NCBI GenBank assembly: GCA_964521715.1
Contig: CAZFSS010000015.1
Location: 10,060-74,059 of the forward strand
Direction: 5' to 3'
Length of the DNA stretch: 64,000 bases
Source of the DNA: an uncultured candidatus Brocadiaceae bacterium
Lineage (GTDB): Bacteria; Planctomycetota; Brocadiia; SM23-32
How positions within the stretch are numbered: the first letter of the stretch is position 1; each line of letters starts with the position of its first letter. The position numbers were made by a program, and so were the translations under genes. Below are positions 1 to 64,000 of this stretch, one piece after another. The notes below the pieces were generated by a model. The model had not been told where the DNA came from. It saw only the letters and a program-made list of their open reading frames with translations, and searched no databases.

Positions 1-72
1 GTCGAGCATTACACGGCAGTGGCGAATGAACGCGCCCAGATCCGGGAAGCACTCCACAAGCCGGTAAGCTAA
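1..72 (+). CDS. 3' end of a truncated hypothetical ORF (VEHYTAVANERAQIREALHKPVS*)
   Basis: Open frame from base 1 to TAA at 70-72, same strand as the rest of the element. Confidence 0.4.
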   Translation, partial: VEHYTAVANERAQIREALHKPVS

Positions 73-108
73 GTTGAGATGGATTGCCCCCCTGACGAAA
101 CGTGGCGA

Positions 109-327
109 ACGGCGCCGGCCCGTGGGAAACGGGCTCGCTGCGGGGGACCTCGGCATGTCCCGCGCGCCGTGGGGTCGGCGGGGTGAATCCGCCCAACCCT
201 CGACTTCTGATCATGGGGCACGTCGCCGCTCTGGCCGAGGAGTGCCCCCCCGCGCTCGTAACGCGGCCGGCGACAGCGTCTATGGTACGCCGGGGTTGGG
301 CCGGGCCTCTTGTAGGTACGGCCCGAC
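109..327 (+). ncRNA. Candidate structured RNA (three-way junction plus five tandem hairpins); strand assumed
   Basis: Pairings 109-115/164-170 enclosing 118-123/129-134 and 140-148/157-163; then 177-181/189-193, 215-221/242-248, 250-254/262-266, 267-272/288-293, 295-303/319-327. Confidence 0.4.
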
Positions 328-350
328 TTCCGGCGTGGAGGAGATGAGTC

Positions 351-710
351 ATGTCGGTGACGGCGAGCGAGAACCTTGGAGGATGGCAAGTAGTCTACGA
401 GTGGCTGTCGGATGGTTCGGGGGATGCGTCGGTTGCGGATACCACACAACTGCGCGGCTACGTGATGCGCATGGTCACGGTGCCTGATGCGGTTGCAGTG
501 CCGGCGGATGATTACGATGTGGAGCTTCACGACGGCGACGGGGCGGATGTTCTGGCCGGCGCCGGAGCGAACCGTGACGAGGCAACGCCAGAGAGCGTGA
601 ATCCGAGTGCACCGCCCTATGTGAACGGCAGTTTGACGCTGGTGGTGAGCAACGCGGGCGACGCGAAGGCCGGAAGTGTGCGGGTCTATCTGCGCAAGTC
701 GAAGGACTGA
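351..710 (+). CDS. Hypothetical beta-rich protein, possibly phage virion/head-module associated
   Basis: SD GGAGGAG 337-343; 119 aa; motifs P-x-DDYDV-x-L-x-D and GAGANRD recall an uncharacterised phage family (recall, not searched). Confidence 0.65.
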   Translation: MSVTASENLGGWQVVYEWLSDGSGDASVADTTQLRGYVMRMVTVPDAVAVPADDYDVELHDGDGADVLAGAGANRDEATPESVNPSAPPYVNGSLTLVVSNAGDAKAGSVRVYLRKSKD

Positions 711-712
711 CC

Positions 713-1045
713 ATGAATGACGAGGGGCTGCGCGAAGAGGAGGAGCTGGATTTTGCGCGGGAGAGGGCGCTTGATCTGGTTGCCGAACTGGAGGTAGGTG
801 AGCTGCGTCGGGGTTGCCCGGGCACCATCAGTAAGATCATCGAAGCGGCACGCGGCGAAGGCGCGGCGGCAGAGCGGGACCGGGCGCGGCAATTGGAGCG
901 GGCATTGCGCGGGGATCCACGCACGGCGCTGGAAGCCATCCTTCGCGGGCTCTCCGTCGAAGAGGCGAAGGGGATGGCCTACGACCGGGTCCAAGCGCGG
1001 ATCAGGGAGCTTGAGCGCAGGCCGGATCAAGCTGAGGACAGCTGA
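713..1045 (+). CDS. Hypothetical charged, helical protein (110 aa)
   Basis: Starts 2 nt after upstream stop, AAGGA upstream; E/R/A-rich. Confidence 0.65.
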   Translation: MNDEGLREEEELDFARERALDLVAELEVGELRRGCPGTISKIIEAARGEGAAAERDRARQLERALRGDPRTALEAILRGLSVEEAKGMAYDRVQARIRELERRPDQAEDS

Positions 1046-1067
1046 AATTGGACAATGTGTCCAATTT
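1045..1067. promoter_or_regulatory. Perfect 10-bp inverted repeat, candidate operator
   Basis: AAATTGGACA-atg-TGTCCAATTT; AT-rich in a GC-rich background. Confidence 0.5.
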
Positions 1068-1214
1068 GGCGGAGGGTGTCAGGTGCGCGTGCCACAAGAA
1101 TCGCACCCCCAGAGGCGGGGGCAAGGTCGCATGGCGGGACTTTTGTGGCGTAGCGGGGCTCTGGTGACGTGCAGGCGCGATTCTGGCGGCAAGGAGGCAA
1201 GGAGTAGAAAGGGC

Positions 1215-1244
1215 TTGACAAGGACGGCGTGAAAGGAGTATGAT
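1215..1244 (+). promoter_or_regulatory. Sigma70-type promoter
   Basis: TTGACA-18 nt-TATGAT. Confidence 0.7.
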
Positions 1245-1286
1245 CGTGGGTGTGAAGAATCGGCCAGTCAGAACAAGCGGAACTGC

Positions 1287-1606
1287 AACGCCCCGTGTGT
1301 GTGTCGGGGCGTTTCCATGTCGGGCGTCAGGTTCCGGGGCAGGCGACTGTCCCGGCGGCTCAGCCGAGCCGTTCACAGCCTGACGCCCGAGTCTTGTACG
1401 AAAGGAGCAAGGTCAGAGGAGCGCGACGCCCGGGGCCGGCGGCTGGGCCCCACCAGCAATGGCACTGCCGGCCCCGTGGCTGCGCGCATGGAGAGGGAAG
1501 TTCAGGAGTTGGCAAGTTTCGGTGTGGAAGGCGGCCTATTCGCACAGAACAGGCCGGGAAGGGTAGAGCCTGGTGCCGGATCGGAGGAGAAAACCCGAAC
1601 CGGCCA
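1287..1606 (+). ncRNA. Candidate structured leader/sRNA downstream of the 1215-1244 promoter
   Basis: Stems 1287-1295/1305-1313, 1320-1331/1379-1390 (12 bp perfect) enclosing a GCGA-tetraloop hairpin and 1356-1361/1366-1371, long stem 1421-1487, hairpins 1533-1555 and 1571-1606. Confidence 0.45.
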
Positions 1607-1626
1607 CGGGAGGAAAGGAGACGGCG

Positions 1627-1932
1627 ATGGGTACGTTGACGAGGGAGGAGAGGTGTCTGGTGCCGGAGCTGCATGGTCCTGCCTTGGATGTGCTGTTTGA
1701 CGAGTGGCGCATCTACGAAGCGCGGGCGGACAGCGGCTTCCAGCGGCTCACGCGGCAAGTCGTCGTATGGCGCCGCGGGAAGGTCGTGGCGACGCAGGAG
1801 TTCATCGGCCCGGCGGCCATCCTGGTGCCAATCGAGGTTGTCGAGTATCAAACCGATCAGGATGCGGAAGACCAGTACCGGCGCTCCTCTGAACATGAAC
1901 ACCGGCGGGCGGTGGCAGCGCAAGCGGAATGA
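1627..1932 (+). CDS. Hypothetical protein (101 aa)
   Basis: Strong SD AGGAAAGGAG 1611-1620 before ATG 1627; in frame with the 1573..1932 ORF. Confidence 0.6.
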   Translation: MGTLTREERCLVPELHGPALDVLFDEWRIYEARADSGFQRLTRQVVVWRRGKVVATQEFIGPAAILVPIEVVEYQTDQDAEDQYRRSSEHEHRRAVAAQAE

Positions 1933-1984
1933 CGCGCCTTTTTCGCCGGCATGTGCTGAGAAGTAAAGACGGGCTCCGTCCGGG

Positions 1985-2013
1985 TTGACTTCCACCGGAT
2001 CAGGGGTTAGCAT
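1985..2013 (+). promoter_or_regulatory. Sigma70-type promoter upstream of xis-int
   Basis: TTGACT-17 nt-TAGCAT. Confidence 0.5.
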
Positions 2014-2270
2014 ACGAGCGGGAAGATGATGGCAGCGGAGGGGGCGAGAGTACCCCCCCCCCCTTTGGGTCCTTTCAAAGGGAAATGCAGCCGGCAGGTT
2101 GATGGGCTGTGCCCCGAAAACGTGTCACAGGTCGAGATTTTTGGTATCAAACAGTATCAAGAGGCGGGTCGTCTGAAGTAGCAAACGGAGGAAAGGGAAG
2201 GAGGGGAGCGGATGGCCGACGCAATGTCTGATCGGCCAGTGAGGTGTCTGGCATGGAGGGTGGAAGGAGA

Positions 2271-2555
2271 ATGGCAGGGCCGGTCCTTGCGACGGCTGGC
2301 GACATCATTACCGACCTGGCTGAACTGCCGGGGGAGGCGCTTGTTACTCAGGCGTACATAGCCCACGTCCTAGGCGTGACGGCAAGGACGGTGCGCAACA
2401 TGGTTGTGCGCAACGAGCTGCCGGGGCCGATCCAGATGGGCCGGCGGGTCTACTGGGTCGCGGGGGTCCTGCGAACTTACATGCGGGAAGCAGCCGAGCG
2501 GGAAGCAGAAAGGGCGGCGGCGGAGATCCGGCGATACAAGGCACTAAGGCCGTAG
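2271..2555 (+). CDS. AlpA/excisionase-like HTH protein
   Basis: SD AAGGAG before ATG 2271; IAHVLGVTARTVRNMV...LPGPIQMGRRVYW; directly upstream of the integrase. Confidence 0.8.
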   Translation: MAGPVLATAGDIITDLAELPGEALVTQAYIAHVLGVTARTVRNMVVRNELPGPIQMGRRVYWVAGVLRTYMREAAEREAERAAAEIRRYKALRP

Positions 2556-2564
2556 GAGGCTGGC

Positions 2565-3845
2565 GTGGCCTACGTCTTCCGTAGCAAGCGCAAGGATGGC
2601 GCGCCGTATGGGCCCTGGCGCTTCCAGTTCACCGACTGGACCGGGCGACGCCGGACAGCAACCGCCAGTGCCTCAAAGACGCGGACCGAGAAGCTCGCCC
2701 AGGAGGTCGACCTGGAGCACCGACTTATTCGTCAAGGGCTACGGCCTGCGCCGGATCCTCATGCAGAGCACAAGAGGCGTCCCTTCTCGGAGCTTGCAGC
2801 GGAGTACTGCGAGTGGGGCGAAAGTCAGGGCGGGCGTGGTGGCCGGCCCTGGAGTGCAACACATGCCCGGATGCGGCGGACCTATCTGGCATGGTGGCGT
2901 GATAGCTTGCACCTTACGAGCTTAGGCGACCTTGGAGGCTGTCTGCCGCGCGTCGAGAAGGTGTTGCGTGACTTGCAGGGCAAGGGCCTCTCCAACAAGA
3001 CCGTCAGGAACTACGCCGAGGCGCTGATGGCCTTCTGTGGCTGGGGCACCATGCGCGGGTATCTGACCGAGAATCCGCTGAGGGGCCTGCGGGGTTTCGA
3101 CACCACGCCGGGCCACAGGAGGCGGGCGCTCACGCCCGAGGAGATCGGGCGCCTGCTGGAAGTTGCCCCGCCGGATCGGCGCATACTGTATCAGGTCGCC
3201 CTTTGCTCGGGGCTGCGGGCGAATGAACTGAGGTCCCTCACGCCAGCGGACCTGGACACGCAGAAGGGCGGACTACTGCTTCGGCCCGAATGGACGAAGA
3301 ACCGAAAAGGCGGCTTCCAGCCGTTGCCTGTGTGGCTCTTGCGGGAGCTGGCCGACTACGCCACCAGGGACAGAGCGACGGCGGCCTACCGGGAAGCGTA
3401 CGAGCAGGCCCACGCGGTAACGGAGGCGCCGGCTGGGCGCTTGCTATTCGTCCCTTCCCATCCGGCGGGGAGCTTCGACGAAGACTGTGCGGCGGCGGGT
3501 ATCCCAAAGCGAAAGCTCGGGGGCAAAGTAGACTTTCACGCGCTGCGGACGACCTTCGTGACGCTGTTGGACGGGGCTGGCGGCAGCGTAAAGGAGACAC
3601 AGACCTTGGCGCGCCATGCTGATCCCGCCCTAACCTGGAACGTCTACGGGCGGGCCTCAGAGGAGCGCCTTGCGGAACTGGCGGCAGTCGTGGGGGAGGT
3701 TGCGCGGGGGCGCGTACGTTACCCTGAGAGCATACAGGGAGCAGTACGCCGGATGGCCGTAGGCGCGCAAGTCTATGAGGAGCAAGAGGATAGGATGGTC
3801 GGGGCGGCGGGATTTGAACCCGCGATCTCTAGCCCCCCATGCTAG
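2565..3845 (+). CDS. Tyrosine recombinase/integrase
   Basis: SGLRANEL (R), WTKNRK (K), DFHALR (HxxR), ARHADPALTWNVY (H, Y); SD AGGAGG; C-terminus overlaps the tRNA antisense. Confidence 0.95.
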   Translation: MAYVFRSKRKDGAPYGPWRFQFTDWTGRRRTATASASKTRTEKLAQEVDLEHRLIRQGLRPAPDPHAEHKRRPFSELAAEYCEWGESQGGRGGRPWSATHARMRRTYLAWWRDSLHLTSLGDLGGCLPRVEKVLRDLQGKGLSNKTVRNYAEALMAFCGWGTMRGYLTENPLRGLRGFDTTPGHRRRALTPEEIGRLLEVAPPDRRILYQVALCSGLRANELRSLTPADLDTQKGGLLLRPEWTKNRKGGFQPLPVWLLRELADYATRDRATAAYREAYEQAHAVTEAPAGRLLFVPSHPAGSFDEDCAAAGIPKRKLGGKVDFHALRTTFVTLLDGAGGSVKETQTLARHADPALTWNVYGRASEERLAELAAVVGEVARGRVRYPESIQGAVRRMAVGAQVYEEQEDRMVGAAGFEPAISSPPC

Positions 3846-3874
3846 CGCCCTAAGCCAGGCTGGGCCACGCCCCG
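3796..3874 (-). tRNA. tRNA-Pro(GGG)
   Basis: CGGGGCG/CGCCCCG acceptor, anticodon arm CTAGC-ATGGGGG-GCTAG, GGTTCAAATCC T-arm, encoded CCA. Confidence 0.95.
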
Positions 3875-3886
3875 ACCGTCGGCACT

Positions 3887-3914
3887 ATTATAGTCTGCCC
3901 CTCGGAGGAATCAA
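3887..3914 (-). promoter_or_regulatory. tRNA-Pro promoter
   Basis: TTGATT-16 nt-TATAAT on the minus strand, 12 nt before the tRNA. Confidence 0.65.
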
Positions 3915-3964
3915 GCTTCAGGCGAAAGCGCGCGCCTTCGCCGCCAAGCAAGGAAACGCGCGTC

Positions 3965-4384
3965 TCATTCCCCGATGATCTGAACGAAGAGCTCGCGCTC
4001 GCGCGCCCGCACGTCGAAGTCGAAGAACACGATCTGCTGCCACGTCCCCAGCATCAGCCGGCTGTCCCGGAAAGGGATCGTGACGGACGGGCCGATCAGG
4101 CTCGCGCGCACGTGGCTGTGGCCGTTCTTGTCGTGCCATCGCTCCTCGTGGTGGTAGTAATGATCGTGCGGGGCCAGCTTCTCGAAGACTTCCTCCATGT
4201 CTTTGACCAGTCCCGGCTCGAACTCCATGGTGGTCACCGCGCCGGTTGACCCGGGGACGAAGACGGTCACGACACCGTCCGAGACGGAGCTGTCGGCCAG
4301 GATGTCGGACACGTCTTTGGTGATGTCCACCACGTCCATCTCCGCTTCCGTGCTGAACACGAATGTCCTGGTCTCTACGGTCAT
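3965..4384 (-). CDS. yjbQ: YjbQ/UPF0047 family protein
   Basis: VFVPGSTGAVTTMEFEPGL, HEERWHDKNGHSHVRASLIGPS, LGTWQQI; start reassigned to ATG 4384. Confidence 0.9.
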   Translation of the reverse strand: MTVETRTFVFSTEAEMDVVDITKDVSDILADSSVSDGVVTVFVPGSTGAVTTMEFEPGLVKDMEEVFEKLAPHDHYYHHEERWHDKNGHSHVRASLIGPSVTIPFRDSRLMLGTWQQIVFFDFDVRARERELFVQIIGE

Positions 4385-4499
4385 CTTATCTGTGTGCCTT
4401 CCGCCTTTTGGGTTGTATTCGCCACTAACTGCGCTATGATACCGTGACGGCAGGCAAAATGCGAAGTCCAAAATCCCCTGGCGCAGGCGAGCAGGGACG

Positions 4500-5156
4500 A
4501 TGTTCGGCGACCGCACGGACTACGACGGCGCTCGCAAGGCCATGGTGGATCAGCAGTTGAGACGCCGGGGCATCAAGGACGAGGGGGTGCTGGCGGCGAT
4601 GGGGAACGTCCCTCGGGAGAGGTTCGTGCCGCCGGACAGCCGCTCGCGGGCCTACTGCGACGGCGCCATGGGGATCGGATTGGGGCAGACGATCTCGCAG
4701 CCCTACATGGTCGCGTTGATGACGGAGGCCCTTCATCTGACGGGCACTGAGCGGGTGCTGGAGGTAGGCTCGGGCTCCGGCTATCAGGCGGCCGTCCTGG
4801 CGGAGCTTGCCGCGCACGTCTATACGGTGGAGCGGATCGCGGAACTGAGCGAGGGGGCGCGCAAGGTGCTCTGCGAGGAGCTGGGCTACGCGAACGTCTC
4901 GTTCAGGGTGGGGGACGGCACGCTGGGCTGGCCCGAGGAGGCGCCCTTCGATCGGATCATGGTGACGGCCGGGGCGCCGCACCGGCCCGCCCGGCTGGTT
5001 GACCAGCTTGCGCCGCTGGGGGAGGCGGTCGTGCCCGTCGGCGGGCAACACTGGCAGATGCTGACTCACTATCGCAAGGAGCCGGACGGGACGATCCGGG
5101 AGAGGGAGGTCTGCGAGTGCGTCTTCGTGAAGCTGATCGGTGAGGACGCCTGGTAG
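4500..5156 (+). CDS. pcm: Protein-L-isoaspartate O-methyltransferase
   Basis: GQTISQPYMVA, VLEVGSGSGYQAAVL, APFDRIMVTAG. Confidence 0.95.
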   Translation: MFGDRTDYDGARKAMVDQQLRRRGIKDEGVLAAMGNVPRERFVPPDSRSRAYCDGAMGIGLGQTISQPYMVALMTEALHLTGTERVLEVGSGSGYQAAVLAELAAHVYTVERIAELSEGARKVLCEELGYANVSFRVGDGTLGWPEEAPFDRIMVTAGAPHRPARLVDQLAPLGEAVVPVGGQHWQMLTHYRKEPDGTIREREVCECVFVKLIGEDAW

Positions 5157-5174
5157 CCCGGACCACGCGGCCCG

Positions 5175-6356
5175 TCACGCACTTCTCTGCGCCAGCAGTT
5201 CGCGGTAGAGTGCTTCGGTCCGGTCCACCATGGTCTCGATGCGGAACTGGTCGGCGAACCGGCGGCGCCCTTCCCGCGCCATGCGCCGCGCGTCCTCGGG
5301 GTTCCGGATCGTCCACACGACCGCTTCCGCCAGCTCGTCCACGGACTGCGGCGGCACCAGCCGGCCCGTCACACCGTCCAGTATGACCTCCGGCGCTCCG
5401 TCCAGATCGTAGGTGACCACCGGCCGCTCGCACAGCAGGGCCTGGACCAGCACGCGCGCCAGCCCCTCGCGCAGGGAGGCGTGGACCAGGACGTCCATGG
5501 CCCCGATTATCGCGGGGATGTCCTGCGGCGGAATGAGCCCGGCGAAAACCACCCGGTCGGCGATTCCGAGCTCGGCGGCCTCGGCGGCCAGCCGGTCCCT
5601 CAGGACGCCGTCGCCGACAAACAGGAACCTGGCCTGCGGGCATCGCGCGACGATCTTTGGGGCGGCCCTGAGAACGAACTCGTGGCCCTTCAGCTCGAAC
5701 AGGCGGGCGATCTTGCCGATGACCACGTCGTCCGCCCCGAACCCGAACCGGCGCCGGACGGATTGCCTCGTGCGGTCGGCGTCGCGATAGGCGTCCACGT
5801 CCATCCCGCTGTAGATGACGGTGAAGCCACCGCGAGGCCGGATGCCGGCCTGCCTGGCCTGCTCGACCATGGCTTGCGCCACACACACGATGCGGTCGGT
5901 GACGCGGGCGGCGGCTCGCTCCGCCAGGATGAAGGCGGCGTTGACGTGAGCCGGGGCATAGGGGTGGAAGGGCAGCCCCTCGACTGTGTGGATGACGGCG
6001 GGCACGCGCAGCAGATTTGCGGCGAAGCGGCCGAGGATGCCGGCCTTGGAGCTGTGCGTCTGCACGATGGCCGGTCGAAAACGCCGCAGCACTTGCACGA
6101 GCCTGAGCAAAGCTGCAGCGTCGCGGCAGGGGCGGACGGCCCGGCGCAACTCCGGGACCACGACGCAGGGGATGCCCCGGCGGCGCACTTCGGTGAGCAG
6201 CTCCCCCTCGGGGCCTATCGGCGGACCGGTCACGAGCAGCACTTCCCACTCGGGCCGCCGGTGCAGGATGTCGCAGGTGTGGAGGGTGTTCTCCTGGGCC
6301 CCGCCCAGGATCATTCTGGTGATGACGTGGGCGACACGGACGGGGGCAGTTCCCAT
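5175..6356 (-). CDS. Glycosyltransferase family 4 (GT-B)
   Basis: GGAQE, HSSKAG, EGLARVLVQAL, DGAPEVI. Confidence 0.9.
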   Translation of the reverse strand: MGTAPVRVAHVITRMILGGAQENTLHTCDILHRRPEWEVLLVTGPPIGPEGELLTEVRRRGIPCVVVPELRRAVRPCRDAAALLRLVQVLRRFRPAIVQTHSSKAGILGRFAANLLRVPAVIHTVEGLPFHPYAPAHVNAAFILAERAAARVTDRIVCVAQAMVEQARQAGIRPRGGFTVIYSGMDVDAYRDADRTRQSVRRRFGFGADDVVIGKIARLFELKGHEFVLRAAPKIVARCPQARFLFVGDGVLRDRLAAEAAELGIADRVVFAGLIPPQDIPAIIGAMDVLVHASLREGLARVLVQALLCERPVVTYDLDGAPEVILDGVTGRLVPPQSVDELAEAVVWTIRNPEDARRMAREGRRRFADQFRIETMVDRTEALYRELLAQRSA

Positions 6357-6398
6357 GCCATATCCCGGCGAGGATCACAGGCGCTGAGGTCGCAGCTT

Positions 6399-7646
6399 TC
6401 AGCCGGTGAACCTGCGAAAGGCCAGTGAGACGTTGTGGCCGCCGAACCCGAAGGAGTTGTTCAGGACGACGTTGATCGGCCGCTCCTGGGCCTGGTTCGG
6501 CACGAAGTTCAGGCCACAGCACTCGGGATCGGGGTCGTCCAGGTTTATGGTCGGAGGGCACACGTTGTCGCGCATGGCCCAGAGGCAGACGGCGCTCTCC
6601 AGGGCGCCCGATGCGCCGAGCAGGTGGCCGAAAACGCTCTTGGAGGAGCTGATCGCGAGTTTCCGGGCGTGTTCGCCGAAGACGGCGCAGATGGCCCTGG
6701 CCTCGACGTCGTCGCCGGCCCGCGTGCCGGTGCCGTGGGCGTTGATGTAGTCCACGTCCTCGGGGGCCAGGCCGGCGTCCAGGAGCCCGTTCTTCATGGC
6801 GAGGGCCGCGCCTCCACCTTTGGGGTCGGGCAGGGTGATGTGATGCGCGTCGCTGCTGGCGCCATAGCCGACCAGCTCGGCCAGGATCTCGGCGCCGCGC
6901 TTGCGGGCGCGCCCCAGGTCCTCCAGCACCAGGATGGCGGCCCCTTCGGCCATGACGAAGCCGTCCCGGTTCAGGTCGAAGGGCCGGCTGGCGGCTTCGG
7001 GGTCGTCGTTCCGGGTCGAGAGCGCCTTGGCCTGCTGAAAGCCGCTCAGCCCCATGGGCGTGACGGCGGCCTCGGCGCCGCCGCAGATGACGGCGTCGGC
7101 CATGCCGGCCCGGATGCATTGCAGCGCTTCGCCCATCGCGTGGGAGGCCGAAGCGCAGGCGCTGGAGACGGACATGCTGGGGCCGTGGAGGCCGTACTTC
7201 ATGGCCACCTGCCCGGCAGCGGCGTTGGTCATGAGCTTGGGGATCATCAGCGGGCTGGTGCGTCCAGGGCCGCTTTCGAGCAGGCGCTGATGCTGAACCT
7301 CGATCTCGTGGAGGCCGCCGATGCCGGTTCCGACAAACGCGCCCCACCGGCTGCGGTCCTCTGCGTCCAGATCCAGGCCGGCGTCCGCGATCGCCTGATC
7401 GGCCGCGACCATGGCGAACTGCACGAACTGGTCCAGCCGGTTCAGCTCCCGCTTGGACCAGTATTGGAGGGGATCGAAGCCCTTGACCTCGCCGGCGATG
7501 TGCACGTCGTAGCCGGAGGTGTCGAACGACTCGATGCGCCGGATCCCGCTTCGCCCATCGCGAACAGCGGGCCAGGCCACCTCCTCGCTACAGCCGACCG
7601 GCGACACAACCCCTACGCCCGTGACGACGACACGTCTGCGGCTCAT
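6399..7646 (-). CDS. fabF: 3-oxoacyl-ACP synthase II
   Basis: SACAS, INAHGTGT, GHLLGASG, NNSFGFGG. Confidence 0.97.
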   Translation of the reverse strand: MSRRRVVVTGVGVVSPVGCSEEVAWPAVRDGRSGIRRIESFDTSGYDVHIAGEVKGFDPLQYWSKRELNRLDQFVQFAMVAADQAIADAGLDLDAEDRSRWGAFVGTGIGGLHEIEVQHQRLLESGPGRTSPLMIPKLMTNAAAGQVAMKYGLHGPSMSVSSACASASHAMGEALQCIRAGMADAVICGGAEAAVTPMGLSGFQQAKALSTRNDDPEAASRPFDLNRDGFVMAEGAAILVLEDLGRARKRGAEILAELVGYGASSDAHHITLPDPKGGGAALAMKNGLLDAGLAPEDVDYINAHGTGTRAGDDVEARAICAVFGEHARKLAISSSKSVFGHLLGASGALESAVCLWAMRDNVCPPTINLDDPDPECCGLNFVPNQAQERPINVVLNNSFGFGGHNVSLAFRRFTG

Positions 7647-7891
7647 TGTCCCTGCTTCTGGCTCTCTTTGATATAGTGGACGGCCTGGCCAATGGTCTCG
7701 ATCTTCTGCGCTTCCTCGTCGCTGATCGTCAGGTCGAACTCCTCCTCCAGATCGATGACCAGTTCGGCCATGTCCAGCGAGTCGGACTGGAGATCGTTGA
7801 CAAAGTGGGTGTCCGCCGTCAGTTGGTCCGGCTCGACGCCCATCCGTTCTGCCACCAGGTTGACGACCCTGTCCATTATCTCATCAGGCAC
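7643..7891 (-). CDS. acpP: Acyl carrier protein
   Basis: DLQSDSLDMAELV. Confidence 0.97.
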   Translation of the reverse strand: MPDEIMDRVVNLVAERMGVEPDQLTADTHFVNDLQSDSLDMAELVIDLEEEFDLTISDEEAQKIETIGQAVHYIKESQKQGQ

Positions 7892-7986
7892 TTCATTCCC
7901 TCCGCGTGTATGGACTGGTATGTCTCTTGTCAGTTGCCTGCCTTGAATCAGGTCAGCTGTGCAGCCGCCCCGTTGCCCATGCGGGA

Positions 7987-8016
7987 ATTGTAGTCACGGC
8001 CTCGTCGGCGTTGCAA
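7987..8016 (-). promoter_or_regulatory. Internal promoter for acpP-fabF
   Basis: TTGCAA-18 nt-TACAAT on the minus strand. Confidence 0.5.
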
Positions 8017-8038
8017 GCGCAGCAGGGCGAGAACGGCC

Positions 8039-8782
8039 CTACATGGCCATGCCGCCGTCGACGCGGATGACTTCCCCCGTGACGTAGCCCGAGTCGGGCG
8101 AGGCGAGGAACGCGACGACCGCCGCCACGTCCTCGGGCTGACCGAACCGGCCGCTCGGGATGGCGGCAAGGTTGGCCTCGCGGGCCTCCTGGCTGAGCTG
8201 GGCGGTCATCGGCGTTTCGATGAAGCCCGGAGCGACGGCGTTGACCGTCACGTTGCGCCTGGCCAGCTCGCGCGCGGCCGTCTTCGTCAGGCCTATCACG
8301 CCCGCCTTGCTGGCCGAGTAATTGGCCTGACCGACGTTGCCCCTGATGCCCACGACGCTGGCGATGTTGATGATGCGGCCGCTGCGCTGCTTCGACATGA
8401 TCCGGGCCACGGCCCTGATGCCGTTGAAGACGCCCTTGAGGTTGATCGCCAGCACCTGGTCCCACTCCTCGTCGTCCATGCGGATGAGCAGGTTGTCGCG
8501 CGTGATGCCGGCGTTGTTGACCATTATGTCGATGCTGCCGAACGCCTCGGCCGCCCTGGCGACGGCGTCTTTCATCTGATCCGACCGGGACACGTCAGCC
8601 TGGAGGGCCAGGAATTCGACGCCCTGCTCGCGAACGAGCGACCCCGCCTCCTCCAGGGCTTCGGGGATCACGTCGATGCCGACGACGTTGGCGCCCTGCT
8701 CGGCGAGCTTCAGGCAGATGGCCCTGCCGATGCCGCGAGCGGCGCCGGTGACTACGGCCGTTTTCCCCTCCAGCGGCTTCAT
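8039..8782 (-). CDS. fabG: 3-oxoacyl-ACP reductase
   Basis: TGAARGIG, NNAGITRD, YSASKAG; start MKPLEGK at 8782. Confidence 0.96.
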   Translation of the reverse strand: MKPLEGKTAVVTGAARGIGRAICLKLAEQGANVVGIDVIPEALEEAGSLVREQGVEFLALQADVSRSDQMKDAVARAAEAFGSIDIMVNNAGITRDNLLIRMDDEEWDQVLAINLKGVFNGIRAVARIMSKQRSGRIINIASVVGIRGNVGQANYSASKAGVIGLTKTAARELARRNVTVNAVAPGFIETPMTAQLSQEAREANLAAIPSGRFGQPEDVAAVVAFLASPDSGYVTGEVIRVDGGMAM

Positions 8783-9729
8783 GTGCCTTTCCTTTCTGCA
8801 TGTGTCCGGACGTCCTGCGCGCGGTTGATCGTCGAGCACGTCTTCGACGGATCTATGCGCTTGAGAAGCCCCTGCAGAACGCGGCCGGGGCCCACTTCGC
8901 AGTACTGCTCGACCCCTTGCGCGATGAACCACCGCATGCAGTCGACCCATCGGACGGGGCTGACGATCTGGTCCACCAGCAGGCGGCGTATCTCGTCTGG
9001 GTCCGCCGCAGGCCGGCCGGTCACGTTGGCCACGACGGGGCACCGGGGCGCACGGATGGGCGCCTCGGACAGCTCGGCCGCCATCCGCTCGGCTGCGGGC
9101 CGCATCAGCTCCGTGTGGAATGCGCCCGCCACGTTGAGCCGGATGGCCCGCCGAGCTCCCATCGCGGCGCAGAGGTCGGCCGCCATGCGCGCGGGCTCCT
9201 CCTCTCCGCTCACGACGACCTGGCCCGGGCAGTTGTAGTTGGCTGGCCAGACGCCTCCGCCGCTCTGCTCCCGGGCGGACTGGCAGGCCTGCTCCACCTG
9301 ACCGTCTTCGAGTCCGATGATGGAGTACATGGTGCCGGGGTTCGCTTCGCAGGCCTCCTGCATGTAGAGGCCGCGCTTGCGCACGAGCCGAAGGGCGGAG
9401 GGGAGGTCCAGAGCGCCGGCCGCCACGAGGGCCGAATACTCGCCGAGGCTGAGGCCCGCCGTGCCCGCCGGTGCGAATGGGGAGCCGGCCTCCTCCTCCA
9501 TGGCCCGCAACGCGGCTAGGCTTACCGTGAGGATGCCGGGCTGGGCCACGTCGCTGCGCGAGAGCTCCTCCAGCGGGCCCTCGAAGCAGAGCCTGGCGAG
9601 CTCCATGCCAAGCACCTCGTTGGCCTGGCGGAAGACGGCCCCGGCGGCCGGGTAGTGTTGGGCCAGGTCCCGGCCCATGCCCACCTCCTGGGCCCCCTGG
9701 CCGGGGAAGAGAAGCGCTGTGCCGCTCAT
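8779..9729 (-). CDS. fabD: Malonyl-CoA:ACP transacylase
   Basis: FPGQGAQ, GLSLGEY, AGAFH, EVGPG. Confidence 0.96.
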   Translation of the reverse strand: MSGTALLFPGQGAQEVGMGRDLAQHYPAAGAVFRQANEVLGMELARLCFEGPLEELSRSDVAQPGILTVSLAALRAMEEEAGSPFAPAGTAGLSLGEYSALVAAGALDLPSALRLVRKRGLYMQEACEANPGTMYSIIGLEDGQVEQACQSAREQSGGGVWPANYNCPGQVVVSGEEEPARMAADLCAAMGARRAIRLNVAGAFHTELMRPAAERMAAELSEAPIRAPRCPVVANVTGRPAADPDEIRRLLVDQIVSPVRWVDCMRWFIAQGVEQYCEVGPGRVLQGLLKRIDPSKTCSTINRAQDVRTHAERKGT

Positions 9730-9765
9730 TGTCGCGTGCCCGTGCCGGGGAAGCGAAGCCCCGCC

Positions 9766-10761
9766 TCAGTACCGGATCAACGTCGAGGCCCAGGTCAGGC
9801 CGCCGCCGAAGGCCAGCAACAGGACCAGGTCCCCGCGTTCGAGCTGCCCGTTCTGGACCGCTTCCGTCATGGCCAGCGGGATCGAGGCTGCCGAGGTGTT
9901 GCCCACCCGCTCGATGTTCATGTACGCCTTCTCCAGGTCCAGCCCGGCCCTCTCGAAGGCGCTCTTGATGATCCGGACGTTGCTCTGGTGGGGGATGACC
10001 ATCTTGATCTCGTCCAGCGACACGCCGGCCAGCTCGGGCACCCTTTGCAGGAGCTCGGTCATCTTGTTCACTGCGAGCTTGAAGACTTCCCGCCCCTGAA
10101 GCTTCATGTAGTGCCCTCGGGCGTCGACGGTCTCGTGCGAGGCCGGCTCGCGGGAGCCGCCGGCGGGCAGGATCAGTATCTCCGGGCACGACCCGTCGGA
10201 GCCCATCTCGCTGTAGATCACCTCGCCGCCGTTCTGCGCGGGCCGGAGGATGGCTGCGCCGGCGGCGTCCCCGAACAAGATGCAGGAGCGCCTGTCCGCG
10301 TAGTCGGTGAATCGGGAGAGCGCTTCCGCGCCGATGACCATGACGTGGCGCGCCACGCCCGAGGCCACGACCCCGGCGCCCCAGGAAAGGGCGAACACGA
10401 ATCCGCTGCACGCGGCCTCCAGGTCGAAGGCCATGGCATCCCGCGCGCCCAGGGCTGCCTGCACCAGACACGCCGTCGCCGGGAAGAAGTGGTCCGGCGT
10501 GGACGTGGCCACCACGATGGCGTCGAGCTCGTCCGCGCTCATTGACGCCGCCTCGAGCGCGCCCGTTGCGGCCGCAAGGGCCATGTCGCTGGTCGCCTCG
10601 CCGTCTGCCAGCAGATGGCGTTCCTTGATGCCGGTCCGGGGGTAGATCCACTCGTCGGACGTGTCGACCATCTGCTCCAGCTCGGAGTTGGTAAGGACGC
10701 GCTCCGGCAGGTAGCTGCCCAGGCCGGCGATCTCTACGGGCAAGTGCTGGCGGGTATGCAT
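9766..10761 (-). CDS. fabH: 3-oxoacyl-ACP synthase III
   Basis: EAACSGF, PHQSN, GNTSAASIP; start reassigned to MHTRQHL. Confidence 0.96.
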   Translation of the reverse strand: MHTRQHLPVEIAGLGSYLPERVLTNSELEQMVDTSDEWIYPRTGIKERHLLADGEATSDMALAAATGALEAASMSADELDAIVVATSTPDHFFPATACLVQAALGARDAMAFDLEAACSGFVFALSWGAGVVASGVARHVMVIGAEALSRFTDYADRRSCILFGDAAGAAILRPAQNGGEVIYSEMGSDGSCPEILILPAGGSREPASHETVDARGHYMKLQGREVFKLAVNKMTELLQRVPELAGVSLDEIKMVIPHQSNVRIIKSAFERAGLDLEKAYMNIERVGNTSAASIPLAMTEAVQNGQLERGDLVLLLAFGGGLTWASTLIRY

Positions 10762-10814
10762 GTCAGTGTCTCGCGGGGCTCCGTTGCCGATGGAAACGGA
10801 CAGGGGGCAACCGG

Positions 10815-11876
10815 TCAGGCGGACAGGTCCCGGGGCGTGGCGCTTTTCTGCACGGCCGCCTCGATGTGTTCGTTGACGCTTAGCTCCACGAACGCCCGGG
10901 CCTCCCGGATGGCGTTCTGGATGGCCCGCCTGTCCGAAGTGCCGTGAGTTATGATGATGACGCCGTTGACGCCGAGCAACGGGGCGCCGCCGTACTCGCT
11001 GAAGTCTGCGCACTGCCGCAGATGCATGAAGAGGTCCTTGCAGAGGACGAAGCCCAACTTGTAGCGCAGGCTGCCCTCCACCTGCTCGCGCATCCAGGCC
11101 AGGAGCCGCATCACGAGGCTTTCGCTCGACTTCAGGAGCACGTTGCCGACGAAGCCGTCGCAGACGAGTATGTCACATGCATGCCGGAACAGCGCCTGGG
11201 GCTCCATGTTGCCGACGAAGTTGAGGTCCGCCCGCGAGAGCAGCTCGAACGCCTGCTTGGCGAGGTCATTGCCCTTGGCGGCTTCCTCGCCCACGTTCAG
11301 CAGGCCGACCCGCGGGTTCTTGATGCGCAGCACCTCCGTGGCGAACACGGTGGCCATGATGCCGTACTGGAGCAGGTGCCTGGGCTTGCAGTCGACGTTG
11401 GCCCCGACGTCGATGGCGACGACGGGGTAGTTGATGACCCGCATGGCGGCGGCTATCCCGGGCCGAAGGACGCCCTTGAGCCGCCCCAGCTTCAGGCTGC
11501 TGGCGGCGGCGACCGCCCCGGTGTTGCCCGCGCTCACGAAGGCGTCCGCGCGGCCGTCGGCCAGCATCTCCAGGGCGACCACGATGGAGCTCTTCTTCTT
11601 CTCCCGGAGGGCCTGGACGGGGGACTCGTGCATGCCGATGCGCTCGGGCGCGGCCACCAGCATGACGTTATCGGGCCTGCCGCCCAGGTCGCTGATCTCC
11701 TGCTCCATCCGGTCGGGCTCGCCGCACAGGATCACCTCCGTGTCGCTGTAGAGCCAGGCGGCGTTGACGGCTCCGGCCAGCCTCTCCCCGAGGGGAGCGT
11801 CCCCGCCGGTGGCGTCGAGAGCCACCCGGGCGGCGTATGGACGTGCATGGACGTCGGCCGATGGAAGGTTTGCCAT
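10815..11876 (-). CDS. plsX: Phosphate acyltransferase
   Basis: LDATGGDAP, SAGNTGA, DVGANVD, YGGAPLLG; start uncertain. Confidence 0.95.
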   Translation of the reverse strand: MANLPSADVHARPYAARVALDATGGDAPLGERLAGAVNAAWLYSDTEVILCGEPDRMEQEISDLGGRPDNVMLVAAPERIGMHESPVQALREKKKSSIVVALEMLADGRADAFVSAGNTGAVAAASSLKLGRLKGVLRPGIAAAMRVINYPVVAIDVGANVDCKPRHLLQYGIMATVFATEVLRIKNPRVGLLNVGEEAAKGNDLAKQAFELLSRADLNFVGNMEPQALFRHACDILVCDGFVGNVLLKSSESLVMRLLAWMREQVEGSLRYKLGFVLCKDLFMHLRQCADFSEYGGAPLLGVNGVIIITHGTSDRRAIQNAIREARAFVELSVNEHIEAAVQKSATPRDLSA

Positions 11877-11943
11877 GGTCCGTGGTCGCCGGCAAGCAGT
11901 CAGGCCCCGCACCTCGCGCTCAGTCCCAGTTGCACTCGGTGCC

Positions 11944-12168
11944 TTATCTCTCCACTTCCACGAGGGATCGGCCGCGATAGTAGCCGCAGTTCGGACAGAC
12001 TGCGTGAGGGGCCTTGGGTTGGCTGCAATTGCTGCAGAAGAACCTCCTGGACCGGCTCCCCTCGGCCCTCACGCGCTGGCTCTTGGGGATGTTCGGCATG
12101 GTGAGGGCCAGGTGAGACCGATTCTTGCGTTTTCGCTGTTTGCTGTGTCTTCTTTTGGGTACCGCCAC
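11944..12168 (-). CDS. rpmF: 50S ribosomal protein L32 (Zn-binding, with insertion)
   Basis: GTG start, AVPKRRHSK...CSNC...PHAVCPNCGYYRG. Confidence 0.93.
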   Translation of the reverse strand: MAVPKRRHSKQRKRKNRSHLALTMPNIPKSQRVRAEGSRSRRFFCSNCSQPKAPHAVCPNCGYYRGRSLVEVER

Positions 12169-12341
12169 TTTCGTGTCCTCTCGGAGTAATCGTTGGAGCG
12201 ACATCGCGGAAGGGACGCGAGGAAAGCCGCTCCAAGCAGCGCTTCGGTTTCGGAACGTTGCCACGAAGGCGATCGGGCACGCCCAGCTGCCAGGAGAGCC
12301 GTTCGGGGAACAGCGCCCCCCGGTTCCTTACAAGACCTGCG

Positions 12342-12371
12342 ATTCTAACTTCGGGCGGGGCTTTCTGTCAA
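12342..12371 (-). promoter_or_regulatory. Promoter of the rpmF-plsX-fab operon
   Basis: TTGACA-18 nt-TAGAAT on the minus strand. Confidence 0.7.
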
Positions 12372-12407
12372 TGGGACGCCGGCGCAGAGGCGCCGCGGGG
12401 CGCTGTC

Positions 12408-12436
12408 TTGACGGCCTGTTCCACGCCCGGTAGAAT
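12408..12436 (+). promoter_or_regulatory. Promoter of the protease operon
   Basis: TTGACG-17 nt-TAGAAT. Confidence 0.7.
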
Positions 12437-12497
12437 CGGGATGGCAATGTCGCGCGCCCCTGTGGTGCCCGTCTACAACCGAGAAGCGAGGAGACAG

Positions 12498-14198
12498 ATG
12501 ACGCTTAGAGCCTCTAACAGAATGCCGCGTGAGCCGCGTTGCGCTTCCGGCCGGATGGATGCAAGGAAGGGCTCCGAGCCCGTGCCAGGGTCAGGCACGG
12601 CGAGGAGACCTGACACAGCAGACGCCGGCCTGAGGCGCAACCCGAAGGGACGGGCGTCCTTCGCCGCATTCCGGCGTCGCGCAGGCTTGGCGCATCGGAC
12701 CCCTAATGCGCCGGCGCCCGACGCTCCTTGGCCTGCGGCGAAATCCGCTCCGTCGCGGCCACGGGTCATTCTGTTAGAGGCTCTTAGAGTGCCTGCAATG
12801 CTGTTCGTGGTCCTCGTCGCGCTCCTTGCGTCCGGCTGCGCGTCCAACGCGCGTGTGGCACGCCTTCAAGCGGAGGTGGAGCACCTTCAGCAGGTCCAGC
12901 AGCGGACCGACTTCGTGCACGTCATAAACGCCGCCAAGCGGAAGGTTTACCCCGTCATCGTCTACCTCAAGCCGATCCAGGAGACCTTCGAAGAGGGCGA
13001 ACAGGCCGAGCGCCAGGTGATTGGCAGCGGCGTCATCGTCAGCCAGGACGGCTACGTCGTCACGAACTACCACGTGGCCGAGAAGGCCACCAAGATCAGG
13101 GCCGTCCTGTCCAACGAGGAGCAGGTGACGGTCTCCGTCGTCGGCCAGGATCAGGACACGGACATCGCCCTGCTGAAGATCGACGCGGCCGAAGGCGGCG
13201 GGCCGCTGCCCTACGCCGAGTTCGGCGATTCCTCGCAGCTGGAGGAGGGCGACTTTGTGATGACCATGGGTTGCCCGCTCGGCTTGACGCGGTCCGTCTC
13301 CTTCGGCGTGGTCAGCAATACGAAGCGCTACCTGGGCGAGGATCTTTCGCGTTATAACCTGTGGATACAGACGGACGCGGCCATCAACCCCGGCAACAGC
13401 GGCGGGCCGCTGGTCAACACGAAGGGGGAGATCGTCGGCATCACCACCCTGGGCACGTCCTGGTACGAGGGCATCGGGTTCGCCATTCCCTCGGACGTGG
13501 TCGAGAGGGTCGTGGCCGACCTGAGGGAGCACGCAGAGGTCAAGAGGGTGTGGACGGGGATCACGTTCCAGGCGCTCAAGGACTTCGAGAGCAACACGAT
13601 TGTGGAGGCCGAGCGCGGGGTGCTGGTCGCCCACATCGAACCGGACTCGCCGGCGGCGGAGTCAGGACTCCAGCCCCAGGACCTGATCGTGGCGCTGAAC
13701 GGCGAGCCGGTGAGCGGCACGTTCGTCGAGGACCTGCCGGCGGTAAGGACGGCGTTCGCCCGTCTGCCCGCCGGCGAGCCCGCGACCGTGTCCGTCGAAC
13801 GGGGCGGGCAGCCCGCCACGGTGACTCTGACCCCCATCATCAAAGGTGAAGTGGAAGGCGCGGACTTCGACTGCAAAGAGTGGCAGATGACGATCAAGGA
13901 GATCAACAAGTTCGCCGACAGGGCCATCTACTACTTCCGCAAGCGAGGCGTCTACGTGCAGGGCGTCAAGCGCCCCGGCAACGCGTGGGGCAGCGGCCTG
14001 CAGGAAGGGGACATCGTGATCGAGGTCGGCGGGCGGGACGTTGATTCGCTGGAGTCGGCGCGACGGACCTACGAGGAGCTGAACGAGAGGCCGGAAGGGC
14101 AGAGGAAGGTCCTCTTGCAGGTGCTGCGCGTCGGCGTGCCCCAACTCGTCGTGCTCGACTACAACAAGCGCGACGCGGAGTACGAGGAGGAGAAGTGA
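12498..14198 (+). CDS. HtrA/DegP-like serine protease lipoprotein with PDZ domains, MITE inserted in frame near the start
   Basis: TNYHV, DTDIALLK, GNSGGPL triad; lipobox LASGC; SD AGGAG before ATG 12498; alternative ATG at 12798. Confidence 0.9.
   Translation: MTLRASNRMPREPRCASGRMDARKGSEPVPGSGTARRPDTADAGLRRNPKGRASFAAFRRRAGLAHRTPNAPAPDAPWPAAKSAPSRPRVILLEALRVPAMLFVVLVALLASGCASNARVARLQAEVEHLQQVQQRTDFVHVINAAKRKVYPVIVYLKPIQETFEEGEQAERQVIGSGVIVSQDGYVVTNYHVAEKATKIRAVLSNEEQVTVSVVGQDQDTDIALLKIDAAEGGGPLPYAEFGDSSQLEEGDFVMTMGCPLGLTRSVSFGVVSNTKRYLGEDLSRYNLWIQTDAAINPGNSGGPLVNTKGEIVGITTLGTSWYEGIGFAIPSDVVERVVADLREHAEVKRVWTGITFQALKDFESNTIVEAERGVLVAHIEPDSPAAESGLQPQDLIVALNGEPVSGTFVEDLPAVRTAFARLPAGEPATVSVERGGQPATVTLTPIIKGEVEGADFDCKEWQMTIKEINKFADRAIYYFRKRGVYVQGVKRPGNAWGSGLQEGDIVIEVGGRDVDSLESARRTYEELNERPEGQRKVLLQVLRVGVPQLVVLDYNKRDAEYEEEK
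12508..12783. mobile_element. 276-bp MITE with 17-bp TIRs and TTA target duplication
   Basis: TTA|GAGCCTCTAACAGAATG...CATTCTGTTAGAGGCTC|TTA; no transposase; internal hairpins. Confidence 0.88.
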
Positions 14199-16606
14199 AC
14201 ACCGCAAAGCAGACGCCGGTCGTCCTCGTCGCGTTGGCGCTGGCAGCCGTCCAGCTATGGTGGCCCGCCGTCAGGGCCTGCCGGGCCGAGCCCGACGTGG
14301 GCGCGCTGGAGGCCGAGCAGGTCCAGGAAGAGGAGGCGCAGAGGGAGGCCGTGCAAAGGGCCAGGGAGATGGCGTCTCAGCTCTTCTACGACGTGCGCCT
14401 CACCTTCACGGACTTCCAGCCGAGCACCGTTCGCGAGATCGAGCAGCACTTCGCTTACGGTTGGGTCAACAACCTGGCGATGCGGCTGGCGATCGACAAG
14501 CGCACCGTGACGCTTGACGCTATGCTGGTCGATCCCGAACAGGGCCTGTTCGTCATGGCCGACCCGGACATCAACCTGGACTCCGTGGCATCCCTTGAGC
14601 TGGTCACGGACTCGGGCGAGACGCATCCCGTCGAGGTAGTCGGCCTATACCCCCAGCAGAGCGCCTGGCTGCTGCAAGCCTCGGGCCTGAAGCTTCAGGT
14701 GACGATGCCCCGTTTCGCAGCGGACGCGGTGCAGGACGGCCAGAAGGTGCTGCTGACGGACGTGACACGATTCGCCGGGCGGAAAGACGTCAGGGTCCGG
14801 GCGCTCACCCTGAACAGCTACCTGACCCACGGGGACGAGCTGGAGATGTTCCCCCTTGGCCGGGGCGGCGTGGAGCAGCTCCAGGGCGACGAGTGGCCGG
14901 TGAGCAACTGGCTGCTGTTCGACAGGGAGGGCCAGGTGGCTGCCATCGTCGTCTGGCCCGTCCTGATCCGGATGGGGGACCGGGCGAATTACTTCGCCGG
15001 CTGGCCGACGCCTGCGGATGCCCTGTCGATGGGCGCGCTTCGCGAGACGATCACGGGCGCGGTCAGGGAGGTGGACCGCTGGACGCGCGGCGTGAAGTTC
15101 CATTTCCGCCAGGAGGAGCAGGCCGGCCGCCCATCCTACTACGCGCGCAGCGGCGGCCGCGAGGACGTGCCCGAGGACGAATGGATCACCTACGGCCTGT
15201 CGGTGAGCGCCGACCTGATCTTCGTTCCCTATGAGCTGGACCGGGAAAGGATCGAGAGGATCGAGCGCGTCGAGGTGCTGACGGATCACGGGCCGGTGCC
15301 GGCGGAGTTCGCCGGCGCGTTCGAGGAGTTCGGGGGCATGCTCGTGGCGCCGTCCGAGCCGATGGACTTCGTGCCGGACCTCTATGAGTCCAGGCCGATC
15401 GACGACCTGACCGTATTCGTGGACGTGTCCGTCAAGCACCGCTTCGGGTCAAAGGACGCGCTGCCCAAGTACAACCGCTTCTTTGGCACGCAGAAGGGCT
15501 ACAAAGACAGGGCATTCCGCGATCCGGAGCGTCCGCTGCTGGCCGGATCGTTTGTGCTTACGCAGGACGGGCGCCTGTATGGCTTTGCCACCTATGAGAA
15601 GCGCTACGAGAGCGTGGCCGAACAGGAAGCGCTTCGTTTCCGGGCGGGCTACGGCTCTTCCGTTGCCTACTACGCCGCAGGGGGGGAAGACGTCCGCTGC
15701 TTCAGCTTTGCCGATGCGAAAGAGCAGTTCCAGAATCCCCAGCGGCACCTCGACCCCCGCATCAAGGTGAAGAGGATGCAGGAGCGGAAGGAATTGGCAT
15801 GGCTGGGCGTGGAGTTCCAGGCCATAACGCCCGAGCTGGCCAAGGAACTGGACGTCGAGAAGGAGACGCGGGATGGGCTCTACGGCTTGCTTGTGAACCT
15901 CGTGTACGACGACTCGCCGGCCCAGAGGTTGGGCATTGAGCCTGGCGACGTGCTGCTGAAAGTCCAGGAGAAGGGCAAGGCGGGCGAGCATCTGCTCCGC
16001 GCCGAGGCGGACCGCTACTACCGGGGCAGCCTGGACAGCCTCCGGTACGCGAGTTCCCTGCCCGCTAGCGCGTCCCTCGCTGCCCGCGGCTGGTTCAACA
16101 GAAGGAACTTCCTGACGGAGCTGCTGACCGGTCTCGGCGTCGGCACGGACCTCATCCTGACCTTCAGCCACGGGCATGAGGTGAGGACCGCCGAGTTCAC
16201 GATCGAGAAGGCTCCCCCGGACCTCAGCAGCGCCGAGAAGTACAAGAGCGTATCTACCGGCCTCACCGCCAAGGACGTCACATACGAGGTGCGACGCATC
16301 CTGAGGCTGCCCGCAGGATTCGCGGGGGTCATCGTCTACGAGGTAGAGCCCGGTTCCGCGGCAGCCGTCGGTCAGATCACGCCCATGGAGTTCATCGAGG
16401 AGATCAACGGCAGGCCGGTGCCCGACATCGGGGCGTTCCAGGCCATCCTCGAGCAACTCGCGGCCAGCGGGGCCCGGTCGGCGACGCTCAAGGTGCGCAA
16501 CCTCGACCAGTCTCGCTTCGTCGAGGTCCAGCTCGAACAGCCGCGCGAGGGGCAACGGGCTTCGGAGCAATTGCCCCAAAGCGTCCCGGGACTGGTGCCC
16601 GAGTGA
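14195..16606 (+). CDS. Exported 803-aa protein with C-terminal PDZ domains
   Basis: Signal-peptide-like N-terminus; WLGVEFQ...GIEPGDVLLKV and GVIVYEVEPGSAA...IEEING; GTGA overlap with the protease stop. Confidence 0.8.
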   Translation: MNTAKQTPVVLVALALAAVQLWWPAVRACRAEPDVGALEAEQVQEEEAQREAVQRAREMASQLFYDVRLTFTDFQPSTVREIEQHFAYGWVNNLAMRLAIDKRTVTLDAMLVDPEQGLFVMADPDINLDSVASLELVTDSGETHPVEVVGLYPQQSAWLLQASGLKLQVTMPRFAADAVQDGQKVLLTDVTRFAGRKDVRVRALTLNSYLTHGDELEMFPLGRGGVEQLQGDEWPVSNWLLFDREGQVAAIVVWPVLIRMGDRANYFAGWPTPADALSMGALRETITGAVREVDRWTRGVKFHFRQEEQAGRPSYYARSGGREDVPEDEWITYGLSVSADLIFVPYELDRERIERIERVEVLTDHGPVPAEFAGAFEEFGGMLVAPSEPMDFVPDLYESRPIDDLTVFVDVSVKHRFGSKDALPKYNRFFGTQKGYKDRAFRDPERPLLAGSFVLTQDGRLYGFATYEKRYESVAEQEALRFRAGYGSSVAYYAAGGEDVRCFSFADAKEQFQNPQRHLDPRIKVKRMQERKELAWLGVEFQAITPELAKELDVEKETRDGLYGLLVNLVYDDSPAQRLGIEPGDVLLKVQEKGKAGEHLLRAEADRYYRGSLDSLRYASSLPASASLAARGWFNRRNFLTELLTGLGVGTDLILTFSHGHEVRTAEFTIEKAPPDLSSAEKYKSVSTGLTAKDVTYEVRRILRLPAGFAGVIVYEVEPGSAAAVGQITPMEFIEEINGRPVPDIGAFQAILEQLAASGARSATLKVRNLDQSRFVEVQLEQPREGQRASEQLPQSVPGLVPE

Positions 16607-16620
16607 GCGGCGGGCCTCCG

Positions 16621-17118
16621 TCAGCCGGCCCCCAGGCCTCTCAGCTCATCGCTGAGCAACCTGATGTGGCTCATCTCCTCGCGGATGATCGTCTCCACGT
16701 CGGACCTGCCGAGGCGCTCCGGAACGGCATCCCGGATGCCCAGGTAGTACACGACGGAATCCTTTTCGAGCTGGATCGCCGCCTGGAGCACTTCGCGGCT
16801 GTCCGCCATCTCCGCCACGGCCCGGGGCTGCATGCGGTAGACGTTGAAGACCTGCGTGTCGGCGGCCGCCCGCAGATACAGCCCGACTTCGTCATTGGGG
16901 TCAAACAGAATCTCGGGGGCGGCTTCGCCGGAGAGCTTCCCCTGCATCTTCGCGAACGTACGCTCGTGATCCGCTTCCATCTGGGCCAGCTTGAGGAGCA
17001 AGTCCCTCAGGCGGCCGTCCCGGCTCTTCTTGGCGGCTTCCCGGTAGAACCGCTGACCGTTCCGCTCGATCTGGACCGCCATCTCGAACACTTCGTAAGC
17101 GCTGAAACTCGCAGCCAT
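16621..17118 (-). CDS. Ferritin-like/rubrerythrin family protein
   Basis: AVQIERNG..FY, EADH, LEKDSVVYY, EEMSH. Confidence 0.88.
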   Translation of the reverse strand: MAASFSAYEVFEMAVQIERNGQRFYREAAKKSRDGRLRDLLLKLAQMEADHERTFAKMQGKLSGEAAPEILFDPNDEVGLYLRAAADTQVFNVYRMQPRAVAEMADSREVLQAAIQLEKDSVVYYLGIRDAVPERLGRSDVETIIREEMSHIRLLSDELRGLGAG

Positions 17119-17278
17119 CTGAGAGATCCCCTCCAGGAGGCAAGCGCGCACGTCTTCGGCGCGGCCGGCCCGCCTGGCGGGCGCGATGCCGTACGGCCGC
17201 TTTGACTCATGCGCGAAGAGGCACCCCCTCACTTATAGCCCGGCTGGCGCAAGCGTTCAAACGCCCGGAGGGCGCGGG

Positions 17279-20200
17279 TCACGGCTCCTCTTGCGCCGCG
17301 CCTTCTTCGGGCGCCGGCCGGCGTATGCCCCAGAGGCGCAGCATCTTGTCGTTGGAGCCGGTCGCCAGTAGCCGTCCGTCAGGGCTGAACGCCACGGCCG
17401 TGACCCAGTGGCCGTGCGCCGGCAGGCTGCGCAGCTGCGCCTTGGTCCGGAAGTCCCACAGCGTAACCGTCCTGTCCCGGCCACCGATCGCCAGCAGCCT
17501 GCCGTCGGGCGAGAATGCCAGCGCCAGGGCCGATTCCCCGACCGGCAGGGAGCCCTGGTCCCAGTCCGGCTCATTCGACAGCTTCCACAGTCGGACCTTC
17601 CGGCCGCCCATCCCGGTGTAGGACGTGACCAGCCCGCGGCTGTCCGGAGAGACCGCCAGCATGGCTGGCATGCGCGACCATTCGATCTTGCGCATCAGTT
17701 GGCCGTCCGAGGTGGACCACAAGCCCACGCAGCCCGGCTCGACTGCGGCCGCAAGCCACCGTCCGTCGGGCGAGAACGCAGCCGGCCGCTTGCCCTCGAT
17801 GGGCCCGAGACCCGCGGGCTGCCCCGCTATCGGATCCCACAGGCAGACGTGATACGCGTCGGCCGAGACGAGCAGCGTGCCGTCAGGGGAGAAGCCCAGC
17901 GAGCTGATCCGGCTGGCGTGGCCGCGCAGCTCGTGAAGGACGGTCCCGTCCTGGCGCAACCAGATGACCACGGAGCCGTCTTCGTGACCTGTGGCCAGCA
18001 GCCGGCCGTCCGGCGAGACGGCCACCGCCCTGACGTCGGACTGGCGGCTGAAGCTCGCCAGCACTGCCCCGTCGGCCGGGTCGTGCAGCGTGACGATGCC
18101 GTCCGTCGCGCCGACCGCCACGAAGCTGCCGTCCGGGGCGAACGCGACGGACTTGACGGGTCCGCCGTGCTCGCACCCCGGGCAGACCGGCGCCAGGTTC
18201 TCCAGCGTCTCCCTCCTGATGACGGAGTCGAGCTCCCGGTGCAGTTCGGGCAGTTTGCCCCGCCACGCTTCAGCGTCCTGCACCTGTCCGGCTTGTAGAA
18301 GCTGCTGCGCCGAACCCAGGATCTGTTCGGCCCGCTCCCAGCTAAGGGCGTCCATGGCGCGCGCGAAGGCGCGCTCATGCTGGCGCAGGTAATGCCCGTC
18401 CGGCGCCGCCGACAGCTCCGCCAGAAGCTCTCGGGCGTCGGGGGCGTAGGGGCTCTCGGGCAGGAGCTCGATGAACCGCCGTATCCTGTCCAGCGTCTCG
18501 GACCGCGTGTAAGCGGCGTCCACAGCGTCCTGCAGGTCCTGCCAGCAGTAGCGGTCGAAGTCCGGCTCGACCTGGGCGGCCTGCTCGCTCAGGTCGTCGT
18601 AGGGGAGGTCGGGCGCAAGGGCGGCCAGGCGCCGTGCCTCGTCCCCGGCCTCTGCGTAGCGCTGATCCCTCACGCCGGCCGCGAACGCCTCCTGTCCCGC
18701 CGTCACGGTGTCCTCGGCCGCCTGGCGAACGGCGTCGGGCAGGCCGGCCACGCCGGCTTCATCCGGCATGAACTGGCCGGCCATCTCCGCCAGCCAGCTC
18801 GCCTTCTGCCACTGCCCCTCAACGATGAGCTGCTGGACCTTTTCGGCGGCCCTTTTGGCGTCGCCCATTATCTTGTCGAGTTCCTGGCGCTCCGTCTCGA
18901 GCTGCTGGGCCACCTGGGTGTGCTGTTCGACGAGCCTGCCGGTTCTCTTCGTGAAGATCACGGTAAGGGCCGCAACGACGATGGCGGCCAGGACGATGGG
19001 GATCAGGACCCTTCGATTGCGCCACGCCCAGCGGTTCAGCCTGTAGCCGAGGGTGGCGGGACGAGCGCTGATGGGCCGCCCGGCCAGGAAGCTCTCCAGG
19101 TCGCGTGTCAGCGCCTCCGCGCTCTGGTAGCGCAGCACCTTGTCCTTCTGGATGGCCTTCAGGAGGATGATCTCCAGGTCGCGGGGCAGGTTGGGGTGCA
19201 GTGCGGACGGCCTCAAGGGCGCGGCCTCGCGCAAGAGCTCCAGCACTCCCAGCCCGTGCGCGTGCTCGATCGGGTAGGGCAGGACGCCGACCAGAAGCTC
19301 ATACAGGATCACGCCGAGCGCGTAGACGTCGGTGCGTTCGTCCACGTCTTTGGGCCGCCCGAGGGCCTGCTCGGGGCTCATGTAGCGGGGAGTGCCCATC
19401 AGTTCGCCCGTCACGGTCAGGCCCGCCGCACCCTCCTCACCCTCTACCGACGTGCGTGAAAGCCCGAAGTCGAGTATGCGCGGCCGGTTCAGGCCGTCCA
19501 CCATGATGTTGCCCGGCTTCAGGTCGCGGTGGATCACGCCGTGCTCGTGCGCGTAGTGGACTGCGTCGCACACGCGCACCATGAGCCGGCAGATCTCCTG
19601 TCGGCTCAGCTCGTTCCGTCGCACGTAGGTGAGCAGGTCGACCCCCTCGACGAACTCCATCGTGAAGTAGGGCTGGCTGCCCGCTTCGCCGTACTCATAG
19701 ACCGGCACGATGGCCGGATGCTTGAGCATGGCCACCGCCTGCGCTTCGCGCTCGAAGCGCTGGCGATGCCTGCTCGAGGCAAACGCGCCGCCCAGCATCA
19801 GCTTGAGGGCCACGTCGCGCGACGGGCGCCGCTGATGGGCCCTGTAGACCGCGCCCATCCCTCCGCGGCCCAAGAAGCCGACTATGTCGTAGCTGTCCTG
19901 GAATTGGGCCTGCATCCACTTCAGGTCGGCCATCTGGGCCTCGGTGGCCTGGGGTTGGGGGCCCTCGGGTGACGTCTTGGCCGTGTGGACGTCCACGGCC
20001 GGGGGCCCGGACCCCGGCCCGGCTTGCTCCAGGTCCATGGACGTGCCGCACTCGGGGCAGACGAATCTCTGCTGGTCGGCGGGAACCGTGAACTCCTTGC
20101 CGCACTGCCTGCAATTGACGCGGAGCTTCGCAGCGCGGACCGTGCGGGCCTCGGGGGCAAAGACGGGGGCCCGGCCCCCTTCGGCGAGGGTCTCGGCCTC

Positions 20201-20302
20201 GGCGTCTACGGCAAACGACTTCCCGCAGGATTCACATGACACCGTGGCCGAGCCGGCCGGGACCTGCAGCACCGAGCGACAATGGGGGCATACGACATAC
20301 AC
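17279..20302 (-). CDS. Ser/Thr protein kinase: Zn-ribbons, kinase, TM, WD40
   Basis: CPHC/CESC/CRQC/CPEC; GRGGMG, HRDLKP, DFG, GTPRYMSPEQ; TM segment; repeated AFSPDG WD40 units. Confidence 0.93.
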   Translation of the reverse strand: MYVVCPHCRSVLQVPAGSATVSCESCGKSFAVDAEAETLAEGGRAPVFAPEARTVRAAKLRVNCRQCGKEFTVPADQQRFVCPECGTSMDLEQAGPGSGPPAVDVHTAKTSPEGPQPQATEAQMADLKWMQAQFQDSYDIVGFLGRGGMGAVYRAHQRRPSRDVALKLMLGGAFASSRHRQRFEREAQAVAMLKHPAIVPVYEYGEAGSQPYFTMEFVEGVDLLTYVRRNELSRQEICRLMVRVCDAVHYAHEHGVIHRDLKPGNIMVDGLNRPRILDFGLSRTSVEGEEGAAGLTVTGELMGTPRYMSPEQALGRPKDVDERTDVYALGVILYELLVGVLPYPIEHAHGLGVLELLREAAPLRPSALHPNLPRDLEIILLKAIQKDKVLRYQSAEALTRDLESFLAGRPISARPATLGYRLNRWAWRNRRVLIPIVLAAIVVAALTVIFTKRTGRLVEQHTQVAQQLETERQELDKIMGDAKRAAEKVQQLIVEGQWQKASWLAEMAGQFMPDEAGVAGLPDAVRQAAEDTVTAGQEAFAAGVRDQRYAEAGDEARRLAALAPDLPYDDLSEQAAQVEPDFDRYCWQDLQDAVDAAYTRSETLDRIRRFIELLPESPYAPDARELLAELSAAPDGHYLRQHERAFARAMDALSWERAEQILGSAQQLLQAGQVQDAEAWRGKLPELHRELDSVIRRETLENLAPVCPGCEHGGPVKSVAFAPDGSFVAVGATDGIVTLHDPADGAVLASFSRQSDVRAVAVSPDGRLLATGHEDGSVVIWLRQDGTVLHELRGHASRISSLGFSPDGTLLVSADAYHVCLWDPIAGQPAGLGPIEGKRPAAFSPDGRWLAAAVEPGCVGLWSTSDGQLMRKIEWSRMPAMLAVSPDSRGLVTSYTGMGGRKVRLWKLSNEPDWDQGSLPVGESALALAFSPDGRLLAIGGRDRTVTLWDFRTKAQLRSLPAHGHWVTAVAFSPDGRLLATGSNDKMLRLWGIRRPAPEEGAAQEEP

Positions 20303-20422
20303 CGGTCAGTCTCGCGATGTCTGCGGCGCGCCTATTTGAAGGAGGTCGGAAGCGCCGGGCAGATTATACCGCCCGGAACGCCCGCAGCGCCACAAGGCAG
20401 CCCGGCCCGCCCCCGCCTGCTC

Positions 20423-21229
20423 TTACGGCACACTCTTGGCGGCGGCCGCCATCTGCCGGATGAAGGAGAGCGCCACTTCGGCGGCGTCCGCCCCTTGCTC
20501 GGCCGCCCGGGCCATGCGCTTGACGATGGCACTGCCGACGATCACGCCGTCCGCCGCCCGCGCGACCGAGGCCGCCTGTTCGGGCGTCGAGACGCCGAAG
20601 CCGACCGCGACGGGGACGTCCGTCAGCGACTTCAGCTCCCGGATGTTTTGCACGAGGTCGGACGGGACCCCGGCCCGCTCCCCCGTGATGCCGCGGACCG
20701 AGATGTAATAGATGAACCCGCGCGCATGCTCGGCGACCATCGCGCGGCGCGGCTCCGTTGTGGCCGGCGTAACGAAGCAGATCAGGCGGAAGTCCCGGCC
20801 GTCAGCCACCCGGAAGAACGCAGCCGCTTCCTCAATGGGAAGGTCCGGCACCGTCGCCCCGTCCAGACCCGCCTTGAGGGCGCGGTCCAGGAATCCCTCG
20901 AAGCCCCACTTGAACACGATGCTGTACGAGACCATCGCCACGATGGGCAGCGTGCACGCCCTGCGCGCGGCCTCGACCATCTCCAGGACCTGCGCCACGG
21001 TCTGGCCCCTGGACAGCGCCCGCTGATAGGAGGCCTGGATGGTCGGGCCGTCCGCGATCGGGTCGGAGAAGGGGAACCCGAGCTCTATCAGGTCCGCCCC
21101 TGCGTCCGCCGCGTTCTCGAGCACCCGCCGCGTTGCCTCGAGGTCGGGGTCGCCGGCGGTCAGAAAGGGGATGAAGGCGGCCTTGTGCGAGTCCGCCAGG
21201 GCCCTGAAGCGGGCGTCAATGCGGTTCAT
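20423..21229 (-). CDS. trpA: Tryptophan synthase alpha
   Basis: [27 protein letters not shown]. Confidence 0.97.
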
Positions 21230-22461
21230 GCGCGCCCTTCTCCCGCATCGTCGGAGTAGAGGCCCAGGATCTCGCCCACCTCGAACAGATCCTTATCGCC
21301 ACGGCCTGACATGCAGATCACGGTGATCTCGTCCGGCCCGGTGCGGTTGCCTTCCCTCATCAGCCAGGCCACGGCGTGTGCGCTCTCCAGCGCCGGGATG
21401 ATGCCCTCCGTCTCCGCGAAGAAGCGGAAGGCGTCGAGCGCCTCCTGGTCCGTGACCGAGTGGCACTCGAGCCTGCCGGTTGACTTCAGGTAGCTCAGCT
21501 CCGGCCCGACGCCGGGGTAATCGAGCCCCGGCGCCAGGGAGTGCACGGGGCTGGTCTGGCCGTCCTGGTCCTGGAGGACGTAGCTCTTGGAGCCGTGCAG
21601 GACGCCCGGCTGGCCCCGGCACAGGGTGGCTGCGTGCTCCCCCAGGGCGCTGCCCCGGCCGCCGGCCTCGACTGCGATCATGCGGACCGACTCGTCCCCC
21701 AGGAAGGGGTGGAACAGCCCCATGGAGTTGCTGCCGCCGCCGACGCACGCTACCAGGGCGTCGGGCAGCCGGTTCTCCTTCTCCAGCACCTGCCGGCGCG
21801 TCTCGCGCCCGATCACGGACTGGAAGTCGCGCACGATCATCGGGAAGGGATGAGGGCCCACCACGCTGCCCAGGATGTAGTGCGTCTCCTCGAAGGAAGC
21901 CATCCAGTCCCGCAACGCCTCGTTGGTTGCGTCTTTCAGCGTCCTGGCGCCCGTGTGCACGGGGACGACGCGGGTTCCGAGCAGGCGCATCTTGAGCACG
22001 TTCGGCTTCTGCCTGCGGATGTCCTCGTCGCCCATGTAGACGTCGCAGGGGAGGCCAAACATGGCGGCGGCGGTCGCCGTGGCCAGGCCGTGCTGGCCGG
22101 CGCCCGTCTCGGCGATGATGCGCTTCTTGCCCATGCGCAGGGCCAGCAGCGTCTGCCCGAGCGTGTTGTTGATCTTGTGGGCGCCGGTGTGGTTCAGGTC
22201 CTCGCGCTTGACGTAGACCTTCCCGCCTCGGAGCCGCCCGCCGAACCGCTCCGCCAGGTAAAGGGGAGTGGGCCGTCCCACGTATTCCCGCAGATAGTAG
22301 TCCAGCTCCCTCTGGAAGGCTTCGTCCTGCCTGGCTTCCTCATAGGCTTGCTCCAACTGCTGGAGCGCCGGCATCAGCGTTTCGGGGACGAACCTGCCGC
22401 CGAACTCGCCGAAGTAGCCCCGCGCGTCCGGGACGCGCGCTTTCCCCTTCGTCTTCGCCAT
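21226..22461 (-). CDS. trpB: Tryptophan synthase beta
   Basis: [27 protein letters not shown]; start MAKTK at 22461. Confidence 0.97.
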
Positions 22462-22548
22462 TGTGCAAAGGGCCTTCCAGTAGGCTTGTGCAGCCGCAGG
22501 CGGCCAGGACCGGTGAGGAAAGGGCAGAGAGCTCCCGCCGGAAAGCCC

Positions 22549-22578
22549 ATGATATGGCCCGTCGGCGCGGCGTGTCAA
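22549..22578 (-). promoter_or_regulatory. Promoter for trpBA
   Basis: TTGACA-18 nt-TATCAT on the minus strand. Confidence 0.5.
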
Positions 22579-22753
22579 CAGCAGGTCGGGCGCGGCCGCG
22601 CCGTGTCTGTTCGCGTATATGTGACTGACAGAGGTGGAGTTAGGGGTGCTCGTCGTGGGCCGACAGCCTTGACAGGCGTCCGAGCCATCAGGTACCTTCC
22701 CCGTGGCCGGACGGGAGGCCGCGCCGGCCGTCGGGCAGAATGCGGTGGGCTCT

Positions 22754-23947
22754 ATGCGCTACAGGTTCGTCAGTTTCTGCGGGCTGCTGGTGATGCTCGG
22801 CCTGGCCTACGCGCTGAGCGAGAAGCGCCGGGCCATCAAGCTGCGGCCCGTCGTGTGGGGGCTGGTGCTCCAGCTCGTCCTGGCCGTCTTCGTGCTGAAG
22901 ACGGGGCCCGGCGCGTGGCTGTTTGGGCGGGTGGACCGGCTGTTCGGCCGCATCCTGGCGTTTAGCACGGAGGGCGCCGGCCTGCTGTTCGGGGACCTGG
23001 CCGTTAGCGTTCCGACCTACGGGGCGCTGGTCGCCTTTCAGGTCTTGCCCGTGGTCATATTCGTCGCATCGCTTTCGGCGATCCTCTACCACCTGGGGAT
23101 CATGCAGGCGGTCGTTCGGGGCATGGCCCGGGTGATGCAGCGGACCATGCGCGTCTCGGGGGCCGAGGCCGTGGCGGCGGCGCTGCTTGTCTTCATGGGC
23201 ATTGAGTGCGTTGCGGCCATCGGGAAGTACGTGGGGCGCATGACCCGCTCGGAGATCTTCGTGGTCATGACGGCGTTTCTGGCCACGATCGCCAGCTCCG
23301 TGATGGCCGCTTACGTGAAGTTCGGCGCATCGGCCGGACACCTGCTGGCGGCCTCGCTGATGAGCGCCCCGGCCGCCATCGTCATCGCTAAGGTCATGGT
23401 GCCGGAGACGGAGGTCCCGCTGACGGCCGGCCGCGTCGAGTTCGAGCCGGAGGTCAAGACGTTGAACCTCGTCGACGCCGCTGCGAGCGGGGCCGCCGAC
23501 GGCGTCAACCTGGCCATCAACATCGGTGCCATGCTCATCGCGTTCGTGGCGCTGATCGCCCTGGTCAACTTCGTCCTGGACTGGGCCACCGGCTGCACGC
23601 TCCAGCAGTTGTTCGGCTATGCTTTCTCGGGATTCGCGGCCGTGATGGGCGTGCCGAGGGGCGAGTGGCTCCAGGTCGGCGAACTGCTGGGCATCAAGAC
23701 GGCGCTCAACGAGTTCCTGGCCTATCAGCGCATGCAGGGGATGGTCCTGAGCGAAAGGGCCAGGATCATAGCCACGTACGCGCTGTGCGGGTTCGCGAAC
23801 TTCGGCAGCGTCGCCATCCTGATAGGGGGCCTGAGCGGCGTCGCGCCGGGCCGGCGGGGCGAAGTGGCCGGCCTCGGCATCAAGGCGCTCATTGCGGGAA
23901 CCCTTGCCGCTTTTATGACGGCCTGCTACGCCGGCATGCTCGTGTGA
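22754..23947 (+). CDS. nupC: Concentrative nucleoside transporter (NupC/CNT)
   Basis: [33 protein letters not shown]. Confidence 0.92.
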
Positions 23948-24062
23948 GGGCCTGCAGGCGGGGCGGGCTCCGGCGGCCGTCCGGCTGTCCAGAAACGAGC
24001 TCCGAGCGGGCCGGCATGTCCGGTTCCGGACCGAAAAACGGCCGCCTGCCGGCCGGAATCGC

Positions 24063-24090
24063 TTGACTTTCGTTTGGGATATGCTAGAAT
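24063..24090 (+). promoter_or_regulatory. S10 operon promoter
   Basis: TTGACT-16 nt-(TG)cTAGAAT. Confidence 0.65.
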
Positions 24091-24151
24091 CGTAGAATTC
24101 GTGCCTTCCGGACCATCTTGTCTCTCGCGTCCGCAATCAGTGAGAAAGCAT

Positions 24152-24460
24152 TTGGCTCAGGAACGCATACGGATTCGGATGGAAGCGTACGATCACCGCG
24201 TGCTCGACCGTTCGGCCAGGCAGATCGTGGAGACGGCCACCAGGACGGGCGCGAAGGTGAGCGGGCCCGTGCTGCTGCCGACGCACATCGAGCGCTACAC
24301 GGTGCTGCGGTCGCCGCACATCGACAAGCGGTCGCGGGAGCAGTTCGAGATTCGCACGCACAAGCGTCTCATTGACATAACGGAACCGACCGTCCACACG
24401 GTGGATGCCCTCAACAACCTGAAGGTGCCCGCCGGAGTGGAGATCAAGATCAAGGTGTGA
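24152..24460 (+). CDS. rpsJ: 30S protein S10
   Basis: TTG start; [28 protein letters not shown]. Confidence 0.97.
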
Positions 24461-24722
24461 CAGGCTGCAGCCGTCAGCCGTTGCAGTTACGCTGTGAGGC
24501 ATGCCGCCGGGCCCGGGCTGACGGGTCGGAAGGTTCGTCCTCGTGGCGTGGGACGGCGTGCCCTCAATCAAATCCCGCGGGGCGTATGTTTTAATGCGTC
24601 TTCTCCCCAATCTAGGGCCCGGGGGATTTGTGCCTGCGTACGGCTGAATGGATGCGGTCTGAGCGTCCAGGCTGACTGATTCGGACATGTCGGCCAACGG
24701 CGGACCAAGGAACGAACGACTC

Positions 24723-25382
24723 ATGGTCAAAGCGCTGCTGGGCAAGAAGATCGGCATGACCCAGGTGTTCGACCCGTCGGGCAAGCGCCTGCCGGTGACG
24801 GTCCTGCGGGTCGGCCCCTGTACGGTCACGCAGGTGAAAACCGCCGAGACCGACTGCGTCCCCGCGGTGCAGATCGGCTTCGAGGAGCGGAAGCGGAAGA
24901 ACACGCGTCAGCCGCTGGCGGGCCACTTCGCCAAGGCCGGCACGTCGCCCAAGCGGATCCTCAGGGACGTGCAGCCGGACGGCGATCAGGTTCCCCAGCC
25001 GGGACAGCAGATCGGGCTGGAGGTCTTCGAGGGCGTGTCTCATGTGGACGTGACGGGCGTGAGCAAGGGACGCGGCTTTGCGGGCGTCGTCAAGCGACAC
25101 CACTTCTCCGGCGCTCCGGAGACGCACGGCGGACGCTTCGGCCGGCGCACCGGCTCAATCGGCAGCAGCACCGCTCCCGCGCGCGTCTGGAAAGGCAAGC
25201 GGATGGCGGGCCACATGGGCTGCGAGAAGGTCACCGTACGCAACCTCGAAGTCCTGAGGCTGGAGCCCGAACGGCACCTGATGCTCCTCAAGGGCTCCGT
25301 GGCCGGCAGCAACGGCAGTTACGTACTGGTCCGCAAAGCGGTTTCCCCGCCCCGCCGACCCAGCCGGCCCGACGAGGCTTAG
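24723..25382 (+). CDS. rplC: 50S protein L3
   Basis: GKKIGMTQVF, SKGRGFAG, KRMAGHMG. Confidence 0.97.
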   Translation: MVKALLGKKIGMTQVFDPSGKRLPVTVLRVGPCTVTQVKTAETDCVPAVQIGFEERKRKNTRQPLAGHFAKAGTSPKRILRDVQPDGDQVPQPGQQIGLEVFEGVSHVDVTGVSKGRGFAGVVKRHHFSGAPETHGGRFGRRTGSIGSSTAPARVWKGKRMAGHMGCEKVTVRNLEVLRLEPERHLMLLKGSVAGSNGSYVLVRKAVSPPRRPSRPDEA

Positions 25383-25404
25383 CATCGGACGGAATTGAGG
25401 CGTC

Positions 25405-26082
25405 ATGGACATTGCCGTTTACAGCATGGCCGGGCAGGTCATCGACCACATTGCGGTGGACGAATCGGCCCTGGGCGGCAGGCCCAACAGGACGCTGATT
25501 CGCGAGGCCATCGTGATGTACGAGGCCAACAGACGCGTGGGCACCGCCGCGGCGAAGACCCGCCACCAGGTGTCCGGCAGCGGACAGAAGCCCTGGCGTC
25601 AGAAGCATACGGGCAGGGCCCGGCACGGGACCCGCACCAGCCCCCTCTGGGTGGGCGGCGGCGTCACGCACGGCCCCAAACCGCGCGACTTCCGCAAGAT
25701 GATGACGAAGACTGCGCGGCGGCGCGCCCTCCACTCGGCCTTCCTGGCCAAGGCCCTGGACGGCCAGGTCCTGGTCCTGGACCGGCTGGAGTTGCCCCGG
25801 ATGAAGACGGGGGAGGTCGCGAAGGTCCTGAAGAACCTGGGCGTTGAGCGCACCTTCCTGATCGTGCTCCAGCAGGGCAGCCCCGACCTGTGGCGGTGTA
25901 CGAGGAATATCCAGGGCGCCGCCATGATGACGTGCGGCGACCTGAACGCCTACGAGATGATCCGGCCGCATCGGGTCATCTTTCTTTTGGGCGCAATCCA
26001 GGACTTCCTGGCGGATGCGTCTGGCGCGCAAGAGAGCGAGCAGCCCGCTGCCGAAGAAGTGGGGGTCGGCGAGGATGGATAG
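25405..26082 (+). CDS. rplD: 50S protein L4
   Basis: KPWRQKHTGRARHG, GGGVTHGPKPR. Confidence 0.97.
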   Translation: MDIAVYSMAGQVIDHIAVDESALGGRPNRTLIREAIVMYEANRRVGTAAAKTRHQVSGSGQKPWRQKHTGRARHGTRTSPLWVGGGVTHGPKPRDFRKMMTKTARRRALHSAFLAKALDGQVLVLDRLELPRMKTGEVAKVLKNLGVERTFLIVLQQGSPDLWRCTRNIQGAAMMTCGDLNAYEMIRPHRVIFLLGAIQDFLADASGAQESEQPAAEEVGVGEDG

Positions 26083-26359
26083 CCAGCAGGTTATCATTCG
26101 GCCCCTGCATACCGAAAGAAGTGTAGCAGACATCCGCTCGAACAATACGTACCATTTCGAAGTGGACCCTCGGGCGACCAAGACCCAGATTCGTCACGCC
26201 ATCGAGGAGCTCTTCCCGGGCCGCAGGGTCGTCGGCGTCAGGACCGTCTTCGTCAAAGGCAAGCGGCGGCGCGTCGGCTTCAACGTGGGACGGACGCCGG
26301 ACCGCAAGAAGGCCATCGTGCGGCTGCGGACGGGCGACGCCATAGACATCGGGTACTAA
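26075..26359 (+). CDS. rplW: 50S protein L23
   Basis: IIRPLHTE, ATKTQIR, KKAIVRL. Confidence 0.95.
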   Translation: MDSQQVIIRPLHTERSVADIRSNNTYHFEVDPRATKTQIRHAIEELFPGRRVVGVRTVFVKGKRRRVGFNVGRTPDRKKAIVRLRTGDAIDIGY

Positions 26360-26389
26360 GCGGCAGGCCACCGCAAGGAGCAGCAGACC

Positions 26390-27217
26390 GTGCCCATTAA
26401 GCAGTACAAACCGACTACTCCCGGCCGGCGGGGCATGAGCAGGTCCGACTTCTCCATGATCACGCGGGACAAGCCGGAGAAGTCGCTGCTTCGGCCTCTG
26501 AAGAGCAGCGGCGGCCGGAATAACTACGGCAGGACGACGGCGCGCTTCCGCGGCGGCGGGCACAAGCGGCGTTACCGCCTGATAGACTTCAAGCGGAAAA
26601 AGGACGGCGTGCCCGCCATGGTGGTCAGCGTGGAGTACGACCCGAACCGCAGCGCCCGCATCGCCCTGCTCGAGTACGAGGACGGGGAGAAGCGCTACAT
26701 CCTGGCGCCGGACAAGCTCCGGGTGGGCCGCAAGGTCGTCAGCGGGCCGGAAGCCGAGCCCAGGATCGGCAACTGCATGCCCCTGGGGCGCGTGCCCCTC
26801 GGGATGTTCGTGCACAACGTGGAGCTTGAGCCCGGCAGGGGGGCCCAGATCGTGCGCAGCGCCGGCGCTGCGGCGCAGGTGAGCGCCCGCGAGGGCGGGT
26901 ACGTGCACCTGATCCTGCCCAGCGGCGAGGTTCGCCGCGTCTCGTCGCCCTGCAAGTGCACGATCGGGCGCGTCAGCAACATCGAGCATCAGAACGTCAA
27001 GATAGGCAAGGCGGGCCGCTCGCGGTGGAAGGGCCGCAGGCCGCGCGTACGCGGTTCGGCGATGAACCCGGTCAGCCATCCCATGGGCGGCGGCGAGGGC
27101 CGGCGTGCAGGAGGCCGCCATCCCGTCGGCCCGACCGGCGTGCTCTCGAAGGGCGGAAAGACGCGTAAGCGACGCAAGCAGAGCGATCGCCTGATAGTCA
27201 GAAAGAGGAGAAAGTAA
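26390..27217 (+). CDS. rplB: 50S protein L2
   Basis: [29 protein letters not shown]. Confidence 0.98.
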
Positions 27218-27223
27218 CGCCTC

Positions 27224-27490
27224 GTGAGCAGATCACTCAAAAAAGGCCCTTACGTGGACGAGAAGCTCCTGCGCAAGGTCATGCGCCAGAAGGAGACGGG
27301 CGAGCGGGAGCCGATCCAGTGCTGGGCCAGGGCCTGCACCATCATCCCTGATTTTGTCGGGCATGCCTTCCTCGTGCACAACGGGAAGAGCTTCGACAGG
27401 GTCTTCATCAGCGAGGACATGGTGGGGCACAAGCTGGGTGAGTTCGCGGCGACGCGGACCTTCCGCGGGCACGGCGGGCGACGACGCTAG
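27224..27490 (+). CDS. rpsS: 30S protein S19
   Basis: [18 protein letters not shown]. Confidence 0.98.
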
Positions 27491-27561
27491 CCGGGCCGGG
27501 TCCGAGGGGCGCAAGAGTGCGGGCCGCCGGGCAGGTGCTTGCGGGCGTGCGAGAGAGGACA

Positions 27562-27897
27562 ATGGAATTCGTGGCAAGGCACAGAGGCGCGCCGCTTTCG
27601 GCGCGGAAGGCCAGGCTGATCGTTGACATGATCCGTGGCAAGCACGTCAACGACGCCTTGCACATCCTGCGCGCCACGCCGAAGAGGGCCGCATACTTCG
27701 TCGACAGGGTGCTGCGTTCGGCGATGGCGAACGCCGACCAGAGCCTGGAGGCGGATATGGAGCAGCTCCGGATCTCAAGGGCGTGGGTCGACGGCGCGGC
27801 GATGCGCAAGAGGTGGCGGGCCAGCGCCCGAGGGCGCTCGGCGATCGAGCGCGCCCGCACGTGCCACATCAATATCGTCCTGGACGACGGGCAGTAA
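27562..27897 (+). CDS. rplV: 50S protein L22
   Basis: SARKARLIVDMIRGK, TCHINIV. Confidence 0.96.
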   Translation: MEFVARHRGAPLSARKARLIVDMIRGKHVNDALHILRATPKRAAYFVDRVLRSAMANADQSLEADMEQLRISRAWVDGAAMRKRWRASARGRSAIERARTCHINIVLDDGQ

Positions 27898-27908
27898 CGG
27901 GAGGTCCC

Positions 27909-28586
27909 ATGGGACAGAAGGTCCGGCCGACGGGATTCCGACTGGGCATCACGGAGGACTGGCGTTCGCACTGGGTCGCCAACAAGAAGATGTTCGGCGA
28001 GTACGTCGTCGAGGACGTGAGGATCCGCACGTACGTCAAGCACCACTACTACTACGCCGGCATATCCAAGACCGAGATACAACGCATCAGGGACAACGTG
28101 CACGTGAGGATTCACTGCGCCAGGCCCGGCCTGATCATCGGGCGGAGGGGCGTGGAGGTTGAGCGCCTCAAGAACGCCCTGGAGGAGCTGACGGGGCGCA
28201 ACGTGGAAGTGGCCATCCAGGAGGTGACGGCCCCCCTGCTGGACGCGCAGCTCGTGGCCGAGGACGTGGCCCAGCAGATCGAGCGGCGCGCTTCGTTCCG
28301 CCGCGCCATCCACCGGGCGGCCGAGATGACGATGATGGCCGGCGCGGTGGGCGTCAAGGTCCAGATGTCCGGCCGGCTTGGCGGCTCCGAGATGGCCCGC
28401 AAGGAGAAGGTCGAGCAAGGGAGCTACCCGCTGCACACGCTCTGCGCTCAGATCGACTACGGCTTCACCGAAGCGCGAACCAAGTACGGCAGCATCGGGG
28501 TGAAGGTGTGGATCAACCGCGGCTTGCTGCCCGAAGGCGAGACGCTGTACGACCAGCAGGAGCGTGACGATGGCCTTAATGCCTAG
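27909..28586 (+). CDS. rpsC: 30S protein S3
   Basis: MGQKVRPTGFRLG, GRLGGSEMAR. Confidence 0.98.
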   Translation: MGQKVRPTGFRLGITEDWRSHWVANKKMFGEYVVEDVRIRTYVKHHYYYAGISKTEIQRIRDNVHVRIHCARPGLIIGRRGVEVERLKNALEELTGRNVEVAIQEVTAPLLDAQLVAEDVAQQIERRASFRRAIHRAAEMTMMAGAVGVKVQMSGRLGGSEMARKEKVEQGSYPLHTLCAQIDYGFTEARTKYGSIGVKVWINRGLLPEGETLYDQQERDDGLNA

Positions 28587-28989
28587 AAGGGTCAAGCACC
28601 GCAAGTTCCAGCGGGGCAACATGAAGGGAAAGGCCACGCGCGGCAACCGCGTAGTCTTCGGCGACTACGGCCTGCAGTCGCTCGGGCGGGGCTGGATCAC
28701 CGGCGAGCAGATAGAGGCCGGGCGGCTGGCCGTGATGCACTTCTTGCGGCGCGAGGGAAAGCTGACGATCCGCATCTTCCCGCACAAGAGCGTGACGGCC
28801 AGGCCCGCCGAGACGAGGATGGGCAAGGGCAAGGGTGAACCGGCGCACTGGGTGGCGGAAGTCAAGCCCGGCACGATCCTGTTCGAACTGAGCGGCGTCC
28901 CCGAGGCCCTTGCCGTCGCCACGTTCGCGCGCATCGCGCACAAGATGCCGGTCAAGACCAGGCTGGCCCGTCGGAGGGTGCAGGTATGA
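28570..28989 (+). CDS. rplP: 50S protein L16
   Basis: MPRRVKHRK, RMGKGKG. Confidence 0.98.
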   Translation: MALMPRRVKHRKFQRGNMKGKATRGNRVVFGDYGLQSLGRGWITGEQIEAGRLAVMHFLRREGKLTIRIFPHKSVTARPAETRMGKGKGEPAHWVAEVKPGTILFELSGVPEALAVATFARIAHKMPVKTRLARRRVQV

Positions 28990-29216
28990 AGGCCAAGGAG
29001 CTCAGAGGCAGGGATGCCCAGGACCTCCGGCGCGAGCTGGGCCAGTTGCAGCGGGAGCTGTTCGACCTGAGGTTCCAGTGGCAGGCCGAGGAGAATCCCG
29101 ACAGCAGCCGGCGGCAGCGCCTCAGGAGAGATATCGCCAGATACATGACCGTCCTGCGCGAAATGGAACTGCAGCAGCAGGCAGCCGCTGAGTCGCAGGG
29201 CCAGGTTTCCGGATAG
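28986..29216 (+). CDS. rpmC: 50S protein L29
   Basis: KAKELR...ELFDLRFQ...RRDIAR. Confidence 0.95.
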   Translation: MKAKELRGRDAQDLRRELGQLQRELFDLRFQWQAEENPDSSRRQRLRRDIARYMTVLREMELQQQAAAESQGQVSG

Positions 29217-29232
29217 GTGTCAGGTGCCCAGG

Positions 29233-29559
29233 ATGAGCGAGAGAATCCGTAAGGCCAGGAAAAGGACCCAGGGCGTGGTCAAGAGCGACAAGATGGATCA
29301 GACCGTCACGGTCTCCGTCGAGCGTCTCGTGAAGCACCCGCGCTACGGCAAGTACGTCCGGCGCAACAGCACCTTCATGGCCCACAACGCCCACAACCTG
29401 GCCAGGGAAGGCGACGTGGTCGAGATAGAGAGCACCAGGCCCCTGTCCAAGAACAAGCGCTGGCGCCTGGTGCGGATAGTGCGGCGCGCCGCCGGCACGC
29501 TCCCGGGCACTGTGGCCGTGCAGGAACCGCAGGAGAACGTGCCCGAGCCGGAAGCGTGA
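29233..29559 (+). CDS. rpsQ: 30S protein S17
   Basis: GVVKSDKMDQT, TRPLSKNKRW; start 29224 or 29233. Confidence 0.96.
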   Translation: MSERIRKARKRTQGVVKSDKMDQTVTVSVERLVKHPRYGKYVRRNSTFMAHNAHNLAREGDVVEIESTRPLSKNKRWRLVRIVRRAAGTLPGTVAVQEPQENVPEPEA

Positions 29560-29587
29560 TGGCATACGTCGTCTGAGGGTTGGTGTG

Positions 29588-29956
29588 ATGATCCCTGAAC
29601 AGACAGTCCTGGACGTGGCCGACAACACGGGCGCCCGCGCCGTGCGCTGCTTCAAGGTGCTCGGCGGCAGCCGGCATACCTACGGTGCCGTCGGCGACGT
29701 CGTGGTCGGCAGCGTTATCAAGGCCATCCCCGGCAGCGACATCCAGAAGGGCGAGATCGTGCGGGGCGTCATCGTCCGCACCAAGGCCGCCATACGAAGG
29801 GAAGACGGCAGCTACGTGCGGTTCGACCGCAACGCCATGGTGATCCTGCAGCCGGACGGCAACCCCAGGGGCACGCGCATCTTCGGCGCCATCCCCAGGG
29901 AACTGCGGTACAAGAATTACATGCGCATCATCAGCCTGGCAAGCGAGGTAGTCTAG
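29588..29956 (+). CDS. rplN: 50S protein L14
   Basis: VADNTGA, GTRIFG. Confidence 0.98.
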   Translation: MIPEQTVLDVADNTGARAVRCFKVLGGSRHTYGAVGDVVVGSVIKAIPGSDIQKGEIVRGVIVRTKAAIRREDGSYVRFDRNAMVILQPDGNPRGTRIFGAIPRELRYKNYMRIISLASEVV

Positions 29957-29971
29957 GACGGCGGGACAGCA

Positions 29972-30319
29972 ATGAAGCCCAAGCTGCACGTCATGAGCGG
30001 CGACACGGTGCAAGTGACCGCCGGAAACGCCCAGGGCGCCCGGGGCAGGATCCTTAGAGCCATCCCCTCGTCGGGGAGGGTAGTGGTTGAGGGAGTCAAC
30101 TTCGTCTGGAAGCACATCCGCCCCAGCCGCGAGCATCCCAAGGGCGGGCGCATACAGATCGAGGCGCCCATACACGTATCCAACGTGGCCCTCATCTGCG
30201 CAAACAGGGAGTGCGCGAAGTACGACAAGCCCGTTCGCATCAGAAAGGTCGTCAACGAGGGCGGCCGGAAGGTGCGCGTGTGCGCCAAGTGCGGCGCGGA
30301 GATACCCACGGCGGAGTAG
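29972..30319 (+). CDS. rplX: 50S protein L24
   Basis: VVVEGVN, EAPIHVSNV. Confidence 0.96.
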   Translation: MKPKLHVMSGDTVQVTAGNAQGARGRILRAIPSSGRVVVEGVNFVWKHIRPSREHPKGGRIQIEAPIHVSNVALICANRECAKYDKPVRIRKVVNEGGRKVRVCAKCGAEIPTAE

Positions 30320-30362
30320 CCCGGCCACGGCCGGCCCGCCGTAAGCACCGCGGGAACGTGAA

Positions 30363-30941
30363 ATGAGCGAAACAGGCCAGACCACGGCGACGGATGCGCA
30401 CGAGCCCCGGCTGAAGGACCGCTTCAAGCGCGAGGTGGTGCCGCGCCTGATGGAGCGGTTCGGGCTTTCGAACCCCATGGCAGCGCCGCGGCTTGAGAAG
30501 ATCGTGCTGAACATGGGCATCGGCGAAGCCGTCGGCGACCAGACGCTCATGGAGGATGCCGTCGAGGCCCTGCGGTCGATCACCGGCCAGCAGCCGGTCC
30601 TGACGCGCGCGCGCCGCAGCGTGGCCGGCTTCCGCCTGCGCCGCGGCATGCCGATCGGCTGTAAGGTTACGCTGCGCGGCACCCGGATGTACGAGTTTCT
30701 TGACCGCCTTGTCAGCATCGTCCTGCCGCGAGTGCGCGACTTCCGGGGCCTGTCCCCGAACGCCTTCGACGGCTCCGGCAACTACAGCCTTGGAATCGCC
30801 GAGGTGGCCGTGTTCTCCGAATTGGACCTGGACAAGCTGAAAAGGATCTACGGCCTGGACATCACCGTCGTGACCACGGCGAGGACGGACCAGGAAGGTT
30901 TCGAACTCCTAAGTCTGCTCGGCGTGCCCTTCCGGCAGTAG
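30363..30941 (+). CDS. rplE: 50S protein L5
   Basis: [18 protein letters not shown]. Confidence 0.98.
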
Positions 30942-30987
30942 GGCGGCCCGCGAGGTCGCCGGCGGAGGAGACGGAACGGACCTTGAT

Positions 30988-31173
30988 ATGGCTCGGAAAG
31001 CGCTTATAGAGAAATCATTGCGCAAGCCGAAGTTCGCAGTGCGCCATCGGAACAGGTGCAGGCTGTGCGGGCGCCCGCGTGGCTACTTGCGGAAGTTCCG
31101 CATCTGTCGGATCTGTTTCCGTAAGCTGGCCAGCGCAGGCGAAATACCGGGCGTGAGGAAGGCCAGCTGGTAG
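30988..31173 (+). CDS. rpsN: 30S protein S14, Zn-binding type Z
   Basis: 61 aa, CRLC...CRIC. Confidence 0.97.
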
Positions 31174-31268
31174 GCGTCCCCCCCGGCCGCGCCGGCGGGC
31201 GGCTCGGGGCCGACGGCCGGCCCGGGCAGGCACGCGGACTTCGGCCGGGGCTACAGAGGCGACCAGAC

Positions 31269-31664
31269 ATGATGACAGACCCCATTGCGGACATGCTGAC
31301 CCGTCTGCGCAACGCGATTCAGATCGGCGAGGAGTCGCTCGAGATGCCGTCGTCCACGGTCAAGGAGAGCATTGCGCGCGTGCTCCGGGACGAGGGATTC
31401 ATCGAAGACTACCGGGCGGCCGGTGAAGAACCTGTCCGGCTGCTCAAGATCTACCTGAAGTACGGTCCGCTGGGCGAGAAGGTCCTGCAGGAGGTCAAGC
31501 GCGTCTCGAAGCCCAGCCGGCGTGTCTACCGGTCCGCAAGGACGCTTGGCCATGTGCGCGACGGCCTGGGCATCTACGTCGTCTCGACCAACAAGGGCGT
31601 CCTGAGCGACCGCGAGTGCCGCAAGCTCAACGTCGGCGGCGAGGTGCTGTGCTCCGTGTTCTGA
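31269..31664 (+). CDS. rpsH: 30S protein S8
   Basis: MTDPIADMLTR, STNKG. Confidence 0.98.
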   Translation: MMTDPIADMLTRLRNAIQIGEESLEMPSSTVKESIARVLRDEGFIEDYRAAGEEPVRLLKIYLKYGPLGEKVLQEVKRVSKPSRRVYRSARTLGHVRDGLGIYVVSTNKGVLSDRECRKLNVGGEVLCSVF

Positions 31665-31710
31665 CGGCTTCGGCCGCCGGCTCGGCCCAAGGCGAGGAGA
31701 GCGAGAAGAG

Positions 31711-32286
31711 ATGTCGCGCGTTGGACAGCAACCGATCACCGTGCCGCGAGCCGTCCAGGTCGAGCTGGACGGCAACCGCCTGAAGCTCAAGGGCAAGCTG
31801 GGCGAGCTTGAGCACGAGCTGCCGGAAGGGCTGGAAGTCGTCTTCGCGGATGGTGGAGGCCGTCTGGAGGTCACCCGCAAGAGCGAGGCCCGCGGCATCC
31901 GCGCGATGCACGGGCTGCATCGGGCGTTGATCGCCAATAAGGTGCAGGGCGTCGCCGAGGGCTTCTCCAAGCGCCTGGAGATATACGGCACCGGCTACAA
32001 CGTGAACCTCCGGGGCAACACGCTCGTCCTGCAGGTGGGCTTCTGCCACGAGGTCACGTTCGACCTGCCTGAGGGCGTCACGGTGCAGATAGAGCAGAAC
32101 GCCGCCCAGGTGGACCGCCCCGCCCGGTTCGTCGTCCGGGGAATCGACAAGGGGGTAGTGGGCCAGTTCGCCGCGAAGGTCCGCGCCGTCCGGCCTCCCG
32201 AGCCTTACAAGGGCAAGGGCGTCAGGTACGAGGGCGAGTACGTCCGTCGCAAGGAAGGCAAGGCGTTCACCGGACTGGAGCGATAG
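31711..32286 (+). CDS. rplF: 50S protein L6
   Basis: MSRVG, RPPEPYKGKG. Confidence 0.98.
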   Translation: MSRVGQQPITVPRAVQVELDGNRLKLKGKLGELEHELPEGLEVVFADGGGRLEVTRKSEARGIRAMHGLHRALIANKVQGVAEGFSKRLEIYGTGYNVNLRGNTLVLQVGFCHEVTFDLPEGVTVQIEQNAAQVDRPARFVVRGIDKGVVGQFAAKVRAVRPPEPYKGKGVRYEGEYVRRKEGKAFTGLER

Positions 32287-32333
32287 CGCACGGGGTCTGA
32301 CCCCTCTGAACGGCACACGAGGCCCAGCGACAC

Positions 32334-32717
32334 ATGAGCAAGACCAAAGAGAAGATCCTGCGCAGGGAGCGGCGCCATCGCCACGTGCGCAAGAAGGTGG
32401 AGGGCACCTCGGAACGGCCGCGCCTGTGCGTGTTCCGCAGCAACAAGCATATCTACGCCCAGGTCATTGACGATTGGGCTCAGCACACGCTCGTGAGCTG
32501 CTGCTCTCTCAGTCCGGAGCTGAGGGAGGAAGGCAAGCACGGCGGCAACGTCCCGGCGGCCGCCAGAGTCGGCGCGCTCATCGGCCGCAGGTGCATCGAA
32601 AAGGGCATAGCGGCCGTCGTCTTTGACCGCGGCGGCTATCGCTACCACGGCCGGGTCAAAGCCCTGGCGGAAGCCGCCCGAGAGCAGTTCAGGCAAGCCG
32701 GCGCCGAAGGCTTCTGA
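32334..32717 (+). CDS. rplR: 50S protein L18
   Basis: [27 protein letters not shown]. Confidence 0.98.
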
Positions 32718-32757
32718 GCCCCGGCGCGGCAGGAAGCAGCGAGCACACGGAGGCAAC

Positions 32758-33324
32758 ATGTCGGACAGGCACGAAGAAGGCGGGCTCAAGGATGAGGTCA
32801 TCTCCATCCGCTTTCACACCAAGGTAACGAAAGGCGGCCGCAAGCTCAGCTGCGCGGCTCTCGTGGCCGTTGGCGACGGTCAGGGCAAGGTGGGGCTCGG
32901 CTATGGCACGGCCACCGGCGTCCCCATGGCCATCGAGAAGGGCGTCAAGGAAGCCCGCGCGAACATGAAGAAGGTGTGCCTGGTGGGCGACACCGTGGGC
33001 CACACCGTCGTCGGGAAACACGACGCCGCACGCGTGCTGCTCAAGCCCGCCAGCCCGGGCACGGGCGTCAAGGCCGGAAGCACGGTGCGGGCCGTCCTCC
33101 GGGTGGCCGGCGTTCACAACGTGCTCAGCAAGGTGTACGGCAACACCAATCCGGTCAACGTGGCGAAGGCCACGCTGAACGCGCTGCGCAAGGTGCGGTC
33201 GGCCGAGGAAGTGGCCAAGCTGCGCGGCGTTGACGTTCGGTTGTTCCACCCGCAGAGCCCGGCGACCCCCCGGCGGGCGGCGGAGACCGCCCCCCGTGGC
33301 AGGGATGCCGAGCCGCGGGCGTGA
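32758..33324 (+). CDS. rpsE: 30S protein S5
   Basis: KVTKGGR, PASPGTG, GNTNPVNV. Confidence 0.97.
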   Translation: MSDRHEEGGLKDEVISIRFHTKVTKGGRKLSCAALVAVGDGQGKVGLGYGTATGVPMAIEKGVKEARANMKKVCLVGDTVGHTVVGKHDAARVLLKPASPGTGVKAGSTVRAVLRVAGVHNVLSKVYGNTNPVNVAKATLNALRKVRSAEEVAKLRGVDVRLFHPQSPATPRRAAETAPRGRDAEPRA

Positions 33325-33361
33325 CCAAAGCCCTCTGGCGTGATCGGGGCGGAGAGAACAG

Positions 33362-33871
33362 ATGGACATCTCAGAAGCCAAACGGCGCGTGCAGCCGCGC
33401 CCGAACAAGAAGCGCGTTGGACGCGGCGCGGGCAGCGGCCACGGACGCACTTCCGGACGAGGTCACAAGGGCGCTCGCTCGCGCACCGGCTGGACCTCCC
33501 GCGGGATGACCGGGGGCGTCGGGTCGTGGTGGCGCCGCCTGCCCAAGAGGGGCTTCTCCAACGCGCCCTTCAAGACGACGTACAGCGTGGTCAACGTCGG
33601 CCAGTTGAGCCGTTTTGCCCCCGGCTCGCTCGTCACCCCGGAAGAGCTGCGTAAGTCGGGCATGGCCAAACAGATGCCCGACGGCGGCGTCAAGATCCTC
33701 GGCGACGGCGAGCTGGACCGGCCTCTGACCGTCAGGGCTCATGCCTTCAGCGCCAGCGCCGTCGCGAAGATCGAGGGGGCCGGCGGAGCCGTGGAGAGGA
33801 TACCCGGGCCCCGGCCGCCCGTGCGCCACAAGATGAAGGCCAAGAAGCCTGCTCGGGACGTCACCTCGTAA
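33362..33871 (+). CDS. rplO: 50S protein L15
   Basis: RVGRGAGSGHGRTSGRGHKG, RRLPKRGF. Confidence 0.97.
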   Translation: MDISEAKRRVQPRPNKKRVGRGAGSGHGRTSGRGHKGARSRTGWTSRGMTGGVGSWWRRLPKRGFSNAPFKTTYSVVNVGQLSRFAPGSLVTPEELRKSGMAKQMPDGGVKILGDGELDRPLTVRAHAFSASAVAKIEGAGGAVERIPGPRPPVRHKMKAKKPARDVTS

Positions 33872-33906
33872 GGGCACTCGCGCGCCGACCGCGTGAGGAC
33901 GTGCAC

Positions 33907-35304
33907 ATGAGCGTACTGGAACACCTGGCGAACCTCTGGCGCATTCGCGACCTTCGCCGGAAGATCCTGATCACCGCCGCCCTGCTCGCCGTCTGCCGCG
34001 TCGGCGTCTACATCCCGCTGCCCGGCATTGACGTCCAGGCGCTCAGGGCGTTCCTGGGCAGGATCAGCGACACGGCGGGCGGCCACGTGATGGGACTGAT
34101 CAACCTGTTCGCCGGCGGTGCATTGTACCAGGGCGCCATCTTCGGCCTCGGCATCATGCCCTACATCAGCGCCTCGATCATCTTCACGCTCCTGGCGAAC
34201 GTCGTCCCAAGCCTCGAAGCGATACGCAAAGAAGGCGCAGCCGGCCAGAAGAAACTCAACCAGTACACGCGCATCGCCACCGTCTTCATCTGCCTGTTCC
34301 AGGGCGCTGTCGTGATACGCGGTCTCTACGGATTCGGCGTCATCCCCGAAGCCGTCGCCGAGAGCTGGCTTGCCTCGCTCAAGCTCATGGTTACCAGCGG
34401 CTTCCTGCTCACGGTGGGGACCATGTTCCTGATGTGGATTGGCGAGCAGATCGACGAGCACGGCATCGGCAACGGCATATCGCTGATCATCACGGTGAAC
34501 ATACTGGCCCGATTGCCCAATGGCATACAGAGCCTGGCGCTCCAGATAAGGAACGCCGAGAGCCAGCAGAACGCAATCCTCAAGGTGGTGCTGCTGCTGG
34601 CCCTCTTCATCGGCGTCGTCATGGCCATCGTCTACATCACCCGGGGGGAACGCCGGATCCCCGTCCAGCAGCAGAAGCACGTGCGCGGTCCCCGGGTCTA
34701 CGGCGGCCAGAAGCACTATCTGCCGCTGCGGGTCAACCAAGCGGGCGTGATGCCCATCATCTTCGCTTCGGCGCTGCTGATGTTCCCGCAGATCATTGCC
34801 GGCTCGGCCGAGCGGGCCCTGTCGGGCAATCCCGACGGCTTCTGGTACAAGTTCTTCGTGGTCATCAGCGACGCAATCTCCCGGCAGAGCCCCACGATCA
34901 CGTACGTGACGCTTTACGGCCTGCTGATCTTCTTCTTCTGCTACTTCTGGACGGCAGTGATGTTCAACCCGCACGAGATGAGCGAGAACCTCCAGAGCTA
35001 CGGCAGCTTCATCCCCGGCATCCGGCCTGGCAAGCGCACGGCCAACTACCTGGAGGGCATCATGAACCGCGTCACGCTGGCCGGCAGCGCGTTCCTGCTG
35101 ATCATCGCCATCATGCCCATGATGGTGATGTCCGCCCTCGGAGTGAATTGGGGAATCGCTGCCTTCTACGGCGGCACCAGCATCCTGATCGTCGTCGGCG
35201 TGACGCTGGACCTCGTGAGCAAGATAAACGAACACCTCGAGATGCGGCGCTACAGCGGGTTCGCCGCCGGCGTCGGCGGCCGGCGCAGAAGCAGGCGGCG
35301 TTGA
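33907..35304 (+). CDS. secY: Preprotein translocase SecY
   Basis: LGIMPYISASI, PIIFAS, FIPGIRPG, GGTSILI. Confidence 0.98.
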   Translation: MSVLEHLANLWRIRDLRRKILITAALLAVCRVGVYIPLPGIDVQALRAFLGRISDTAGGHVMGLINLFAGGALYQGAIFGLGIMPYISASIIFTLLANVVPSLEAIRKEGAAGQKKLNQYTRIATVFICLFQGAVVIRGLYGFGVIPEAVAESWLASLKLMVTSGFLLTVGTMFLMWIGEQIDEHGIGNGISLIITVNILARLPNGIQSLALQIRNAESQQNAILKVVLLLALFIGVVMAIVYITRGERRIPVQQQKHVRGPRVYGGQKHYLPLRVNQAGVMPIIFASALLMFPQIIAGSAERALSGNPDGFWYKFFVVISDAISRQSPTITYVTLYGLLIFFFCYFWTAVMFNPHEMSENLQSYGSFIPGIRPGKRTANYLEGIMNRVTLAGSAFLLIIAIMPMMVMSALGVNWGIAAFYGGTSILIVVGVTLDLVSKINEHLEMRRYSGFAAGVGGRRRSRRR

Positions 35305-35345
35305 GCGGCGAGCGCTCCCTTGCCCCGGCCGGAGGATGGACAGCC

Positions 35346-35996
35346 GTGAAACTCGTCTTCCTGGGACCTCCGGGCGCAGGCAAGGGAACGCAGGCCGAGC
35401 GCCTGGGCGGGCAGTTCGGCCTCGTGCATGCCAGCACGGGAGACATCTTCCGGCAGGCCGTGGCCGAGCGGTCGGAGCTCGGCAAGACCGTGAAGGACTA
35501 CCTCGACGGTGGCAGGCTCGTGCCGGACGCGGTGACCTCGCGCGTCGTCGGCGAGATGGTGCTCGCCAGGACGGACGACTACATCCTGGACGGCTATCCC
35601 CGCACGCTCCAGCAGGCGCGGGATCTGGATGGCATGCTGCGGGAGCGCGGCGAGCGGCTGGATGCGGTCCTCTACTTCCACATTGGCGACGAGGAGGCCG
35701 TCCGGCGCCTGACGGGCAGGCTGGTCTGCACCGGGTGCGGAGCGAATTACCACAGGCAGTTCATGCCCCCTCGGGTCGAAGGGGCCTGCGACAAGTGCGG
35801 CGGCGCGCTCGCCGTCCGGAGCGACAGCGCGGAGAACGTCGTCCGGAAGCGACTGCGCGAATACCACGTGAAGACTCGGCCGCTGGTGGAGTTCTACAGG
35901 GAGCGCGGGCTGATCGAGCAAGTCGATGCCTCGGCGCCGCCGGATGAGGTGGCCCGGCGCACGGAAGCCGTCCTGAGCGGGATCGCCGAAGGCTGA
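35346..35996 (+). CDS. adk: Adenylate kinase (Zn-lid)
   Basis: GPPGAGKGTQ, LDGYPR, CTGC...CDKC. Confidence 0.97.
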   Translation: MKLVFLGPPGAGKGTQAERLGGQFGLVHASTGDIFRQAVAERSELGKTVKDYLDGGRLVPDAVTSRVVGEMVLARTDDYILDGYPRTLQQARDLDGMLRERGERLDAVLYFHIGDEEAVRRLTGRLVCTGCGANYHRQFMPPRVEGACDKCGGALAVRSDSAENVVRKRLREYHVKTRPLVEFYRERGLIEQVDASAPPDEVARRTEAVLSGIAEG

Positions 35997-36044
35997 GCCC
36001 GGGGACGGCGGCCGCAGGCTGCCCCGGCCGCGTGAGGAGGCGGG

Positions 36045-36806
36045 ATGACGCCGATCACCCTGAAGTCGCCCCCTGAACTGGCCAGGATGCGCGAGGGCGG
36101 TCGGCTTCTGGCGCAGGTGCTCCGGCTCCTTGAAACCATGGCACAGCCCGGCACGACGACCGGGGACCTGGATCTGGCCGCCGGGCGATACATCGAGGAA
36201 CACGGTGCCAGAGCGGCCTTCAAAGGCTACAGGGGCTTCCCGGCGAACATCTGCACGAGCCTGAACGAGGAGGTCGTCCACGGCATCCCGGGCTCCCGTA
36301 AGCTGAAGGAAGGCGACCTGCTGAAAGTTGACGTCGGCGTCGTCTGGGAAGGCCTCTTCACCGACGCCGCCCTTACGGTGCCCGTCGGCCAGGTGAGTGA
36401 GGAGGCGAACCGGCTGATGGCGGCCACGCAGGAAGCGCTGAATGCGGGCGTCGCGGCCGTGCGAGCCGGCGTGAAGGTCAGCCACATCTCGGCAGCCGTC
36501 CAGAGGACGGCCGAGGGCCGAGGCTTCCGCGTGGTGACCGAGTACACGGGCCACGGCATCGGCCGGGCACTGCACGAGGACCCGAAGGTGCCTAACTTCG
36601 TGTCCGCGGGCCTGTTGCGACACGACGCGGTCTTGCAGAAGGGCGTGACGGTGGCGATCGAGCCTATGGTCAACGCGGGGACGCACCGCACGCAGCTCCT
36701 GGCCAACGGCTGGACCGTGGTGACGCGGGACGGCAGGCTGTCCGCGCACTTCGAGCACACCGTGGCCGTCGAGCAGACTGGGCCCGTCATACTGACGTTG
36801 CCGTAA
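36045..36806 (+). CDS. map: Methionine aminopeptidase type I
   Basis: HGIPG, GHGIG, EPMV, HFEHT. Confidence 0.97.
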   Translation: MTPITLKSPPELARMREGGRLLAQVLRLLETMAQPGTTTGDLDLAAGRYIEEHGARAAFKGYRGFPANICTSLNEEVVHGIPGSRKLKEGDLLKVDVGVVWEGLFTDAALTVPVGQVSEEANRLMAATQEALNAGVAAVRAGVKVSHISAAVQRTAEGRGFRVVTEYTGHGIGRALHEDPKVPNFVSAGLLRHDAVLQKGVTVAIEPMVNAGTHRTQLLANGWTVVTRDGRLSAHFEHTVAVEQTGPVILTLP

Positions 36807-36811
36807 GGGAC

Positions 36812-36840
36812 TTGCAGCGACGAGGAACCGCTGATATAAT
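36812..36840 (+). promoter_or_regulatory. Internal promoter upstream of infA
   Basis: TTGCAG-17 nt-(TG)aTATAAT. Confidence 0.65.
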
Positions 36841-36858
36841 GGCAATTTTGAGCTAGGC

Positions 36859-37074
36859 ATGGCAAAAGAGGAACCGATCAGAGTCAAGGCCAGGGTGAAG
36901 GAGGCCCTTCCCAACGCCATGTTCCGCGTGGAGCTGGAAGACGGCCATGAGGTTCTGGCTCACGTCTCTGGCAAGATGAGGATGAGGTTCATCCGCATCC
37001 TGTCGGGCGACATGATTACCCTCGAGATGTCCCCCTACGACCTGACCAAGGGAAGGATCGTCTGGCGGGATTAG
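36859..37074 (+). CDS. infA: Initiation factor IF-1
   Basis: [27 protein letters not shown]. Confidence 0.98.
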
Positions 37075-37175
37075 GGCCTTCCCTCCGGAGGACCGGGAAG
37101 CGCCGCCCCGGCCCTCGGAGGTGATCGAACGTTGCGGCGGTTGCGGATGCATCAGAAGAGCGGCGGGTGATTCAG

Positions 37176-37289
37176 ATGAAAGTCCGGTCATCGGTCAAGC
37201 GGCTTTGTGAGGAATGCAAGGTAGTGCGCCGCAAAGGCGTCGTGCGCGTCGTCTGCCGCAACCCGAAGCACAAGCAGCGGCAAGGATGA
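37176..37289 (+). CDS. rpmJ: 50S protein L36 (absent from the ORF track, 37 aa)
   Basis: Hand translation [37 protein letters not shown]. Confidence 0.97.
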
Positions 37290-37334
37290 CGCCGGTCCGG
37301 CGCGTTGGCTCAAGCGTGAGGTGGGAGAGAAGAC

Positions 37335-37721
37335 ATGCCGCGCGTAGTCGGAGTCGACATCCCTGGGGAGAAGCGCATCGTGATCGCGCTTAGAACCATT
37401 TATGGGGTCGGGAACACCTCGGCGGAGCACATCTGCGATGTGCTGAGCATCGATCCCAATAAGCGCGCGCACGAACTGACCGAGGACGAGCTGAGCCGCA
37501 TCGCCTCCTACGTGGACCAGAACTTCATCATCGAAGGCGAACTGAAGCGGCTGGAAGCGGCCAATATTGCAAGGCTGCGCAACATCGGCTGCTACCGGGG
37601 CATACGGCATCGCAAGGGCCTGCCCGTCCGCGGCCAGCGAACGCGCACCAACGCCCGTACGCGCAAGGGCAAGAAGCGCACCGTGGCCGGCAAGAAGGGC
37701 GTCAAGGAGCTCGGCCACTAA
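37335..37721 (+). CDS. rpsM: 30S protein S13
   Basis: GLPVRGQRTRTNARTRKG. Confidence 0.98.
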   Translation: MPRVVGVDIPGEKRIVIALRTIYGVGNTSAEHICDVLSIDPNKRAHELTEDELSRIASYVDQNFIIEGELKRLEAANIARLRNIGCYRGIRHRKGLPVRGQRTRTNARTRKGKKRTVAGKKGVKELGH

Positions 37722-37751
37722 GGCCCCCAAGCGCAGGCGTCGTCGCCCTGA

Positions 37752-38600
37752 GTGGGTCTTCTGAACACGGCAGGTGAGCGTGTGGAACATGGCGCACTTC
37801 TGAACCGCCTGCTCGGCAGGCAGGACCTGCTCAAAGCGATCGAGCTGCTGGGGCCGGACGGGCAGAGCGACACTCGCAAGTCCAAGAAGCTGCGCGAAGT
37901 CTGCGGCTTCTGCGAGCTGATACTCAGGTACGTCGGCGCGTGCCTGGCCAAGCAGGATTTCGTACGGATCGTTGAGTTCTCCTGTGGGAAGAGCTACCTG
38001 GGCATTGTCCTGGTGCTGTTGCTGCGGGAGCTGCTGGGCAAGGAGGTGGCCCTGATCGGGGTGGACGTCAACCCGGATCTGGTGGCCAAGTGCAGGCAGG
38101 TGGCCGCCGCGGCCGGCCTGGAGGACGCGGAGTTCGCGGCCAGCCGGACGCTGGAGTTTCGGACGGACCAGGCGGTCCACGTCGTCGTTGCGTTGCACGC
38201 CTGCGACACGGCCACGGACGAGGCCATCGCCAGGGGCATCCAGTTGGGCGCCCCGTTGATCCTGGCGGTTCCGTGTTGCCAGAACCAGATACGTGGGCAG
38301 ATCAAGTCCGGCCATCCGTTGACGGCCATGACGGAGTTCGGCCCGATCCGGTATCATCTGGCGAATCTGCTCACGGACGTGCTGCGGGCGCAGTTCCTGC
38401 ACAGCGCGGGCTACCACGTCGAGATGCTTGAGATTGGCTCTCCGCGGTTGACCCCAAAGAACCTGTGCATCTGCGCCCGAAAGGTCAAGCGCGCCGCGAG
38501 GGCCGGACGCGACAGCGGCTACAAGATGCTGAAGGAGTTCTTCGACGTCCGGCCGAAGGTCGAGCAGTTCTGCCCGGGCGTTATCAGCAACGGGGAGTGA
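37752..38600 (+). CDS. Class I SAM-dependent methyltransferase (Methyltransf_32-like)
   Basis: [28 protein letters not shown]. Confidence 0.88.
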
Positions 38601-38653
38601 TGCTGCCGCCGGCGACGGCGGCTTGGAGCGCGAAGACGAGAGGATCCGACGCA

Positions 38654-39031
38654 ATGGCCAAGAGCAAGGCAGTGACCCGCCGGGCGGGCAGCAGGGCCGT
38701 GGCTCACGTGCAGGCCACGTTTAACAACACGCGCATCACGATTACGGACCTGAAGGGCGACGTGCTCTGCTTCGAGACCGCCGGCACGTGCGGGTTCACG
38801 GGCTCGCGAAAGAGCACGCCGTTCGCCGCGCAGCGGGCGGCAGAGCGCGTGGCCGACAAGGCCAAGCGCATGGGCGTACAGGAACTCGAGGTGAGGGTGA
38901 AAGGGCCCGGTTCGGGCAGGGAATCGGCGATCACGGCCCTGGAAGCCGCGGGCCTGTCGATACAATCGATTGAGGACGTGACGCCTCTGCCTCACGACGG
39001 ATGCCGGCCGCGCAAGCGGAGGCGCGTCTGA
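38654..39031 (+). CDS. rpsK: 30S protein S11
   Basis: [25 protein letters not shown]. Confidence 0.98.
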
Positions 39032-39108
39032 GCGTGGAGACGGCCCTGCGCCGCACCGTGGCCCGGGCGCAGGCTGCGAACTGCACCGCTGTTGAGGAAA
39101 CACAAAGC

Positions 39109-39729
39109 ATGGCCAGGCATACTGGACCTAAGTGCAAGCTGTGCCGCCGCGAGAGCGTCAAGCTCTACCTGAAGGGAGCCCGCTGCCATACTGCCAAGTG
39201 CCCCATGGAAGGGCGGCCCAAGCCGCCGGGGATGCACTGGCGGCGAAAGCGGCCCACCGAATACGGCATCCGGCTGCGCGAGAAGCAGAAGTGCAAGCGG
39301 TACTACGGCGTGCTGGAGAGGCAGTTCCGACGGTACTTCGCCATGGCCCAGAAGATCGCGGGCAACACGGGCGACACCTTGCTGCGCCTGCTCGAGCGAC
39401 GGCTGGACAACGTGCTGACGATCTGCGGCTTCGCCCTGTCCAGGGCTCAGGCGCGGCAGCTCGTGGCGCATCGCCGCGTCCAGGTCAACAGCACGCCCGT
39501 CAACGTGTCCAACTACCTGGTCGAAGAGGGGGACGTGATCCGGCCCGTGCCGGACGACGCGATCCTGGAGGCCGTGCGGGCCAGGCGCGAGGAGACGGGC
39601 CACCCCCAGCCCGGCTGGTGCGAGGTCAACGACGCGGACCTGACCATTAGAGTGGTTAGGATGCCCGTGCGGGAAGACGTGACGGCTCAGGTCGAAGAGG
39701 GCCTCGTCGTCGAGTTCTGCGCTCGCTGA
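39109..39729 (+). CDS. rpsD: 30S protein S4 (Zn-type N-terminus)
   Basis: CKLCRRE, LREKQK, LERRLDN. Confidence 0.98.
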   Translation: MARHTGPKCKLCRRESVKLYLKGARCHTAKCPMEGRPKPPGMHWRRKRPTEYGIRLREKQKCKRYYGVLERQFRRYFAMAQKIAGNTGDTLLRLLERRLDNVLTICGFALSRAQARQLVAHRRVQVNSTPVNVSNYLVEEGDVIRPVPDDAILEAVRARREETGHPQPGWCEVNDADLTIRVVRMPVREDVTAQVEEGLVVEFCAR

Positions 39730-39801
39730 GGTCCGCGCAGTTCCCCGGGAAACGAGGGCGGTTACGCCCTGTTCCTCCAAGACGCGATCGGAGGCGAATA
39801 G

Positions 39802-40806
39802 ATGGCTATGAGAGCAAGATGGCGGGGGCTGGAGCTTCCCGTTCAGGTCCGGGTCAGCCGGGACACGCTGACGGACACCTACGGCGAGTTCATCGCGGAG
39901 CCGTTCGAGCGTGGATTCGGCAACAGCATCGGCAACAGCCTCAGGCGCGTCCTGCTGTCGTCGATCGAGGGCTCGGCCGTCGTGGCCGTCAAGTTCGGGC
40001 GCGTTCAGCAGGAGCTGAGCGCCATCAAGGGCGTCCTGGAAGACGTGCCCGAGATCATCCTGAACATCAAGGAGCTGGTGTTCAGGCTCCACCCGGACGA
40101 TGAGAAAACGCTCCGCGTCGAAGCCCACAAGAAGGGCGTCGTGACCGCTGGCGACATCAACCCCGACCCGGACGTGGACATCATCAAGCCCGCCCAGGTC
40201 ATCGCCACCCTGACGGACGACGCCGACTTCCTCTGCGACATGACCGTCAGGAAGGGCAGGGGATACGTCCCCTCCGAGGAACATGAGAACTTGCCGAAAG
40301 ACATCGGCATGATCCCCGTCGACGGCCTGTTCTCGCCCGTCAGGCGCGTCAGCTACCGTGTGGAAGATACCCGCGTCGGACGCAAGACCAACTACGACCG
40401 CCTTATCCTCCAGGTGCACACCAACGGCGTCGTCGACCCCGAAATGGCCGTCGTGGAGGCCTCCAAGATCCTGCGCAAGCACCTCAACCCCTTCGTCGAA
40501 TACTTCGAGCTGAGCCGGCAGCTCCCCCAGCAGGAGCCCGAGCCCATCGCTGAGATAAAGCACCTGGACAGGCCGCACATACCCGAATCGACGCTCTCGA
40601 TGCCCATCTCGGCGCTCGACCTGAGCGCCCGGGCCTCCCACTGCCTCCAGGGCGAAGGCATCAAGACCATCGAGGACCTGCTCGCCAAATCCGAAAAGGA
40701 TTTGCTGGACGTGCGCAACTTCGGCAAAGTGTCCCTGAGCGAGGTGGCCCAGAAGCTGGCCGAGCATGGGCTCGAGGTCGGACTGCTGGCCAACCAGGAA
40801 GGCTGA
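39802..40806 (+). CDS. rpoA: RNA polymerase alpha subunit
   Basis: EPFERGFG, GNSLRR, RNFGKVSL. Confidence 0.98.
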   Translation: MAMRARWRGLELPVQVRVSRDTLTDTYGEFIAEPFERGFGNSIGNSLRRVLLSSIEGSAVVAVKFGRVQQELSAIKGVLEDVPEIILNIKELVFRLHPDDEKTLRVEAHKKGVVTAGDINPDPDVDIIKPAQVIATLTDDADFLCDMTVRKGRGYVPSEEHENLPKDIGMIPVDGLFSPVRRVSYRVEDTRVGRKTNYDRLILQVHTNGVVDPEMAVVEASKILRKHLNPFVEYFELSRQLPQQEPEPIAEIKHLDRPHIPESTLSMPISALDLSARASHCLQGEGIKTIEDLLAKSEKDLLDVRNFGKVSLSEVAQKLAEHGLEVGLLANQEG

Positions 40807-40854
40807 CGCCGGACCGTTGCCACGGCGCTTCCGCAGAACTCCGAGTGACCGAAC

Positions 40855-41499
40855 ATGAGACACAGGAAAAAGGGACGCAACCTCAGCAGGTCAAGCAGCC
40901 ACCGGCTGGCCCTGCGCCGCAACATGGCCCAGGCGCTGCTGCTCCGCGAACGGATCATCACCACGCCCGCCAAGGCGAAGGAAGTCCGCCCGTTCGTCGA
41001 GCGCCTCATCACGCTCGCCCGGCGCGCATTGCCCTTCAGGGACACCGGCGACCCGGTTGACAGGGCGAAGTACCTGCACAACTACCGCCAGGCGCTGCAG
41101 CGCCTCCAGAACAAAGAGATGGTGCAGAAGCTGTTCGGCGAAGGCCGCTGGCGGCAGGAAGAGCAGTGCCTCGCCGAGCGCTACGCCGACAGGCCCGGCG
41201 GCTATACCCGCATCGTCCGGCTGGCGGGCAGCCGTCTCGGCGTCCCCGTCGGCACAACCGTGGGGGACATCCCTGAGCTCCCTTATGAGATCGCCGGCGC
41301 CGAGAGGGTGCTGCGACTGACGGGCAACCGCCTCGGCGACAACGCGCCGCAGGTCCTGTTCGAGCTCGTCGAGAAGCGCAAGGCCCTGGCGGAGGAAGAG
41401 GTGGCTCCCGCCGTTACCGTCTCGGAGGAGGTCGAGGAATCCGAACCAGAGGAGGCACCCGAGGAAGAGCCCGCAGACGAGGCCGAACCGACCGCGTAG
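40855..41499 (+). CDS. rplQ: 50S protein L17 with insertions and acidic tail
   Basis: MRHRK, RIITTPAKAKE, GGYTRI, RLGDNAP. Confidence 0.96.
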   Translation: MRHRKKGRNLSRSSSHRLALRRNMAQALLLRERIITTPAKAKEVRPFVERLITLARRALPFRDTGDPVDRAKYLHNYRQALQRLQNKEMVQKLFGEGRWRQEEQCLAERYADRPGGYTRIVRLAGSRLGVPVGTTVGDIPELPYEIAGAERVLRLTGNRLGDNAPQVLFELVEKRKALAEEEVAPAVTVSEEVEESEPEEAPEEEPADEAEPTA

Positions 41500-41525
41500 G
41501 CTGAGTCACCCATCGTGCATGAGAG

Positions 41526-41551
41526 AGCGGACCACCAGACGGTGGTCCGCT
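41526..41551. terminator. 11-bp hairpin between convergent rplQ and trxA
   Basis: AGCGGACCACC-agac-GGTGGTCCGCT; U-tract weak. Confidence 0.5.
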
Positions 41552-41687
41552 TCCGCTTCGGGGGCAGACATTCCCCCAGATATGACAGCCCACGCCGTAG
41601 CAGCGCACGTACGGGGACCCGCGCGTGCCTCAGGCGGGGACGGCATGCCCAGCGACTGGCTCCCCCAGATCTGACCTTGAAGGTGTC

Positions 41688-42026
41688 CTAGCCCCCGGTC
41701 AGCTTGTCGATGGCCTTCTGGTACTCGGACTTCGGCCGGGCGCCGATCATGCGCAGATTCTGCACCTCGGCGCCGCCTCTAAAGAACAAGACGCTGGGAA
41801 TGGCGCTGATGCCGTAGCGGGCCGCCACGTTTGGGCTCTCGTCCACGTTGACCTTGCAGGTCTTGACCTTGCCGGAGTTCTCCTTCGCCAGCTCCTCGAT
41901 GGTGGGCGAGACCATCCGGCACGGCCCGCACCAGGGCGCCCACATGTCCACCACGACCGGAAGGCCGGACTTCAGAACCTCGGCCTCGAATGTCTTGTCG
42001 GTCACGTCCAGCGCCGTTCCGCTCAA
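41688..42026 (-). CDS. trxA: Thioredoxin
   Basis: WAPWCGPC; TTG start. Confidence 0.96.
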   Translation of the reverse strand: MSGTALDVTDKTFEAEVLKSGLPVVVDMWAPWCGPCRMVSPTIEELAKENSGKVKTCKVNVDESPNVAARYGISAIPSVLFFRGGAEVQNLRMIGARPKSEYQKAIDKLTGG

Positions 42027-42061
42027 GCTTCAGTCTCCCCGGCCGGTTGGCCGAGCCTGCG

Positions 42062-42637
42062 CTACGCTGAAGGGATGGTTTCCAGCATGTCCTGCGCCTT
42101 CACCTTCAGGTTGGTCAGTTGCCGCTTGGCCACCCGCTTGTTGTAGTTCGGCTCCTGTGGCCGGCCGTAAATCGACTCGTGCTCCTTCTTGTAGGGCTGC
42201 TCGGGCTTGACCTGGTCGGCCGTCGTCTGGAGCCATTTCATAAGCTCCGTGGTGGCGTCGCGGGCTTCCTCGTACTTGGCCCGCGCGAGCTTCGACTCGC
42301 CCTTGGCCCCCAGGGCGTCGCCGGCGAGAATCATGTCGCCGATCTCGCGCATTCTCTGCACGGGGTACTTGAAGAGATCCGGCTTCTGCGCGAAGGTCTT
42401 CTCCACCGCCCCCTGGTACATGTAGCCGGAGAAGACGAAGGCCGCGAAGCCGAGCGTCACGCCCAAAAGCAGGCCGCCGCCGAAGTGCTCAGGGTGCTTG
42501 TCCTTGCCCTTTGCCTTCTTGACTCTCGACTCGAAGGCCTCGCCGCTCTTCAGGTTCACGCCGCAGTGCTTGCACTCGATATCCCCCAGTTCCACGTCTT
42601 TCCCGCAACTGGGGCACTTCAGGATGACCTTCCCCAT
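42062..42637 (-). CDS. Zn-ribbon membrane protein, unknown function
   Basis: CPSC...CKHC, one TM, helical C-terminus. Confidence 0.75.
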   Translation of the reverse strand: MGKVILKCPSCGKDVELGDIECKHCGVNLKSGEAFESRVKKAKGKDKHPEHFGGGLLLGVTLGFAAFVFSGYMYQGAVEKTFAQKPDLFKYPVQRMREIGDMILAGDALGAKGESKLARAKYEEARDATTELMKWLQTTADQVKPEQPYKKEHESIYGRPQEPNYNKRVAKRQLTNLKVKAQDMLETIPSA

Positions 42638-42838
42638 CTCCGTTCCTCCCCGCTATCGCGCCCGCCGACTCTGGACCGACCTCCCATATTCTAGCAAACG
42701 GGACCCCGCTGTCAATCGTTGCACCTCGCGGATGGCGCGCGCCGTGCCCTTACTTCAGTCCGCCTGCCCACGTCTTGACTTCGGCGGCTGGAGGGCCAGC
42801 TTTCCGGTTGAGCCTTGCCATAGGCAGATGCCTGGCGG

Positions 42839-43939
42839 CTACTCCGTTCCGCCGTGTTCGCGCAGCAGGTCGGCGATCTCGTTGTGGCCCTTGTCCAGGG
42901 CGAGGCGCAGGGGAGTCTTGCCCTCCCAGTCGTGCGGGTTGACGTCCGCGCCGTGGGCCAGCAGGACCTCCACGACGTCCCGATGACCCTCCAGAACTGC
43001 GAGGTGCAGGGGCGTGTAGCCGTTCTTGCTCGTTGCGTTCACGTCGGCGCCGTTGGCCAGCAGGAACTCGGCGACGTTCGCGTGGCCCTCGTCGGCCGCA
43101 ATGTGCAGGGCCGTATAGCCATTGTCGCCGGCCGCATTAACACGGACACCCAGGTCGAGGTACCAGGACAGCCCCTCAGGGCTGCCCGAGCGCACTGATC
43201 GCCGGAACCACTGCTCGTATTCCTTCCTGTGTTGCTCTTCCCAATATGCCATCGTGCGCGCCTGGTCCCACGATGAGTAAAAGCCCGCGCCGGCGTACAG
43301 GAGCGCGACTGCGGCGGCGAGGACCAGGGGCACTCTCCCCCCGGGGGGCTTGTCCCACAGCTCGTCCACCCGCCGCTGGATCTCGCCGGCGTCGGCTTTC
43401 AGCGGACACATGAAGACCGGGCGCATGACGTACCCCCCCCTTACCAGGTAGAACCAACATAGCCCAATAGCGCTGTTGCACACGGCTAACAAACCGGCCA
43501 CTCCGATGCGGCGGGCCGCCGCCTCGCTGACGAAGAGCCGGGCTCCCGTGGTCAGCCATGCCTCCATGCCCCCGGGCAGGGCGAAGATGACGGAGACCGC
43601 GAGGACGATCAGCCAGACAAGCAGCCCCTCACGTGCCACGCGCGCATTCCGCGCCCCCGTCGTCTTACTCGCGAACAAGATGCTGGCTGCCAGCCACAGG
43701 GCAACGAACCCGAACCAGAAGACGCCCAGAATCGCCCACAAACGCCCCTCGGAGTTCCGTCCGGGTACGACGAACAACTCGAGGAGCAGGAATAGGTCCA
43801 GCAAGGCAAGGAGAAGCTTCCGGCTCACGCGTCCGTTGCGGGCTGCCGCCCTGTTCATGGCAAACAGAATGGTCGCCGGCGAGATGGCGATAAGCCCGAT
43901 GACGATTGCGCCCGCGGCAAGCCAGACGGCGCCGGCCAT
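42839..43939 (-). CDS. Multi-TM protein with C-terminal ankyrin repeats
   Basis: Hydrophobic segments then GYTALHIAA, GYTPLHLAV, GKTPLRLA. Confidence 0.85.
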   Translation of the reverse strand: MAGAVWLAAGAIVIGLIAISPATILFAMNRAAARNGRVSRKLLLALLDLFLLLELFVVPGRNSEGRLWAILGVFWFGFVALWLAASILFASKTTGARNARVAREGLLVWLIVLAVSVIFALPGGMEAWLTTGARLFVSEAAARRIGVAGLLAVCNSAIGLCWFYLVRGGYVMRPVFMCPLKADAGEIQRRVDELWDKPPGGRVPLVLAAAVALLYAGAGFYSSWDQARTMAYWEEQHRKEYEQWFRRSVRSGSPEGLSWYLDLGVRVNAAGDNGYTALHIAADEGHANVAEFLLANGADVNATSKNGYTPLHLAVLEGHRDVVEVLLAHGADVNPHDWEGKTPLRLALDKGHNEIADLLREHGGTE

Positions 43940-44076
43940 GCCCCGACCCCCCCTCAGCCCTGCGACATAACGCCGGCGATTGTATGTGATGGCGAATGGC
44001 CCCGTCAAGGCCGGTTCGATCCTCGAGGGCTCCCGCCCCGGGCGCCAAGCGCGGCTCGTGGGGCCGAACCGCTCCC

Positions 44077-44143
44077 GTAGGGGCACGGCGTCCGGCCTTC
44101 GCAGCCGAAGCTGTTTCGGCGGAGTAGGCCGCCGTGCCCCCAC
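44077..44143. repeat. REP-like nested palindrome
   Basis: GTAGGGGCACGGCG...CGCCGTGCCCCCAC enclosing GCCGAAG..TTCGGC. Confidence 0.55.
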
Positions 44144-44239
44144 CTCGGTCCGCGTGTGCAAGTCTTGACTTGGGCGGCGTGCGAGGGCTAAGCTGTGCCT
44201 GGACGCCCCCGACCCGCCCTGGCGTGCAGCGTGCGCACT

Positions 44240-45472
44240 ATGGAACAGCGAAACCAACGCGCAAAGGAACACAAACGCGTGGCCACGTTGCGGGGGGAGC
44301 TCGCCGCATGGGCGGGCCTCCGGCCGGAGGACGTGCGCGTCGTGCGGAGCCCATACCGCGTCTGCCCTCTCGGGGCGCACGTGGACCATCAACTGGGCAT
44401 GGTGACGGGCATGGCCCTTGACCGCACGCTCCTTGTTGCGTTCGCGCCCCGTGACGACCGGCGCCTCGTGCTCAAGAGCCACCAGTTCCCGAGCGTGAAA
44501 GCCATCCCGCTGGACGCGCTGCCCCCGTTTGCCGTCGGCGACTGGGCCGACTACGCGCGGGGCGCGGCCTTCGCCCTCGAGAGGCGGTCGCGCCTCGGAC
44601 GCGGGATCACGGCCATCGTGGACGGGCACGACGATGTGGGCGGCCTGAGCTCCTCCGCGGCGGCCGGCGTCGCCTACCTCCTGGCCCTGGAGGCGGCCAA
44701 CGGATTGGACGCCTCGTCGGCCGAGAACATCGAACTGGACCGCGTCATCGAGAACGACTACATCGGCCTGAACAACGGGATCCTCGACCAGTCCACGATC
44801 CTGCTGAGCCGCGCGGGCCACCTGACCCACGTCGACTGCGAGAGCGGCGAGAGCCGGCTCGTCCCGTTCGGGGGGACCGAGGAGTTCTCGGTGGCCGTGC
44901 TCTTCAGCGGGCTGCGCGCAAGGCTTTCCGACACGGATTACAACAAGCGTGTGCGCGAGTGCGACGAGGCGGCGGCCGTGCTGCTGGAGGCGGCCGGCAT
45001 CCAGGTGCACCCGGACCCGAAGCTGCGGGACGTCCCGCCGGAGGCGTTCGAGGAGCACGCCCGCCTGCTGCCCGAGCAGTGGCGACGGAGGGCGGCGCAC
45101 TTCTTCGGCGAGCAGGACCGCGTGCGGCGGGGCGTCGAGCTGTGGAAGCAGGGCGACCTGGAGGCGTTCGGCGGGCTGGTCAACGAATCCGGCCGCAGCT
45201 CGATCGAGAACTACGAGTGCGGCAACGAGTACCTGCGGACGGCTTACGAGGTGCTGCGCGACTGCTCGGGCGTCTACGGGGCGCGCTTCAGCGGAGCCGG
45301 CTTCCGGGGCTGCTGCGTCGGGCTGGCCCGGCCGGAGTGCGAGGGAGGGATCGCGCAGACGGCGCTCTCGGCCTACCTGGAGGCGCATCCCGACATGGAA
45401 GGGGAGGCGAAGGTCTACTTCTGCCGTCCGGCCGACGGCGCCGGGCTGCTCGATCGGGACGCCGCCCGATGA
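44240..45472 (+). CDS. GHMP sugar kinase, galacturonokinase-like
   Basis: PYRVCPLGAHVDHQ, GLSSSAA, GARFSGAGFRGC. Confidence 0.88.
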   Translation: MEQRNQRAKEHKRVATLRGELAAWAGLRPEDVRVVRSPYRVCPLGAHVDHQLGMVTGMALDRTLLVAFAPRDDRRLVLKSHQFPSVKAIPLDALPPFAVGDWADYARGAAFALERRSRLGRGITAIVDGHDDVGGLSSSAAAGVAYLLALEAANGLDASSAENIELDRVIENDYIGLNNGILDQSTILLSRAGHLTHVDCESGESRLVPFGGTEEFSVAVLFSGLRARLSDTDYNKRVRECDEAAAVLLEAAGIQVHPDPKLRDVPPEAFEEHARLLPEQWRRRAAHFFGEQDRVRRGVELWKQGDLEAFGGLVNESGRSSIENYECGNEYLRTAYEVLRDCSGVYGARFSGAGFRGCCVGLARPECEGGIAQTALSAYLEAHPDMEGEAKVYFCRPADGAGLLDRDAAR

Positions 45473-46596
45473 GGACCATTCGAGAGATCACGGGGCGCGT
45501 CTTCCCGAAGCGGATGCCCTGGCACGTGCTGGCGTTGGCGCTCGCGCTGACGTGCATCGGGGCGGCCTTCATCCGCAGCGCGCACTCTGCCGCGTACGCC
45601 TACAGGCACCTCGTGTTCGCCGGGATAGGGTGCGCGGCGTTCGTGGGGCTGTCCTTCTTGGACTACCGGCACCTGCGCGGGATCGCTTTGCTGCTCTACG
45701 GGGCGGGGATGCTGGCGCTGGCGGGGCTGCCGCTGTTCGGCGTGGTGGTCAACAACGCGCGGCGGTGGTACGACCTGGGGCTGTTCCACGCTCAGCCGTC
45801 CGAGCCGATGAAGTACCTGCTGGTCATCGCCCTGGCGGACTACTTCCGGCTGCGGCCCCGGCGCGACCGGCTCAGGGACATGCTGGCGCCGCTGGCGCTG
45901 ACAGTCGTCCCCATGCTGCTGATCGCCATTGAGCCGGACTTCGGGACGGCGCTGATCTTCGCTCCCGTGGTGTTCGGAATGGCGTTCCTGGGCGGGGTGA
46001 AGGTGCGCAACCTGGCGATCCTTGCGGCGGGGGGCTGCCTGCTGCTCGCGGCGGTCTGGTTGACGCCTGGCGCCCTGAGGGACTACCAGAGGGAGCGGGT
46101 CATGAGCTTCGTCGATCCGGGCCGCAATCCGGACACGAGCGCCGCCTACAATGCGCGGCAGGCCACGATCGCCATCAGCGCCGGCGGTCTGAGGGGACAG
46201 GGCTGGGGGCAGGGCGTACTGAATCGCCTGGGCCGCGTGCCCGAGCGGCATACGGACTTCATATTCCCCGTGATTGCGGAGGAATGGGGATTCGTCCGCA
46301 CGGCCGGCGTCATCTTCCTGTACTTGCTGCTTGTGTTCCTGCTGGCGCGGCTGGCGCGGGCGACCCGTGAGCCGTTCGGGCGCCTGCTGATAGGGGGGGT
46401 CATGATCGTCTTCGCCGTGCAGAGCCTGCTGCACATGGCGATCTCGCTGCGGCTTGCCCCCATCACGGGCCTGACGCTGCCGCTGATCAGCTACGGGGGG
46501 TCCTCGCTGGTGAGCACGTACGCCGGCCTGGGGCTGGCCGCGAGCGTGCGCATGCACCGGAGCGTCGGGTTCGAGGGTGACGAGCCGGGCTGGTAG
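45469..46596 (+). CDS. rodA: SEDS protein (RodA/FtsW family)
   Basis: ARRW, QPSE, EPDFGT, HTDFIF, LISYGGSS. Confidence 0.9.
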   Translation: MRTIREITGRVFPKRMPWHVLALALALTCIGAAFIRSAHSAAYAYRHLVFAGIGCAAFVGLSFLDYRHLRGIALLLYGAGMLALAGLPLFGVVVNNARRWYDLGLFHAQPSEPMKYLLVIALADYFRLRPRRDRLRDMLAPLALTVVPMLLIAIEPDFGTALIFAPVVFGMAFLGGVKVRNLAILAAGGCLLLAAVWLTPGALRDYQRERVMSFVDPGRNPDTSAAYNARQATIAISAGGLRGQGWGQGVLNRLGRVPERHTDFIFPVIAEEWGFVRTAGVIFLYLLLVFLLARLARATREPFGRLLIGGVMIVFAVQSLLHMAISLRLAPITGLTLPLISYGGSSLVSTYAGLGLAASVRMHRSVGFEGDEPGW

Positions 46597-46691
46597 GGCG
46601 CCGGTTGAAAGGCTGCCCGGTGCGCCTTAGAATGCCTCCGAGCGCCGGGCAAGGCGCTCTCGACGGCAACACGTTCGATCCGGAGACTGCC

Positions 46692-48041
<1,350 letters not shown>

Positions 48042-48048
48042 CAGGGCG

Positions 48049-48921
48049 TCAGAGCACCACTTTGTTGAGCGGGTACTCGATGATGCCTTCGGCGCCTGCG
48101 CGCTTCAGCTCGGGGATAAGGGACCGGGCGACGCTCTCGTCCAGGACCGTCTCGACGGCGTAGCCCGATTCGTCCGCCAGGTTGCTGATGGTCGGCCTGC
48201 GCAGGGCGGGCAGCAGCTCGAGCACCTGGTCCAGCGCGCCGTTGGGCACGTTCATCTTGAGGCCTACCTTGCTCTGGCCCAGCACGGCGCCTTTGAGCAG
48301 CATGCCCAGGTTCTCGATCTTCGTGCGTTCCCAGGGGTCCTCCCACGCCTCGTGCGAAGCGATCAGCTCGGTCGTGCTCTCCATGACGGTGTCAACGATC
48401 CGCAGGCGGTTGGCGCGCAGGCTCTCACCGGTCTCGGTCAGCTCCACTATGGCGTCCACCAGGTCGGGGACTTTGGTTTCGGTGGCGCCGTGGCTGAACT
48501 CGACTTCGGCCTTCACGCGCCGCTGCTGGAGGAACTTGCGGGTCACGTTGACCAGTTCGGTGCTGACGGCCTTGCCGTTCAGGTCTTCGACGCGCTGGAT
48601 GGGCGAGCCGTCGGGGACGGCGATGACCCAGCGGACGGGCATCAGTCGCTGCTTCGCGTAGACGAGCTCGACGACGGTGACGACGTCGCTCTCGTTCTCG
48701 GCCACCCAGTCCGTGCCGGTCAGCCCGCAGTCGACCGTTCCCTTCTCGACGAAGCGCGACATGTCCTGGGGCCGCATCAGGCGCGCCTCGATCTCGTCGT
48801 CGTCGATAGCGGGGTAATAGGAGCGGCCGCTCGCCTCCACGCGGTAGCCCGCTTTGAGCATGATCTGGACGGTGGCTTCTTGGAGGCTTCCTGTTGGGAT
48901 TCCAAGGACGAGCTTGTTCAT
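48049..48921 (-). CDS. hisG: ATP phosphoribosyltransferase, long form
   Basis: IPTGSL, HGATE, DAIVELTETG. Confidence 0.96.
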   Translation of the reverse strand: MNKLVLGIPTGSLQEATVQIMLKAGYRVEASGRSYYPAIDDDEIEARLMRPQDMSRFVEKGTVDCGLTGTDWVAENESDVVTVVELVYAKQRLMPVRWVIAVPDGSPIQRVEDLNGKAVSTELVNVTRKFLQQRRVKAEVEFSHGATETKVPDLVDAIVELTETGESLRANRLRIVDTVMESTTELIASHEAWEDPWERTKIENLGMLLKGAVLGQSKVGLKMNVPNGALDQVLELLPALRRPTISNLADESGYAVETVLDESVARSLIPELKRAGAEGIIEYPLNKVVL

Positions 48922-48975
48922 CGTTGTCTCCGGCGGCTGAAGCGCTGGGCCCGGCCCGCGCAGGGCCCCGGCCCG

Positions 48976-49641
48976 TCACTTCCCGCCGTTGCACAGGGCT
49001 GCCAGCGGGCACCTATCGCACAGAGGATCCTCGGGCAGGCAGACGTCCTCAGCGTAGTCGCAGAAGAACATATGCAGCGTCGGGAAGTACGCGCGATCGA
49101 AGGTTTTGGCCAGGGCGCGCTGGTTCTTCAGGGTCGGACGAGGGTTGTCCAGCAGGCCGAGGCGGTGGCACATCCGGCCAACGGCGGCCGAGCACGGCAG
49201 CACATCGACGGCCAGGCTGAGCAGGAGCACTTCGTCGGCGAGCTCCCGGCGCACCAGGGGCAGGCTTTCCAGGCAGCTGCGGGCCTGTGTCGGCGTCAGC
49301 TCGCTCAGGAAGTTCAGGTTCGTCCTGTTGTAGAGCTGGTAGAGCCCGCCGAGGAGCCAGACGACTCGTTCGGCGCCTTCCCGCGCCCACGAGGCGGACG
49401 AAAGGGCAGCCGCCACTTCCGCCGGATGGCTTACGCGCACCTCGTTCCAGTCAACGAAGGCGTGCTTCAGCTCGCTGAGGGCGCGCGTGGCCCTGCGCAC
49501 GCTGGTCAGGTGGTAGAAGACGCTCAGGACAAGCTGGTCCAGCGGGGGCCTCTCCTTGCGGTTCTTCAGCTCACCATGCTTGTCGATGGCGACGCGGATC
49601 AGCCTGGCCGCTCGTCTGGTTCGTTCTTTCTTCGAAAGCAC
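48976..49641 (-). CDS. Endonuclease III-like HhH-GPD protein, catalytically degenerate
   Basis: FVDWNEVRVS, HhH-like segment, C-x6-C-x2-C-x5-C. Confidence 0.8.
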   Translation of the reverse strand: MLSKKERTRRAARLIRVAIDKHGELKNRKERPPLDQLVLSVFYHLTSVRRATRALSELKHAFVDWNEVRVSHPAEVAAALSSASWAREGAERVVWLLGGLYQLYNRTNLNFLSELTPTQARSCLESLPLVRRELADEVLLLSLAVDVLPCSAAVGRMCHRLGLLDNPRPTLKNQRALAKTFDRAYFPTLHMFFCDYAEDVCLPEDPLCDRCPLAALCNGGK

Positions 49642-49674
49642 CGATAGCTCGCCGTCTGAGTTCCCCGCAAGGGG

Positions 49675-50043
49675 TCAAGAAGTCTCCCGGAACTCCCGGT
49701 CCTCCCGCCGCGCTTCGTCGATGAGCTTCTCGACGCGCATGGCCCTATGCAGTTCGACGTCCTCCGCAAACTCGAGGACCGGCGTATAGCGCAGCTTAAG
49801 GCGATCGCCGATCAGACCCTGGATGTAGCCTTTGGCCCGCCTCAGCGTGCGGAGCGTACGGTCCCTCTGCTCATCCGAGCCGTGCACGACGATCTTGACC
49901 TTCGCGGAGCGCTGATCTGCGCTCAGTTCGACGCCCGTGAGAGTCACGAAGCCGGCGCCGGGATCCTTCATCTCATACAGGACGATGTTGCTGAGCTCCC
50001 GGCGCAGCATCTCCTCGATTCGTCTCTGCTTGCGAGGGTTCAT
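49675..50043 (-). CDS. rbfA: Ribosome-binding factor A
   Basis: VTLTGVELSADQRSAKV, LRYTPVLEF. Confidence 0.95.
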   Translation of the reverse strand: MNPRKQRRIEEMLRRELSNIVLYEMKDPGAGFVTLTGVELSADQRSAKVKIVVHGSDEQRDRTLRTLRRAKGYIQGLIGDRLKLRYTPVLEFAEDVELHRAMRVEKLIDEARREDREFRETS

Positions 50044-50071
50044 TGCCTGTCACCGCGGACGAGAGGATGGC

Positions 50072-50353
50072 CTACAGGATCTCGATGGTATAGTCCACGA
50101 GCTGAACCGCAGGGAACCTCCTGACGGCGTCCACGAGCTTGTCGAGCGAGCCGTTCGTGTACCGGCTGTCGTTGGAGACCTGCGCCGCGCCGATGACGGC
50201 GCTCTGAATCATGTCCTGGTTGCCTATCTCTGCGATGCTGACGTTGAAGCTCCGCCGGAGCCTCTCCTTGAGGCTTGACAGGACGCGCCTCTTGTCCTTC
50301 AAGTTCTGGGCCTCGCGAAGTGACAGCCGGATCTCCACCGTGCCGACGATCAT
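50072..50353 (-). CDS. DUF503 (YlxP-like) protein
   Basis: LKDKRRV, FNVSIAEI; sits between infB and rbfA. Confidence 0.9.
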   Translation of the reverse strand: MIVGTVEIRLSLREAQNLKDKRRVLSSLKERLRRSFNVSIAEIGNQDMIQSAVIGAAQVSNDSRYTNGSLDKLVDAVRRFPAVQLVDYTIEIL

Positions 50354-52674
50354 CGTTCTGCCGACGCGCCGGTGCCGCCTGCGGGCTTAACGGGCCCCCC
50401 TGCGGCCCTGGACGAAAGGGTACGCTTGACCTCAACCACGTTGAAGCACTCTATCCGGTCCCCGACCTCGATGTCGTTGAATCCCTGGATGTTGATGCCG
50501 CATTCGCGGCCGGCCTGGACCTCGCGAACGTCGTTCTTCTCCTGCCGCAGGGAGGCGATGGTGCCTTCGTGGATGGCGCGCCCGCCGCGGGTGACCCGGA
50601 CGCGGCAGTTGCGGCGCACGACGCCTTCAGCCACCTGGCAGCCCGCAATCGTGCCGTAGCGGCTGATGTGGAAGGTCTGCCGGACGTCCACCCACCCGAC
50701 GTGTTCCTCCTTCTCCCCCGGCTCCAGAAGCCCTTCGAGGGCAGCGCGGACCTGCTCGATCACGTTGTAGATGACCTCGAACCGGGCGACCTCGATGCCG
50801 GTTGAGGCAGCCATCTCCTGGACCTTCTCGTCCACGGCGACGCGATATGCAAGGATGATGGCATCGGAAGCGTCCGCCAGCAGGACGTCGCTCCGGTTGA
50901 CCTTGCCGACGCCGCTGTGGATCATCTTGACTGACACCTCTTCGTTGCCCAGCTCGGCCAGGCTGTTGAGGAGCGGCTCAAGCGATCCCTGCACGTCCGC
51001 CTTCACGATGACGTTGAGCTGCCGCGTCTCGCCGCGCTGAAGGCTCTCGAACAGGTTCTCCAGAGTGACGTGGCGCCGCGGCCGCAGGCGCACGGCCTCC
51101 AGCGTGCGCTGGCGCTCTTCGGCGGCGTTGCGGGCGATCTCCAGGTCGTCCACGACGACGAAGGTGTCGCCCGCTTCCGGCACTCGGTTCAGGCCGCTGA
51201 TGGCGGTCGGCTGGGCCGGCCCGGCCTCGTGGACTTCCTCGCCGCGATCGTTGTAGAGGGCCCGCACCGTGCCGTAAGCATTGCCGCACACGAGGATGTC
51301 GCCCTTGCGGAGCGTCCCGTTCTGCACGATGACGTTGGTCACGGCGCCCCGGCCGGGCATGATCCTGGCTTCCAGAGCGGCGCCCGTTGCGCTGCGGTTG
51401 GGATTGGCCTTCGTCTCCAGGAGCTCGGCCTCGAGCGTTATCCGTTCCAACAGGTCGCTCACTCCGCGGCCGGTCAGCGCGCTGAGCTCCACGCAGCCGA
51501 CGTCTCCGCCCCATTCTTCCGGATTGAGTCCCCGGCTGGCCAGTTGCTGCCGCACGCGCAGCGGGTTCGCCTCGGGCTTGTCTACCTTGTTGATGGCGAC
51601 GACGATGGGGACCTCAGCGGCCCGGGCATGGTCGATGGCCTCGATCGTCTGAGGCATGACGCCGTCATCCGCGGCAACCACCAGGACGACCACGTCCGTC
51701 ACGCGGGCTCCGCGCGCTCGCATGGCGGTGAACGCCTCGTGGCCCGGCGTGTCGATGAAGGTCACGGTATGGCCGCCGACCTGCACCTGCCAGGCGCCGA
51801 TGTCCTGCGTGATTCCCCCTGCTTCGCTCTCGGCGACGTGGGTATTGCGGATCTGGTCCAGTATGGAGGTCTTGCCGTGGTCGACGTGGCCGAGCAGCGC
51901 AACGACGGGCGGCCTGGGCACCAGATCCTCGGGGGAATCCTCGGGCAGGGACTCCAGCAGCACGTCCTCGGCGGACTTGGGTTCCGTGAGGGTGATCTCG
52001 ACCCCGTAGTCCAGGCCCAGAAGCCCCACCACTTCGTCGCCCAATATCTCGTTGATGTTGGCCCGCACGTTGTGGTTGAACATCAGCTTCTTGATTATGT
52101 CGTTGACGGGCATGCCGAGCCTTTCGGACAGCTCGCGCACGGAGACAGGGCGCATCATCTGCACCTTCTCTTCGCGCTTCTTCTCCGGCACCTTCCGCTG
52201 CTGCTTGAAGATGATCGTGCGCGTGGTTATGTGCTCGTCATCTTCGCGCTTCTTCGGCACCCGGCGCCTCCGGCGCGGCGTCGACACGTCCTCGTCGACT
52301 TCCTCCTCCTCTTGGACCGCCCGAGTCGCGCCCCGTGGTTTGGGCGGCGGCACAGGCTTGACTTCCTTGGTCAGCGGAACGGGCTCCTTCGGCGCGGGCT
52401 TCGGGGCCTCGGGCGCGGGCTTCGGAGCCTCGGGCGCGGCCCTCTCCGCCTTCGGAGGCGGCGCAGGCTTGGGCTTCGCCTTGGGGACGGGCGGCGCTTT
52501 CGGCTTGTAAAGCTTGATCGCCGTCTTGCGGATCTCGTCCGCTTCCTCGCGCGAGACGGCGTTCGAGTGGTGCGCAATGTGGGAATAGCCGCCCCTCTGG
52601 CATATCTCGACCAGCTCTGCGCTCGATATGCCGATGGCTTTGGCTATCTCGTATATCTTTACCTTATCGGGCAT
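50350..52674 (-). CDS. infB: Initiation factor IF-2
   Basis: [21 protein letters not shown]. Confidence 0.98.
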
Positions 52675-52747
52675 TGGCTGCTTCCACGGCAAGAGCACAA
52701 CTGGCTGTCAGGCCGCGCCGGCCACACCCGCGCCGTGCGCGGCAGGC

Positions 52748-54028
52748 TCAGGCTTCAGTAGAGTCCATCTCTCCTGAGTCGCGGCTCAGATCATCCGTCA
52801 ATCGCACTGCGTCCAGTCGCCCGGCCCGATCGGCCTCTTCCGGCGCCTCCACCTGTGCGACGATCTCGACCGGTTCCTGGTCCTCTGCGCGCTCGACCTG
52901 CTGGTCCGTCTCGGCGGCCAGGGCGTCCCCTTGCTCGGGGGCCACCTCTGGCTGCTCGCCCTCGGGGGCCACCGGCTCCGGTTGCTCCAACTCCCCTCCC
53001 GTCTCGGCTGGGGTGACGGCGCCTTCTTCGGTTAGTACCTCGGGCTGTCCATCCGCTTCGCCCTCTTCCGGGGGCGCCTCTTCTTCCACAGGCTCGGGCG
53101 GCTCGATGTCGATGTCCCAGCCGGTCATCTTCACGGCCAGGCGGACGTTCTGCCCCTTCCATCCGATGGCCCACGAGAGCTGGTCCTCCGGGACGACCAC
53201 GACGGCGCGCTTGGTCTCTTCTCCCTCTTCGAGCGTGATCTGAAGTATCTCAGCGGGGCGCAGGCTGGCGGCGATGAGGGTCTCGGGCGCCTCGCTCCAG
53301 GGGATGATGTCGATCTTCTCTCCCTTGACCTCGTCGATGATGCTCTTGATGCGCGTGCCCCGGACGCCCACGCAGGCGCCGATGCAGTCCACGCGGGGAT
53401 CCAGGCTCTCGACGGCGACCTTCGTGCGCAGGCCGGGCTCGCGCGCGATCTTCTTGATCTGCACGATGCCCTCGGCGACCTCGGGGACTTCGAGCTCGAA
53501 CAGGCGTCGGATGAAATCGAAGCTCGTCCGGGACAGGATGATCTTGACCAGGCTGTTCATCTTGCGCACGTCCAGGATGACGGCGCGCAGTCGTTCGCCG
53601 GCCTGGTAATGCTCGCCCGGGATCTGCTCGCTGCGTGGCAGGACGGCCTCCGTCCTCTCGACGTTGACGATGATCGTGCCGCCCTCAAAGCGCTGGACCA
53701 CGCCCATCACGAGGTTGCCGATCCGGTCGATGTACTCGTTGTAGATGGTCTCGCTTTCGGCCTCCCGCGTCTTCTGGATGAAGACCTGCTTGGCAGTCTG
53801 GGCGGCGATCCTGCCCAGAGCTTCCGGCTCGATGCGCTGGCCGTCCTTGACGGCCACCAGCTCGCCCGATTGGCGGTCGATGTGGACGGTGATGTCCTCC
53901 TCCATGCCGAAGTGCTTGCGGGCCGCCGATTGGAGCGCGCTCTCGATGGCCTGGAAGATCACCTCCTGATCGATGTCCTTGTTGCGGTGGAGGCTGTCTA
54001 CCAGGCGAAGTATCTCTTTGCCCTGCAT
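52748..54028 (-). CDS. nusA: NusA with acidic C-terminal tail
   Basis: IAAQTAKQ, AREPGLRTK, GEKIDII, GQNVRLA. Confidence 0.97.
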   Translation of the reverse strand: MQGKEILRLVDSLHRNKDIDQEVIFQAIESALQSAARKHFGMEEDITVHIDRQSGELVAVKDGQRIEPEALGRIAAQTAKQVFIQKTREAESETIYNEYIDRIGNLVMGVVQRFEGGTIIVNVERTEAVLPRSEQIPGEHYQAGERLRAVILDVRKMNSLVKIILSRTSFDFIRRLFELEVPEVAEGIVQIKKIAREPGLRTKVAVESLDPRVDCIGACVGVRGTRIKSIIDEVKGEKIDIIPWSEAPETLIAASLRPAEILQITLEEGEETKRAVVVVPEDQLSWAIGWKGQNVRLAVKMTGWDIDIEPPEPVEEEAPPEEGEADGQPEVLTEEGAVTPAETGGELEQPEPVAPEGEQPEVAPEQGDALAAETDQQVERAEDQEPVEIVAQVEAPEEADRAGRLDAVRLTDDLSRDSGEMDSTEA

Positions 54029-54217
54029 AAGGCGCCCACCCGGAGGCCAAAAAAAAGGTGCTCTACCCTTGCCCACCAAGCTCGAGCAACGCTTGCCGAA
54101 GCAAACGGGTAACGCACCAGCACTTTCCGGCACCGGCGCAATCTGCGCCGTGCCTGCTCGCACTCTTTCTACACCACTGCTGGCCCTCTCGACGCGCAGA
54201 CGGCAGGCAAGGCCTCT

Positions 54218-54247
54218 ATTGTACCCCACGCGCCCTCTGCCTGTCAA
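54218..54247 (-). promoter_or_regulatory. nusA-infB operon promoter
   Basis: TTGACA-18 nt-TACAAT on the minus strand. Confidence 0.7.
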
Positions 54248-54341
54248 GGCTGAGCCGGCCCTCCGGCAGCCCCTCAAGCCCGAGCGGGCGCCTCTGGGGC
54301 CCGGGGTCCGCGGCCTCGGCCCCGACCGGTTTCCTTGGCGG

Positions 54342-57329
54342 TCAGACCAGCCGCGTCTGCCACGCCGCCTTGAGCCGCTCCAGCGGCGCCTGGACCAACC
54401 GACGCCTGTCCAGCCCCCGGATCGTCAGCGCCCCCGAGGAGTTCGTATCCCCCACGCACGCCACCGGCAGCCCGGCCAGGGCCGCCTCGAAGTCGGCCGC
54501 CCGCTGCGGCTCGACCTCGGCCAGGAAGCGGCTGGCGGATTCGCTGAACAGCAGCACGGGATCCAGACGTTGCTCCTCCGGGCCGTCGAAGGGGACCGCG
54601 TCCAGCCGGACGTGAAGTCCCACAGCCCCCGCGAAGGCCATCTCCGCCGCAGCCACGGCCAGCCCGCCCTCGGACAGGTCGTGGCACGAGCGCACCAGGC
54701 CCCGCCGGATCGCGCCGTTCAGGGCGTTCATGATCCCGCGGGCCGACTCGATGCGGACCTGGGGCACCGTGACGCCCCACAGCCCGAACAGCTCCAGGTA
54801 GTGGGAGCCGCCGAGCTCCGGACGGGTCGCGCCCACCAGGTAGAGGCGGTTGCCCGGCGCCTTGAGGTCCATCGTGACTGCCTGCCGCACGTCGTCCATC
54901 ACGGCCATGGCGCTGATCAGAAGCGTCGGGGGGATGGATATGGTCTCGTCGCCCGTGTTGAACTCGTTGTTCAGGCTGTCCTTGCCGCTGATGAAGGGCA
55001 CGCCGAAGCCCATGGAGCAGTCATAGCAGGCCAGGGCCGCGCGCACGAGAGTGCCCAGTTGCTCGGGCCGGCGGGTGTTGCCCCAGCAGAAGTTGTCGAG
55101 GATGGCCGCGCGCTCGATGGAGGCGCCGACGGCCGTCAGGTTCCGGAGCGCCTCGTCCACGGCGCAGGCGGCGCTGTGGTAAGTGTCGATGTCCCCGTAC
55201 CTGGGATTGAGCCCGCAGGCGACGGCCAGGCCCTTGCGCGAGCCCAGCACGGGCGTGACGACGCAGGCGTCTCCGGGCCCATCGCAATCCACGCCCACCA
55301 GGGGTTTTATGACCGTCTGCCCCTGCACCTCGTGGTCATACTGGCGGATGATCCATTCCTTGGAGCGGACGTTGGGCGCCGCCAGTATCCGCTCGAGCGC
55401 CTCCGCGCAGTCGTCCGGTCCTTCAAGCGCTCGGCGGCACGCCTCGGCCTCCTGGGCCGTCGCGCTTTGCAGGGACCCGTCGACGAGGGGGTCGGGAAAC
55501 GTGGGCGGCTCCCACCGGCCCTGGCCCCTGAACCGCGGCAGGCCGTTGTGGACGAAGTCCATCGAGAGCTGCGCCACCGTATTGCCGTCGTACCTGACCG
55601 TAAGCATGCGGTCGTCCGTGTAGCGGCCGATGACGGTGGCTTCGACGTTTTCGCTCTCGAAGACGTGCATGAGGGCGTCGAGCTTCTCGGGCGGCACGGA
55701 GAGGACCATGCGCTCCTGGGCCTCGGAGATCCATATCTCGGTGTATGAAAGGCCCTCGTATTTGAGTGGGACGTCCCGTATCTCCGCCTCGGCGCCTGTT
55801 TCGGCGCCCATCTCGCCCACGGCGCAGCTCAGCCCCCCGGCGCCGCAATCGGTGATGGCGGTGTAGAGGCCGAGGTCGCGCGCCTTCAGCACCGTGTCCA
55901 CCACCTTTTTCTCCGTGATGGGATTGCCGATCTGCACGGCGCCGCCGCTAACCTCTTCGCTCTCGCTGGTCAGCTCGACGGAGGAGAAGGTGGCGCCGTG
56001 AATGCCGTCCCGGCCCGTTCGCCCGCCGACGACGACCGCCAGGTCGCCCGGGCGGGCCGCCTTTCGCACGCAGTCCCTGGGTATCAGCCCGATGTTGCCG
56101 CAGTAGACGAGCGGGTTGCCGGTGTAGCGCTCGTCGAAGTAGACGGCGCCGTTGGCCGTCGGGATCCCCATGCGGTTCCCGTAGTCGCGCACCCCGGCCA
56201 CGACGCCCTTCATCACGCGGCGCGGGTGAAGGGCGCCGCGCGGAACGTCCTCCTCGGCCATGTCCGACGGGCCGAAGCAGAAGACGTCCGTGTTCAGGAT
56301 GGGCTTGGCGCCCAGGCCCGTGCCGAGGGGGTCGCGGATGACGCCTCCGATGCCGGTGTTGGCGCCGCCGTACGGCTCAATGGCGCTGGGGTGGTTGTGG
56401 GTCTCGACCTTGAAGCAGACGTGATTGTCCTCGTCGAACTCGATGACGCCCGCGTTGTCCTCGAAGACGCTCACGCACCAGGGCTTGTCCAGCTCCCGCG
56501 TGGCGCGGGCGATGGTCTGGCCCAGCAGGTTGTCCAGAACGAGCCGCCCCTGGTCGTCCACGTAGTCGTCCCAGCCGTCCGGGATCGGCCCCTCGTAGGT
56601 GATGTGGCCTTTGAGGGTCTTGTGTACGCAGTGCTCGCTCCAGGTCTGAGCCAGGATCTCCAGCTCCACGTCGGTCGGCTCGCGGCCCAGTTGCCGGAAG
56701 TGCTCCTGGATGGTCTTCATCTCCTCCAGGGACAGCGAGAGGACCCCCTCGCGGCTGATGCGGAGCAGCTCCCCGTGCCCGGCCTCCAGGATCGGCACGG
56801 TGACGAGCTGGAAATCGTAACCTACGGAACGGAGCGGGTACTGGACCTGCGGCTGGTCGATGTGGACTTCCTCGATCGTGTTGTTGGCGAGCGCTCTCCA
56901 GGCGATCCGCTCCAGTTGCTCGCCGGTCAGGTCGCCGCGGATCAGGTACTTGCTGGCGGTGCGGATGGCCTCGACCTTGTCGGCCAGACCCAGGTCGCCC
57001 GCTCCTTTCAGGGCGCTCTGCTGCACGGGGTCCATCACGCCAGGCTTTCGCTTCACCTCGATGCTGTGGACGCCCGGCCCCTCCGCCCAGGGCCATCGTT
57101 CCTGATCGGGGCCGCAGATGCGGTACTGCTGCACCACGGGGTCGAGGAAGAGCTTCTCGGCAAGGGCGCACACCTCATCGCGTCCCAACTGCCCGTCAAC
57201 GAGGAACACGCCGACTGCGTGCACGTCGCGAGCACCGTCTATGCCGAGGTCACGGATGTCCGCCAGGGCGCTGAGCCCGGCGGGGTCCCGGCAGTCCTGC
57301 TTGTGGATTACTTCGATCCTGTATTGCAT
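54342..57329 (-). CDS. purL: FGAM synthase PurL with N-terminal PurS-like domains
   Basis: QTWSEHC, ETHNHPS, DCGAGG, SESQER-like SEAQER, GKDSL. Confidence 0.96.
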   Translation of the reverse strand: MQYRIEVIHKQDCRDPAGLSALADIRDLGIDGARDVHAVGVFLVDGQLGRDEVCALAEKLFLDPVVQQYRICGPDQERWPWAEGPGVHSIEVKRKPGVMDPVQQSALKGAGDLGLADKVEAIRTASKYLIRGDLTGEQLERIAWRALANNTIEEVHIDQPQVQYPLRSVGYDFQLVTVPILEAGHGELLRISREGVLSLSLEEMKTIQEHFRQLGREPTDVELEILAQTWSEHCVHKTLKGHITYEGPIPDGWDDYVDDQGRLVLDNLLGQTIARATRELDKPWCVSVFEDNAGVIEFDEDNHVCFKVETHNHPSAIEPYGGANTGIGGVIRDPLGTGLGAKPILNTDVFCFGPSDMAEEDVPRGALHPRRVMKGVVAGVRDYGNRMGIPTANGAVYFDERYTGNPLVYCGNIGLIPRDCVRKAARPGDLAVVVGGRTGRDGIHGATFSSVELTSESEEVSGGAVQIGNPITEKKVVDTVLKARDLGLYTAITDCGAGGLSCAVGEMGAETGAEAEIRDVPLKYEGLSYTEIWISEAQERMVLSVPPEKLDALMHVFESENVEATVIGRYTDDRMLTVRYDGNTVAQLSMDFVHNGLPRFRGQGRWEPPTFPDPLVDGSLQSATAQEAEACRRALEGPDDCAEALERILAAPNVRSKEWIIRQYDHEVQGQTVIKPLVGVDCDGPGDACVVTPVLGSRKGLAVACGLNPRYGDIDTYHSAACAVDEALRNLTAVGASIERAAILDNFCWGNTRRPEQLGTLVRAALACYDCSMGFGVPFISGKDSLNNEFNTGDETISIPPTLLISAMAVMDDVRQAVTMDLKAPGNRLYLVGATRPELGGSHYLELFGLWGVTVPQVRIESARGIMNALNGAIRRGLVRSCHDLSEGGLAVAAAEMAFAGAVGLHVRLDAVPFDGPEEQRLDPVLLFSESASRFLAEVEPQRAADFEAALAGLPVACVGDTNSSGALTIRGLDRRRLVQAPLERLKAAWQTRLV

Positions 57330-57339
57330 GGGGGGCGAT

Positions 57340-58212
57340 CTACGTCCTGGGCCTTGGGGTCTCGCGCACTTCGACCAGCCGGTCCCTTTTCTGCTTGGCG
57401 GACACGAGCGCGCTGCGGAGGTCCTCCACGTCGCCGGCCATCAAGTGGTCTGCAAGCTGCTGGAGGAAGGCCACGTAGCTGTTCAGCGCGTCGCGGATCT
57501 CCTCGCGGTTGGTCTGGCAGATGTCCACCCAGAGGTCGGGGCTGCCGCTGGCCACGCGGGTCGTGTCCAGCAGTCCCCGTCCGCAGAGCCGCATGTCCTG
57601 CTCGCTGAGGACCTCCACGAGCGCCACGGCCGCGAGGTGCGGCAGATGGCTGATCCTGGCGACGGCACGGTCATGGGCCTGGGGGCTCATGCTGACCACG
57701 GTGGCGCCCAGGGCCTTCCACAGGTGGACGATCTCGCTCTTGGTCTCTGGGAAGGTATTGCTCAGCGGCGTGATGATGCAGATGCAGCCCTCGAACAGGT
57801 CGGCGCTTGCCGCCAGCGGGCCGCTCTGCTCGCTTCCCGCCATAGGGTGGGAGGGGATGTAGGAAACGTCAGGCCGGCCGTCCAAGGCGGAGATGATCGT
57901 CTCGACGACCCTGGCCTTGCTGCTGGCAACGTCGGTGAGCAGGCTTTCGGCCCTGAGCGAGGCGGCCAGTCGCGGCGCCAGCTCGCCGAACGTGCCGATG
58001 GGGCTGGCAAGAACGACCAGCTCCGCCCCCGACACGCCCTCCTCCAGATCGAGCGTCGCCTCGTCAACGGCCCCGACCTTCAGCGCTTTGTCCAGGGACT
58101 CCTGGCGCCGGCCGATTCCGACCACCGCCTCGGCCAGGCCTCTCTTGCGCAGCGCCATACCCATCGAACCGCCGATCAGGCCCGGCCCGACTATCGCCAC
58201 CCTGTTGAACAT
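57340..58212 (-). CDS. tyrA: Prephenate/arogenate dehydrogenase
   Basis: GPGLIGGS, HPMAGSE, SHLPH, TRVAS. Confidence 0.93.
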   Translation of the reverse strand: MFNRVAIVGPGLIGGSMGMALRKRGLAEAVVGIGRRQESLDKALKVGAVDEATLDLEEGVSGAELVVLASPIGTFGELAPRLAASLRAESLLTDVASSKARVVETIISALDGRPDVSYIPSHPMAGSEQSGPLAASADLFEGCICIITPLSNTFPETKSEIVHLWKALGATVVSMSPQAHDRAVARISHLPHLAAVALVEVLSEQDMRLCGRGLLDTTRVASGSPDLWVDICQTNREEIRDALNSYVAFLQQLADHLMAGDVEDLRSALVSAKQKRDRLVEVRETPRPRT

Positions 58213-58371
58213 AAAGGCTCCTGAACTCAGCAAGCGTCACCGAACTGCCAAGGAGAGAGGCCGGCCCCCGGAAGCGGCCGCCGACGGTATCGTAGTGCGG
58301 CCCAAGAATCCTGTCAACTGAAGCTCGGGTCCGCTCGCGGCGGGGATCGGCGGCGGGAAGAGGGCCATGCA

Positions 58372-60393
58372 TCAGCGGAGCACGGCGCCCAGCTCGCGCT
58401 CGAGCGCCGACAAGATGGCGCTGCGTGCGTCTTCCGCCTCCTCGGCCGTTATGGTGCGGTCGCGACGGCGGAAGGTGAGCGAGAAGGCGACGCTCTTGCG
58501 TCCCTTCGGCACGGGCTCGCCGCGGTAGACGTCGAAGAACTCGACCTGCTCCAGCGTCTCGGGAGCGCTCCTCCTGACGCACTCGTCTATCTGCGCCCAG
58601 AGCACGTTCTCATCCACGACGACCGCGACGTCGCGCCGGGTGGCCGGGTAGGCGGGCACGGGGCGATACGGCTGGTCCAGGCGGCAGCGGTCGGCCAGGA
58701 GGTGGAAGTCGACCTCCATGAGGGCGGGGGGGTTCCTGAGCTCCAGCGCCTCGGCGTGCCCCGGGGCGGTCAGGCCCACGCATCCCAGAAGCTCGCCGTC
58801 CATGAGCAGCGTCACCGCGCTGTCCGCCTCAAAGGGACCCGCGCAGCCGGGCGCCTCCGAGAGCTTAGCCTCGACGCCCAGCTCGTCCAGCAGGTTGTCG
58901 AGCGCGCCCTTGAGCACGCGCACGCCGTCGTCGCGGTCCGTCAGGACGGAGAGCGCCAGCTTCTCCTCGGGCATGTCTTCGCCGCGGCGGGGCACGTAGA
59001 TCATGCCGAGCTCGAACAGGTCGACGGGCCACGTGCCCAGGGACTGGTTGACCTGTTTGACCAGGAGCAGGTTGGCCATGTTCGTCAGTCGCAGGTGAGT
59101 CCTTTCCACGCTGACGGGGTTCCGGATGCAGATCGGCTCGCCGCCGTGCCATGGCTGCGCGAGCTGAAGGGGAGTGGGGGCAATCAGGCTGTAGGTCATC
59201 ACTTCGCTGAAGCCTTCGCCGGCCAGCATTCGGCGGGCGCGCCTCTCGGCCAACTCGGCCACGGCCGGCGCCACGCAGCGGACGGCCATCTGGGTCGTCT
59301 CGCCGATCTTGTCGTAGCCGTGTATGCGCGCGACTTCCTCGATAAGGTCGATCTCGCGGCTCAGGTCGCTGCGCCAGCTCGGCACGCGCACGGTCACGCC
59401 CTCGTCGCTCTGGCCGAGCACCTCCAGGCCCAGGCTTTCGAATATGCCGACCACTTTGGTCCGGGGGACTTCGATGCCCAGCACGAGGGCCAGCCGCGCC
59501 AGGCGCAAGGTCACCTCGGGCAGCGAGGTCGAGTCCGTGCGCGCCTCGGCGACGCCCCGGAGCAGCGTGCCGCCGGCCAGTTCCAGGATCAGCCCGCAGA
59601 CCCTCCGCGAGGCCCAGTCGGTGATCTCGGGATCGACGCCGCGCTCGTAGCGATAGGAGGAGTCGCTCGCCAGGCCGTGGGCCCGAGAAGTCCTGCGGAT
59701 GCTGGTGGGCGCGAACCGTGCCGCCTCGATCAGGATGTCCTTCGTCTTCTCGGATATCTCCGAGTCCAGCCCTCCCATCACGCCGCCGAGCGCGATGGGC
59801 TTGAACTGGTCGGCGATCACGCACTCCTGGCCGGCAAGCTCGTGCTCGGTGCCGTCGATGGTCGTCAGGACCTCGCCGGCGCGGGCGCGGCGGACAACGA
59901 TCCTGGCCCCGCGGATGAGGGCCAGATCGAACGCGTGCAGCGGCTGCCCGCACTCGAGCATCATGAAGTTGGTGGCATCCACGACGTTGTTCACGGGACG
60001 CACGCCGCAGACGGTCAGGCGTTCCTGGAGCCACGTGGGGGAGGGCCCCACGCGGACGCCCTTGATTACGCGCGCCGTGTAGTGGGGGCACAGGTCGGGG
60101 GCCGTCACCTCCACGGACGCGGCCTCGGCGACGGCCTGCGCGCGGTCTTCCGGAAGGTCGAACTCGGGGCGCCGCGCCTGCCCCCCCGTGACGGCGGCCA
60201 CCTCCCGCGCGATCCCCAGGTGGCACAGGCAGTCCGGCCGGTTGCTCTTCACCTCCACGTCCAGCATCCAGTCGTCGCCGTGCGGCTCGTAGCTGTCCAC
60301 TCCCAGGCCGCTGTGGCTCAGGCGCTCGGCCAGCTCGCGGGCGGGCAGGTCGAAGTCGCAGTAGTCTTTCAGCCAGTTGTAGCTCGCCTTCAT
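58372..60393 (-). CDS. pheT: Phe-tRNA synthetase beta (short form)
   Basis: NRPDCL, GQPLHAFD, RYERGVD, EEVARIHGY. Confidence 0.96.
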   Translation of the reverse strand: MKASYNWLKDYCDFDLPARELAERLSHSGLGVDSYEPHGDDWMLDVEVKSNRPDCLCHLGIAREVAAVTGGQARRPEFDLPEDRAQAVAEAASVEVTAPDLCPHYTARVIKGVRVGPSPTWLQERLTVCGVRPVNNVVDATNFMMLECGQPLHAFDLALIRGARIVVRRARAGEVLTTIDGTEHELAGQECVIADQFKPIALGGVMGGLDSEISEKTKDILIEAARFAPTSIRRTSRAHGLASDSSYRYERGVDPEITDWASRRVCGLILELAGGTLLRGVAEARTDSTSLPEVTLRLARLALVLGIEVPRTKVVGIFESLGLEVLGQSDEGVTVRVPSWRSDLSREIDLIEEVARIHGYDKIGETTQMAVRCVAPAVAELAERRARRMLAGEGFSEVMTYSLIAPTPLQLAQPWHGGEPICIRNPVSVERTHLRLTNMANLLLVKQVNQSLGTWPVDLFELGMIYVPRRGEDMPEEKLALSVLTDRDDGVRVLKGALDNLLDELGVEAKLSEAPGCAGPFEADSAVTLLMDGELLGCVGLTAPGHAEALELRNPPALMEVDFHLLADRCRLDQPYRPVPAYPATRRDVAVVVDENVLWAQIDECVRRSAPETLEQVEFFDVYRGEPVPKGRKSVAFSLTFRRRDRTITAEEAEDARSAILSALERELGAVLR

Positions 60394-60417
60394 CGGTCCC
60401 GTCGATCTGTGCTGCGG

Positions 60418-61428
60418 TCAGAACTGACTGAGGAAGCGCAGGTCGTTCTGGAAGAGCAGGCGCCCGTCCGGTATCCCGTGCTTGAGCATCGTTATCCTGT
60501 CCACGCCCAGGCCGAAGGCGAAGCCCGTGTATCGCTCGGCGTCGTAGCCCACGGCCTCGAACACGTTGGGATCGACCATGCCGGCTCCCAGCACCTCCAC
60601 CCATCCCGTGTACGAGCAGGTCCGGCAGCCCTCGCCGTGGCAGACCACGCAGGTGCAGTGCACCTGCGCGCTCGGTTCCGTGAAGGGGAAGAAGTCCGGC
60701 TCGAACCGCACCGCGACGTCCTCGCGGAAGAACTGCCGCAGGAAGATGTGCAGCACGGCCTTCAGGTCGCCGAAGCTGACGCCCTCGTCCACCATCAGGC
60801 CTTCGAGCTGGTGGAACATCGAGAAGTGGCGCGCGTCCTCCGTGTCGCGCCGGAAGCAGCGGCCCGGCACGACGATGCGCAGCGGCGGCTGACGCGTCTC
60901 CATGGCCCGTATCTGTCCCGGAGATGTGTGGGGACGCAGCAGCACTTCGTCGGTGATGTAGAAGGTGTCCCACTCGTCCCGCGCGGGATGGTCGGGAGGG
61001 ATGTTGAGTGCCTCGAAGTTGTACCAGTCCAGCTCGACCTCGGGCCCCCGGACAACCTCGAACCCGAGCGTGCGGAAGGCGTCCAGCATCTCCTCCAGCG
61101 TTCGCGAGACGGGGTGGACGTGTCCGTGCGGAGGACGAAGGGCAGGCAGCGTCGGGTCGGGGCGCACCTCGGTCCGCGCCGCCTTGCTGTGGACGCGGTC
61201 CTGCGCCTGATTGAAGAGCTCGGTGAGGGCCTGCTTGAGTTGGTTGGCGGCCCGCCCTGCGGACGGTCTGGCCGAGGGGGGGAGCGTCGGTATCTCGGCG
61301 ATCAGCCGGGCGACCTTGCCCTTGCGGCCAAGGAATTCGACGTGCGCGGCCCCTACGGCCTGCTCCGTCTCGGCCTGCTCGAGCACGCGGCGCGCCTCAG
61401 CCAGGATGCGGTCGGGCGTCTCGCTCAT
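60418..61428 (-). CDS. pheS: Phe-tRNA synthetase alpha
   Basis: HPARDEWDTF, GRCFR, FPFTEPS, GFAFG. Confidence 0.97.
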   Translation of the reverse strand: MSETPDRILAEARRVLEQAETEQAVGAAHVEFLGRKGKVARLIAEIPTLPPSARPSAGRAANQLKQALTELFNQAQDRVHSKAARTEVRPDPTLPALRPPHGHVHPVSRTLEEMLDAFRTLGFEVVRGPEVELDWYNFEALNIPPDHPARDEWDTFYITDEVLLRPHTSPGQIRAMETRQPPLRIVVPGRCFRRDTEDARHFSMFHQLEGLMVDEGVSFGDLKAVLHIFLRQFFREDVAVRFEPDFFPFTEPSAQVHCTCVVCHGEGCRTCSYTGWVEVLGAGMVDPNVFEAVGYDAERYTGFAFGLGVDRITMLKHGIPDGRLLFQNDLRFLSQF

Positions 61429-61513
61429 GCCGGTCTGCCTTCACTGAGGGCGCGAGAGGAGGGGCGCCGTACGGGAACCTGCGCGTCAGGTCGAGGGCCG
61501 GCGGCGGCGTGGA

Positions 61514-61864
61514 TCAGAGCGCCTCCCTGGCCAGGCCCACCAACTGGTCGAACGCGTGTTCGTCGGTCAGGGCCAGGTTGGCGAGGACCTTCCGGTTCAG
61601 CTCCACGTTGGCGCGCTTCAGGCCGGCCATGAACCGGCTGTAGTTGATGCCCCTCATGCGTGCCGCGGCGTTGATCCGGGCTATCCAGAGCCTGCGGAAA
61701 TCGCGCTTCTTGGCCCGGCGGTCGGTCCTGGAGTACCACCAGGCACGCCTCACGGTTTCCTTGACGACGCGCAGCAGCGTTCTGCGGCTGCCGCGGTAGC
61801 CCTTCGCCGCTCTGTGCAATCTGTTGGCGCGGCGTCTGCGGACGAATCCTGTCTTCGTTCTCAT
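61514..61864 (-). CDS. rplT: 50S protein L20
   Basis: FRRLWIARINAA, LNRKVLA. Confidence 0.97.
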   Translation of the reverse strand: MRTKTGFVRRRRANRLHRAAKGYRGSRRTLLRVVKETVRRAWWYSRTDRRAKKRDFRRLWIARINAAARMRGINYSRFMAGLKRANVELNRKVLANLALTDEHAFDQLVGLAREAL

Positions 61865-61905
61865 TTCTGGTCGACGTGCCTGCGCTGCGGGTAACGGAGG
61901 GAAGG

Positions 61906-62109
61906 CTACGTGATACCGTACTGGCGTCTGAAGGACCTGCGGAGGCCCTTATCGAGCTCGCGCCACCCCGACAGGCGCCGGCGCCTTCGGGACGATTTGT
62001 GGCTCAACAGGTGGCGCCTCCCGCGCGCTCTGTAAAGGAGCTTGCCGGTGGCGGTCCTTTTCAGCCTCTTCTGTATCCCTTTGTGTGTTTTCGCTGTTTT
62101 CGCGGACAT
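61906..62109 (-). CDS. rpmI: 50S protein L35
   Basis: [21 protein letters not shown]. Confidence 0.95.
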
Positions 62110-62214
62110 GGCAGCAGAAAGCAGAAGGAAAGCGGTGACAGAGAAACGACGCAGCGGAATGCCCGGCCCCGTTACCGCGGATCAGGCCGGAGCGCCCGGC
62201 CGCAAGGCGCATCT

Positions 62215-62715
62215 CTACCTGGGCGCCAGCAGCATGCTCACGCGACCCATACTGGACCTCTGAGGAGGACGCTCCAGCTTGGCGACGCCCTCGAACCTGG
62301 TGGCGAATTCGGTCATGCGCCCAACGGCGAGGTCGGCGTGGGCCCGTTGCCGGCCCCTGAGTACCATGAAGACTTCGACCGTATCGTGCTCTCCCAGGAA
62401 CTCCTTGATCTGCTCCGCCTTGAACGTCAGGTCGTGCTCCTCGCTGCTGAAGCCGATCCGCATTCCCTTCAGCTTGGGTCGGTGCTGCTTGTGCCCCTGC
62501 TTCTTCTTCTTCTGGCGGTACTTGAACTTCCCGTAATCCAGAAGCTTGCAGACGGGCGGATCGGCGTTGGGCGCGACCTCAACCAGGTCTACTTCGATCT
62601 CCCGCGCCTGCTGGAGAGCATCCTCTCGGGAGACAATGCCCAGTTGGCTGCCATCGGATCCCACAAGGCGAACGGTTTGCGCCTTAATGCGTTCGTTCGT
62701 CCGGTAGCCCTGAAT
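62215..62715 (-). CDS. infC: Initiation factor IF-3 with ATT start
   Basis: SD AAGGAG-7 nt-ATT; NERI, PPVCKLLDYGK. Confidence 0.95.
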   Translation of the reverse strand: MQGYRTNERIKAQTVRLVGSDGSQLGIVSREDALQQAREIEVDLVEVAPNADPPVCKLLDYGKFKYRQKKKKQGHKQHRPKLKGMRIGFSSEEHDLTFKAEQIKEFLGEHDTVEVFMVLRGRQRAHADLAVGRMTEFATRFEGVAKLERPPQRSSMGRVSMLLAPR

Positions 62716-62929
62716 CGTGCGTCTCCTTGCTTGCATTCCGTGCAAAGAGCCCAACCCCCATCTCCAGCGAGCAATGGGGGAACAGTAAACGGACATGGTA
62801 CGGAAAACGATCTCAGAAATCAAGCGGCCGGCTCAGCCGGCCCATGCCCGCCGGGTCCCGGCGCCAGGGATCTGGCCTGACCTTCGGTAGGCATTGAAGC
62901 TCCGCTGAAACCCTTGTACTAGACGGGTT

Positions 62930-64000
62930 TCACCGGAGCTTCCCCTGCAACGTGCCCAGGAGCTGGCGGACGGCCGCCGAGGCCGCGTCCTCGCGTGACC
63001 GCTTGATCGCTTCGGCCTCGCTGTCCGTGTAGGCGCCCTGGCCCTTCCCCTGCGCGGTCAGGACCGTCCGGCTCCCCTCCGGCATGTCGGGGTCGAGTAC
63101 CTTGAACCGGACCGGACAGGAGACGATGAACACCTTGCCCTCCGTGGTCTGGACGGCGTCCGTCAGCTCCGTCTGCGCCTCGCCGATCACGACCAGCAAG
63201 AACTGCCCGGGCGCCAGGCTCCGGCGCAACGGCGAGAAGGCGTCCAGCACGTCGGCCTCGGGGGAGTCCACGCCTAGTTCCCCCGCCTTCACGTACTTCA
63301 GCGCCTCTGCCTCGTCCACCAGCCGGAAGCCATTCTCCGTCATCGCCTGTTTCACGCGCTCCGTAACGACCGGGGGCGCCGGTGAACCGTCTGCTGCCGT
63401 CTCGCGCACGTAGAACGCGAACAAAGTGTTCGACCGCGAGCGCAGCACGTAGCTGAAGGCCGCCTGCGGCCGCTTCAAGTTGGCCGGCGCCGCGCCCGCT
63501 GACAGGTAGTCCAGGTCGAGCTCGGCCACGAGCACGTTGCCCCCCCCGGCGGAAGGGGCCGGCTCCTGAAGCCGCCATTCGGCGGCGCCGTCTTGGCCCG
63601 TGATGGCCCTGCCGATCTGCCGGCCCTCGGGCCCTCCGGCGAGCAGGCGCACGGGCAACCCCGCCACGGGCTTCCGGGCCTCGCCCGCGACGGCCCTCAC
63701 CTGCAGCGGATCCCTCAGCGGCACGCCCGGAGGCACCCATTGGCCGTCGCCGGCCGTCTTCTCTATGGTGAGGCCCGCCAGCAGTTCCTCCAGTTCCTGC
63801 CTGAGGTCCACCAGCACCGGGCCGGGCACGGCCTCGCGCAGCTCTGCTGCGCTCTGCGCCGGCGCCACGGTCACGGCCCGCAACTGCAGCTCGACGGCCT
63901 CCCGCGCCGCTGCCAATGCGTCGAGGTAGTCCTTCAGGGAAGCGGCGTAGTTCTCCGCCTTGCGATGGTTGCGCGCCGACGTGGTCAGGCCGTCGCTCTG
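62930..64000 (-). CDS. 5'-truncated hypothetical protein (start outside window)
   Basis: Frame stays open from 63916 to the window edge; >350 aa. Confidence 0.75.
   Translation of the reverse strand, partial: QSDGLTTSARNHRKAENYAASLKDYLDALAAAREAVELQLRAVTVAPAQSAAELREAVPGPVLVDLRQELEELLAGLTIEKTAGDGQWVPPGVPLRDPLQVRAVAGEARKPVAGLPVRLLAGGPEGRQIGRAITGQDGAAEWRLQEPAPSAGGGNVLVAELDLDYLSAGAAPANLKRPQAAFSYVLRSRSNTLFAFYVRETAADGSPAPPVVTERVKQAMTENGFRLVDEAEALKYVKAGELGVDSPEADVLDAFSPLRRSLAPGQFLLVVIGEAQTELTDAVQTTEGKVFIVSCPVRFKVLDPDMPEGSRTVLTAQGKGQGAYTDSEAEAIKRSREDAASAAVRQLLGTLQGKLR

What the first reader, a model, noticed from the sequence alone, without database searches (positions are those of the whole stretch)
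1..3874. Compact tRNA-Pro-integrated element that looks like a phage satellite with RNA-rich control regions
Seen: about 2.2 kb with only small co-oriented ORFs separated by two long base-paired spacers, two near-consensus promoters, an operator-like palindrome and a cosQ-like motif, followed by xis-int-att. No tail, lysis or terminase gene lies next to int. Knowledge: PICI/P4-type satellites carry int plus AlpA, packaging signals and capsid-modifying genes, and P4 uses RNA-based immunity. Inference: this may be an undescribed satellite from a PVC-type host. Only the right end is visible.
Basis: partly seen in the sequence, partly recalled or inferred. Interest (0 to 1): 0.72.

Follow-up and report, generated by a model that had tools for sequence, protein, structure and literature searches.

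The report
Small phage-derived island in tRNA-Pro
The window holds the right end of an 11.7-kb mobile element sitting in a proline tRNA gene of a probable planctomycete; it carries a few phage virion genes but far too few to build a virus, so it is most likely a helper-dependent phage satellite of an undescribed type, or else a worn-down prophage.

Summary
The integrase, the excisionase-like HTH gene and tRNA-Pro(GGG) are real. I walked left of the window on public contigs that are 100% identical to it. There I found the second att site: a perfect 29-nt direct repeat, made of the tRNA 3' end plus 4 nt. The repeats bound an element of 11,728 nt with 16 genes, all on one strand.

No terminase, portal, major capsid, tail tube, baseplate or lysis gene is detectable. 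The element does carry:
- a weak replication-initiator match;
- two AlpA/excisionase-type HTH proteins;
- a phage DUF3102 protein;
- a Mu gpI-like head protease/scaffold;
- a small beta-sandwich protein found in phage virion modules;
- a tape-measure-like protein, which lies outside the window.

It fails the marker sets of P4-like, PICI, cfPICI and PLE satellites, and nothing shows a helper or packaging.

The "RNA-rich" reading is weak. Only one ~145-nt segment folds unusually well, Rfam finds nothing, and the cosQ-like 10-mer is chance-level.

Related int-xis modules sit in 5.6-15.4 kb tRNA-bounded elements in Planctomycetota MAGs. One of these is collinear with this element and shares DUF3102 and the tape-measure-like gene.

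Verdict: a bounded, phage-derived integrative element. It is probably a satellite (about 0.5); the main rival is a decayed prophage.

The parts
1..72 (+). Last 23 codons and stop of a 334-aa Mu gpI-like head protease/scaffold gene. The rest of the gene lies left of the window.
   Evidence: phrog_3244 'head maturation protease' 2.7e-18. 35% identity, 5e-22, to the 'Mu-like prophage I protein' of Psychrobacter phage Y8A, which sits just before the head decoration and major capsid genes.
73..350 (.). 278-nt intergenic spacer.
   Evidence: Flat GC3 profile. Fold z = -1.0 for 73-212 and -2.4 for 211-350.
351..710 (+). 119-aa beta-sandwich protein of a family found in phage virion modules.
   Evidence: 11 homologs besides itself at 42-51% identity. 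One lies four genes after an HK97-type capsid gene in a full morphogenesis module (L008). AF2 pLDDT 85, all-beta. Best viral fold match TM 0.88 to an unnamed phage protein. PDB matches are generic jelly-rolls.
713..1045 (+). 110-aa Glu/Arg/Ala-rich ORF, function unknown.
   Evidence: Called as a gene on Logan contigs. No family hit.
1046..1066 (.). Perfect 21-bp palindrome (9-nt arms, 3-nt centre) starting at the base after the stop codon of the 110-aa gene. Candidate operator or hairpin.
   Evidence: Read. Single copy in the window and in the loci. No half-site copies elsewhere in the element.
1046..1626 (.). 581-nt intergenic spacer 1.
   Evidence: No coding signal. No convincing translated similarity to any fetched locus. 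Whole-region fold z = -2.95.
1215..1244 (+). Promoter-like site TTGACA-18-TATGAT (11 of 12), facing the 101-aa ORF.
1296..1440 (+). The only strongly structured segment: a branched hairpin with a perfect 12-bp stem (1320-1331 / 1379-1390).
   Evidence: z = -3.84, 1 of 200 shuffles as stable. Inverted repeat I19. The minus strand gives z = -1.9.
1627..1932 (+). 101-aa ORF with a good Shine-Dalgarno sequence (alternative GTG start at 1573), function unknown.
   Evidence: Gene call on L001. GC3 signal. No family hit.
1933..2252 (.). 320-nt intergenic spacer 2, not unusually structured.
   Evidence: z = +1.44. Sub-windows give +0.76 and +1.26.
1985..2013 (+). Promoter-like site TTGACT-17-TAGCAT (9 of 12), facing xis-int.
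2067..2076 (+). The 'cosQ-like' 10-mer GGGTCCTTTC, inside a small hairpin. Judged a chance resemblance.
   Evidence: One match in the window. 10 of 100 shuffles contain at least one.
2253..2555 (+). 100-aa HTH_17 / excisionase-type DNA-binding protein (probable Xis/AlpA-like).
   Evidence: HTH_17 1.2e-3; phrog_2474 8.5e-6; phrog_66 'excisionase and transcriptional regulator' 1.5e-5. Conserved directly upstream of int in all five related loci.
2565..3845 (+). 426-aa tyrosine integrase. Its ORF runs through the att core into the tRNA gene.
   Evidence: PF00589 and phrog_1. 36-49% identical relatives in MAGs, three of them labelled Planctomycetota or Brocadiia.
3792..3820 (.). attR core: 29-nt direct repeat AGGATGGTCGGGGCGGCGGGATTTGAACC. 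The identical attL copy lies 11,728 nt to the left, outside the window.
   Evidence: L017 46-74; L021 147-175.
3796..3874 (-). tRNA-Pro(GGG), intact. Its 3' 25 nt are supplied by the att core.
   Evidence: ARAGORN. Rfam tRNA 58 bits.
3887..3914 (-). Promoter-like site TTGATT-16-TATAAT just upstream of the tRNA. This is host DNA and shows that the sigma70 consensus is meaningful in this organism.

Best explanation
Window 1-3820 is the right-hand third of an 11,728-nt integrative element inserted in the 3' end of tRNA-Pro(GGG).

Shown:
- A perfect 29-nt direct repeat bounds the element, and the tRNA stays intact.
- All 16 genes lie on one strand. From attL the order is: DUF3102; 127 aa; a 68-aa HTH_17/Nu1-like protein; 75 aa; a 305-aa protein with an O/DnaD-like initiator N-terminus; 99 aa; 166 aa; a 627-aa tape-measure-like protein; 250 aa; 122 aa; a 334-aa Mu gpI-like protease/scaffold; a 119-aa beta-sandwich protein; 110 aa; spacer 1 with promoter-like site P1; 101 aa; spacer 2 with promoter-like site P2; a 100-aa Xis-like HTH; Int; attR.

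Inferred:
- Int together with the Xis-like protein integrates and excises the element at the tRNA core.
- The HTH proteins and the two promoter-like sites control it.
- The 305-aa protein starts its replication.
- The element has no capsid, portal, terminase, tail tube or lysis genes. It therefore cannot build a virion and must rely on a helper tailed phage.
- Its protease/scaffold-like, beta-sandwich and tape-measure-like proteins are the likely means of entering or reshaping the helper's assembly line.

In short, it is a phage satellite of a type not yet described.
For: Boundaries:
- The 29-nt repeat is at L017 46-74 and window 3792-3820.
- Fourteen independent Logan contigs tile the element at 100% identity.

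Phage origin:
- Mu gpI-like protein.
- The 119-aa family lies in phage morphogenesis modules.
- The 627-aa protein has 165 homologs. A confident all-helical model (pLDDT 97-98 over residues 80-380) has named viral matches that are almost all tape-measure or minor tail proteins. Its homolog in L030 sits in the tape-measure position.
- DUF3102 occurs in 53 IMG/VR contigs, most of them 20-46 kb.

Not a whole phage:
- The element is only 11.7 kb.
- No terminase, portal, capsid, tail tube or lysis hit in Pfam, PHROGs or NCBIfam.

Against simple decay:
- Seven genes, from the 305-aa to the 334-aa gene, abut or overlap with gaps of at most 23 nt.
- The att sites are perfect and int is intact.
- The tail-type gene lies upstream of the head-type genes, the reverse of the canonical order.
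- The spacers hold no convincing gene remnants.

A family exists:
- The same int-xis module lies in 5.6, 6.4 and 10.7 kb tRNA-bounded elements that carry primases or helicases.
- A 15.4-kb tRNA-Asp element (L027) is collinear in the order int, DUF3102, HTH_17, tape-measure-like gene, and adds a D5-type primase.

Composition:
- GC 64.5% and GC skew +0.18 in the element, against 67% and +0.01 in the host flank.
Against: - No helper phage was seen. The other 60 kb of the window hold no phage-like genes at the sensitivity used.
- No excised or empty-site contig was found; the three YjbQ-side contigs shown either carry int beside the tRNA or stop at its 3' end.
- No copy or relative turned up in IMG/VR with the 334-aa or 627-aa protein as single queries.
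- No primase, helicase or TerS was found.
- The initiator assignment is weak (phrog_270 5.5e-5). The MAG's own annotation gives only the C-terminal 130 aa of that ORF.
- Nine of the 16 proteins match nothing, so a divergent capsid or packaging gene could be hidden among them.
- More than half of the right-hand 2.2 kb is non-coding, which could equally be decay.
- Tail genes are very rare in known satellites (PMC10085698).
Confidence: 0.5

Rival explanations
1. A decayed (cryptic) prophage. A normal temperate tailed phage integrated at tRNA-Pro and lost most of its morphogenesis, packaging and lysis genes by deletion and rearrangement. The survivors (tape-measure-like, protease/scaffold-like, beta-sandwich) are leftovers or domesticated genes, and the long spacers are deletion scars.
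For: - All recognisable cargo is phage-derived.
- The virion gene set is incomplete and in a non-canonical order.
- About 1.2 kb of the right-hand 2.2 kb is non-coding.
- The source annotation has a shortened product for the initiator-like ORF.
- No sign of excision or of a helper.
- Degraded prophages are a known look-alike of satellites (PMC10085698).
Against: - The 29-nt att repeats are perfect and the integrase is intact, with all catalytic residues.
- A seven-gene block is tightly coupled, with no pseudogene fragments.
- The spacers hold no convincing translated remnants.
- No parent-like phage shares more than one gene with the element.
- Independent small elements with the same int-xis module, or with the same DUF3102 plus tape-measure-like pair, are also cleanly bounded at 5.6-15.4 kb.
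Confidence: 0.3
2. A non-viral integrative, mobilisable genomic island. It uses a phage-type integrase and merely carries phage-like genes as cargo, for example for interference with phages, without being packaged itself.
For: - The int-xis module travels with very different cargo in the relatives.
- Most genes are unknown.
- No packaging function was found.
Against: - No relaxase, oriT-type or conjugation-related hit, and no match in PADLOC for ten of its proteins.
- The recognisable genes are virion-assembly genes, not typical island cargo.
Confidence: 0.1
3. A complete, very small virus of an unknown kind, whose capsid and packaging proteins are among the nine unannotated ORFs.
For: - Nine proteins have no detectable relatives in the profile libraries.
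- Related small elements carry capsid-type genes: a protease-capsid fusion in L014 and an S49 protease in L015.
Against: - The recognisable genes belong to tailed-phage assembly, which needs portal, terminase and capsid proteins. These are usually easy to detect.
- No ATPase motif-bearing family was hit.
- 11.7 kb is at or below the smallest known tailed phages (my knowledge, not tested here).
Confidence: 0.07

Closest known systems
PICI / capsid-forming PICI (cfPICI) satellites
   Same: - 10-15 kb island bounded by att repeats.
- Tyrosine integrase.
- AlpA/MerR-type small HTH regulators.
- A replication gene.
- One or more head-assembly genes.
- No lysis genes.
- One-directional gene layout.
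   Different: - No primase-replicase and no TerS.
- No capsid, portal or head-tail adaptor. cfPICIs carry these.
- Carries a tape-measure-like gene, a class that SatelliteFinder forbids for these families (PMC10085698).
- int lies at the downstream end and reads towards att.
- The host phylum has no described satellites: a full-text search for Planctomycetes, prophage and satellite found nothing relevant.
P4-like satellites
   Same: - About 11 kb, tRNA-integrated, with int plus an AlpA-type regulator.
- Proteins that act on the helper's capsid (Sid and Psu in P4; a scaffold-like and a small beta-sandwich protein here).
   Different: - No Psu, Delta, Sid, epsilon or alpha primase-helicase homolog.
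- No evidence for an RNA immunity system.
- P4-like elements are almost confined to Enterobacterales (PMC10085698).
Small int-xis elements of Planctomycetota MAGs found here (L013, L015, L016) and the 15.4-kb tRNA-Asp element L027
   Same: - Homologous Int (36-49% identity) and Xis-like HTH.
- The att core overlaps the int 3' end.
- tRNA 3'-end targets.
- L027 shares DUF3102 (65-77% identity) and the tape-measure-like protein (36% identity) in the same circular order.
   Different: - Their cargo is otherwise unrelated.
- They carry clear primases or helicases (RepB/DnaB-like, Prim-Pol, DnaB, D5-type), which this element lacks.
- In the tRNA-bounded relatives the tRNA is at the far end from int, and they use different tRNAs.
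Tycheposons (tRNA-targeting integrative elements of marine cyanobacteria; bioRxiv 10.1101/2020.12.28.424599)
   Same: Small tRNA-integrating elements with a tyrosine recombinase, some of them satellite-like (from my knowledge and the abstract, not tested).
   Different: No sequence relationship was tested, the host phylum is different, and no helicase/primase module is present here.

Membership tests
tRNA-integrated element with a tyrosine recombinase (generic integrative element) | Integrase of the tyrosine recombinase family with its catalytic residues | tested here: met
   PF00589 3.7e-10 and phrog_1 2.2e-40. GLRANE, KNRK, HALRTT, LARHAD and NVYGR are read in the translation.
tRNA-integrated element with a tyrosine recombinase (generic integrative element) | Direct repeats of the tRNA 3' end bounding the element | tested here: met
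   A perfect 29-nt repeat with copies 11,728 nt apart.
Complete temperate tailed prophage | Terminase, portal, major capsid, tail and lysis modules within the att-bounded DNA; size above about 30 kb | tested here: not met
   The element is 11.7 kb. None of these families is hit in Pfam, PHROGs or NCBIfam. The only virion-type genes are one tape-measure-like, one protease/scaffold-like and one small structural-module gene.
P4-like satellite (SatelliteFinder markers, PMC10085698) | int plus Psu, Delta, Sid, an AlpA-like regulator, epsilon (Ash) and the alpha primase-helicase | tested here: not met
   Only int and AlpA/HTH_17-type regulators were found. No hit to any of the other five through Pfam or PHROGs. 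The dedicated SatelliteFinder profiles were not available.
PICI (PMC10085698) | int, a regulator (AlpA/MerR/Stl), a primase-replicase, a capsid-morphogenesis gene, a small terminase; no tail or holin genes | tested here: not met
   - int and the regulator are present.
- Replication rests only on a weak O-like initiator hit (5.5e-5), with no primase.
- A scaffold/protease-like gene could count as capsid morphogenesis.
- There is no TerS; only a 7.7e-4 Nu1-like HTH hit in the 68-aa protein.
- A tape-measure-like gene is present.
cfPICI (PMC10085698) | Own capsid, portal, head-tail adaptor/connector and protease, plus TerS; no tail genes | tested here: not met
   Only the protease/scaffold-like gene is found. 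No capsid, portal or connector hit. A tape-measure-like gene is present.
PLE (PMC10085698) | A Vibrio-specific marker set (capR, repA, nixI, lidI and others) | not tested
   No PLE profiles were at hand. The host and integrase type make membership very unlikely.
Phage satellite in the functional sense | Excision, replication and packaging that depend on a helper phage | not testable with these tools
   Only integrated copies were seen. One contig breaks exactly at the tRNA 3' end, which is suggestive at most.
Tail tape measure protein (TP901-type core) | Fold and sequence relationship to tape measure proteins, and position in a tail module | tested here: inconclusive
   - The named viral fold matches are almost all tape-measure or minor tail proteins, at E down to 5e-8 but with TM only 0.3-0.4.
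- Only 2 of 54 family members hit tape-measure PHROGs, and weakly.
- A homolog sits in the tape-measure position in L030.
- Here and in L027 there is no tail module around the gene.

The most novel reading that the evidence does not exclude
A new family of phage satellites in Planctomycetota. Instead of, or besides, tampering with the helper's capsid through a Mu gpI-like protease/scaffold and a small capsid-module protein, they bring their own tape-measure-like protein. They would thus intervene in the helper's tail assembly or DNA delivery, something no described satellite family does. The collinear 15.4-kb tRNA-Asp element (L027) would be a second member.
Probability: 0.2. Interest if true: 0.8.

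Novelty: new variant of a known kind. Interest (0 to 1): 0.55.

Why it matters
Known phage satellites come almost entirely from Proteobacteria and Firmicutes and fall into a handful of families. A cleanly bounded 11.7-kb element in a probable planctomycete would extend satellites to a phylum whose phages are barely known. It combines an integrase, AlpA-type regulators and a partial, unusual set of virion genes. It also points to a hijacking toolkit that includes a tail component, which current satellite finders explicitly exclude. If it turns out to be a remnant, it is still a useful case for telling satellites from decayed prophages. The small int-xis elements in the related MAGs give a ready comparison set.

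Tried and rejected
- Exact 40-mer searches for the left flank in genome contigs and metagenome contigs found nothing.
- The search for homologous proteins with the 305-aa protein returned nothing, not even the query itself. With the 627-aa protein it returned only the query.
- IMG/VR scans with the 334-aa and 627-aa proteins as single queries found no relatives.
- PDB sequence searches for the 334-, 627-, 250-, 305- and 166-aa proteins, and for the 627-aa family profile, gave only noise.
- tblastn against phage genomes found nothing for the 627-aa and 119-aa proteins.
- PADLOC found no defence-system match for the ten proteins tested.
- My by-eye impression that the 250-aa protein is a Prim-Pol was not supported by BLASTP against a real Prim-Pol from L016, by Pfam or by PDB. 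I rejected it as unproven.
- The 94-nt 'tRNA-Glu' that ARAGORN calls at attL is a pseudo-tRNA made of the displaced tRNA-Pro end plus element DNA.
- The early inference that the source contig starts inside the element was wrong. The DUF3102 gene at the far left is also on the 83-kb source contig.
- An 11-nt and a 15-nt match to the tRNA inside L002 were chance. The true attL lay further left.
- Translated and nucleotide searches of the three spacers against about 1.1 Mb of fetched phage-like loci gave only short, low-scoring, composition-driven hits.
- A home-made sliding-window z-score scan timed out. I replaced it with strand folding on 16 windows.
- Paper searches for the run accessions found nothing.

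Full report
**What is in the window**

ARAGORN and Rfam find one tRNA, tRNA-Pro(GGG), on the minus strand at 3796-3874. Its 3' end faces a plus-strand ORF at 2565-3845. That ORF is a tyrosine integrase (PF00589 3.7e-10; phrog_1 2.2e-40), and the catalytic Arg, Lys, His-x-x-Arg, His and Tyr can be read in its translation.

Directly upstream, at 2253-2555, lies a 100-aa HTH_17 / excisionase-type protein. Further left are three small plus-strand ORFs: 351-710 (119 aa), 713-1045 (110 aa) and 1627-1932 (101 aa, with a good Shine-Dalgarno sequence). They are separated by non-coding stretches of 278, 581 and 320 nt. The first 72 nt of the window are the end of a larger gene.

**The control-region claims**

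- Promoters. The consensus scan finds TTGACA-18-TATGAT at 1215-1244 and TTGACT-17-TAGCAT at 1985-2013. A third site, TTGATT-16-TATAAT, lies just upstream of the tRNA. That makes three sites against 0.5 +/- 0.7 in shuffles.
- Palindrome. A perfect 21-bp palindrome begins at the base after the stop of the 110-aa gene (1046-1066). It occurs once.
- Folding. Spacer 1 as a whole has z = -2.95. In 110-150-nt windows only 1296-1440 stands out (z = -3.84), and 211-350 is moderate (z = -2.4). Spacer 2 folds no better than shuffles (z = +1.44), and six coding control windows give -1.7 to +0.4. The minus strand of 1046-1190 folds well (z = -3.57) and holds a terminator-like hairpin.
- Known RNA families. 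Rfam finds only the tRNA.
- cosQ. The 'cosQ-like' motif is a single 10-mer that 10% of shuffles also contain.

The sequence features are mostly real. 'RNA-rich control' rests on one hairpin region, and it cannot be tested by covariation because no diverged copies of the spacers were found.

**Extending the element to the left**

The 119-aa protein is encoded on six Logan contigs. The longest, L002, runs 6,153 nt left of the window and is identical to it in the overlap.

Exact-sequence look-ups showed that these proteins are on the 83,309-nt NCBI source contig. They also gave ids that could be walked further. L017 and L021 add another 1.9 kb.

At L017 46-74 lies AGGATGGTCGGGGCGGCGGGATTTGAACC. 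It is identical to window 3792-3820, that is, the last 25 nt of tRNA-Pro plus 4 nt. All fourteen contigs tile a single composite at 100% identity. The two repeat copies are 11,728 nt apart.

Left of attL only 146 nt of non-coding flank is visible. ARAGORN's 94-nt 'tRNA-Glu' across attL is the displaced tRNA fragment plus element DNA, not a gene.

**Gene content**

From attL to attR, all on one strand:

| Gene | Evidence |
|---|---|
| DUF3102 protein, 146 aa | PF11300. Relatives in 53 IMG/VR viral contigs, most of them 20-46 kb |
| 127-aa ORF | Repeats the DUF3102 C-terminal motif |
| 68-aa HTH | HTH_17 7e-5; Phage_Nu1 7.7e-4 |
| 75-aa ORF | No match |
| 305-aa protein | N-terminus weakly matches replication initiators (phrog_270 5.5e-5; O-like phrog_345 0.019) |
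| 99- and 166-aa ORFs | No match |
| 627-aa protein | Tape-measure-like, see below |
| 250- and 122-aa ORFs | No match |
| 334-aa protein | Mu gpI-like protease/scaffold, see below |
| In the window: 119-, 110- and 101-aa ORFs, Xis-like HTH, Int | See above and below |

Pfam, PHROGs, NCBIfam and PADLOC give nothing else. In particular there is no terminase, portal, major capsid, tail tube, baseplate, holin or endolysin.

**The three virion-type genes**

*The 334-aa protein.* It matches phrog_3244 'head maturation protease' (2.7e-18). It is 35% identical to the 'Mu-like prophage I protein' of Psychrobacter phage Y8A. In that phage the gene is followed by head decoration and major capsid genes. 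Here it is followed by the 119-aa gene and no capsid gene.

*The 119-aa family.* It has eleven members besides the query, at 42-51% identity. One member sits inside a complete morphogenesis module, four genes after an HK97-type capsid gene (L008). Its AF2 model (pLDDT 85) is a beta-sandwich. The best viral match has TM 0.88 but no name, and the PDB matches are generic.

*The 627-aa protein.* It is an orphan by word-based search. Full HMMER against 1.84 billion representatives finds 165 relatives of about 450-550 aa. The AF2 model is all-helical with pLDDT 97-98 over residues 80-380. Its named BFVD matches are almost all tape-measure or minor tail proteins, at E down to 5e-8 but with low TM, as expected for flexible helical models. 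Two of 54 family members weakly hit tape-measure PHROGs. In L030 and L032 the homolog sits in a tail module. I call it tape-measure-like, not a proven tape measure.

**Relatives**

The integrase has 36-49% identical relatives in five MAG loci, three of them labelled Planctomycetota or Brocadiia. The Xis-like gene is conserved next to each. Three are bounded by tRNA 3'-end repeats:

| Locus | Target | Size | Cargo |
|---|---|---|---|
| L013 | tRNA-Ala | 6.4 kb | RepB-primase / DnaB-like protein |
| L016 | tRNA-Arg | 5.6 kb | Prim-Pol |
| L015 | tRNA-Leu | 10.7 kb | DnaB and an S49 protease |

Of the other two, L012 has the integrase beside a tmRNA gene and carries a DnaG/DUF3987 primase. L014 has a tmRNA gene about 9 kb upstream of the integrase and carries a protease-capsid fusion and a head-morphogenesis protein.

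Independently, the tape-measure-like family led to L027. This is a 15,438-nt element bounded by a 57-nt repeat of tRNA-Asp. It carries int, DUF3102 (65-77% identical to ours), HTH_17, the tape-measure-like protein (36% identical) and a D5-type primase (phrog_864 3e-64). Read as a circle, our element has the same order: int, DUF3102, HTH, tape-measure-like gene.

So small, cleanly bounded, phage-derived elements are a recurring feature in these bacteria, and at least one shares part of this element's backbone.

**Interpretation**

Solidly shown: this is an 11.7-kb att-bounded integrative element of phage ancestry that cannot encode a virion by itself.

*For a helper-dependent satellite:*
- The size.
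- Intact int and att sites.
- AlpA-type regulators.
- A tightly coupled seven-gene block with no pseudogene debris.
- No gene remnants in the spacers.
- Head and tail genes in a non-canonical order, which simple deletions would not produce.
- Sibling elements exist.
- Distinct composition: GC skew +0.18 against +0.01 in the host flank.

*Against it:*
- No helper phage, and no phage-like genes in the other 60 kb of the window.
- No excised form.
- No primase or TerS.
- A weak initiator assignment, shortened in the MAG's own annotation.
- Much non-coding DNA at the right end.
- A tail-type gene, which known satellites almost never have (PMC10085698).

The element does not meet the marker sets of P4-like, PICI or cfPICI satellites as defined in that paper.

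I put about 0.5 on 'satellite of an undescribed type', about 0.3 on 'decayed prophage', and the rest on a non-viral island or an unrecognised mini-virus.

**Novelty**

If it is a satellite, it is a new variant: a new phylum, a new marker combination, and a tail-type gene. The paper searches run here turned up no description of such elements in Planctomycetes or of satellites with tape-measure genes. These searches were not exhaustive. The finding is worth following up with read-level junction analysis and structure prediction of the nine unknown proteins.

Noticed in passing
window 2565-3845 and attL (L021 147-497): The int ORF runs through the 29-nt att core and stops 25 nt inside host-derived tRNA sequence. 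At attL the same frame stays open for 115 codons from an ATG inside the core. In an excised circle Int would therefore carry a tail about 105 aa longer. Relatives L013, L015 and L016 also have the int 3' end lying over the att repeat.
   Followed up: partly
L021 151-244 (attL, about 7.9 kb left of window position 1): ARAGORN calls a 94-nt 'tRNA-Glu(CTC)'. It is the displaced 25-nt tRNA-Pro 3' end plus element DNA, and similarity to the real tRNA fades beyond the core, so it is a pseudo-tRNA.
   Followed up: yes
window 3796 (start of contig L047, sample ERR4334734): One Logan contig ends exactly at the 3' end of tRNA-Pro. The assembly graph therefore seems to branch at att in that sample. This could reflect an empty site, an excised form or another occupant, and it was not resolved.
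   Followed up: partly
window 1046-1190, minus strand: The minus strand folds far better than shuffles (z = -3.57) and contains a terminator-like hairpin (1123-1104). It could be an antisense RNA or a bidirectional terminator behind the 110-aa gene. No minus-strand promoter was found.
   Followed up: partly
whole element versus window 3821-64000: The element is purine-rich on the coding strand. GC skew is +0.18, AT skew +0.11 and GC 64.5%, against about +0.01, -0.01 and 67% in the host DNA.
   Followed up: yes
L013, L015, L016, L012, L014 (MAGs, three labelled Planctomycetota or Brocadiia): A set of 5.6-10.7 kb elements bounded by tRNA repeats (L013, L015, L016), plus two integrase loci with a nearby tmRNA gene and no repeat found (L012, L014). 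All carry a homologous int-xis pair with varied cargo: RepB/DnaB-like primase-helicase, Prim-Pol, DnaG/DUF3987, DnaB plus S49 protease, and a protease-capsid fusion. They look like an unexplored pool of satellite-like elements.
   Followed up: partly
L027 2259-17753 (also L028, L029, L034): A 15,438-nt element in tRNA-Asp with a 57-nt att repeat. It carries int, a duplicated DUF3102 (a 297-nt tandem repeat), HTH_17, a tape-measure-like protein and a D5-type primase. It was recovered at 100% identity from four data sets.
   Followed up: partly
L002 478-1395 (the 305-aa ORF, left of the window): The NCBI annotation of the source contig lists only the C-terminal 130 aa (from Met176) of this initiator-like ORF. 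Three Logan assemblies (L002, L021 and one more contig) encode the full 305 codons. This is either a gene-calling difference or a disruption in the MAG.
   Followed up: partly
L002 4101-4853 (the 250-aa ORF, left of the window): By eye it has Prim-Pol-like motifs (LRVFAV..., GGRLHVFF) but lacks an obvious DxD. BLASTP, Pfam and PDB searches give no support.
   Followed up: yes
L017 353-1173: The DUF3102 gene (146 aa) is followed by a 127-aa ORF that starts by repeating its LTDAYRA(L/I)GI motif. This may be a split or a partial duplication of a two-repeat DUF3102 protein like the 333-aa one in L027.
   Followed up: no

What the first reader, a model, noticed from the sequence alone, without database searches (positions are those of the whole stretch)
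1215..1620. Consensus promoter driving a ~370-nt highly structured leader: candidate RNA immunity/attenuation module
Seen: TTGACA-18-TATGAT, then a 9-bp hairpin with a (TG)n loop, a three-way junction closed by 12 perfect bp with a GNRA (GCGA) loop, a long stem 1421-1487 and two more hairpins before the SD at 1611. Knowledge: P4 CI RNA and P1 c4 RNA are processed from such leaders and control downstream lytic genes. Inference: an analogous, unrelated RNA controlling the 1627 ORF and possibly xis-int.
Basis: partly seen in the sequence, partly recalled or inferred. Interest (0 to 1): 0.66.

Follow-up and report, generated by a model that had tools for sequence, protein, structure and literature searches.

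The report
Structured RNA leader in orphan prophage
A near-perfect bacterial promoter near the integrase end of an uncharacterised prophage-like element is followed by 376 non-coding bases that fold far better than chance, most likely the RNA leader of a small stand-alone gene; nothing like it was found in any collection searched, so the proposed RNA 'immunity switch' role is untested.

Summary
TTGACA-18-TATGAT sits at 1215-1244 and is one of five 11/12 matches in the 64 kb. The other strong matches precede tRNA-Pro, rpmF and trpB. The 376 nt up to the ATG at 1627 are non-coding and fold at z = -4.8. The signal comes mainly from a 75-nt three-way junction (1320-1390, z = -8.1) and a 67-nt GC hairpin (1421-1487, z = -3.05). 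Three smaller hairpins add to it. The + strand is favoured: GC-adjusted rank 3/670 against 156/670, and 5 G-U pairs against 1.

Rfam finds nothing, including the P1 c4 / P4 CI family. The Shine-Dalgarno sequence is predicted open. No loop pairs with a target better than background. A hairpin plus T5 at 1914-1943 probably ends the transcript before xis-int.

No homologue of the leader or of ORF101 turned up in any protein, viral, genome or metagenome search, and no RNA-seq run was available. Covariation and transcription therefore remain untested.

Best reading (confidence about 0.4): the structured 5' leader of an autonomous, moron-like cassette of promoter, leader, ORF101 and terminator. It probably acts on RNA stability, processing or attenuation. 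Interest is modest.

The parts
1045..1067 (+). Perfect 10-bp inverted repeat AAATTGGACA-ATG-TGTCCAATTT. It begins at the last base of the ORF110 stop codon (1043-1045). It is AT-rich in a 65% GC genome. It is either a terminator-like hairpin for the upstream operon or an operator.
   Evidence: a single copy; 0.04 expected by chance at <=3 mismatches; z = -2.5.
1215..1244 (+). Sigma-70-type promoter TTGACA-18-TATGAT. The transcription start is inferred at about 1250-1252.
   Evidence: 11/12; comparable sites in the window precede tRNA-Pro, rpmF, trpB and other host genes at sensible distances.
1287..1313 (+). Hairpin H1: a 9-bp GC-rich stem, loop UGUGUGUGU, followed by UUUCC. It lies about 37-63 nt after the inferred start. 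It is a candidate attenuator, or the 3' end of a short RNA of about 65 nt.
   Evidence: pair probability 0.91-0.97 in every folding context; z = -2.5. The U-tract is too weak for the terminator scan.
1320..1390 (+). Three-way junction. P1 is 14 bp, P2 is 9 bp with a GCGA tetraloop and continues the 5' strand of P1 without a break (23 stacked bp), P3 is 6 bp with an AGCC loop, and J3/1 is UUCAC.
   Evidence: MFE -54.7, z = -8.1; P 0.95-0.99; also folds as ssDNA, z = -7.3 on + and -6.0 on -.
1392..1412 (+). Small hairpin with 2 G-U pairs and a GGA-containing loop (ACGAAAGGAGC). It is followed by the unpaired linker UCAGAGGAGCGC (1413-1424).
   Evidence: The 12-mer linker recurs at 3657-3668, and its complement lies at 1881-1892.
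1421..1487 (+). Long GC-rich hairpin, 5+3+11+5 bp with internal loops.
   Evidence: MFE -51.1, z = -3.05; core P 0.94-0.99.
1488..1574 (+). Purine-rich, mostly unpaired segment dense in GGA and SD-like motifs. Its 1512-1545 part can pair with 1250-1286 only if the transcript starts at about 1250.
   Evidence: (duplex -31.6 kcal/mol, z = -2.8 against genomic windows, not significant).
1575..1604 (+). Hairpin with GGAGGAG in its loop, just upstream of the SD.
   Evidence: P 0.97-1.0; z = -3.0.
1608..1932 (+). SD GGGAGGAAAGGAG (1608-1620) and ORF101 (ATG 1627 to TGA 1930-1932). ORF101 shows a coding signature but has no homologues.
   Evidence: GC3 0.80-0.88, GC2 0.38-0.47; called as a gene on the contigs shown; no true homologue; SD unpaired.
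1914..1943 (+). Hairpin overlapping the stop codon, followed by T5 (1939-1943). It is the likely intrinsic terminator of the ORF101 unit.
   Evidence: hairpin; only 3 T5 runs on the + strand of the 64 kb. The folding z-score is not significant.
1985..2013 (+). Second, weaker promoter-like site TTGACT-17-TAGCAT, upstream of xis.
   Evidence: 9/12.
2253..3845 (+). Excisionase-like HTH gene (2253/2271-2555) and tyrosine integrase (2565-3845). The 3' end of the integrase gene overlaps the 3' end of tRNA-Pro(GGG) (3796-3874, - strand), which marks the right end of the integrated element.

Best explanation
The region is the 5' leader of a self-contained transcription unit carried by an integrated, phage-derived element. 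The unit has a host-type sigma-70 promoter (1215-1244, start inferred near 1251), a 376-nt untranslated RNA, ORF101 (1627-1932), and a hairpin plus U5 terminator (1914-1943). This layout matches a prophage 'moron' placed between the structural genes and the xis-int module.

As the RNA is made it would fold into a promoter-proximal hairpin (H1), a very stable three-way junction and a 24-bp GC hairpin. The purine-rich 3' part and the Shine-Dalgarno sequence would stay open.

Inferred mechanism:
- The leader does not gate translation by hiding the ribosome-binding site.
- It sets how much full-length message accumulates.
- H1 acts as a leaky attenuator or pause.
- The two helices of at least 23 bp act as stabilising or processing elements (RNase III-type double-strand targets). 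They also keep a long untranslated RNA compact, and so a poor substrate for Rho.

Shown here: the promoter match, the absence of coding signal, the excess structure and its strand bias, the open SD in the models, and the terminator-like end. Inferred: that the region is transcribed, and every step of the mechanism.
For: Promoter:
- It matches 11/12.
- The eleven sites with at least 10/12 in the window include ones placed before host genes: about 5 nt before tRNA-Pro, and 32-166 nt before rpmF, trpB and others. This consensus therefore appears to be used by the host.
- No promoter-like site of at least 9/12 lies on the - strand between 1000 and 2400.

Non-coding status:
- No codon-position GC periodicity in 1261-1560, against a clear signal in ORF101.
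- No Pfam or PHROG hit for either overlapping ORF and no tblastn hit in phages for ORF 1299-1700.
- No gene call in the gap.

Structure:
- z = -4.8 for the leader, -8.1 for the junction, -3.05 for the long hairpin and -3.0 for 1570-1610.
- The same local helices appear in four different folding contexts.
- Flanking coding regions and the next gap have z between -0.7 and +1.6 on either strand.

Strand:
- GC-adjusted rank 3/670 on + against 156/670 on -.
- 5 G-U pairs on + against 1 on -.

Other points:
- SD positions 1611-1621 have unpaired probability 0.9-1.0.
- The cassette ends with hairpin 1914-1938 plus T5, one of three T5 runs on the + strand of 64 kb.
- A host gene (htrA-like, 12408-12800) has the same layout of consensus promoter, roughly 360-nt extremely structured leader (z = -7.1) and gene. 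Long structured leaders therefore occur in this organism outside the element.
Against: - There is no transcription evidence. No RNA run holds the region.
- There is no homologue, so no covariation. The copies compared with the window (L001-L004) are 100% identical to it.
- The junction and the long hairpin fold nearly as well as DNA and on the - strand. The RNA assignment therefore rests on the promoter and a modest strand bias.
- H1 has a weak U-tract. Canonical terminators are not enriched in this genome (5 found against 8 expected), so its attenuator role is a guess.
- The terminator-like hairpin after ORF101 has no significant folding z-score.
- RNase III, Rho and stability roles are inferred from general knowledge (lambda N leader, lambda sib, T7 early RNAs), not from anything specific in this sequence.
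Confidence: 0.4

Rival explanations
1. The RNA itself is the product. In one version the promoter makes a short RNA of about 65 nt ending at H1, plus a read-through form. This would resemble IsrK of the Gifsy-1 prophage, where the short form acts on the long one. In the other version a stable species of about 240-300 nt containing the junction and long hairpin is processed out of the leader. That would be the reader's P4 CI / P1 c4-like idea. Either RNA would act on element genes, whether ORF101, xis-int or lytic functions.
For: - H1 lies 37-63 nt after the inferred start and is followed by UUU.
- The 5' 37 nt can pair with 1512-1545 of the read-through form (26 bp, P 0.67-0.99) when the fold starts at 1250.
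- The 12-nt linker 1413-1424 is complementary to 1881-1892 inside ORF101. The same word recurs in int at 3657-3668. Triple 12-mers are expected 0.09 times per shuffled element.
- All genes seen in the element are on one strand and no HTH repressor was detected, so an unconventional immunity system is not excluded.
- The IsrK and P4 mechanisms are described in PMC4825925.
Against: - There is no Rfam match at E <= 10.
- The 5'-3' pairing is z = -2.8 against genomic windows, so not significant for a local search. It disappears when upstream sequence is included.
- No leader segment pairs with any translation-initiation region beyond background. The best case is int at -27.4 kcal/mol, which is about 1.7 sd from the genomic mean.
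- The junction loops are only 4 nt.
- The leader sits downstream of the structural genes, not in front of the replication genes as in P4.
Confidence: 0.2
2. The palindromes act as DNA rather than RNA. They could be a protein-binding or recombination site, a packaging (cos/pac-like) site of a satellite-type element, or a small foldback (MITE-like) insertion that landed between the promoter and ORF101.
For: - The junction and long hairpin are almost strand-symmetric and fold significantly with DNA parameters on both strands (z = -7.3 and -6.0; -2.8 and -2.8).
- The 14-bp outer arms look like terminal inverted repeats.
- The 10 kb of the element seen so far has a rep-like gene, a tape-measure-like gene and a protease/scaffold-like gene, but no recognisable terminase or major capsid gene. 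It could therefore be a satellite that needs a helper-recognised site.
- The host htrA leader also carries a 21-bp near-perfect inverted repeat around a structured core.
Against: - No second copy of any part of the leader exists in the 64 kb or in any fetched locus, by BLAST, nhmmer or the covariance model.
- The likely replication origin is elsewhere: three ACCTGTAAGGGAA iterons lie inside the rep-like gene.
- The site is 2.4 kb from the att core, too far for integrase arm sites.
- The mismatches in the helices are G-U on the + strand, 5 against 1.
- The position directly behind a strong promoter fits RNA.
Confidence: 0.12
3. The 3' half of the leader is a binding platform for a GGA-recognising RNA-binding protein (CsrA/RsmA type), or a ribosome standby region. 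The protein would control ORF101 translation, or the RNA would titrate the protein.
For: - There are 13 GGA motifs in 1393-1626 and 11 in 1488-1626. That density falls in the top 0.27% of 234-nt windows on both strands of the 64 kb.
- About nine motifs are predicted unpaired. Two sit in hairpin loops (1404, 1586) and two overlap the SD.
Against: - The segment is simply purine-rich (G 0.42, A 0.27). From those frequencies I estimate about 6.6 GGA by composition alone, against 11 observed.
- No csrA gene was looked for or found in the window.
- No homologues exist in which to test motif conservation.
Confidence: 0.08
4. The structure has no current function. It would be a relic of decayed sequence or of template-switch or foldback mutation in a defective, GC-rich element, sitting in a long spacer that happens to follow a promoter.
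For: - The leader, ORF101 and most of the element have no relatives anywhere. Purifying selection therefore cannot be shown.
- The element looks incomplete or mosaic.
- GC-rich sequence forms long helices easily.
Against: - z = -8.1 for the junction and -4.8 for the leader against dinucleotide shuffles. Flanking sequence of the same composition is at z of about 0 or above.
- Nested, perfectly stacked helices with a GNRA cap are not what decay produces.
- The cassette has intact promoter, SD, ORF and terminator-like signals.
Confidence: 0.15

Closest known systems
P1 c4 / P4 CI antisense RNAs (Rfam C4, RF01695)
   Same: Both are phage or satellite non-coding RNA lying downstream of a promoter and within the untranslated leader of an operon. 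Both are structured, and both belong to an element that integrates with a tyrosine integrase.
   Different: - There is no covariance-model match.
- The C4/CI RNAs are about 70-77 nt, with loops that pair with repeated targets in the same transcript. Here the loops are 4 nt and no significant target was found.
- The position is at the int-proximal end, upstream of an ORFan, not in front of replication or antirepressor genes.
IsrK of the Gifsy-1 prophage (PMC4825925)
   Same: In IsrK a prophage promoter makes a short RNA that ends at a leaky terminator, plus a read-through mRNA whose long structured 5' part controls a downstream ORF. H1 followed by read-through could give the same two isoforms here.
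   Different: - IsrK is an Rfam family that did not match.
- The IsrK long form is translationally silent through an alternative structure. Here the SD is predicted open.
- No evidence for two isoforms exists.
Lambda N-leader and sib RNase III sites (retroregulation of int)
   Same: Long double-stranded hairpins in untranslated phage RNA next to regulatory or integration genes set message stability and translation. The 23-bp P1-P2 stack and the 24-bp hairpin are long enough to be RNase III substrates.
   Different: - There is no sequence relation.
- sib lies downstream of int and acts from the 3' side, whereas this region is a 5' leader of a different gene.
- RNase III cleavage is an inference, not something tested.
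Prophage morons (promoter-gene-terminator cassettes)
   Same: It is an autonomous unit with its own strong promoter and terminator-like end. It is inserted between the structural genes and the integration module, and it carries an ORFan.
   Different: - Typical morons have short leaders. A 376-nt highly structured leader is unusual.
- The GC content of the cassette (0.62-0.66) does not differ from that of the element.
HK022 put RNAs (cis-acting antiterminator RNAs)
   Same: Stable stem-loops are transcribed immediately downstream of a phage promoter and act on the transcribing polymerase.
   Different: - put is a roughly 70-nt two-hairpin element.
- No model was available for comparison.
- The architecture here (hairpin, three-way junction, long hairpin) is different.

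Membership tests
C4 antisense RNA family (P1 c4, P4 CI; Rfam RF01695) | Match to the family covariance model (sequence plus structure). | tested here: not met
   cmscan of 1-8000 at E <= 1 and of 1040-1660 at E <= 10 gave no C4 hit. Only spurious eukaryotic lncRNA matches appeared, at E of 3-4.
C4 antisense RNA family (P1 c4, P4 CI; Rfam RF01695) | Exposed loops or segments complementary to repeated target sites in the same transcript (a2/b2 at the icd RBS in P1; seqA/seqC in P4). | tested here: not met
   Duplex scans of seven unpaired leader segments against 13 translation-initiation regions found nothing beyond the genomic background. The junction loops are only 4 nt.
C4 antisense RNA family (P1 c4, P4 CI; Rfam RF01695) | Processing of a stable species of about 70 nt from the leader (by RNase P, and PNPase in P4). 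| not testable with these tools
   No RNA run holds the region.
Any curated Rfam family (riboswitches, ribozymes, phage ncRNAs, ROOL/GOLLD, group I/II introns, tRNA-like) | Covariance-model score at or near the gathering threshold. | tested here: not met
   The only hit at gathering score in the 64 kb is tRNA-Pro at 3799-3874. Nothing was found in 1040-1660 at E <= 10 apart from noise.
Intrinsic-terminator attenuator / sRNA 3' end (H1) | GC-rich hairpin followed immediately by a U-tract. | tested here: inconclusive
   The stem is 9 bp and about -17 kcal/mol, but the tail is UUUCCAUGU, and the scan did not call it. Canonical terminators are not enriched in this genome, so the E. coli rule may not apply.
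Translational riboregulator that sequesters the RBS | SD or start codon paired in the dominant structure. | tested here: not met
   Positions 1611-1621 have unpaired probability 0.9-1.0.
Prophage moron | Own promoter upstream and own terminator downstream of a gene inserted between conserved phage modules. | tested here: met
   The promoter matches 11/12. Hairpin 1914-1938 is followed by T5, one of 3 such runs on the + strand. The position lies between head-module genes (ORF119 homologues sit in head modules) and xis-int. The terminator is inferred, not proven.
Retron ncRNA (msr-msd) | Reverse transcriptase gene immediately downstream of the structured RNA. | tested here: not met
   The downstream ORF is 101 aa with no Pfam hit. 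No RT domain was found in any gene of the element that was seen.
Repetitive palindromic element / MITE | Multiple copies in the genome. | tested here: inconclusive
   No second copy exists in the 64-kb window or in any fetched locus. The rest of the host genome was not available.

The most novel reading that the evidence does not exclude
The roughly 240-300-nt core (H1, three-way junction, long hairpin) is a new class of element-encoded structured RNA. It would be made from a strong constitutive promoter in the lysogen and would govern the element's maintenance-or-excision decision. In an element that shows no protein repressor and has all genes on one strand, this would be a functional counterpart of P4 CI or P1 c4 with an unrelated fold.
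Probability: 0.1. Interest if true: 0.6.

Novelty: new member of a known kind. Interest (0 to 1): 0.3.

Why it matters
If the leader is functional, it would be an RNA-based control element from a lineage with essentially no characterised phage regulation. The host is an uncultured, GC-rich sediment bacterium, and the closest integrase relatives that carry a name come from Hydrogenedentes, Lentisphaerae, Latescibacteria and Planctomycetota.

Together with the htrA-like host leader, it suggests that very long, highly structured 5' leaders behind consensus promoters may be a habit of this organism. That idea can be tested with one metatranscriptome.

As it stands, this is a single orphan sequence with no covariation or expression support. 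Its value is as a candidate, not as a result.

Tried and rejected
Homologue hunt (all negative):
- ORF101 against 5.8 billion protein clusters and 1.8 billion representatives returned only itself, plus three weak hits (E 1e-5 to 1e-4) to repeated stretches of large, unrelated proteins.
- The leader was absent from loci around the closest integrases (58-48% identity; L005-L008, L262-L267), where only xis aligned. It was also absent from loci around ORF119 homologues, which turned out to be head-module genes of ordinary tailed phages.
- Element proteins of 334, 627 and 305 aa found no relatives in IMG/VR.
- Exact and gapped DNA patterns found nothing in viral contigs.
- The gapped inverted-repeat pattern used on genome and metagenome collections was too permissive. 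It returned more than 119 and more than 120 stretches. None of the 239 loci stored from the two scans resembled the leader by nhmmer or blastn.
- A covariance model of the junction found only itself.
- blastn and tblastn against phage genomes found nothing.

Transcription:
- No RNA runs were listed. The two DNA runs listed hold related host sequence but not the element.

Ideas rejected:
- Protein-coding. There is no periodicity and no hit.
- RBS sequestration.
- A leader peptide. The only ATG-initiated ORF at the 5' end, at 1240, starts inside the -10 box.
- A significant 5'-3' closing helix.
- Loop-target pairing.
- A replication origin. The iterons are in the rep-like gene.
- A retron. No RT was found.
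- CRISPR-like repeats.
- An analogous structured element upstream of xis-int in integrase relatives.

Also uninformative: the AlphaFold model of ORF101 was too poor to use (pLDDT 55).

Full report
CONTEXT

Window 1-3874 is the right end of an integrated element. All genes are on the + strand:
- ORF119 (351-710) and ORF110 (713-1045).
- A 580-nt gap (1046-1626) that contains the finding.
- ORF101 (1627-1932), then a 320-nt gap.
- An excisionase-like HTH gene (2253/2271-2555; HTH_17 and PHROG excisionase/MerR-like hits).
- A tyrosine integrase (2565-3845), whose 3' end overlaps the 3' end of tRNA-Pro(GGG) (3796-3874, - strand).

A metagenome contig (L009) extends the element 6.1 kb to the left. 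It carries a rep-like gene holding three ACCTGTAAGGGAA iterons, a tape-measure-like 627-aa gene, and a protease/scaffold-like 334-aa gene (PHROG 3244, 2.7e-18). ORF119 homologues sit in the head modules of ordinary tailed phages. The element is therefore phage-derived, and may be defective or satellite-like.

In a related host the same tRNA-Pro / YjbQ / PCMT locus carries a different element, with a 58%-identical integrase and a D5-type primase.

THE OBSERVATION

TTGACA-18-TATGAT lies at 1215-1244 and matches 11 of 12 positions. Only five 11/12 sites and eleven sites of at least 10/12 occur on both strands of the 64 kb. One of them ends about 5 nt before tRNA-Pro. Others lie 32-166 nt before rpmF, trpB and other host genes. 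This consensus therefore looks like the working promoter of the host. No comparable site lies on the - strand between 1000 and 2400.

The 381 nt from 1250 to 1630 fold at -191.4 kcal/mol, z = -4.8. Dissecting the region gives:
- Three-way junction 1320-1390: z = -8.1. P1 is 14 bp, P2 is 9 bp with a GCGA loop, and P3 is 6 bp.
- Long hairpin 1421-1487: z = -3.05.
- Hairpin 1575-1604: z = -3.0.
- The (UG)n-loop hairpin 1287-1313: z = -2.5.
- Segments 1250-1320 and 1490-1626, taken as wholes, are not exceptional.

These local helices recur whatever flanks are included. The long-range pairing of 1250-1286 with 1512-1545 appears only if the RNA starts at about 1250, and its duplex energy is not significant against genomic windows. 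Flanking coding regions and the next gap have z between -0.7 and +1.6 on either strand.

IS IT CODING?

No. Codon-position GC shows a clear pattern in ORF101 (GC3 0.80-0.88, GC2 0.38-0.47) and none in 1261-1560. ORFs 1299-1700 and 1295-1639 have no Pfam or PHROG hit, and ORF 1299-1700 has no tblastn hit in 50,697 phage genomes. The pipelines called no gene there on the contigs that span the gap.

WHICH STRAND, AND RNA OR DNA?

Relative to all 380-nt windows of the 64 kb, adjusted for GC, the leader ranks 3rd of 670 on the + strand and 156th on the - strand. The robust helices contain 5 G-U pairs on + against 1 on -. Together with the promoter, this favours a + strand RNA. The junction and the long hairpin also fold significantly as single-stranded DNA on both strands, so a DNA-level role is not excluded.

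WHAT IT DOES NOT LOOK LIKE

- Rfam 15 gives nothing in the region at E <= 10. That covers the C4 family (P1 c4, P4 CI), riboswitches, ribozymes and the large phage-associated RNAs.
- The Shine-Dalgarno sequence (1608-1620) is predicted unpaired, so the leader is not an RBS-sequestering switch.
- There is no plausible leader peptide.
- Unpaired leader segments do not pair with any of 13 translation-initiation regions of the element beyond the genomic background.
- No reverse transcriptase, CRISPR-like repeats or second copy of any part of the leader was found.

EXTENT OF THE UNIT

Seven nucleotides after the ORF101 stop, a GC hairpin (1914-1938) is followed by T5 (1939-1943). Only three T5 runs exist on the + strand of the whole window. 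A second, weaker promoter-like site (1985-2013) precedes xis. The simplest reading is an autonomous cassette of promoter, leader, ORF101 and terminator, like a prophage moron. A leader that controls xis-int is less likely.

COMPARATIVE AND EXPRESSION EVIDENCE

None could be obtained.
- ORF101 is an ORFan in 5.8 billion clusters and in an exhaustive HMMER scan of 1.8 billion representatives.
- The copies compared with the window (L001-L004) are 100% identical to it, and further contigs from the same sample series and a second series carry the same ORFs.
- The leader is absent from every integrase-related or ORF119-related locus.
- It is absent from IMG/VR.
- It is absent from the chance matches returned by the genome and metagenome pattern scans.
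- No RNA-seq run holds it.

Because the flanking protein gene is just as orphan, the lack of conservation is uninformative rather than negative.

MECHANISM (INFERRED)

The promoter fires with host RNA polymerase. H1, about 40 nt downstream, may pause or partly terminate transcription. The junction (23 continuously stacked bp on its 5' strand) and the 24-bp hairpin then form. They are long enough to be RNase III substrates. They also make the long untranslated, G-rich RNA compact and a poor Rho substrate. The purine-rich 3' part stays open for ribosome loading. That part holds 13 GGA motifs in 234 nt, a density in the top 0.27% of windows, and about nine of them are unpaired.

An IsrK-like two-isoform scheme (PMC4825925) or a processed stable RNA remains possible. 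So does a CsrA-type interaction with the GGA-rich part, but most of that enrichment is explained by composition.

A HOST PARALLEL

At 12408-12436 a TTGACG-17-TAGAAT site is followed by a roughly 360-nt stretch with z = -7.1. A 21-bp near-perfect inverted repeat closes it, and then comes an HtrA/DegP-like lipoprotein gene. It has no sequence similarity to the finding but the same layout. Long structured leaders are therefore not peculiar to the element.

VERDICT

The best explanation is a cis-acting structured 5' leader of a moron-like ORF101 cassette (confidence about 0.4). The feature belongs to no known family and is an orphan member of a known kind. Interest is modest (0.3) until transcription or covariation data exist.

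Noticed in passing
window 12408-12800 (+): A host promoter-like site, TTGACG-17-TAGAAT, is followed by a roughly 360-nt extremely structured stretch (RNA z = -7.1; top-ranked window on both strands). It is closed by a 21-bp near-perfect inverted repeat, CTTAGAGCCTCTAACAGAATG ... CATTCTGTTAGAGGCTCTTAG. An ATG at 12798 then opens a lipoprotein signal peptide plus an HtrA/DegP-like protease. The stretch is either a long structured leader or a MITE-like insertion in a 5' UTR. A divergent TTGACA-18-TAGAAT site (12371, - strand) precedes rpmF.
   Followed up: partly
window 1413-1424 (+), 1881-1892 (complement), 3657-3668 (+): The 12-mer TCAGAGGAGCGC occurs three times: in the unpaired leader linker, as its complement near the 3' end of ORF101, and in the 3' part of int. 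Words occurring three times at k=12 are expected 0.09 times per shuffled 10-kb element, and 4 were observed. It could be a protein-binding site or a long-range RNA pairing. It remains unexplained.
   Followed up: partly
L009 789-801, 838-850, 862-874: There are three direct copies of ACCTGTAAGGGAA inside the 305-aa rep-like gene (weak PHROG 270 'replication initiation protein' hit). They are iteron-like, which suggests an origin embedded in the initiator gene, as in lambda O.
   Followed up: partly
window 1933-2252: The gap before xis holds a promoter-like TTGACT-17-TAGCAT (1985-2013), a C11 homopolymer (2053-2063) that can pair with an upstream G-run, a CCCUUUG/CAAAGGG hairpin, and a second of the three + strand T5 runs (2138). 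Overall it is not significantly structured (z = +0.9). The homopolymer could be slippage-prone.
   Followed up: partly
window 1045-1067: A perfect AT-rich 10-bp inverted repeat (AAATTGGACA ATG TGTCCAATTT) begins at the last base of the ORF110 stop codon. It is a single copy in the window and in L009. It is either an operator or a terminator.
   Followed up: partly
window 261-360: The 279-nt gap before ORF119 also contains a structured spot (80-nt windows reach z = -4.3; the whole gap is z = -2.6 on +) just upstream of the ORF119 start.
   Followed up: no
window 3796-3874 and loci L005/L006: tRNA-Pro(GGG) is an integration hot spot. A related host, with the same YjbQ, PCMT and glycosyltransferase neighbours, carries a different element there. 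That element has a 58%-identical integrase, a homologous xis, an HTH_3 regulator and a D5/DUF3854 primase-helicase.
   Followed up: partly
window 1290-1372 (ends of Logan contigs L001, L003, L009, L011): Independent metagenome assemblies break inside the leader hairpins. L009 ends at 1309 and L003 starts at 1290. L011 ends at 1372 and L001 starts at 1344. This is probably a de Bruijn-graph effect of the palindromes or of the (TG)n tract, rather than biological variation.
   Followed up: partly
window 4001-24000 and whole window: Canonical hairpin-plus-U-tract terminators are not enriched in the host (5 found against 8.0 expected). T5 runs are very rare, 3 on + and 5 on - in 64 kb. This suggests mostly non-canonical or Rho-dependent termination in this organism.
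   Followed up: no
L009 1-7462 plus window 1-3874: The roughly 10 kb of the element seen so far has rep-like, tape-measure-like, protease/scaffold-like and head-accessory (ORF119) genes. No terminase, portal or major capsid gene is recognisable. It may be a defective prophage or a satellite-like element. A weak match to the tRNA 3' end (GTCGGGGCGGC) at L009 about 325-337 might mark the left boundary.
   Followed up: partly

What the first reader, a model, noticed from the sequence alone, without database searches (positions are those of the whole stretch)
3700..3874. Integrase reading frame runs through the att site and stops inside the tRNA anticodon stem
Seen: about 65 residues follow the catalytic Tyr. 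The last 17 (MVGAAGFEPAISSPPC*) are largely the antisense of the tRNA 3' half, with TAG at 3843-3845 in the anticodon stem. Int and tRNA transcription converge. Knowledge: att sites inside genes alter proteins on recombination (SSV-type integrases, mycobacteriophage BPs repressor). Inference: excision may swap the Int C-terminus (stability or directionality switch), and int mRNA may be retro-regulated by tRNA pairing.
Basis: partly seen in the sequence, partly recalled or inferred. Interest (0 to 1): 0.62.

Follow-up and report, generated by a model that had tools for sequence, protein, structure and literature searches.

The report
Integration truncates the integrase's own gene
The attachment site of this small prophage-like element lies inside the 3' part of its own integrase gene, so insertion into a proline tRNA gene swaps the enzyme's last 106 residues (with a conserved end-piece) for 7 host-encoded ones; this is the arrangement known from myxophage Mx8, found here in a very large uncharacterised family.

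Summary
The int ORF (2565-3845, 426 aa) runs 50 nt into the antisense of tRNA-Pro(GGG) (3796-3874) and stops at a TAG in the 5' arm of the anticodon stem.

I found the second att copy 11.7 kb to the left, outside the window, by walking through public contigs. The shared core is 29 bp (window 3792-3820) and ends 22 nt before the stop codon. The last 7 codons and the stop are therefore host DNA.

In the rebuilt attP the int frame stays open for 525 aa. It passes a second copy of an arm-type repeat and ends in a roughly 30-aa two-helix module, consensus DLxxVVxAWxxLPxxIKxxIxALV.

Five other integrated relatives gave the same in-frame result, with different tRNAs in both orientations. Uninterrupted relatives (P0076, P0078, P0042, P0054) carry the module in one ORF. 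The module alone matches 8,198 cluster representatives and no Pfam or NCBIfam family.

This is the Mx8 IntP-to-IntX arrangement: the gene's structure changes with integration state. His tRNA-pairing idea is not supported, because tRNA orientation varies within the family.

Verdict: a real feature, a new member of a known kind, and a lead to a large undescribed family.

The parts
1..3820 (+). Right-hand 3.8 kb of an 11,728-bp integrated element. The rest lies left of the window, with the attL core at window -7936..-7908 (= L013:147-175). All called genes are on the + strand.
   Evidence: Contig walk L007/L013 with perfect overlaps of 1309 and 2131 nt. Element genes include DUF3102, a weak replication-initiator-like protein and a head-maturation-protease-like protein (phrog_3244, E 2.7e-18).
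2253..2555 (+). Small helix-turn-helix protein directly upstream of int; candidate excisionase.
   Evidence: Pfam HTH_17, E 0.0012, 19.5 bits, below the family cut-off of 27. Position as in xis-int pairs. Inferred, not shown.
2565..3845 (+). int, prophage form, 426 aa.
   Evidence: ORF list and translation. PF00589 E 3.7e-10. 710 homologues at E <= 1e-5. The model of relative P0042 is most like full-length lambda Int 1z1b.
3126..3665 (+). Catalytic domain (residues 188-367), left intact by integration. The catalytic Tyr361 codon is at 3645-3647.
   Evidence: Pfam match residues 188-367 of profile positions 2-171/172. R218, K245, H325, R328 and H351 are invariant and Y361 is at least 90% conserved in alignment A1.
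3731..3753 (+). P-arm repeat (candidate arm-type Int-binding site), inside the int ORF, 38 nt before the core.
   Evidence: CATACAGGGAGCAGTACGCCGGA recurs as CACACAGGGAGCAGTACGGCGGA at L013:318-340, 142 nt after the other core copy. The exact 15-mer occurs only at these two places in 16 kb, and in different reading frames. The same layout is seen in 4 more rebuilt attPs.
3792..3820 (.). att core, attR copy, 29 bp: AGGATGGTCGGGGCGGCGGGATTTGAACC. It covers 4 nt beyond the CCA, the CCA, the discriminator, the acceptor 3' arm, the T-stem 3' arm, the T loop and 2 nt of the T-stem 5' arm.
   Evidence: Identical copy at L013:147-175; the sequences diverge on both sides. Contigs of related genomes without the element break away from the window exactly at 3792, into a flank that is 24/30 (X2) or 23/30 (X4) identical to L013:117-146.
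3821..3845 (+). Host-encoded end of the prophage-form int: the third base of the Pro419 codon, 7 codons (AISSPPC) and TAG.
   Evidence: Lies to the right of the core, inside the tRNA body. The same tail occurs in P0003, a 58%-identical Int at the same tRNA.
3796..3874 (-). tRNA-Pro(GGG), intact. Bases 3796-3820 are supplied by the element; the rest is host DNA.
   Evidence: ARAGORN. Rfam RF00005, 58.1 bits.
3887..3914 (-). Promoter-like site for the tRNA, pointing towards int.
   Evidence: Consensus scan, 10 of 12 matches; 0.1 expected in shuffles. A consensus match only.

Best explanation
The element's attP lies inside the 3' part of its own integrase gene, between the catalytic domain and a conserved C-terminal module.

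Shown:
- The free (attP) form of the gene would encode a 525-aa Int. Its parts, in order, are: an arm-binding N-domain, a core-binding domain, the catalytic domain (to about residue 367), a helix following the catalytic Tyr, a linker that doubles as attP (P-arm repeat, 29-bp tRNA-derived core, P'-arm repeat), and a two-helix end-module of about 30 aa (VLRIVEAADLPDHVKAEVMALVEG).
- Crossover in the core with tRNA-Pro(GGG) leaves a 426-aa Int. Its last 7 residues and stop come from the antisense of the tRNA body.
- The remaining 106 codons move 11.7 kb away to the other end of the prophage. There they form an orphan ORF of 115 codons that begins at the ATG inside the core.
- Excision would rejoin the two parts.

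- The full-length form is the integration-proficient enzyme.
- The truncated form, with the upstream HTH protein, is enough for excision.
- Each recombination event would thus rewrite the enzyme's gene and bias what it does next.
For: - Second att copy and 29-bp core. The assembly was checked by error-free overlaps.
- The two ends belong together: a 15-23-nt direct repeat lies 43 nt before one core copy and 145 nt after the other. Four of the five other rebuilt attPs have the same layout: 14-20-nt repeats, 49-79 nt before and 121-167 nt after the core.
- The rebuilt int is 525 aa. In the Int frame the module's codons have GC1/2/3 = 0.83/0.34/0.80, a coding signature.
- Five other integrated elements rebuild in frame into the same module: L003 (tRNA-Ala), L005 (tRNA-Leu), L006 (tRNA-Arg), L057 and L093 (tRNA-Leu).
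- After the core only the Int frame is open, in 6 of 6 cases. The chance of an open frame in shuffles was 0.0008-0.11 per case.
- Uninterrupted single ORFs carry the module: P0076/L038, P0078/L105 (core and flanking repeats inside the ORF, no tRNA on the contig), partial P0266, and the short-linker P0041, P0042 and P0054.
- In the AF2 model of P0042 (mean pLDDT 91.9) the last helix scores about 90 over 391-400 and about 75 over 401-410. The closest fold is full-length lambda Int.
- At least 61 of 120 homologues have tails translated from tRNA or tmRNA 3' ends. 18 of 85 loci overlap a called antisense tRNA or tmRNA.
- The module profile finds 8,198 cluster representatives. The best 150 carry it at the C-terminus, and 22 of them have a tRNA-derived peptide upstream in the same ORF.
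- Mx8 precedent: attP lies within int and integration creates a new 3' end (PMC6070905; PMC4383910). Mx8 Int reads its core as TGLEPV at residues 416-421 of 533, with 112 residues after it; ours is GFEP, with 106 after.
Against: - No read or contig with the attP junction of this element was found. Every contig that reaches the core shows the integrated form, and no served sequencing run holds the element. The 525-aa form is a reconstruction.
- Three contiguous int-core-module junctions in relatives (L072, L076, L043) have the module in a different frame from int.
- Three randomly sampled small module ORFs have an in-frame stop just upstream and no tRNA nearby.
- Our module lacks the near-invariant Trp.
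- The linker itself has no clear codon signature.
- No functional data exist for this family. The Mx8 primary papers could not be read here.
Confidence: 0.75

Rival explanations
1. The module is a separate small protein, the first gene after attP (for example an accessory or directionality factor). It would be translated from its own start, here the ATG inside the core. Continuity with int would be frequent but not required.
For: - The orphan ORF starts at an ATG in the core in our element and in L076, P0173 and P0190 (MVEAAGIEP..., MVGARGFEP...).
- Three contiguous junctions are out of frame.
- The best 150 module hits are all proteins of 28-215 aa.
- Three sampled ORFs are bounded by an upstream stop, with no tRNA nearby.
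Against: - 6 of 6 rebuilt attPs are in frame and stop-free only in the Int frame.
- P0042 and P0054 join the module to the catalytic domain with almost no linker.
- Cores read in the sense orientation (L003, L005, L006) offer no ATG.
- The 40-100 residues before the module are unconserved and of low complexity, as expected of a linker rather than of a protein's body.
- Gene callers necessarily report short ORFs for the detached half of a split gene.
Confidence: 0.2
2. The overlap is incidental. In GC-rich DNA the int frame simply runs on to the next stop, and neither the tail nor the distal ORF has any function.
For: The stop position is fixed by host tRNA sequence. The host-encoded tails of integrated relatives vary from 0 to about 130 residues. 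The window is about 65% GC.
Against: The module is conserved across Ints only 36-50% identical, across tRNA targets in both orientations, and in a locus whose post-core stretch is only 48% GC (L057). The module region has a coding GC pattern. The module matches 8,198 cluster representatives.
Confidence: 0.05
3. The overlap serves RNA-level control. Either convergent transcription from the tRNA promoter, or pairing of the tRNA with the antisense 3' end of int mRNA, regulates int.
For: 50 nt of perfect complementarity, and a strong promoter-like site for the tRNA pointing at int.
Against: tRNA orientation relative to int is not conserved in the family: at least 15 of 120 homologue tails, and 4 of the 6 rebuilt elements that carry the module, read the core in the sense orientation. 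The complementarity is an automatic result of integration at a tRNA 3' end. No expression data could be obtained.
Confidence: 0.05

Closest known systems
Myxococcus phage Mx8 integrase (IntP / IntX)
   Same: - attP core and flanking arm sequences lie inside the int coding sequence, and integration into a tRNA gene gives int a new 3' end (PMC6070905; PMC4383910; titles of Tojo 1996, Magrini 1999 and Tojo & Komano 2003 as cited there).
- The geometry is nearly identical. Mx8: 533 aa, core read as TGLEPV at residues 416-421, 112 residues after it. Ours: 525 aa, GFEP at 416-419, 106 residues after it. The core is read in the same frame relative to the T loop.
- A small gene sits directly upstream of int: uoi in Mx8, the HTH_17-like ORF here.
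   Different: - Homology is only at superfamily level: hhalign probability 92%, E 8e-7, over the core-binding and catalytic domains. tblastn against 50,697 phage records did not return Mx8.
- I saw no WxxLP module in the Mx8 tail by eye.
- The host is a Planctomycetota-like metagenome organism, and the element is 11.7 kb rather than a 49.5-kb phage.
- The functional effect is measured for Mx8 and untested here.
SSV-type ('suicidal') integrases of archaeal viruses and plasmids
   Same: attP lies inside the integrase ORF, and integration partitions the gene into two pieces at the two ends of the provirus (PMC7253208 abstract; PMC4383910).
   Different: In the SSV type the split disrupts the integrase gene into two parts (PMC7253208 abstract). 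Here the whole catalytic domain, with all catalytic residues, stays in one piece and only a C-terminal appendage is removed. The host is bacterial, not archaeal.
Integration-dependent immunity of mycobacteriophage BPs (from my own knowledge; paper not read here)
   Same: An att site inside a coding sequence makes the protein's C-terminus depend on the integration state.
   Different: In BPs the gene is the repressor, and the removed piece is an ssrA-like degradation tag. Here the gene is int itself. The removed piece is a conserved helical module, and neither form ends in an ssrA-like tag.
Lambda-type tyrosine integrases with arm-type sites
   Same: Three-domain fold: Foldseek's best match is full-length lambda Int 1z1b, E 7.5e-11, for relative P0042. 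attP has direct repeats on both sides of the core.
   Different: Lambda attP lies outside int, and lambda Int ends shortly after the catalytic Tyr (own knowledge). This family adds a linker and an end-module of about 30 aa, with attP embedded in the linker's coding DNA.

Membership tests
Tyrosine recombinase / phage integrase (PF00589) | Catalytic domain with the R-K-H-R-H-Y residues | tested here: met
   PF00589 E 3.7e-10, 40.3 bits, above the cut-off of 27.1. R218, K245, H325, R328 and H351 are invariant and Y361 is at least 90% conserved in A1.
Lambda-Int-like integrases with arm binding | N-terminal arm-binding domain, and arm-type repeats flanking the attP core | tested here: inconclusive
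   The fold of relative P0042 is most like full-length lambda Int. One direct repeat lies on each side of the core in ours and in 4 of the 5 other rebuilt attPs. Binding was not tested.
Mx8-type self-modifying integrase gene | attP core lies inside the int ORF | tested here: met
   Core 3792-3820 lies 22 nt upstream of the stop codon. The second copy is at L013:147-175.
Mx8-type self-modifying integrase gene | Integration replaces a long C-terminal segment with a short host-encoded one | tested here: met
   106 residues are replaced by 7 in the reconstruction. The same holds in 5 other elements. The junction itself was not observed in reads.
Mx8-type self-modifying integrase gene | Prophage form has altered or lower activity; the C-terminal segment is dispensable for excision | not testable with these tools
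   Needs recombination assays. Known for Mx8 only through the review PMC6070905 and paper titles.
Mx8-type self-modifying integrase gene | Close sequence relationship to Mx8 Int | tested here: not met
   tblastn of the 525-aa form against the 'phages' collection did not return Mx8. hhalign gives only domain-level similarity. It works like Mx8 Int but is not a close relative.
SSV-type integrases | Integration splits the gene so that no intact integrase gene remains | tested here: not met
   The prophage-form ORF keeps the full PF00589 domain and the Tyr.
Integration-dependent immunity (BPs type) | attP inside the repressor gene; the viral form carries a C-terminal degradation tag | tested here: not met
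   The interrupted gene is int. The attP-form tail ends ...RHEETQQGG and the prophage form ...ISSPPC.
tRNA-gene integration, T-loop/T-stem sublocation (Islander classes) | [quoted passage not shown] | tested here: met
   The core covers part of the T stem, the T loop, the acceptor 3' arm, the CCA and 4 further nt. The tRNA scores 58.1 bits. Classes as in PMC4383910, Table 1.

The most novel reading that the evidence does not exclude
The Mx8 arrangement is not a myxophage curiosity. It would be the standard design of a very large, undescribed family of tRNA- and tmRNA-targeting integrases in Planctomycetota and other environmental phyla. In this family the whole attP (arms and core, in either orientation) is embedded in the coding linker between the catalytic domain and a conserved two-helix end-module of about 30 aa (DLxxVVxAWxxLPxxIKxxIxALV), which is absent from Pfam and NCBIfam. 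Attaching and detaching that module by the enzyme's own reaction would act as a built-in switch of directionality or commitment.
Probability: 0.45. Interest if true: 0.75.

Novelty: new member of a known kind. Interest (0 to 1): 0.58.

Why it matters
How tyrosine integrases are biased towards integration or excision is usually explained by separate directionality factors. Mx8 showed a second way: the reaction rewrites the enzyme's own gene. It has remained close to a single case.

Here the same gene anatomy appears in an unrelated phylum, in six independently rebuilt elements, with a detachable module that has thousands of relatives and no annotation. If the module matters for activity, this control principle is widespread. 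The many small "hypothetical" ORFs next to tRNA genes would then be the detached ends of integrase genes. Prophage and island finders could use the module as a marker for the far end of an element.

The system is also compact (int plus about 250 bp of attP inside it) and easy to test in E. coli.

Tried and rejected
I reached the left end by walking through Logan contigs instead.
- No second att copy lies inside the window.
- Sequencing runs: the four runs offered hold only related tRNA-Pro genes, not the element, and a search with int alone listed none. No reads were available to show attP or attB junctions, or expression.
- A look-up of all contigs carrying the neighbouring DUF3102 gene gave only the integrated form.
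- The 'phages' collection has no close relative.
- The viral-contig scan gave 7 loci. None had a tRNA-derived tail or the module.
- L103, the 58%-identical Int at the same tRNA-Pro in a related genome, has different cargo and no detectable second att copy within 10 kb.
- L102 (a 40%-identical Int) rebuilds from a 17-bp repeat into a tail without the module. It was not counted as support.
- The Mx8 primary papers (PMC178153, PMC93896, PMC93897, PMC151502) are not held. Details beyond the review are from memory and are marked as such.
- Degron idea: no ssrA-like ending was seen in either form, and nothing more could be tested.

Full report
**1. The observation**

- The window has one tRNA gene, tRNA-Pro(GGG), on the minus strand at 3796-3874 including an encoded CCA. 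Rfam's tRNA model places it at 3799-3874 with 58.1 bits.
- The + strand ORF 2565-3845 encodes 426 aa and matches PF00589 over residues 188-367.
- The catalytic Tyr is Y361 (TAC at 3645-3647), so 65 residues follow it.
- The ORF overlaps the tRNA by 50 nt. Mapping the cloverleaf onto the + strand puts the anticodon-stem 5' arm at 3845-3841, so TAG 3843-3845 lies in that arm.
- A promoter-like site (10 of 12 matches) sits just upstream of the tRNA and points at int.

**2. Finding the other att**

- I walked left using exact-protein look-ups of the leftmost ORFs. L007 extends 6,153 nt beyond the window start, and L013 a further 1,930 nt. The overlaps of 1,309 and 2,131 nt have no mismatch.
- L013:147-175 is identical to window 3792-3820 (AGGATGGTCGGGGCGGCGGGATTTGAACC, 29 bp), with divergence on both sides. 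The element is 11,728 bp.
- The core covers 4 nt beyond the CCA, the CCA, the discriminator, the acceptor 3' arm, the T arm's 3' half, the T loop and two bases of the T stem. This is the T-region class of tRNA integration sites (PMC4383910).
- Contigs from related genomes that lack the element align to the window only from 3792 rightwards. To the left they continue into sequence that is 24/30 (X2) or 23/30 (X4) identical to L013:117-146. That flank is therefore the native neighbour of the tRNA, and 3792 is the true boundary.

**3. What recombination does to int**

- The core ends at 3820, 22 nt before the stop codon. The prophage-form Int therefore ends in 7 host-encoded residues (AISSPPC).
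- Joining the int side to the sequence that follows the other core copy gives a frame that stays open for 525 codons. The attP-form tail is ...GFEP TAVAKAER...TTEEHTGSSTADGAPDVEDVLRIVEAADLPDHVKAEVMALVEGVRRE...
- The detached part is an ORF of 115 codons at the far end (L013:150-497). It starts at the ATG inside the core, in the same frame.
- In that frame the last ~35 codons have a clear coding composition (GC1/2/3 = 0.83/0.34/0.80). The linker before them does not.
- A 23-nt direct repeat (exact 15-mer ACAGGGAGCAGTACG) lies 38-43 nt before the core on the int side and 142-145 nt after it on the far side. These are its only two copies in 16 kb, and they are read in different frames, so the repeat is a DNA element. 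It is the expected signature of arm-type sites. It also shows independently that the two ends belong to one attP.

**4. Relatives**

*Tails of homologous integrases*
- The 525-aa form finds 710 integrases at E <= 1e-5, mostly 380-470 aa.
- At least 61 of the best 120 have tails that are translations of tRNA or tmRNA 3' ends. All three antisense frames (GxEP, RRxESNP, GGNRTR) and two sense frames (GSxPxxST, GFxSR) occur.
- 18 of 85 fetched loci overlap a called antisense tRNA or tmRNA.
- Reading through att is thus a family habit. The host-encoded remainder varies at random.

*Uninterrupted single ORFs with the same end*
- P0076 ends ...LALVVEAWPTLPDAIKTDILALVEG. P0078 ends ...LAKLAKIWPKLPEHIKAAIKALVKS. 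P0041, P0042 and P0054 carry the same end with short linkers.
- On P0078's contig there is no tRNA. The ORF contains a tRNA-like core (TGGAGGCGGGGGGATTCGAA) flanked by 14-nt direct repeats. This is a natural attP-form gene.

*Rebuilt attPs in other integrated elements*
- I found both att copies in six further integrated elements.
- Five rebuild in frame into the module: L003 (34-bp core, tRNA-Ala, sense), L005 (23 bp, tRNA-Leu, sense), L006 (28 bp, tRNA-Arg, sense), L057 (18 bp, sense) and L093 (27 bp, tRNA-Leu, antisense).
- L102, the most distant, does not.
- After the core only the Int frame is open, in 6 of 6 cases. The other frames have 1-6 stops, and shuffled sequence is open with probability 0.0008-0.11 per case.
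- Four of these five also have a 14-20-nt direct repeat 49-79 nt before and 121-167 nt after the core.

**5. The module**

- A 30-column profile of 13 instances finds 8,198 cluster representatives at E <= 0.001 among 1.84 billion.
- The best 150 are 28-215 aa and carry the module at their C-terminus. 22 of them have a recognisable tRNA-derived peptide upstream in the same ORF, for example MVEAAGIEP..., MVGARGFEP......GGGIRTH....
- One hit, P0266, is the C-terminal half of an Int with P arm, core, P' arm and module in one frame.
- Pfam and NCBIfam have no family for the module.
- An AlphaFold model of the short-linker relative P0042 (mean pLDDT 91.9) shows two extra helices after the helix that follows the catalytic Tyr. 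The last one scores about 90 over 391-400 and about 75 over 401-410. The closest solved fold is full-length lambda Int.

**6. Caveats**

- Three contiguous int-core-module junctions (L072, L076, L043) have the module out of frame with int. They could be tandem arrays of different elements, or cases where the module is made separately.
- Three small module ORFs sampled at random have a stop shortly upstream and no tRNA nearby. One of them sits right after a host ATPase gene, which fits an element end at a non-tRNA site.
- Our own module has Ala where the near-invariant Trp sits.
- No attP junction of this element was seen. All contigs reaching the core are in the integrated form, and no served run holds the element.

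**7. Comparison with what is known**

- The closest precedent is myxophage Mx8. Its attP lies within int, integration creates a new 3' end, and the integrase is altered rather than inactivated (PMC6070905). The Islander authors note that some integrases (Mx8, SSV) extend across attP (PMC4383910).
- In the Mx8 record the Int ORF reads its tRNA-derived core as TGLEPV at residues 416-421 of 533, with 112 residues after it. This geometry almost coincides with ours.
- The two integrases are related only at domain level, and I saw no WxxLP module in the Mx8 tail by eye.
- SSV-type integrases also carry attP inside the gene, but integration disrupts the integrase gene itself (PMC7253208 abstract). 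The BPs system alters a repressor. Both fail as memberships.
- From memory (not checked here): Magrini et al. 1999 described IntX as a less active form and called this reversible covalent modification of the enzyme's gene. Tojo & Komano 2003, as its title says, found the IntP C-terminal segment unnecessary for excision.

**8. Verdict**

- It is not supported in its RNA-pairing extension, because the orientation of the tRNA relative to int varies within the family.
- The gene-level mechanism is well supported by sequence. The functional consequence is inferred by analogy with Mx8.
- The locus is a new member of a known kind. The breadth of the family and its unannotated end-module are the parts worth following up.

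Noticed in passing
L013:147-244 (window -7936..-7839): ARAGORN calls a 94-nt 'tRNA-Glu' on the minus strand at the attL end. It is built on the displaced tRNA-Pro 3' fragment and is almost certainly a pseudo-call.
   Followed up: no
window 3750-3773 and homologue tails: Most homologues share the peptide (R/K)xAVGAE just before the tRNA-derived core; ours reads RRMAVGAQ. It is often preceded by CAxSV(H/Q), which recurs after the core (P0078: QKCAMSVQ / QKCAICVH; L093: SAHIVH twice). At least part of this apparent protein conservation is the DNA-level arm repeat.
   Followed up: partly
L103:10001-11302 and flanks: A related genome with the same host neighbours (YjbQ, PCMT genes) carries a different element at the same tRNA-Pro. 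That element has a D5-type primase-helicase and an HTH_3 repressor-like gene. Its Int is 58% identical and has the identical host-encoded tail. The site is used by several elements.
   Followed up: partly
P0123-P0126 (module search hits): Some small ORFs carry two copies of the end-module in tandem. They may be scars of successive integrations, or of recombination between elements.
   Followed up: no
L072:7925-8351, L076:1024-1356, L043:4096-4413: These are contiguous int-core-module junctions in which the module is in another frame than int. In L076 the module ORF starts at an ATG at the start of the core (MVEAAGIEP...). They could be tandem arrays, separate translation or frameshifting.
   Followed up: partly
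L074:6300-6370: A module ORF is preceded by an inverted repeat made of a tRNA 3' end in the sense orientation and then the antisense orientation (TTCGATTCCCCCCGCCTCCAC...GTGGAGGCGGGGGGAATCGAA). The Int on that contig is of the short-tailed type and appears unrelated to it.
   Followed up: no
L110-L112 versus L013:846-1274: Contigs from other runs carry the same attL end and DUF3102 gene but a 127-aa gene in place of the 142-aa one. The element has variants within the sampled population.
   Followed up: no
L013:127-140 and loose ends at window 3792: The host flank next to the tRNA 3' end holds a small hairpin (GCTCGC-CGTT-GCGAGC). It is conserved in the X4 relative, with only the loop changed; in X2 the stem sequence differs. 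It may be a processing or termination element of the tRNA transcript.
   Followed up: no
L007:5221-6225 (window -932..73): A 334-aa protein matches a head-maturation-protease PHROG (E 2.7e-18), yet no terminase, portal or tail gene was recognised in the 11.7-kb element. This fits a satellite-like or very small virus-like element.
   Followed up: partly
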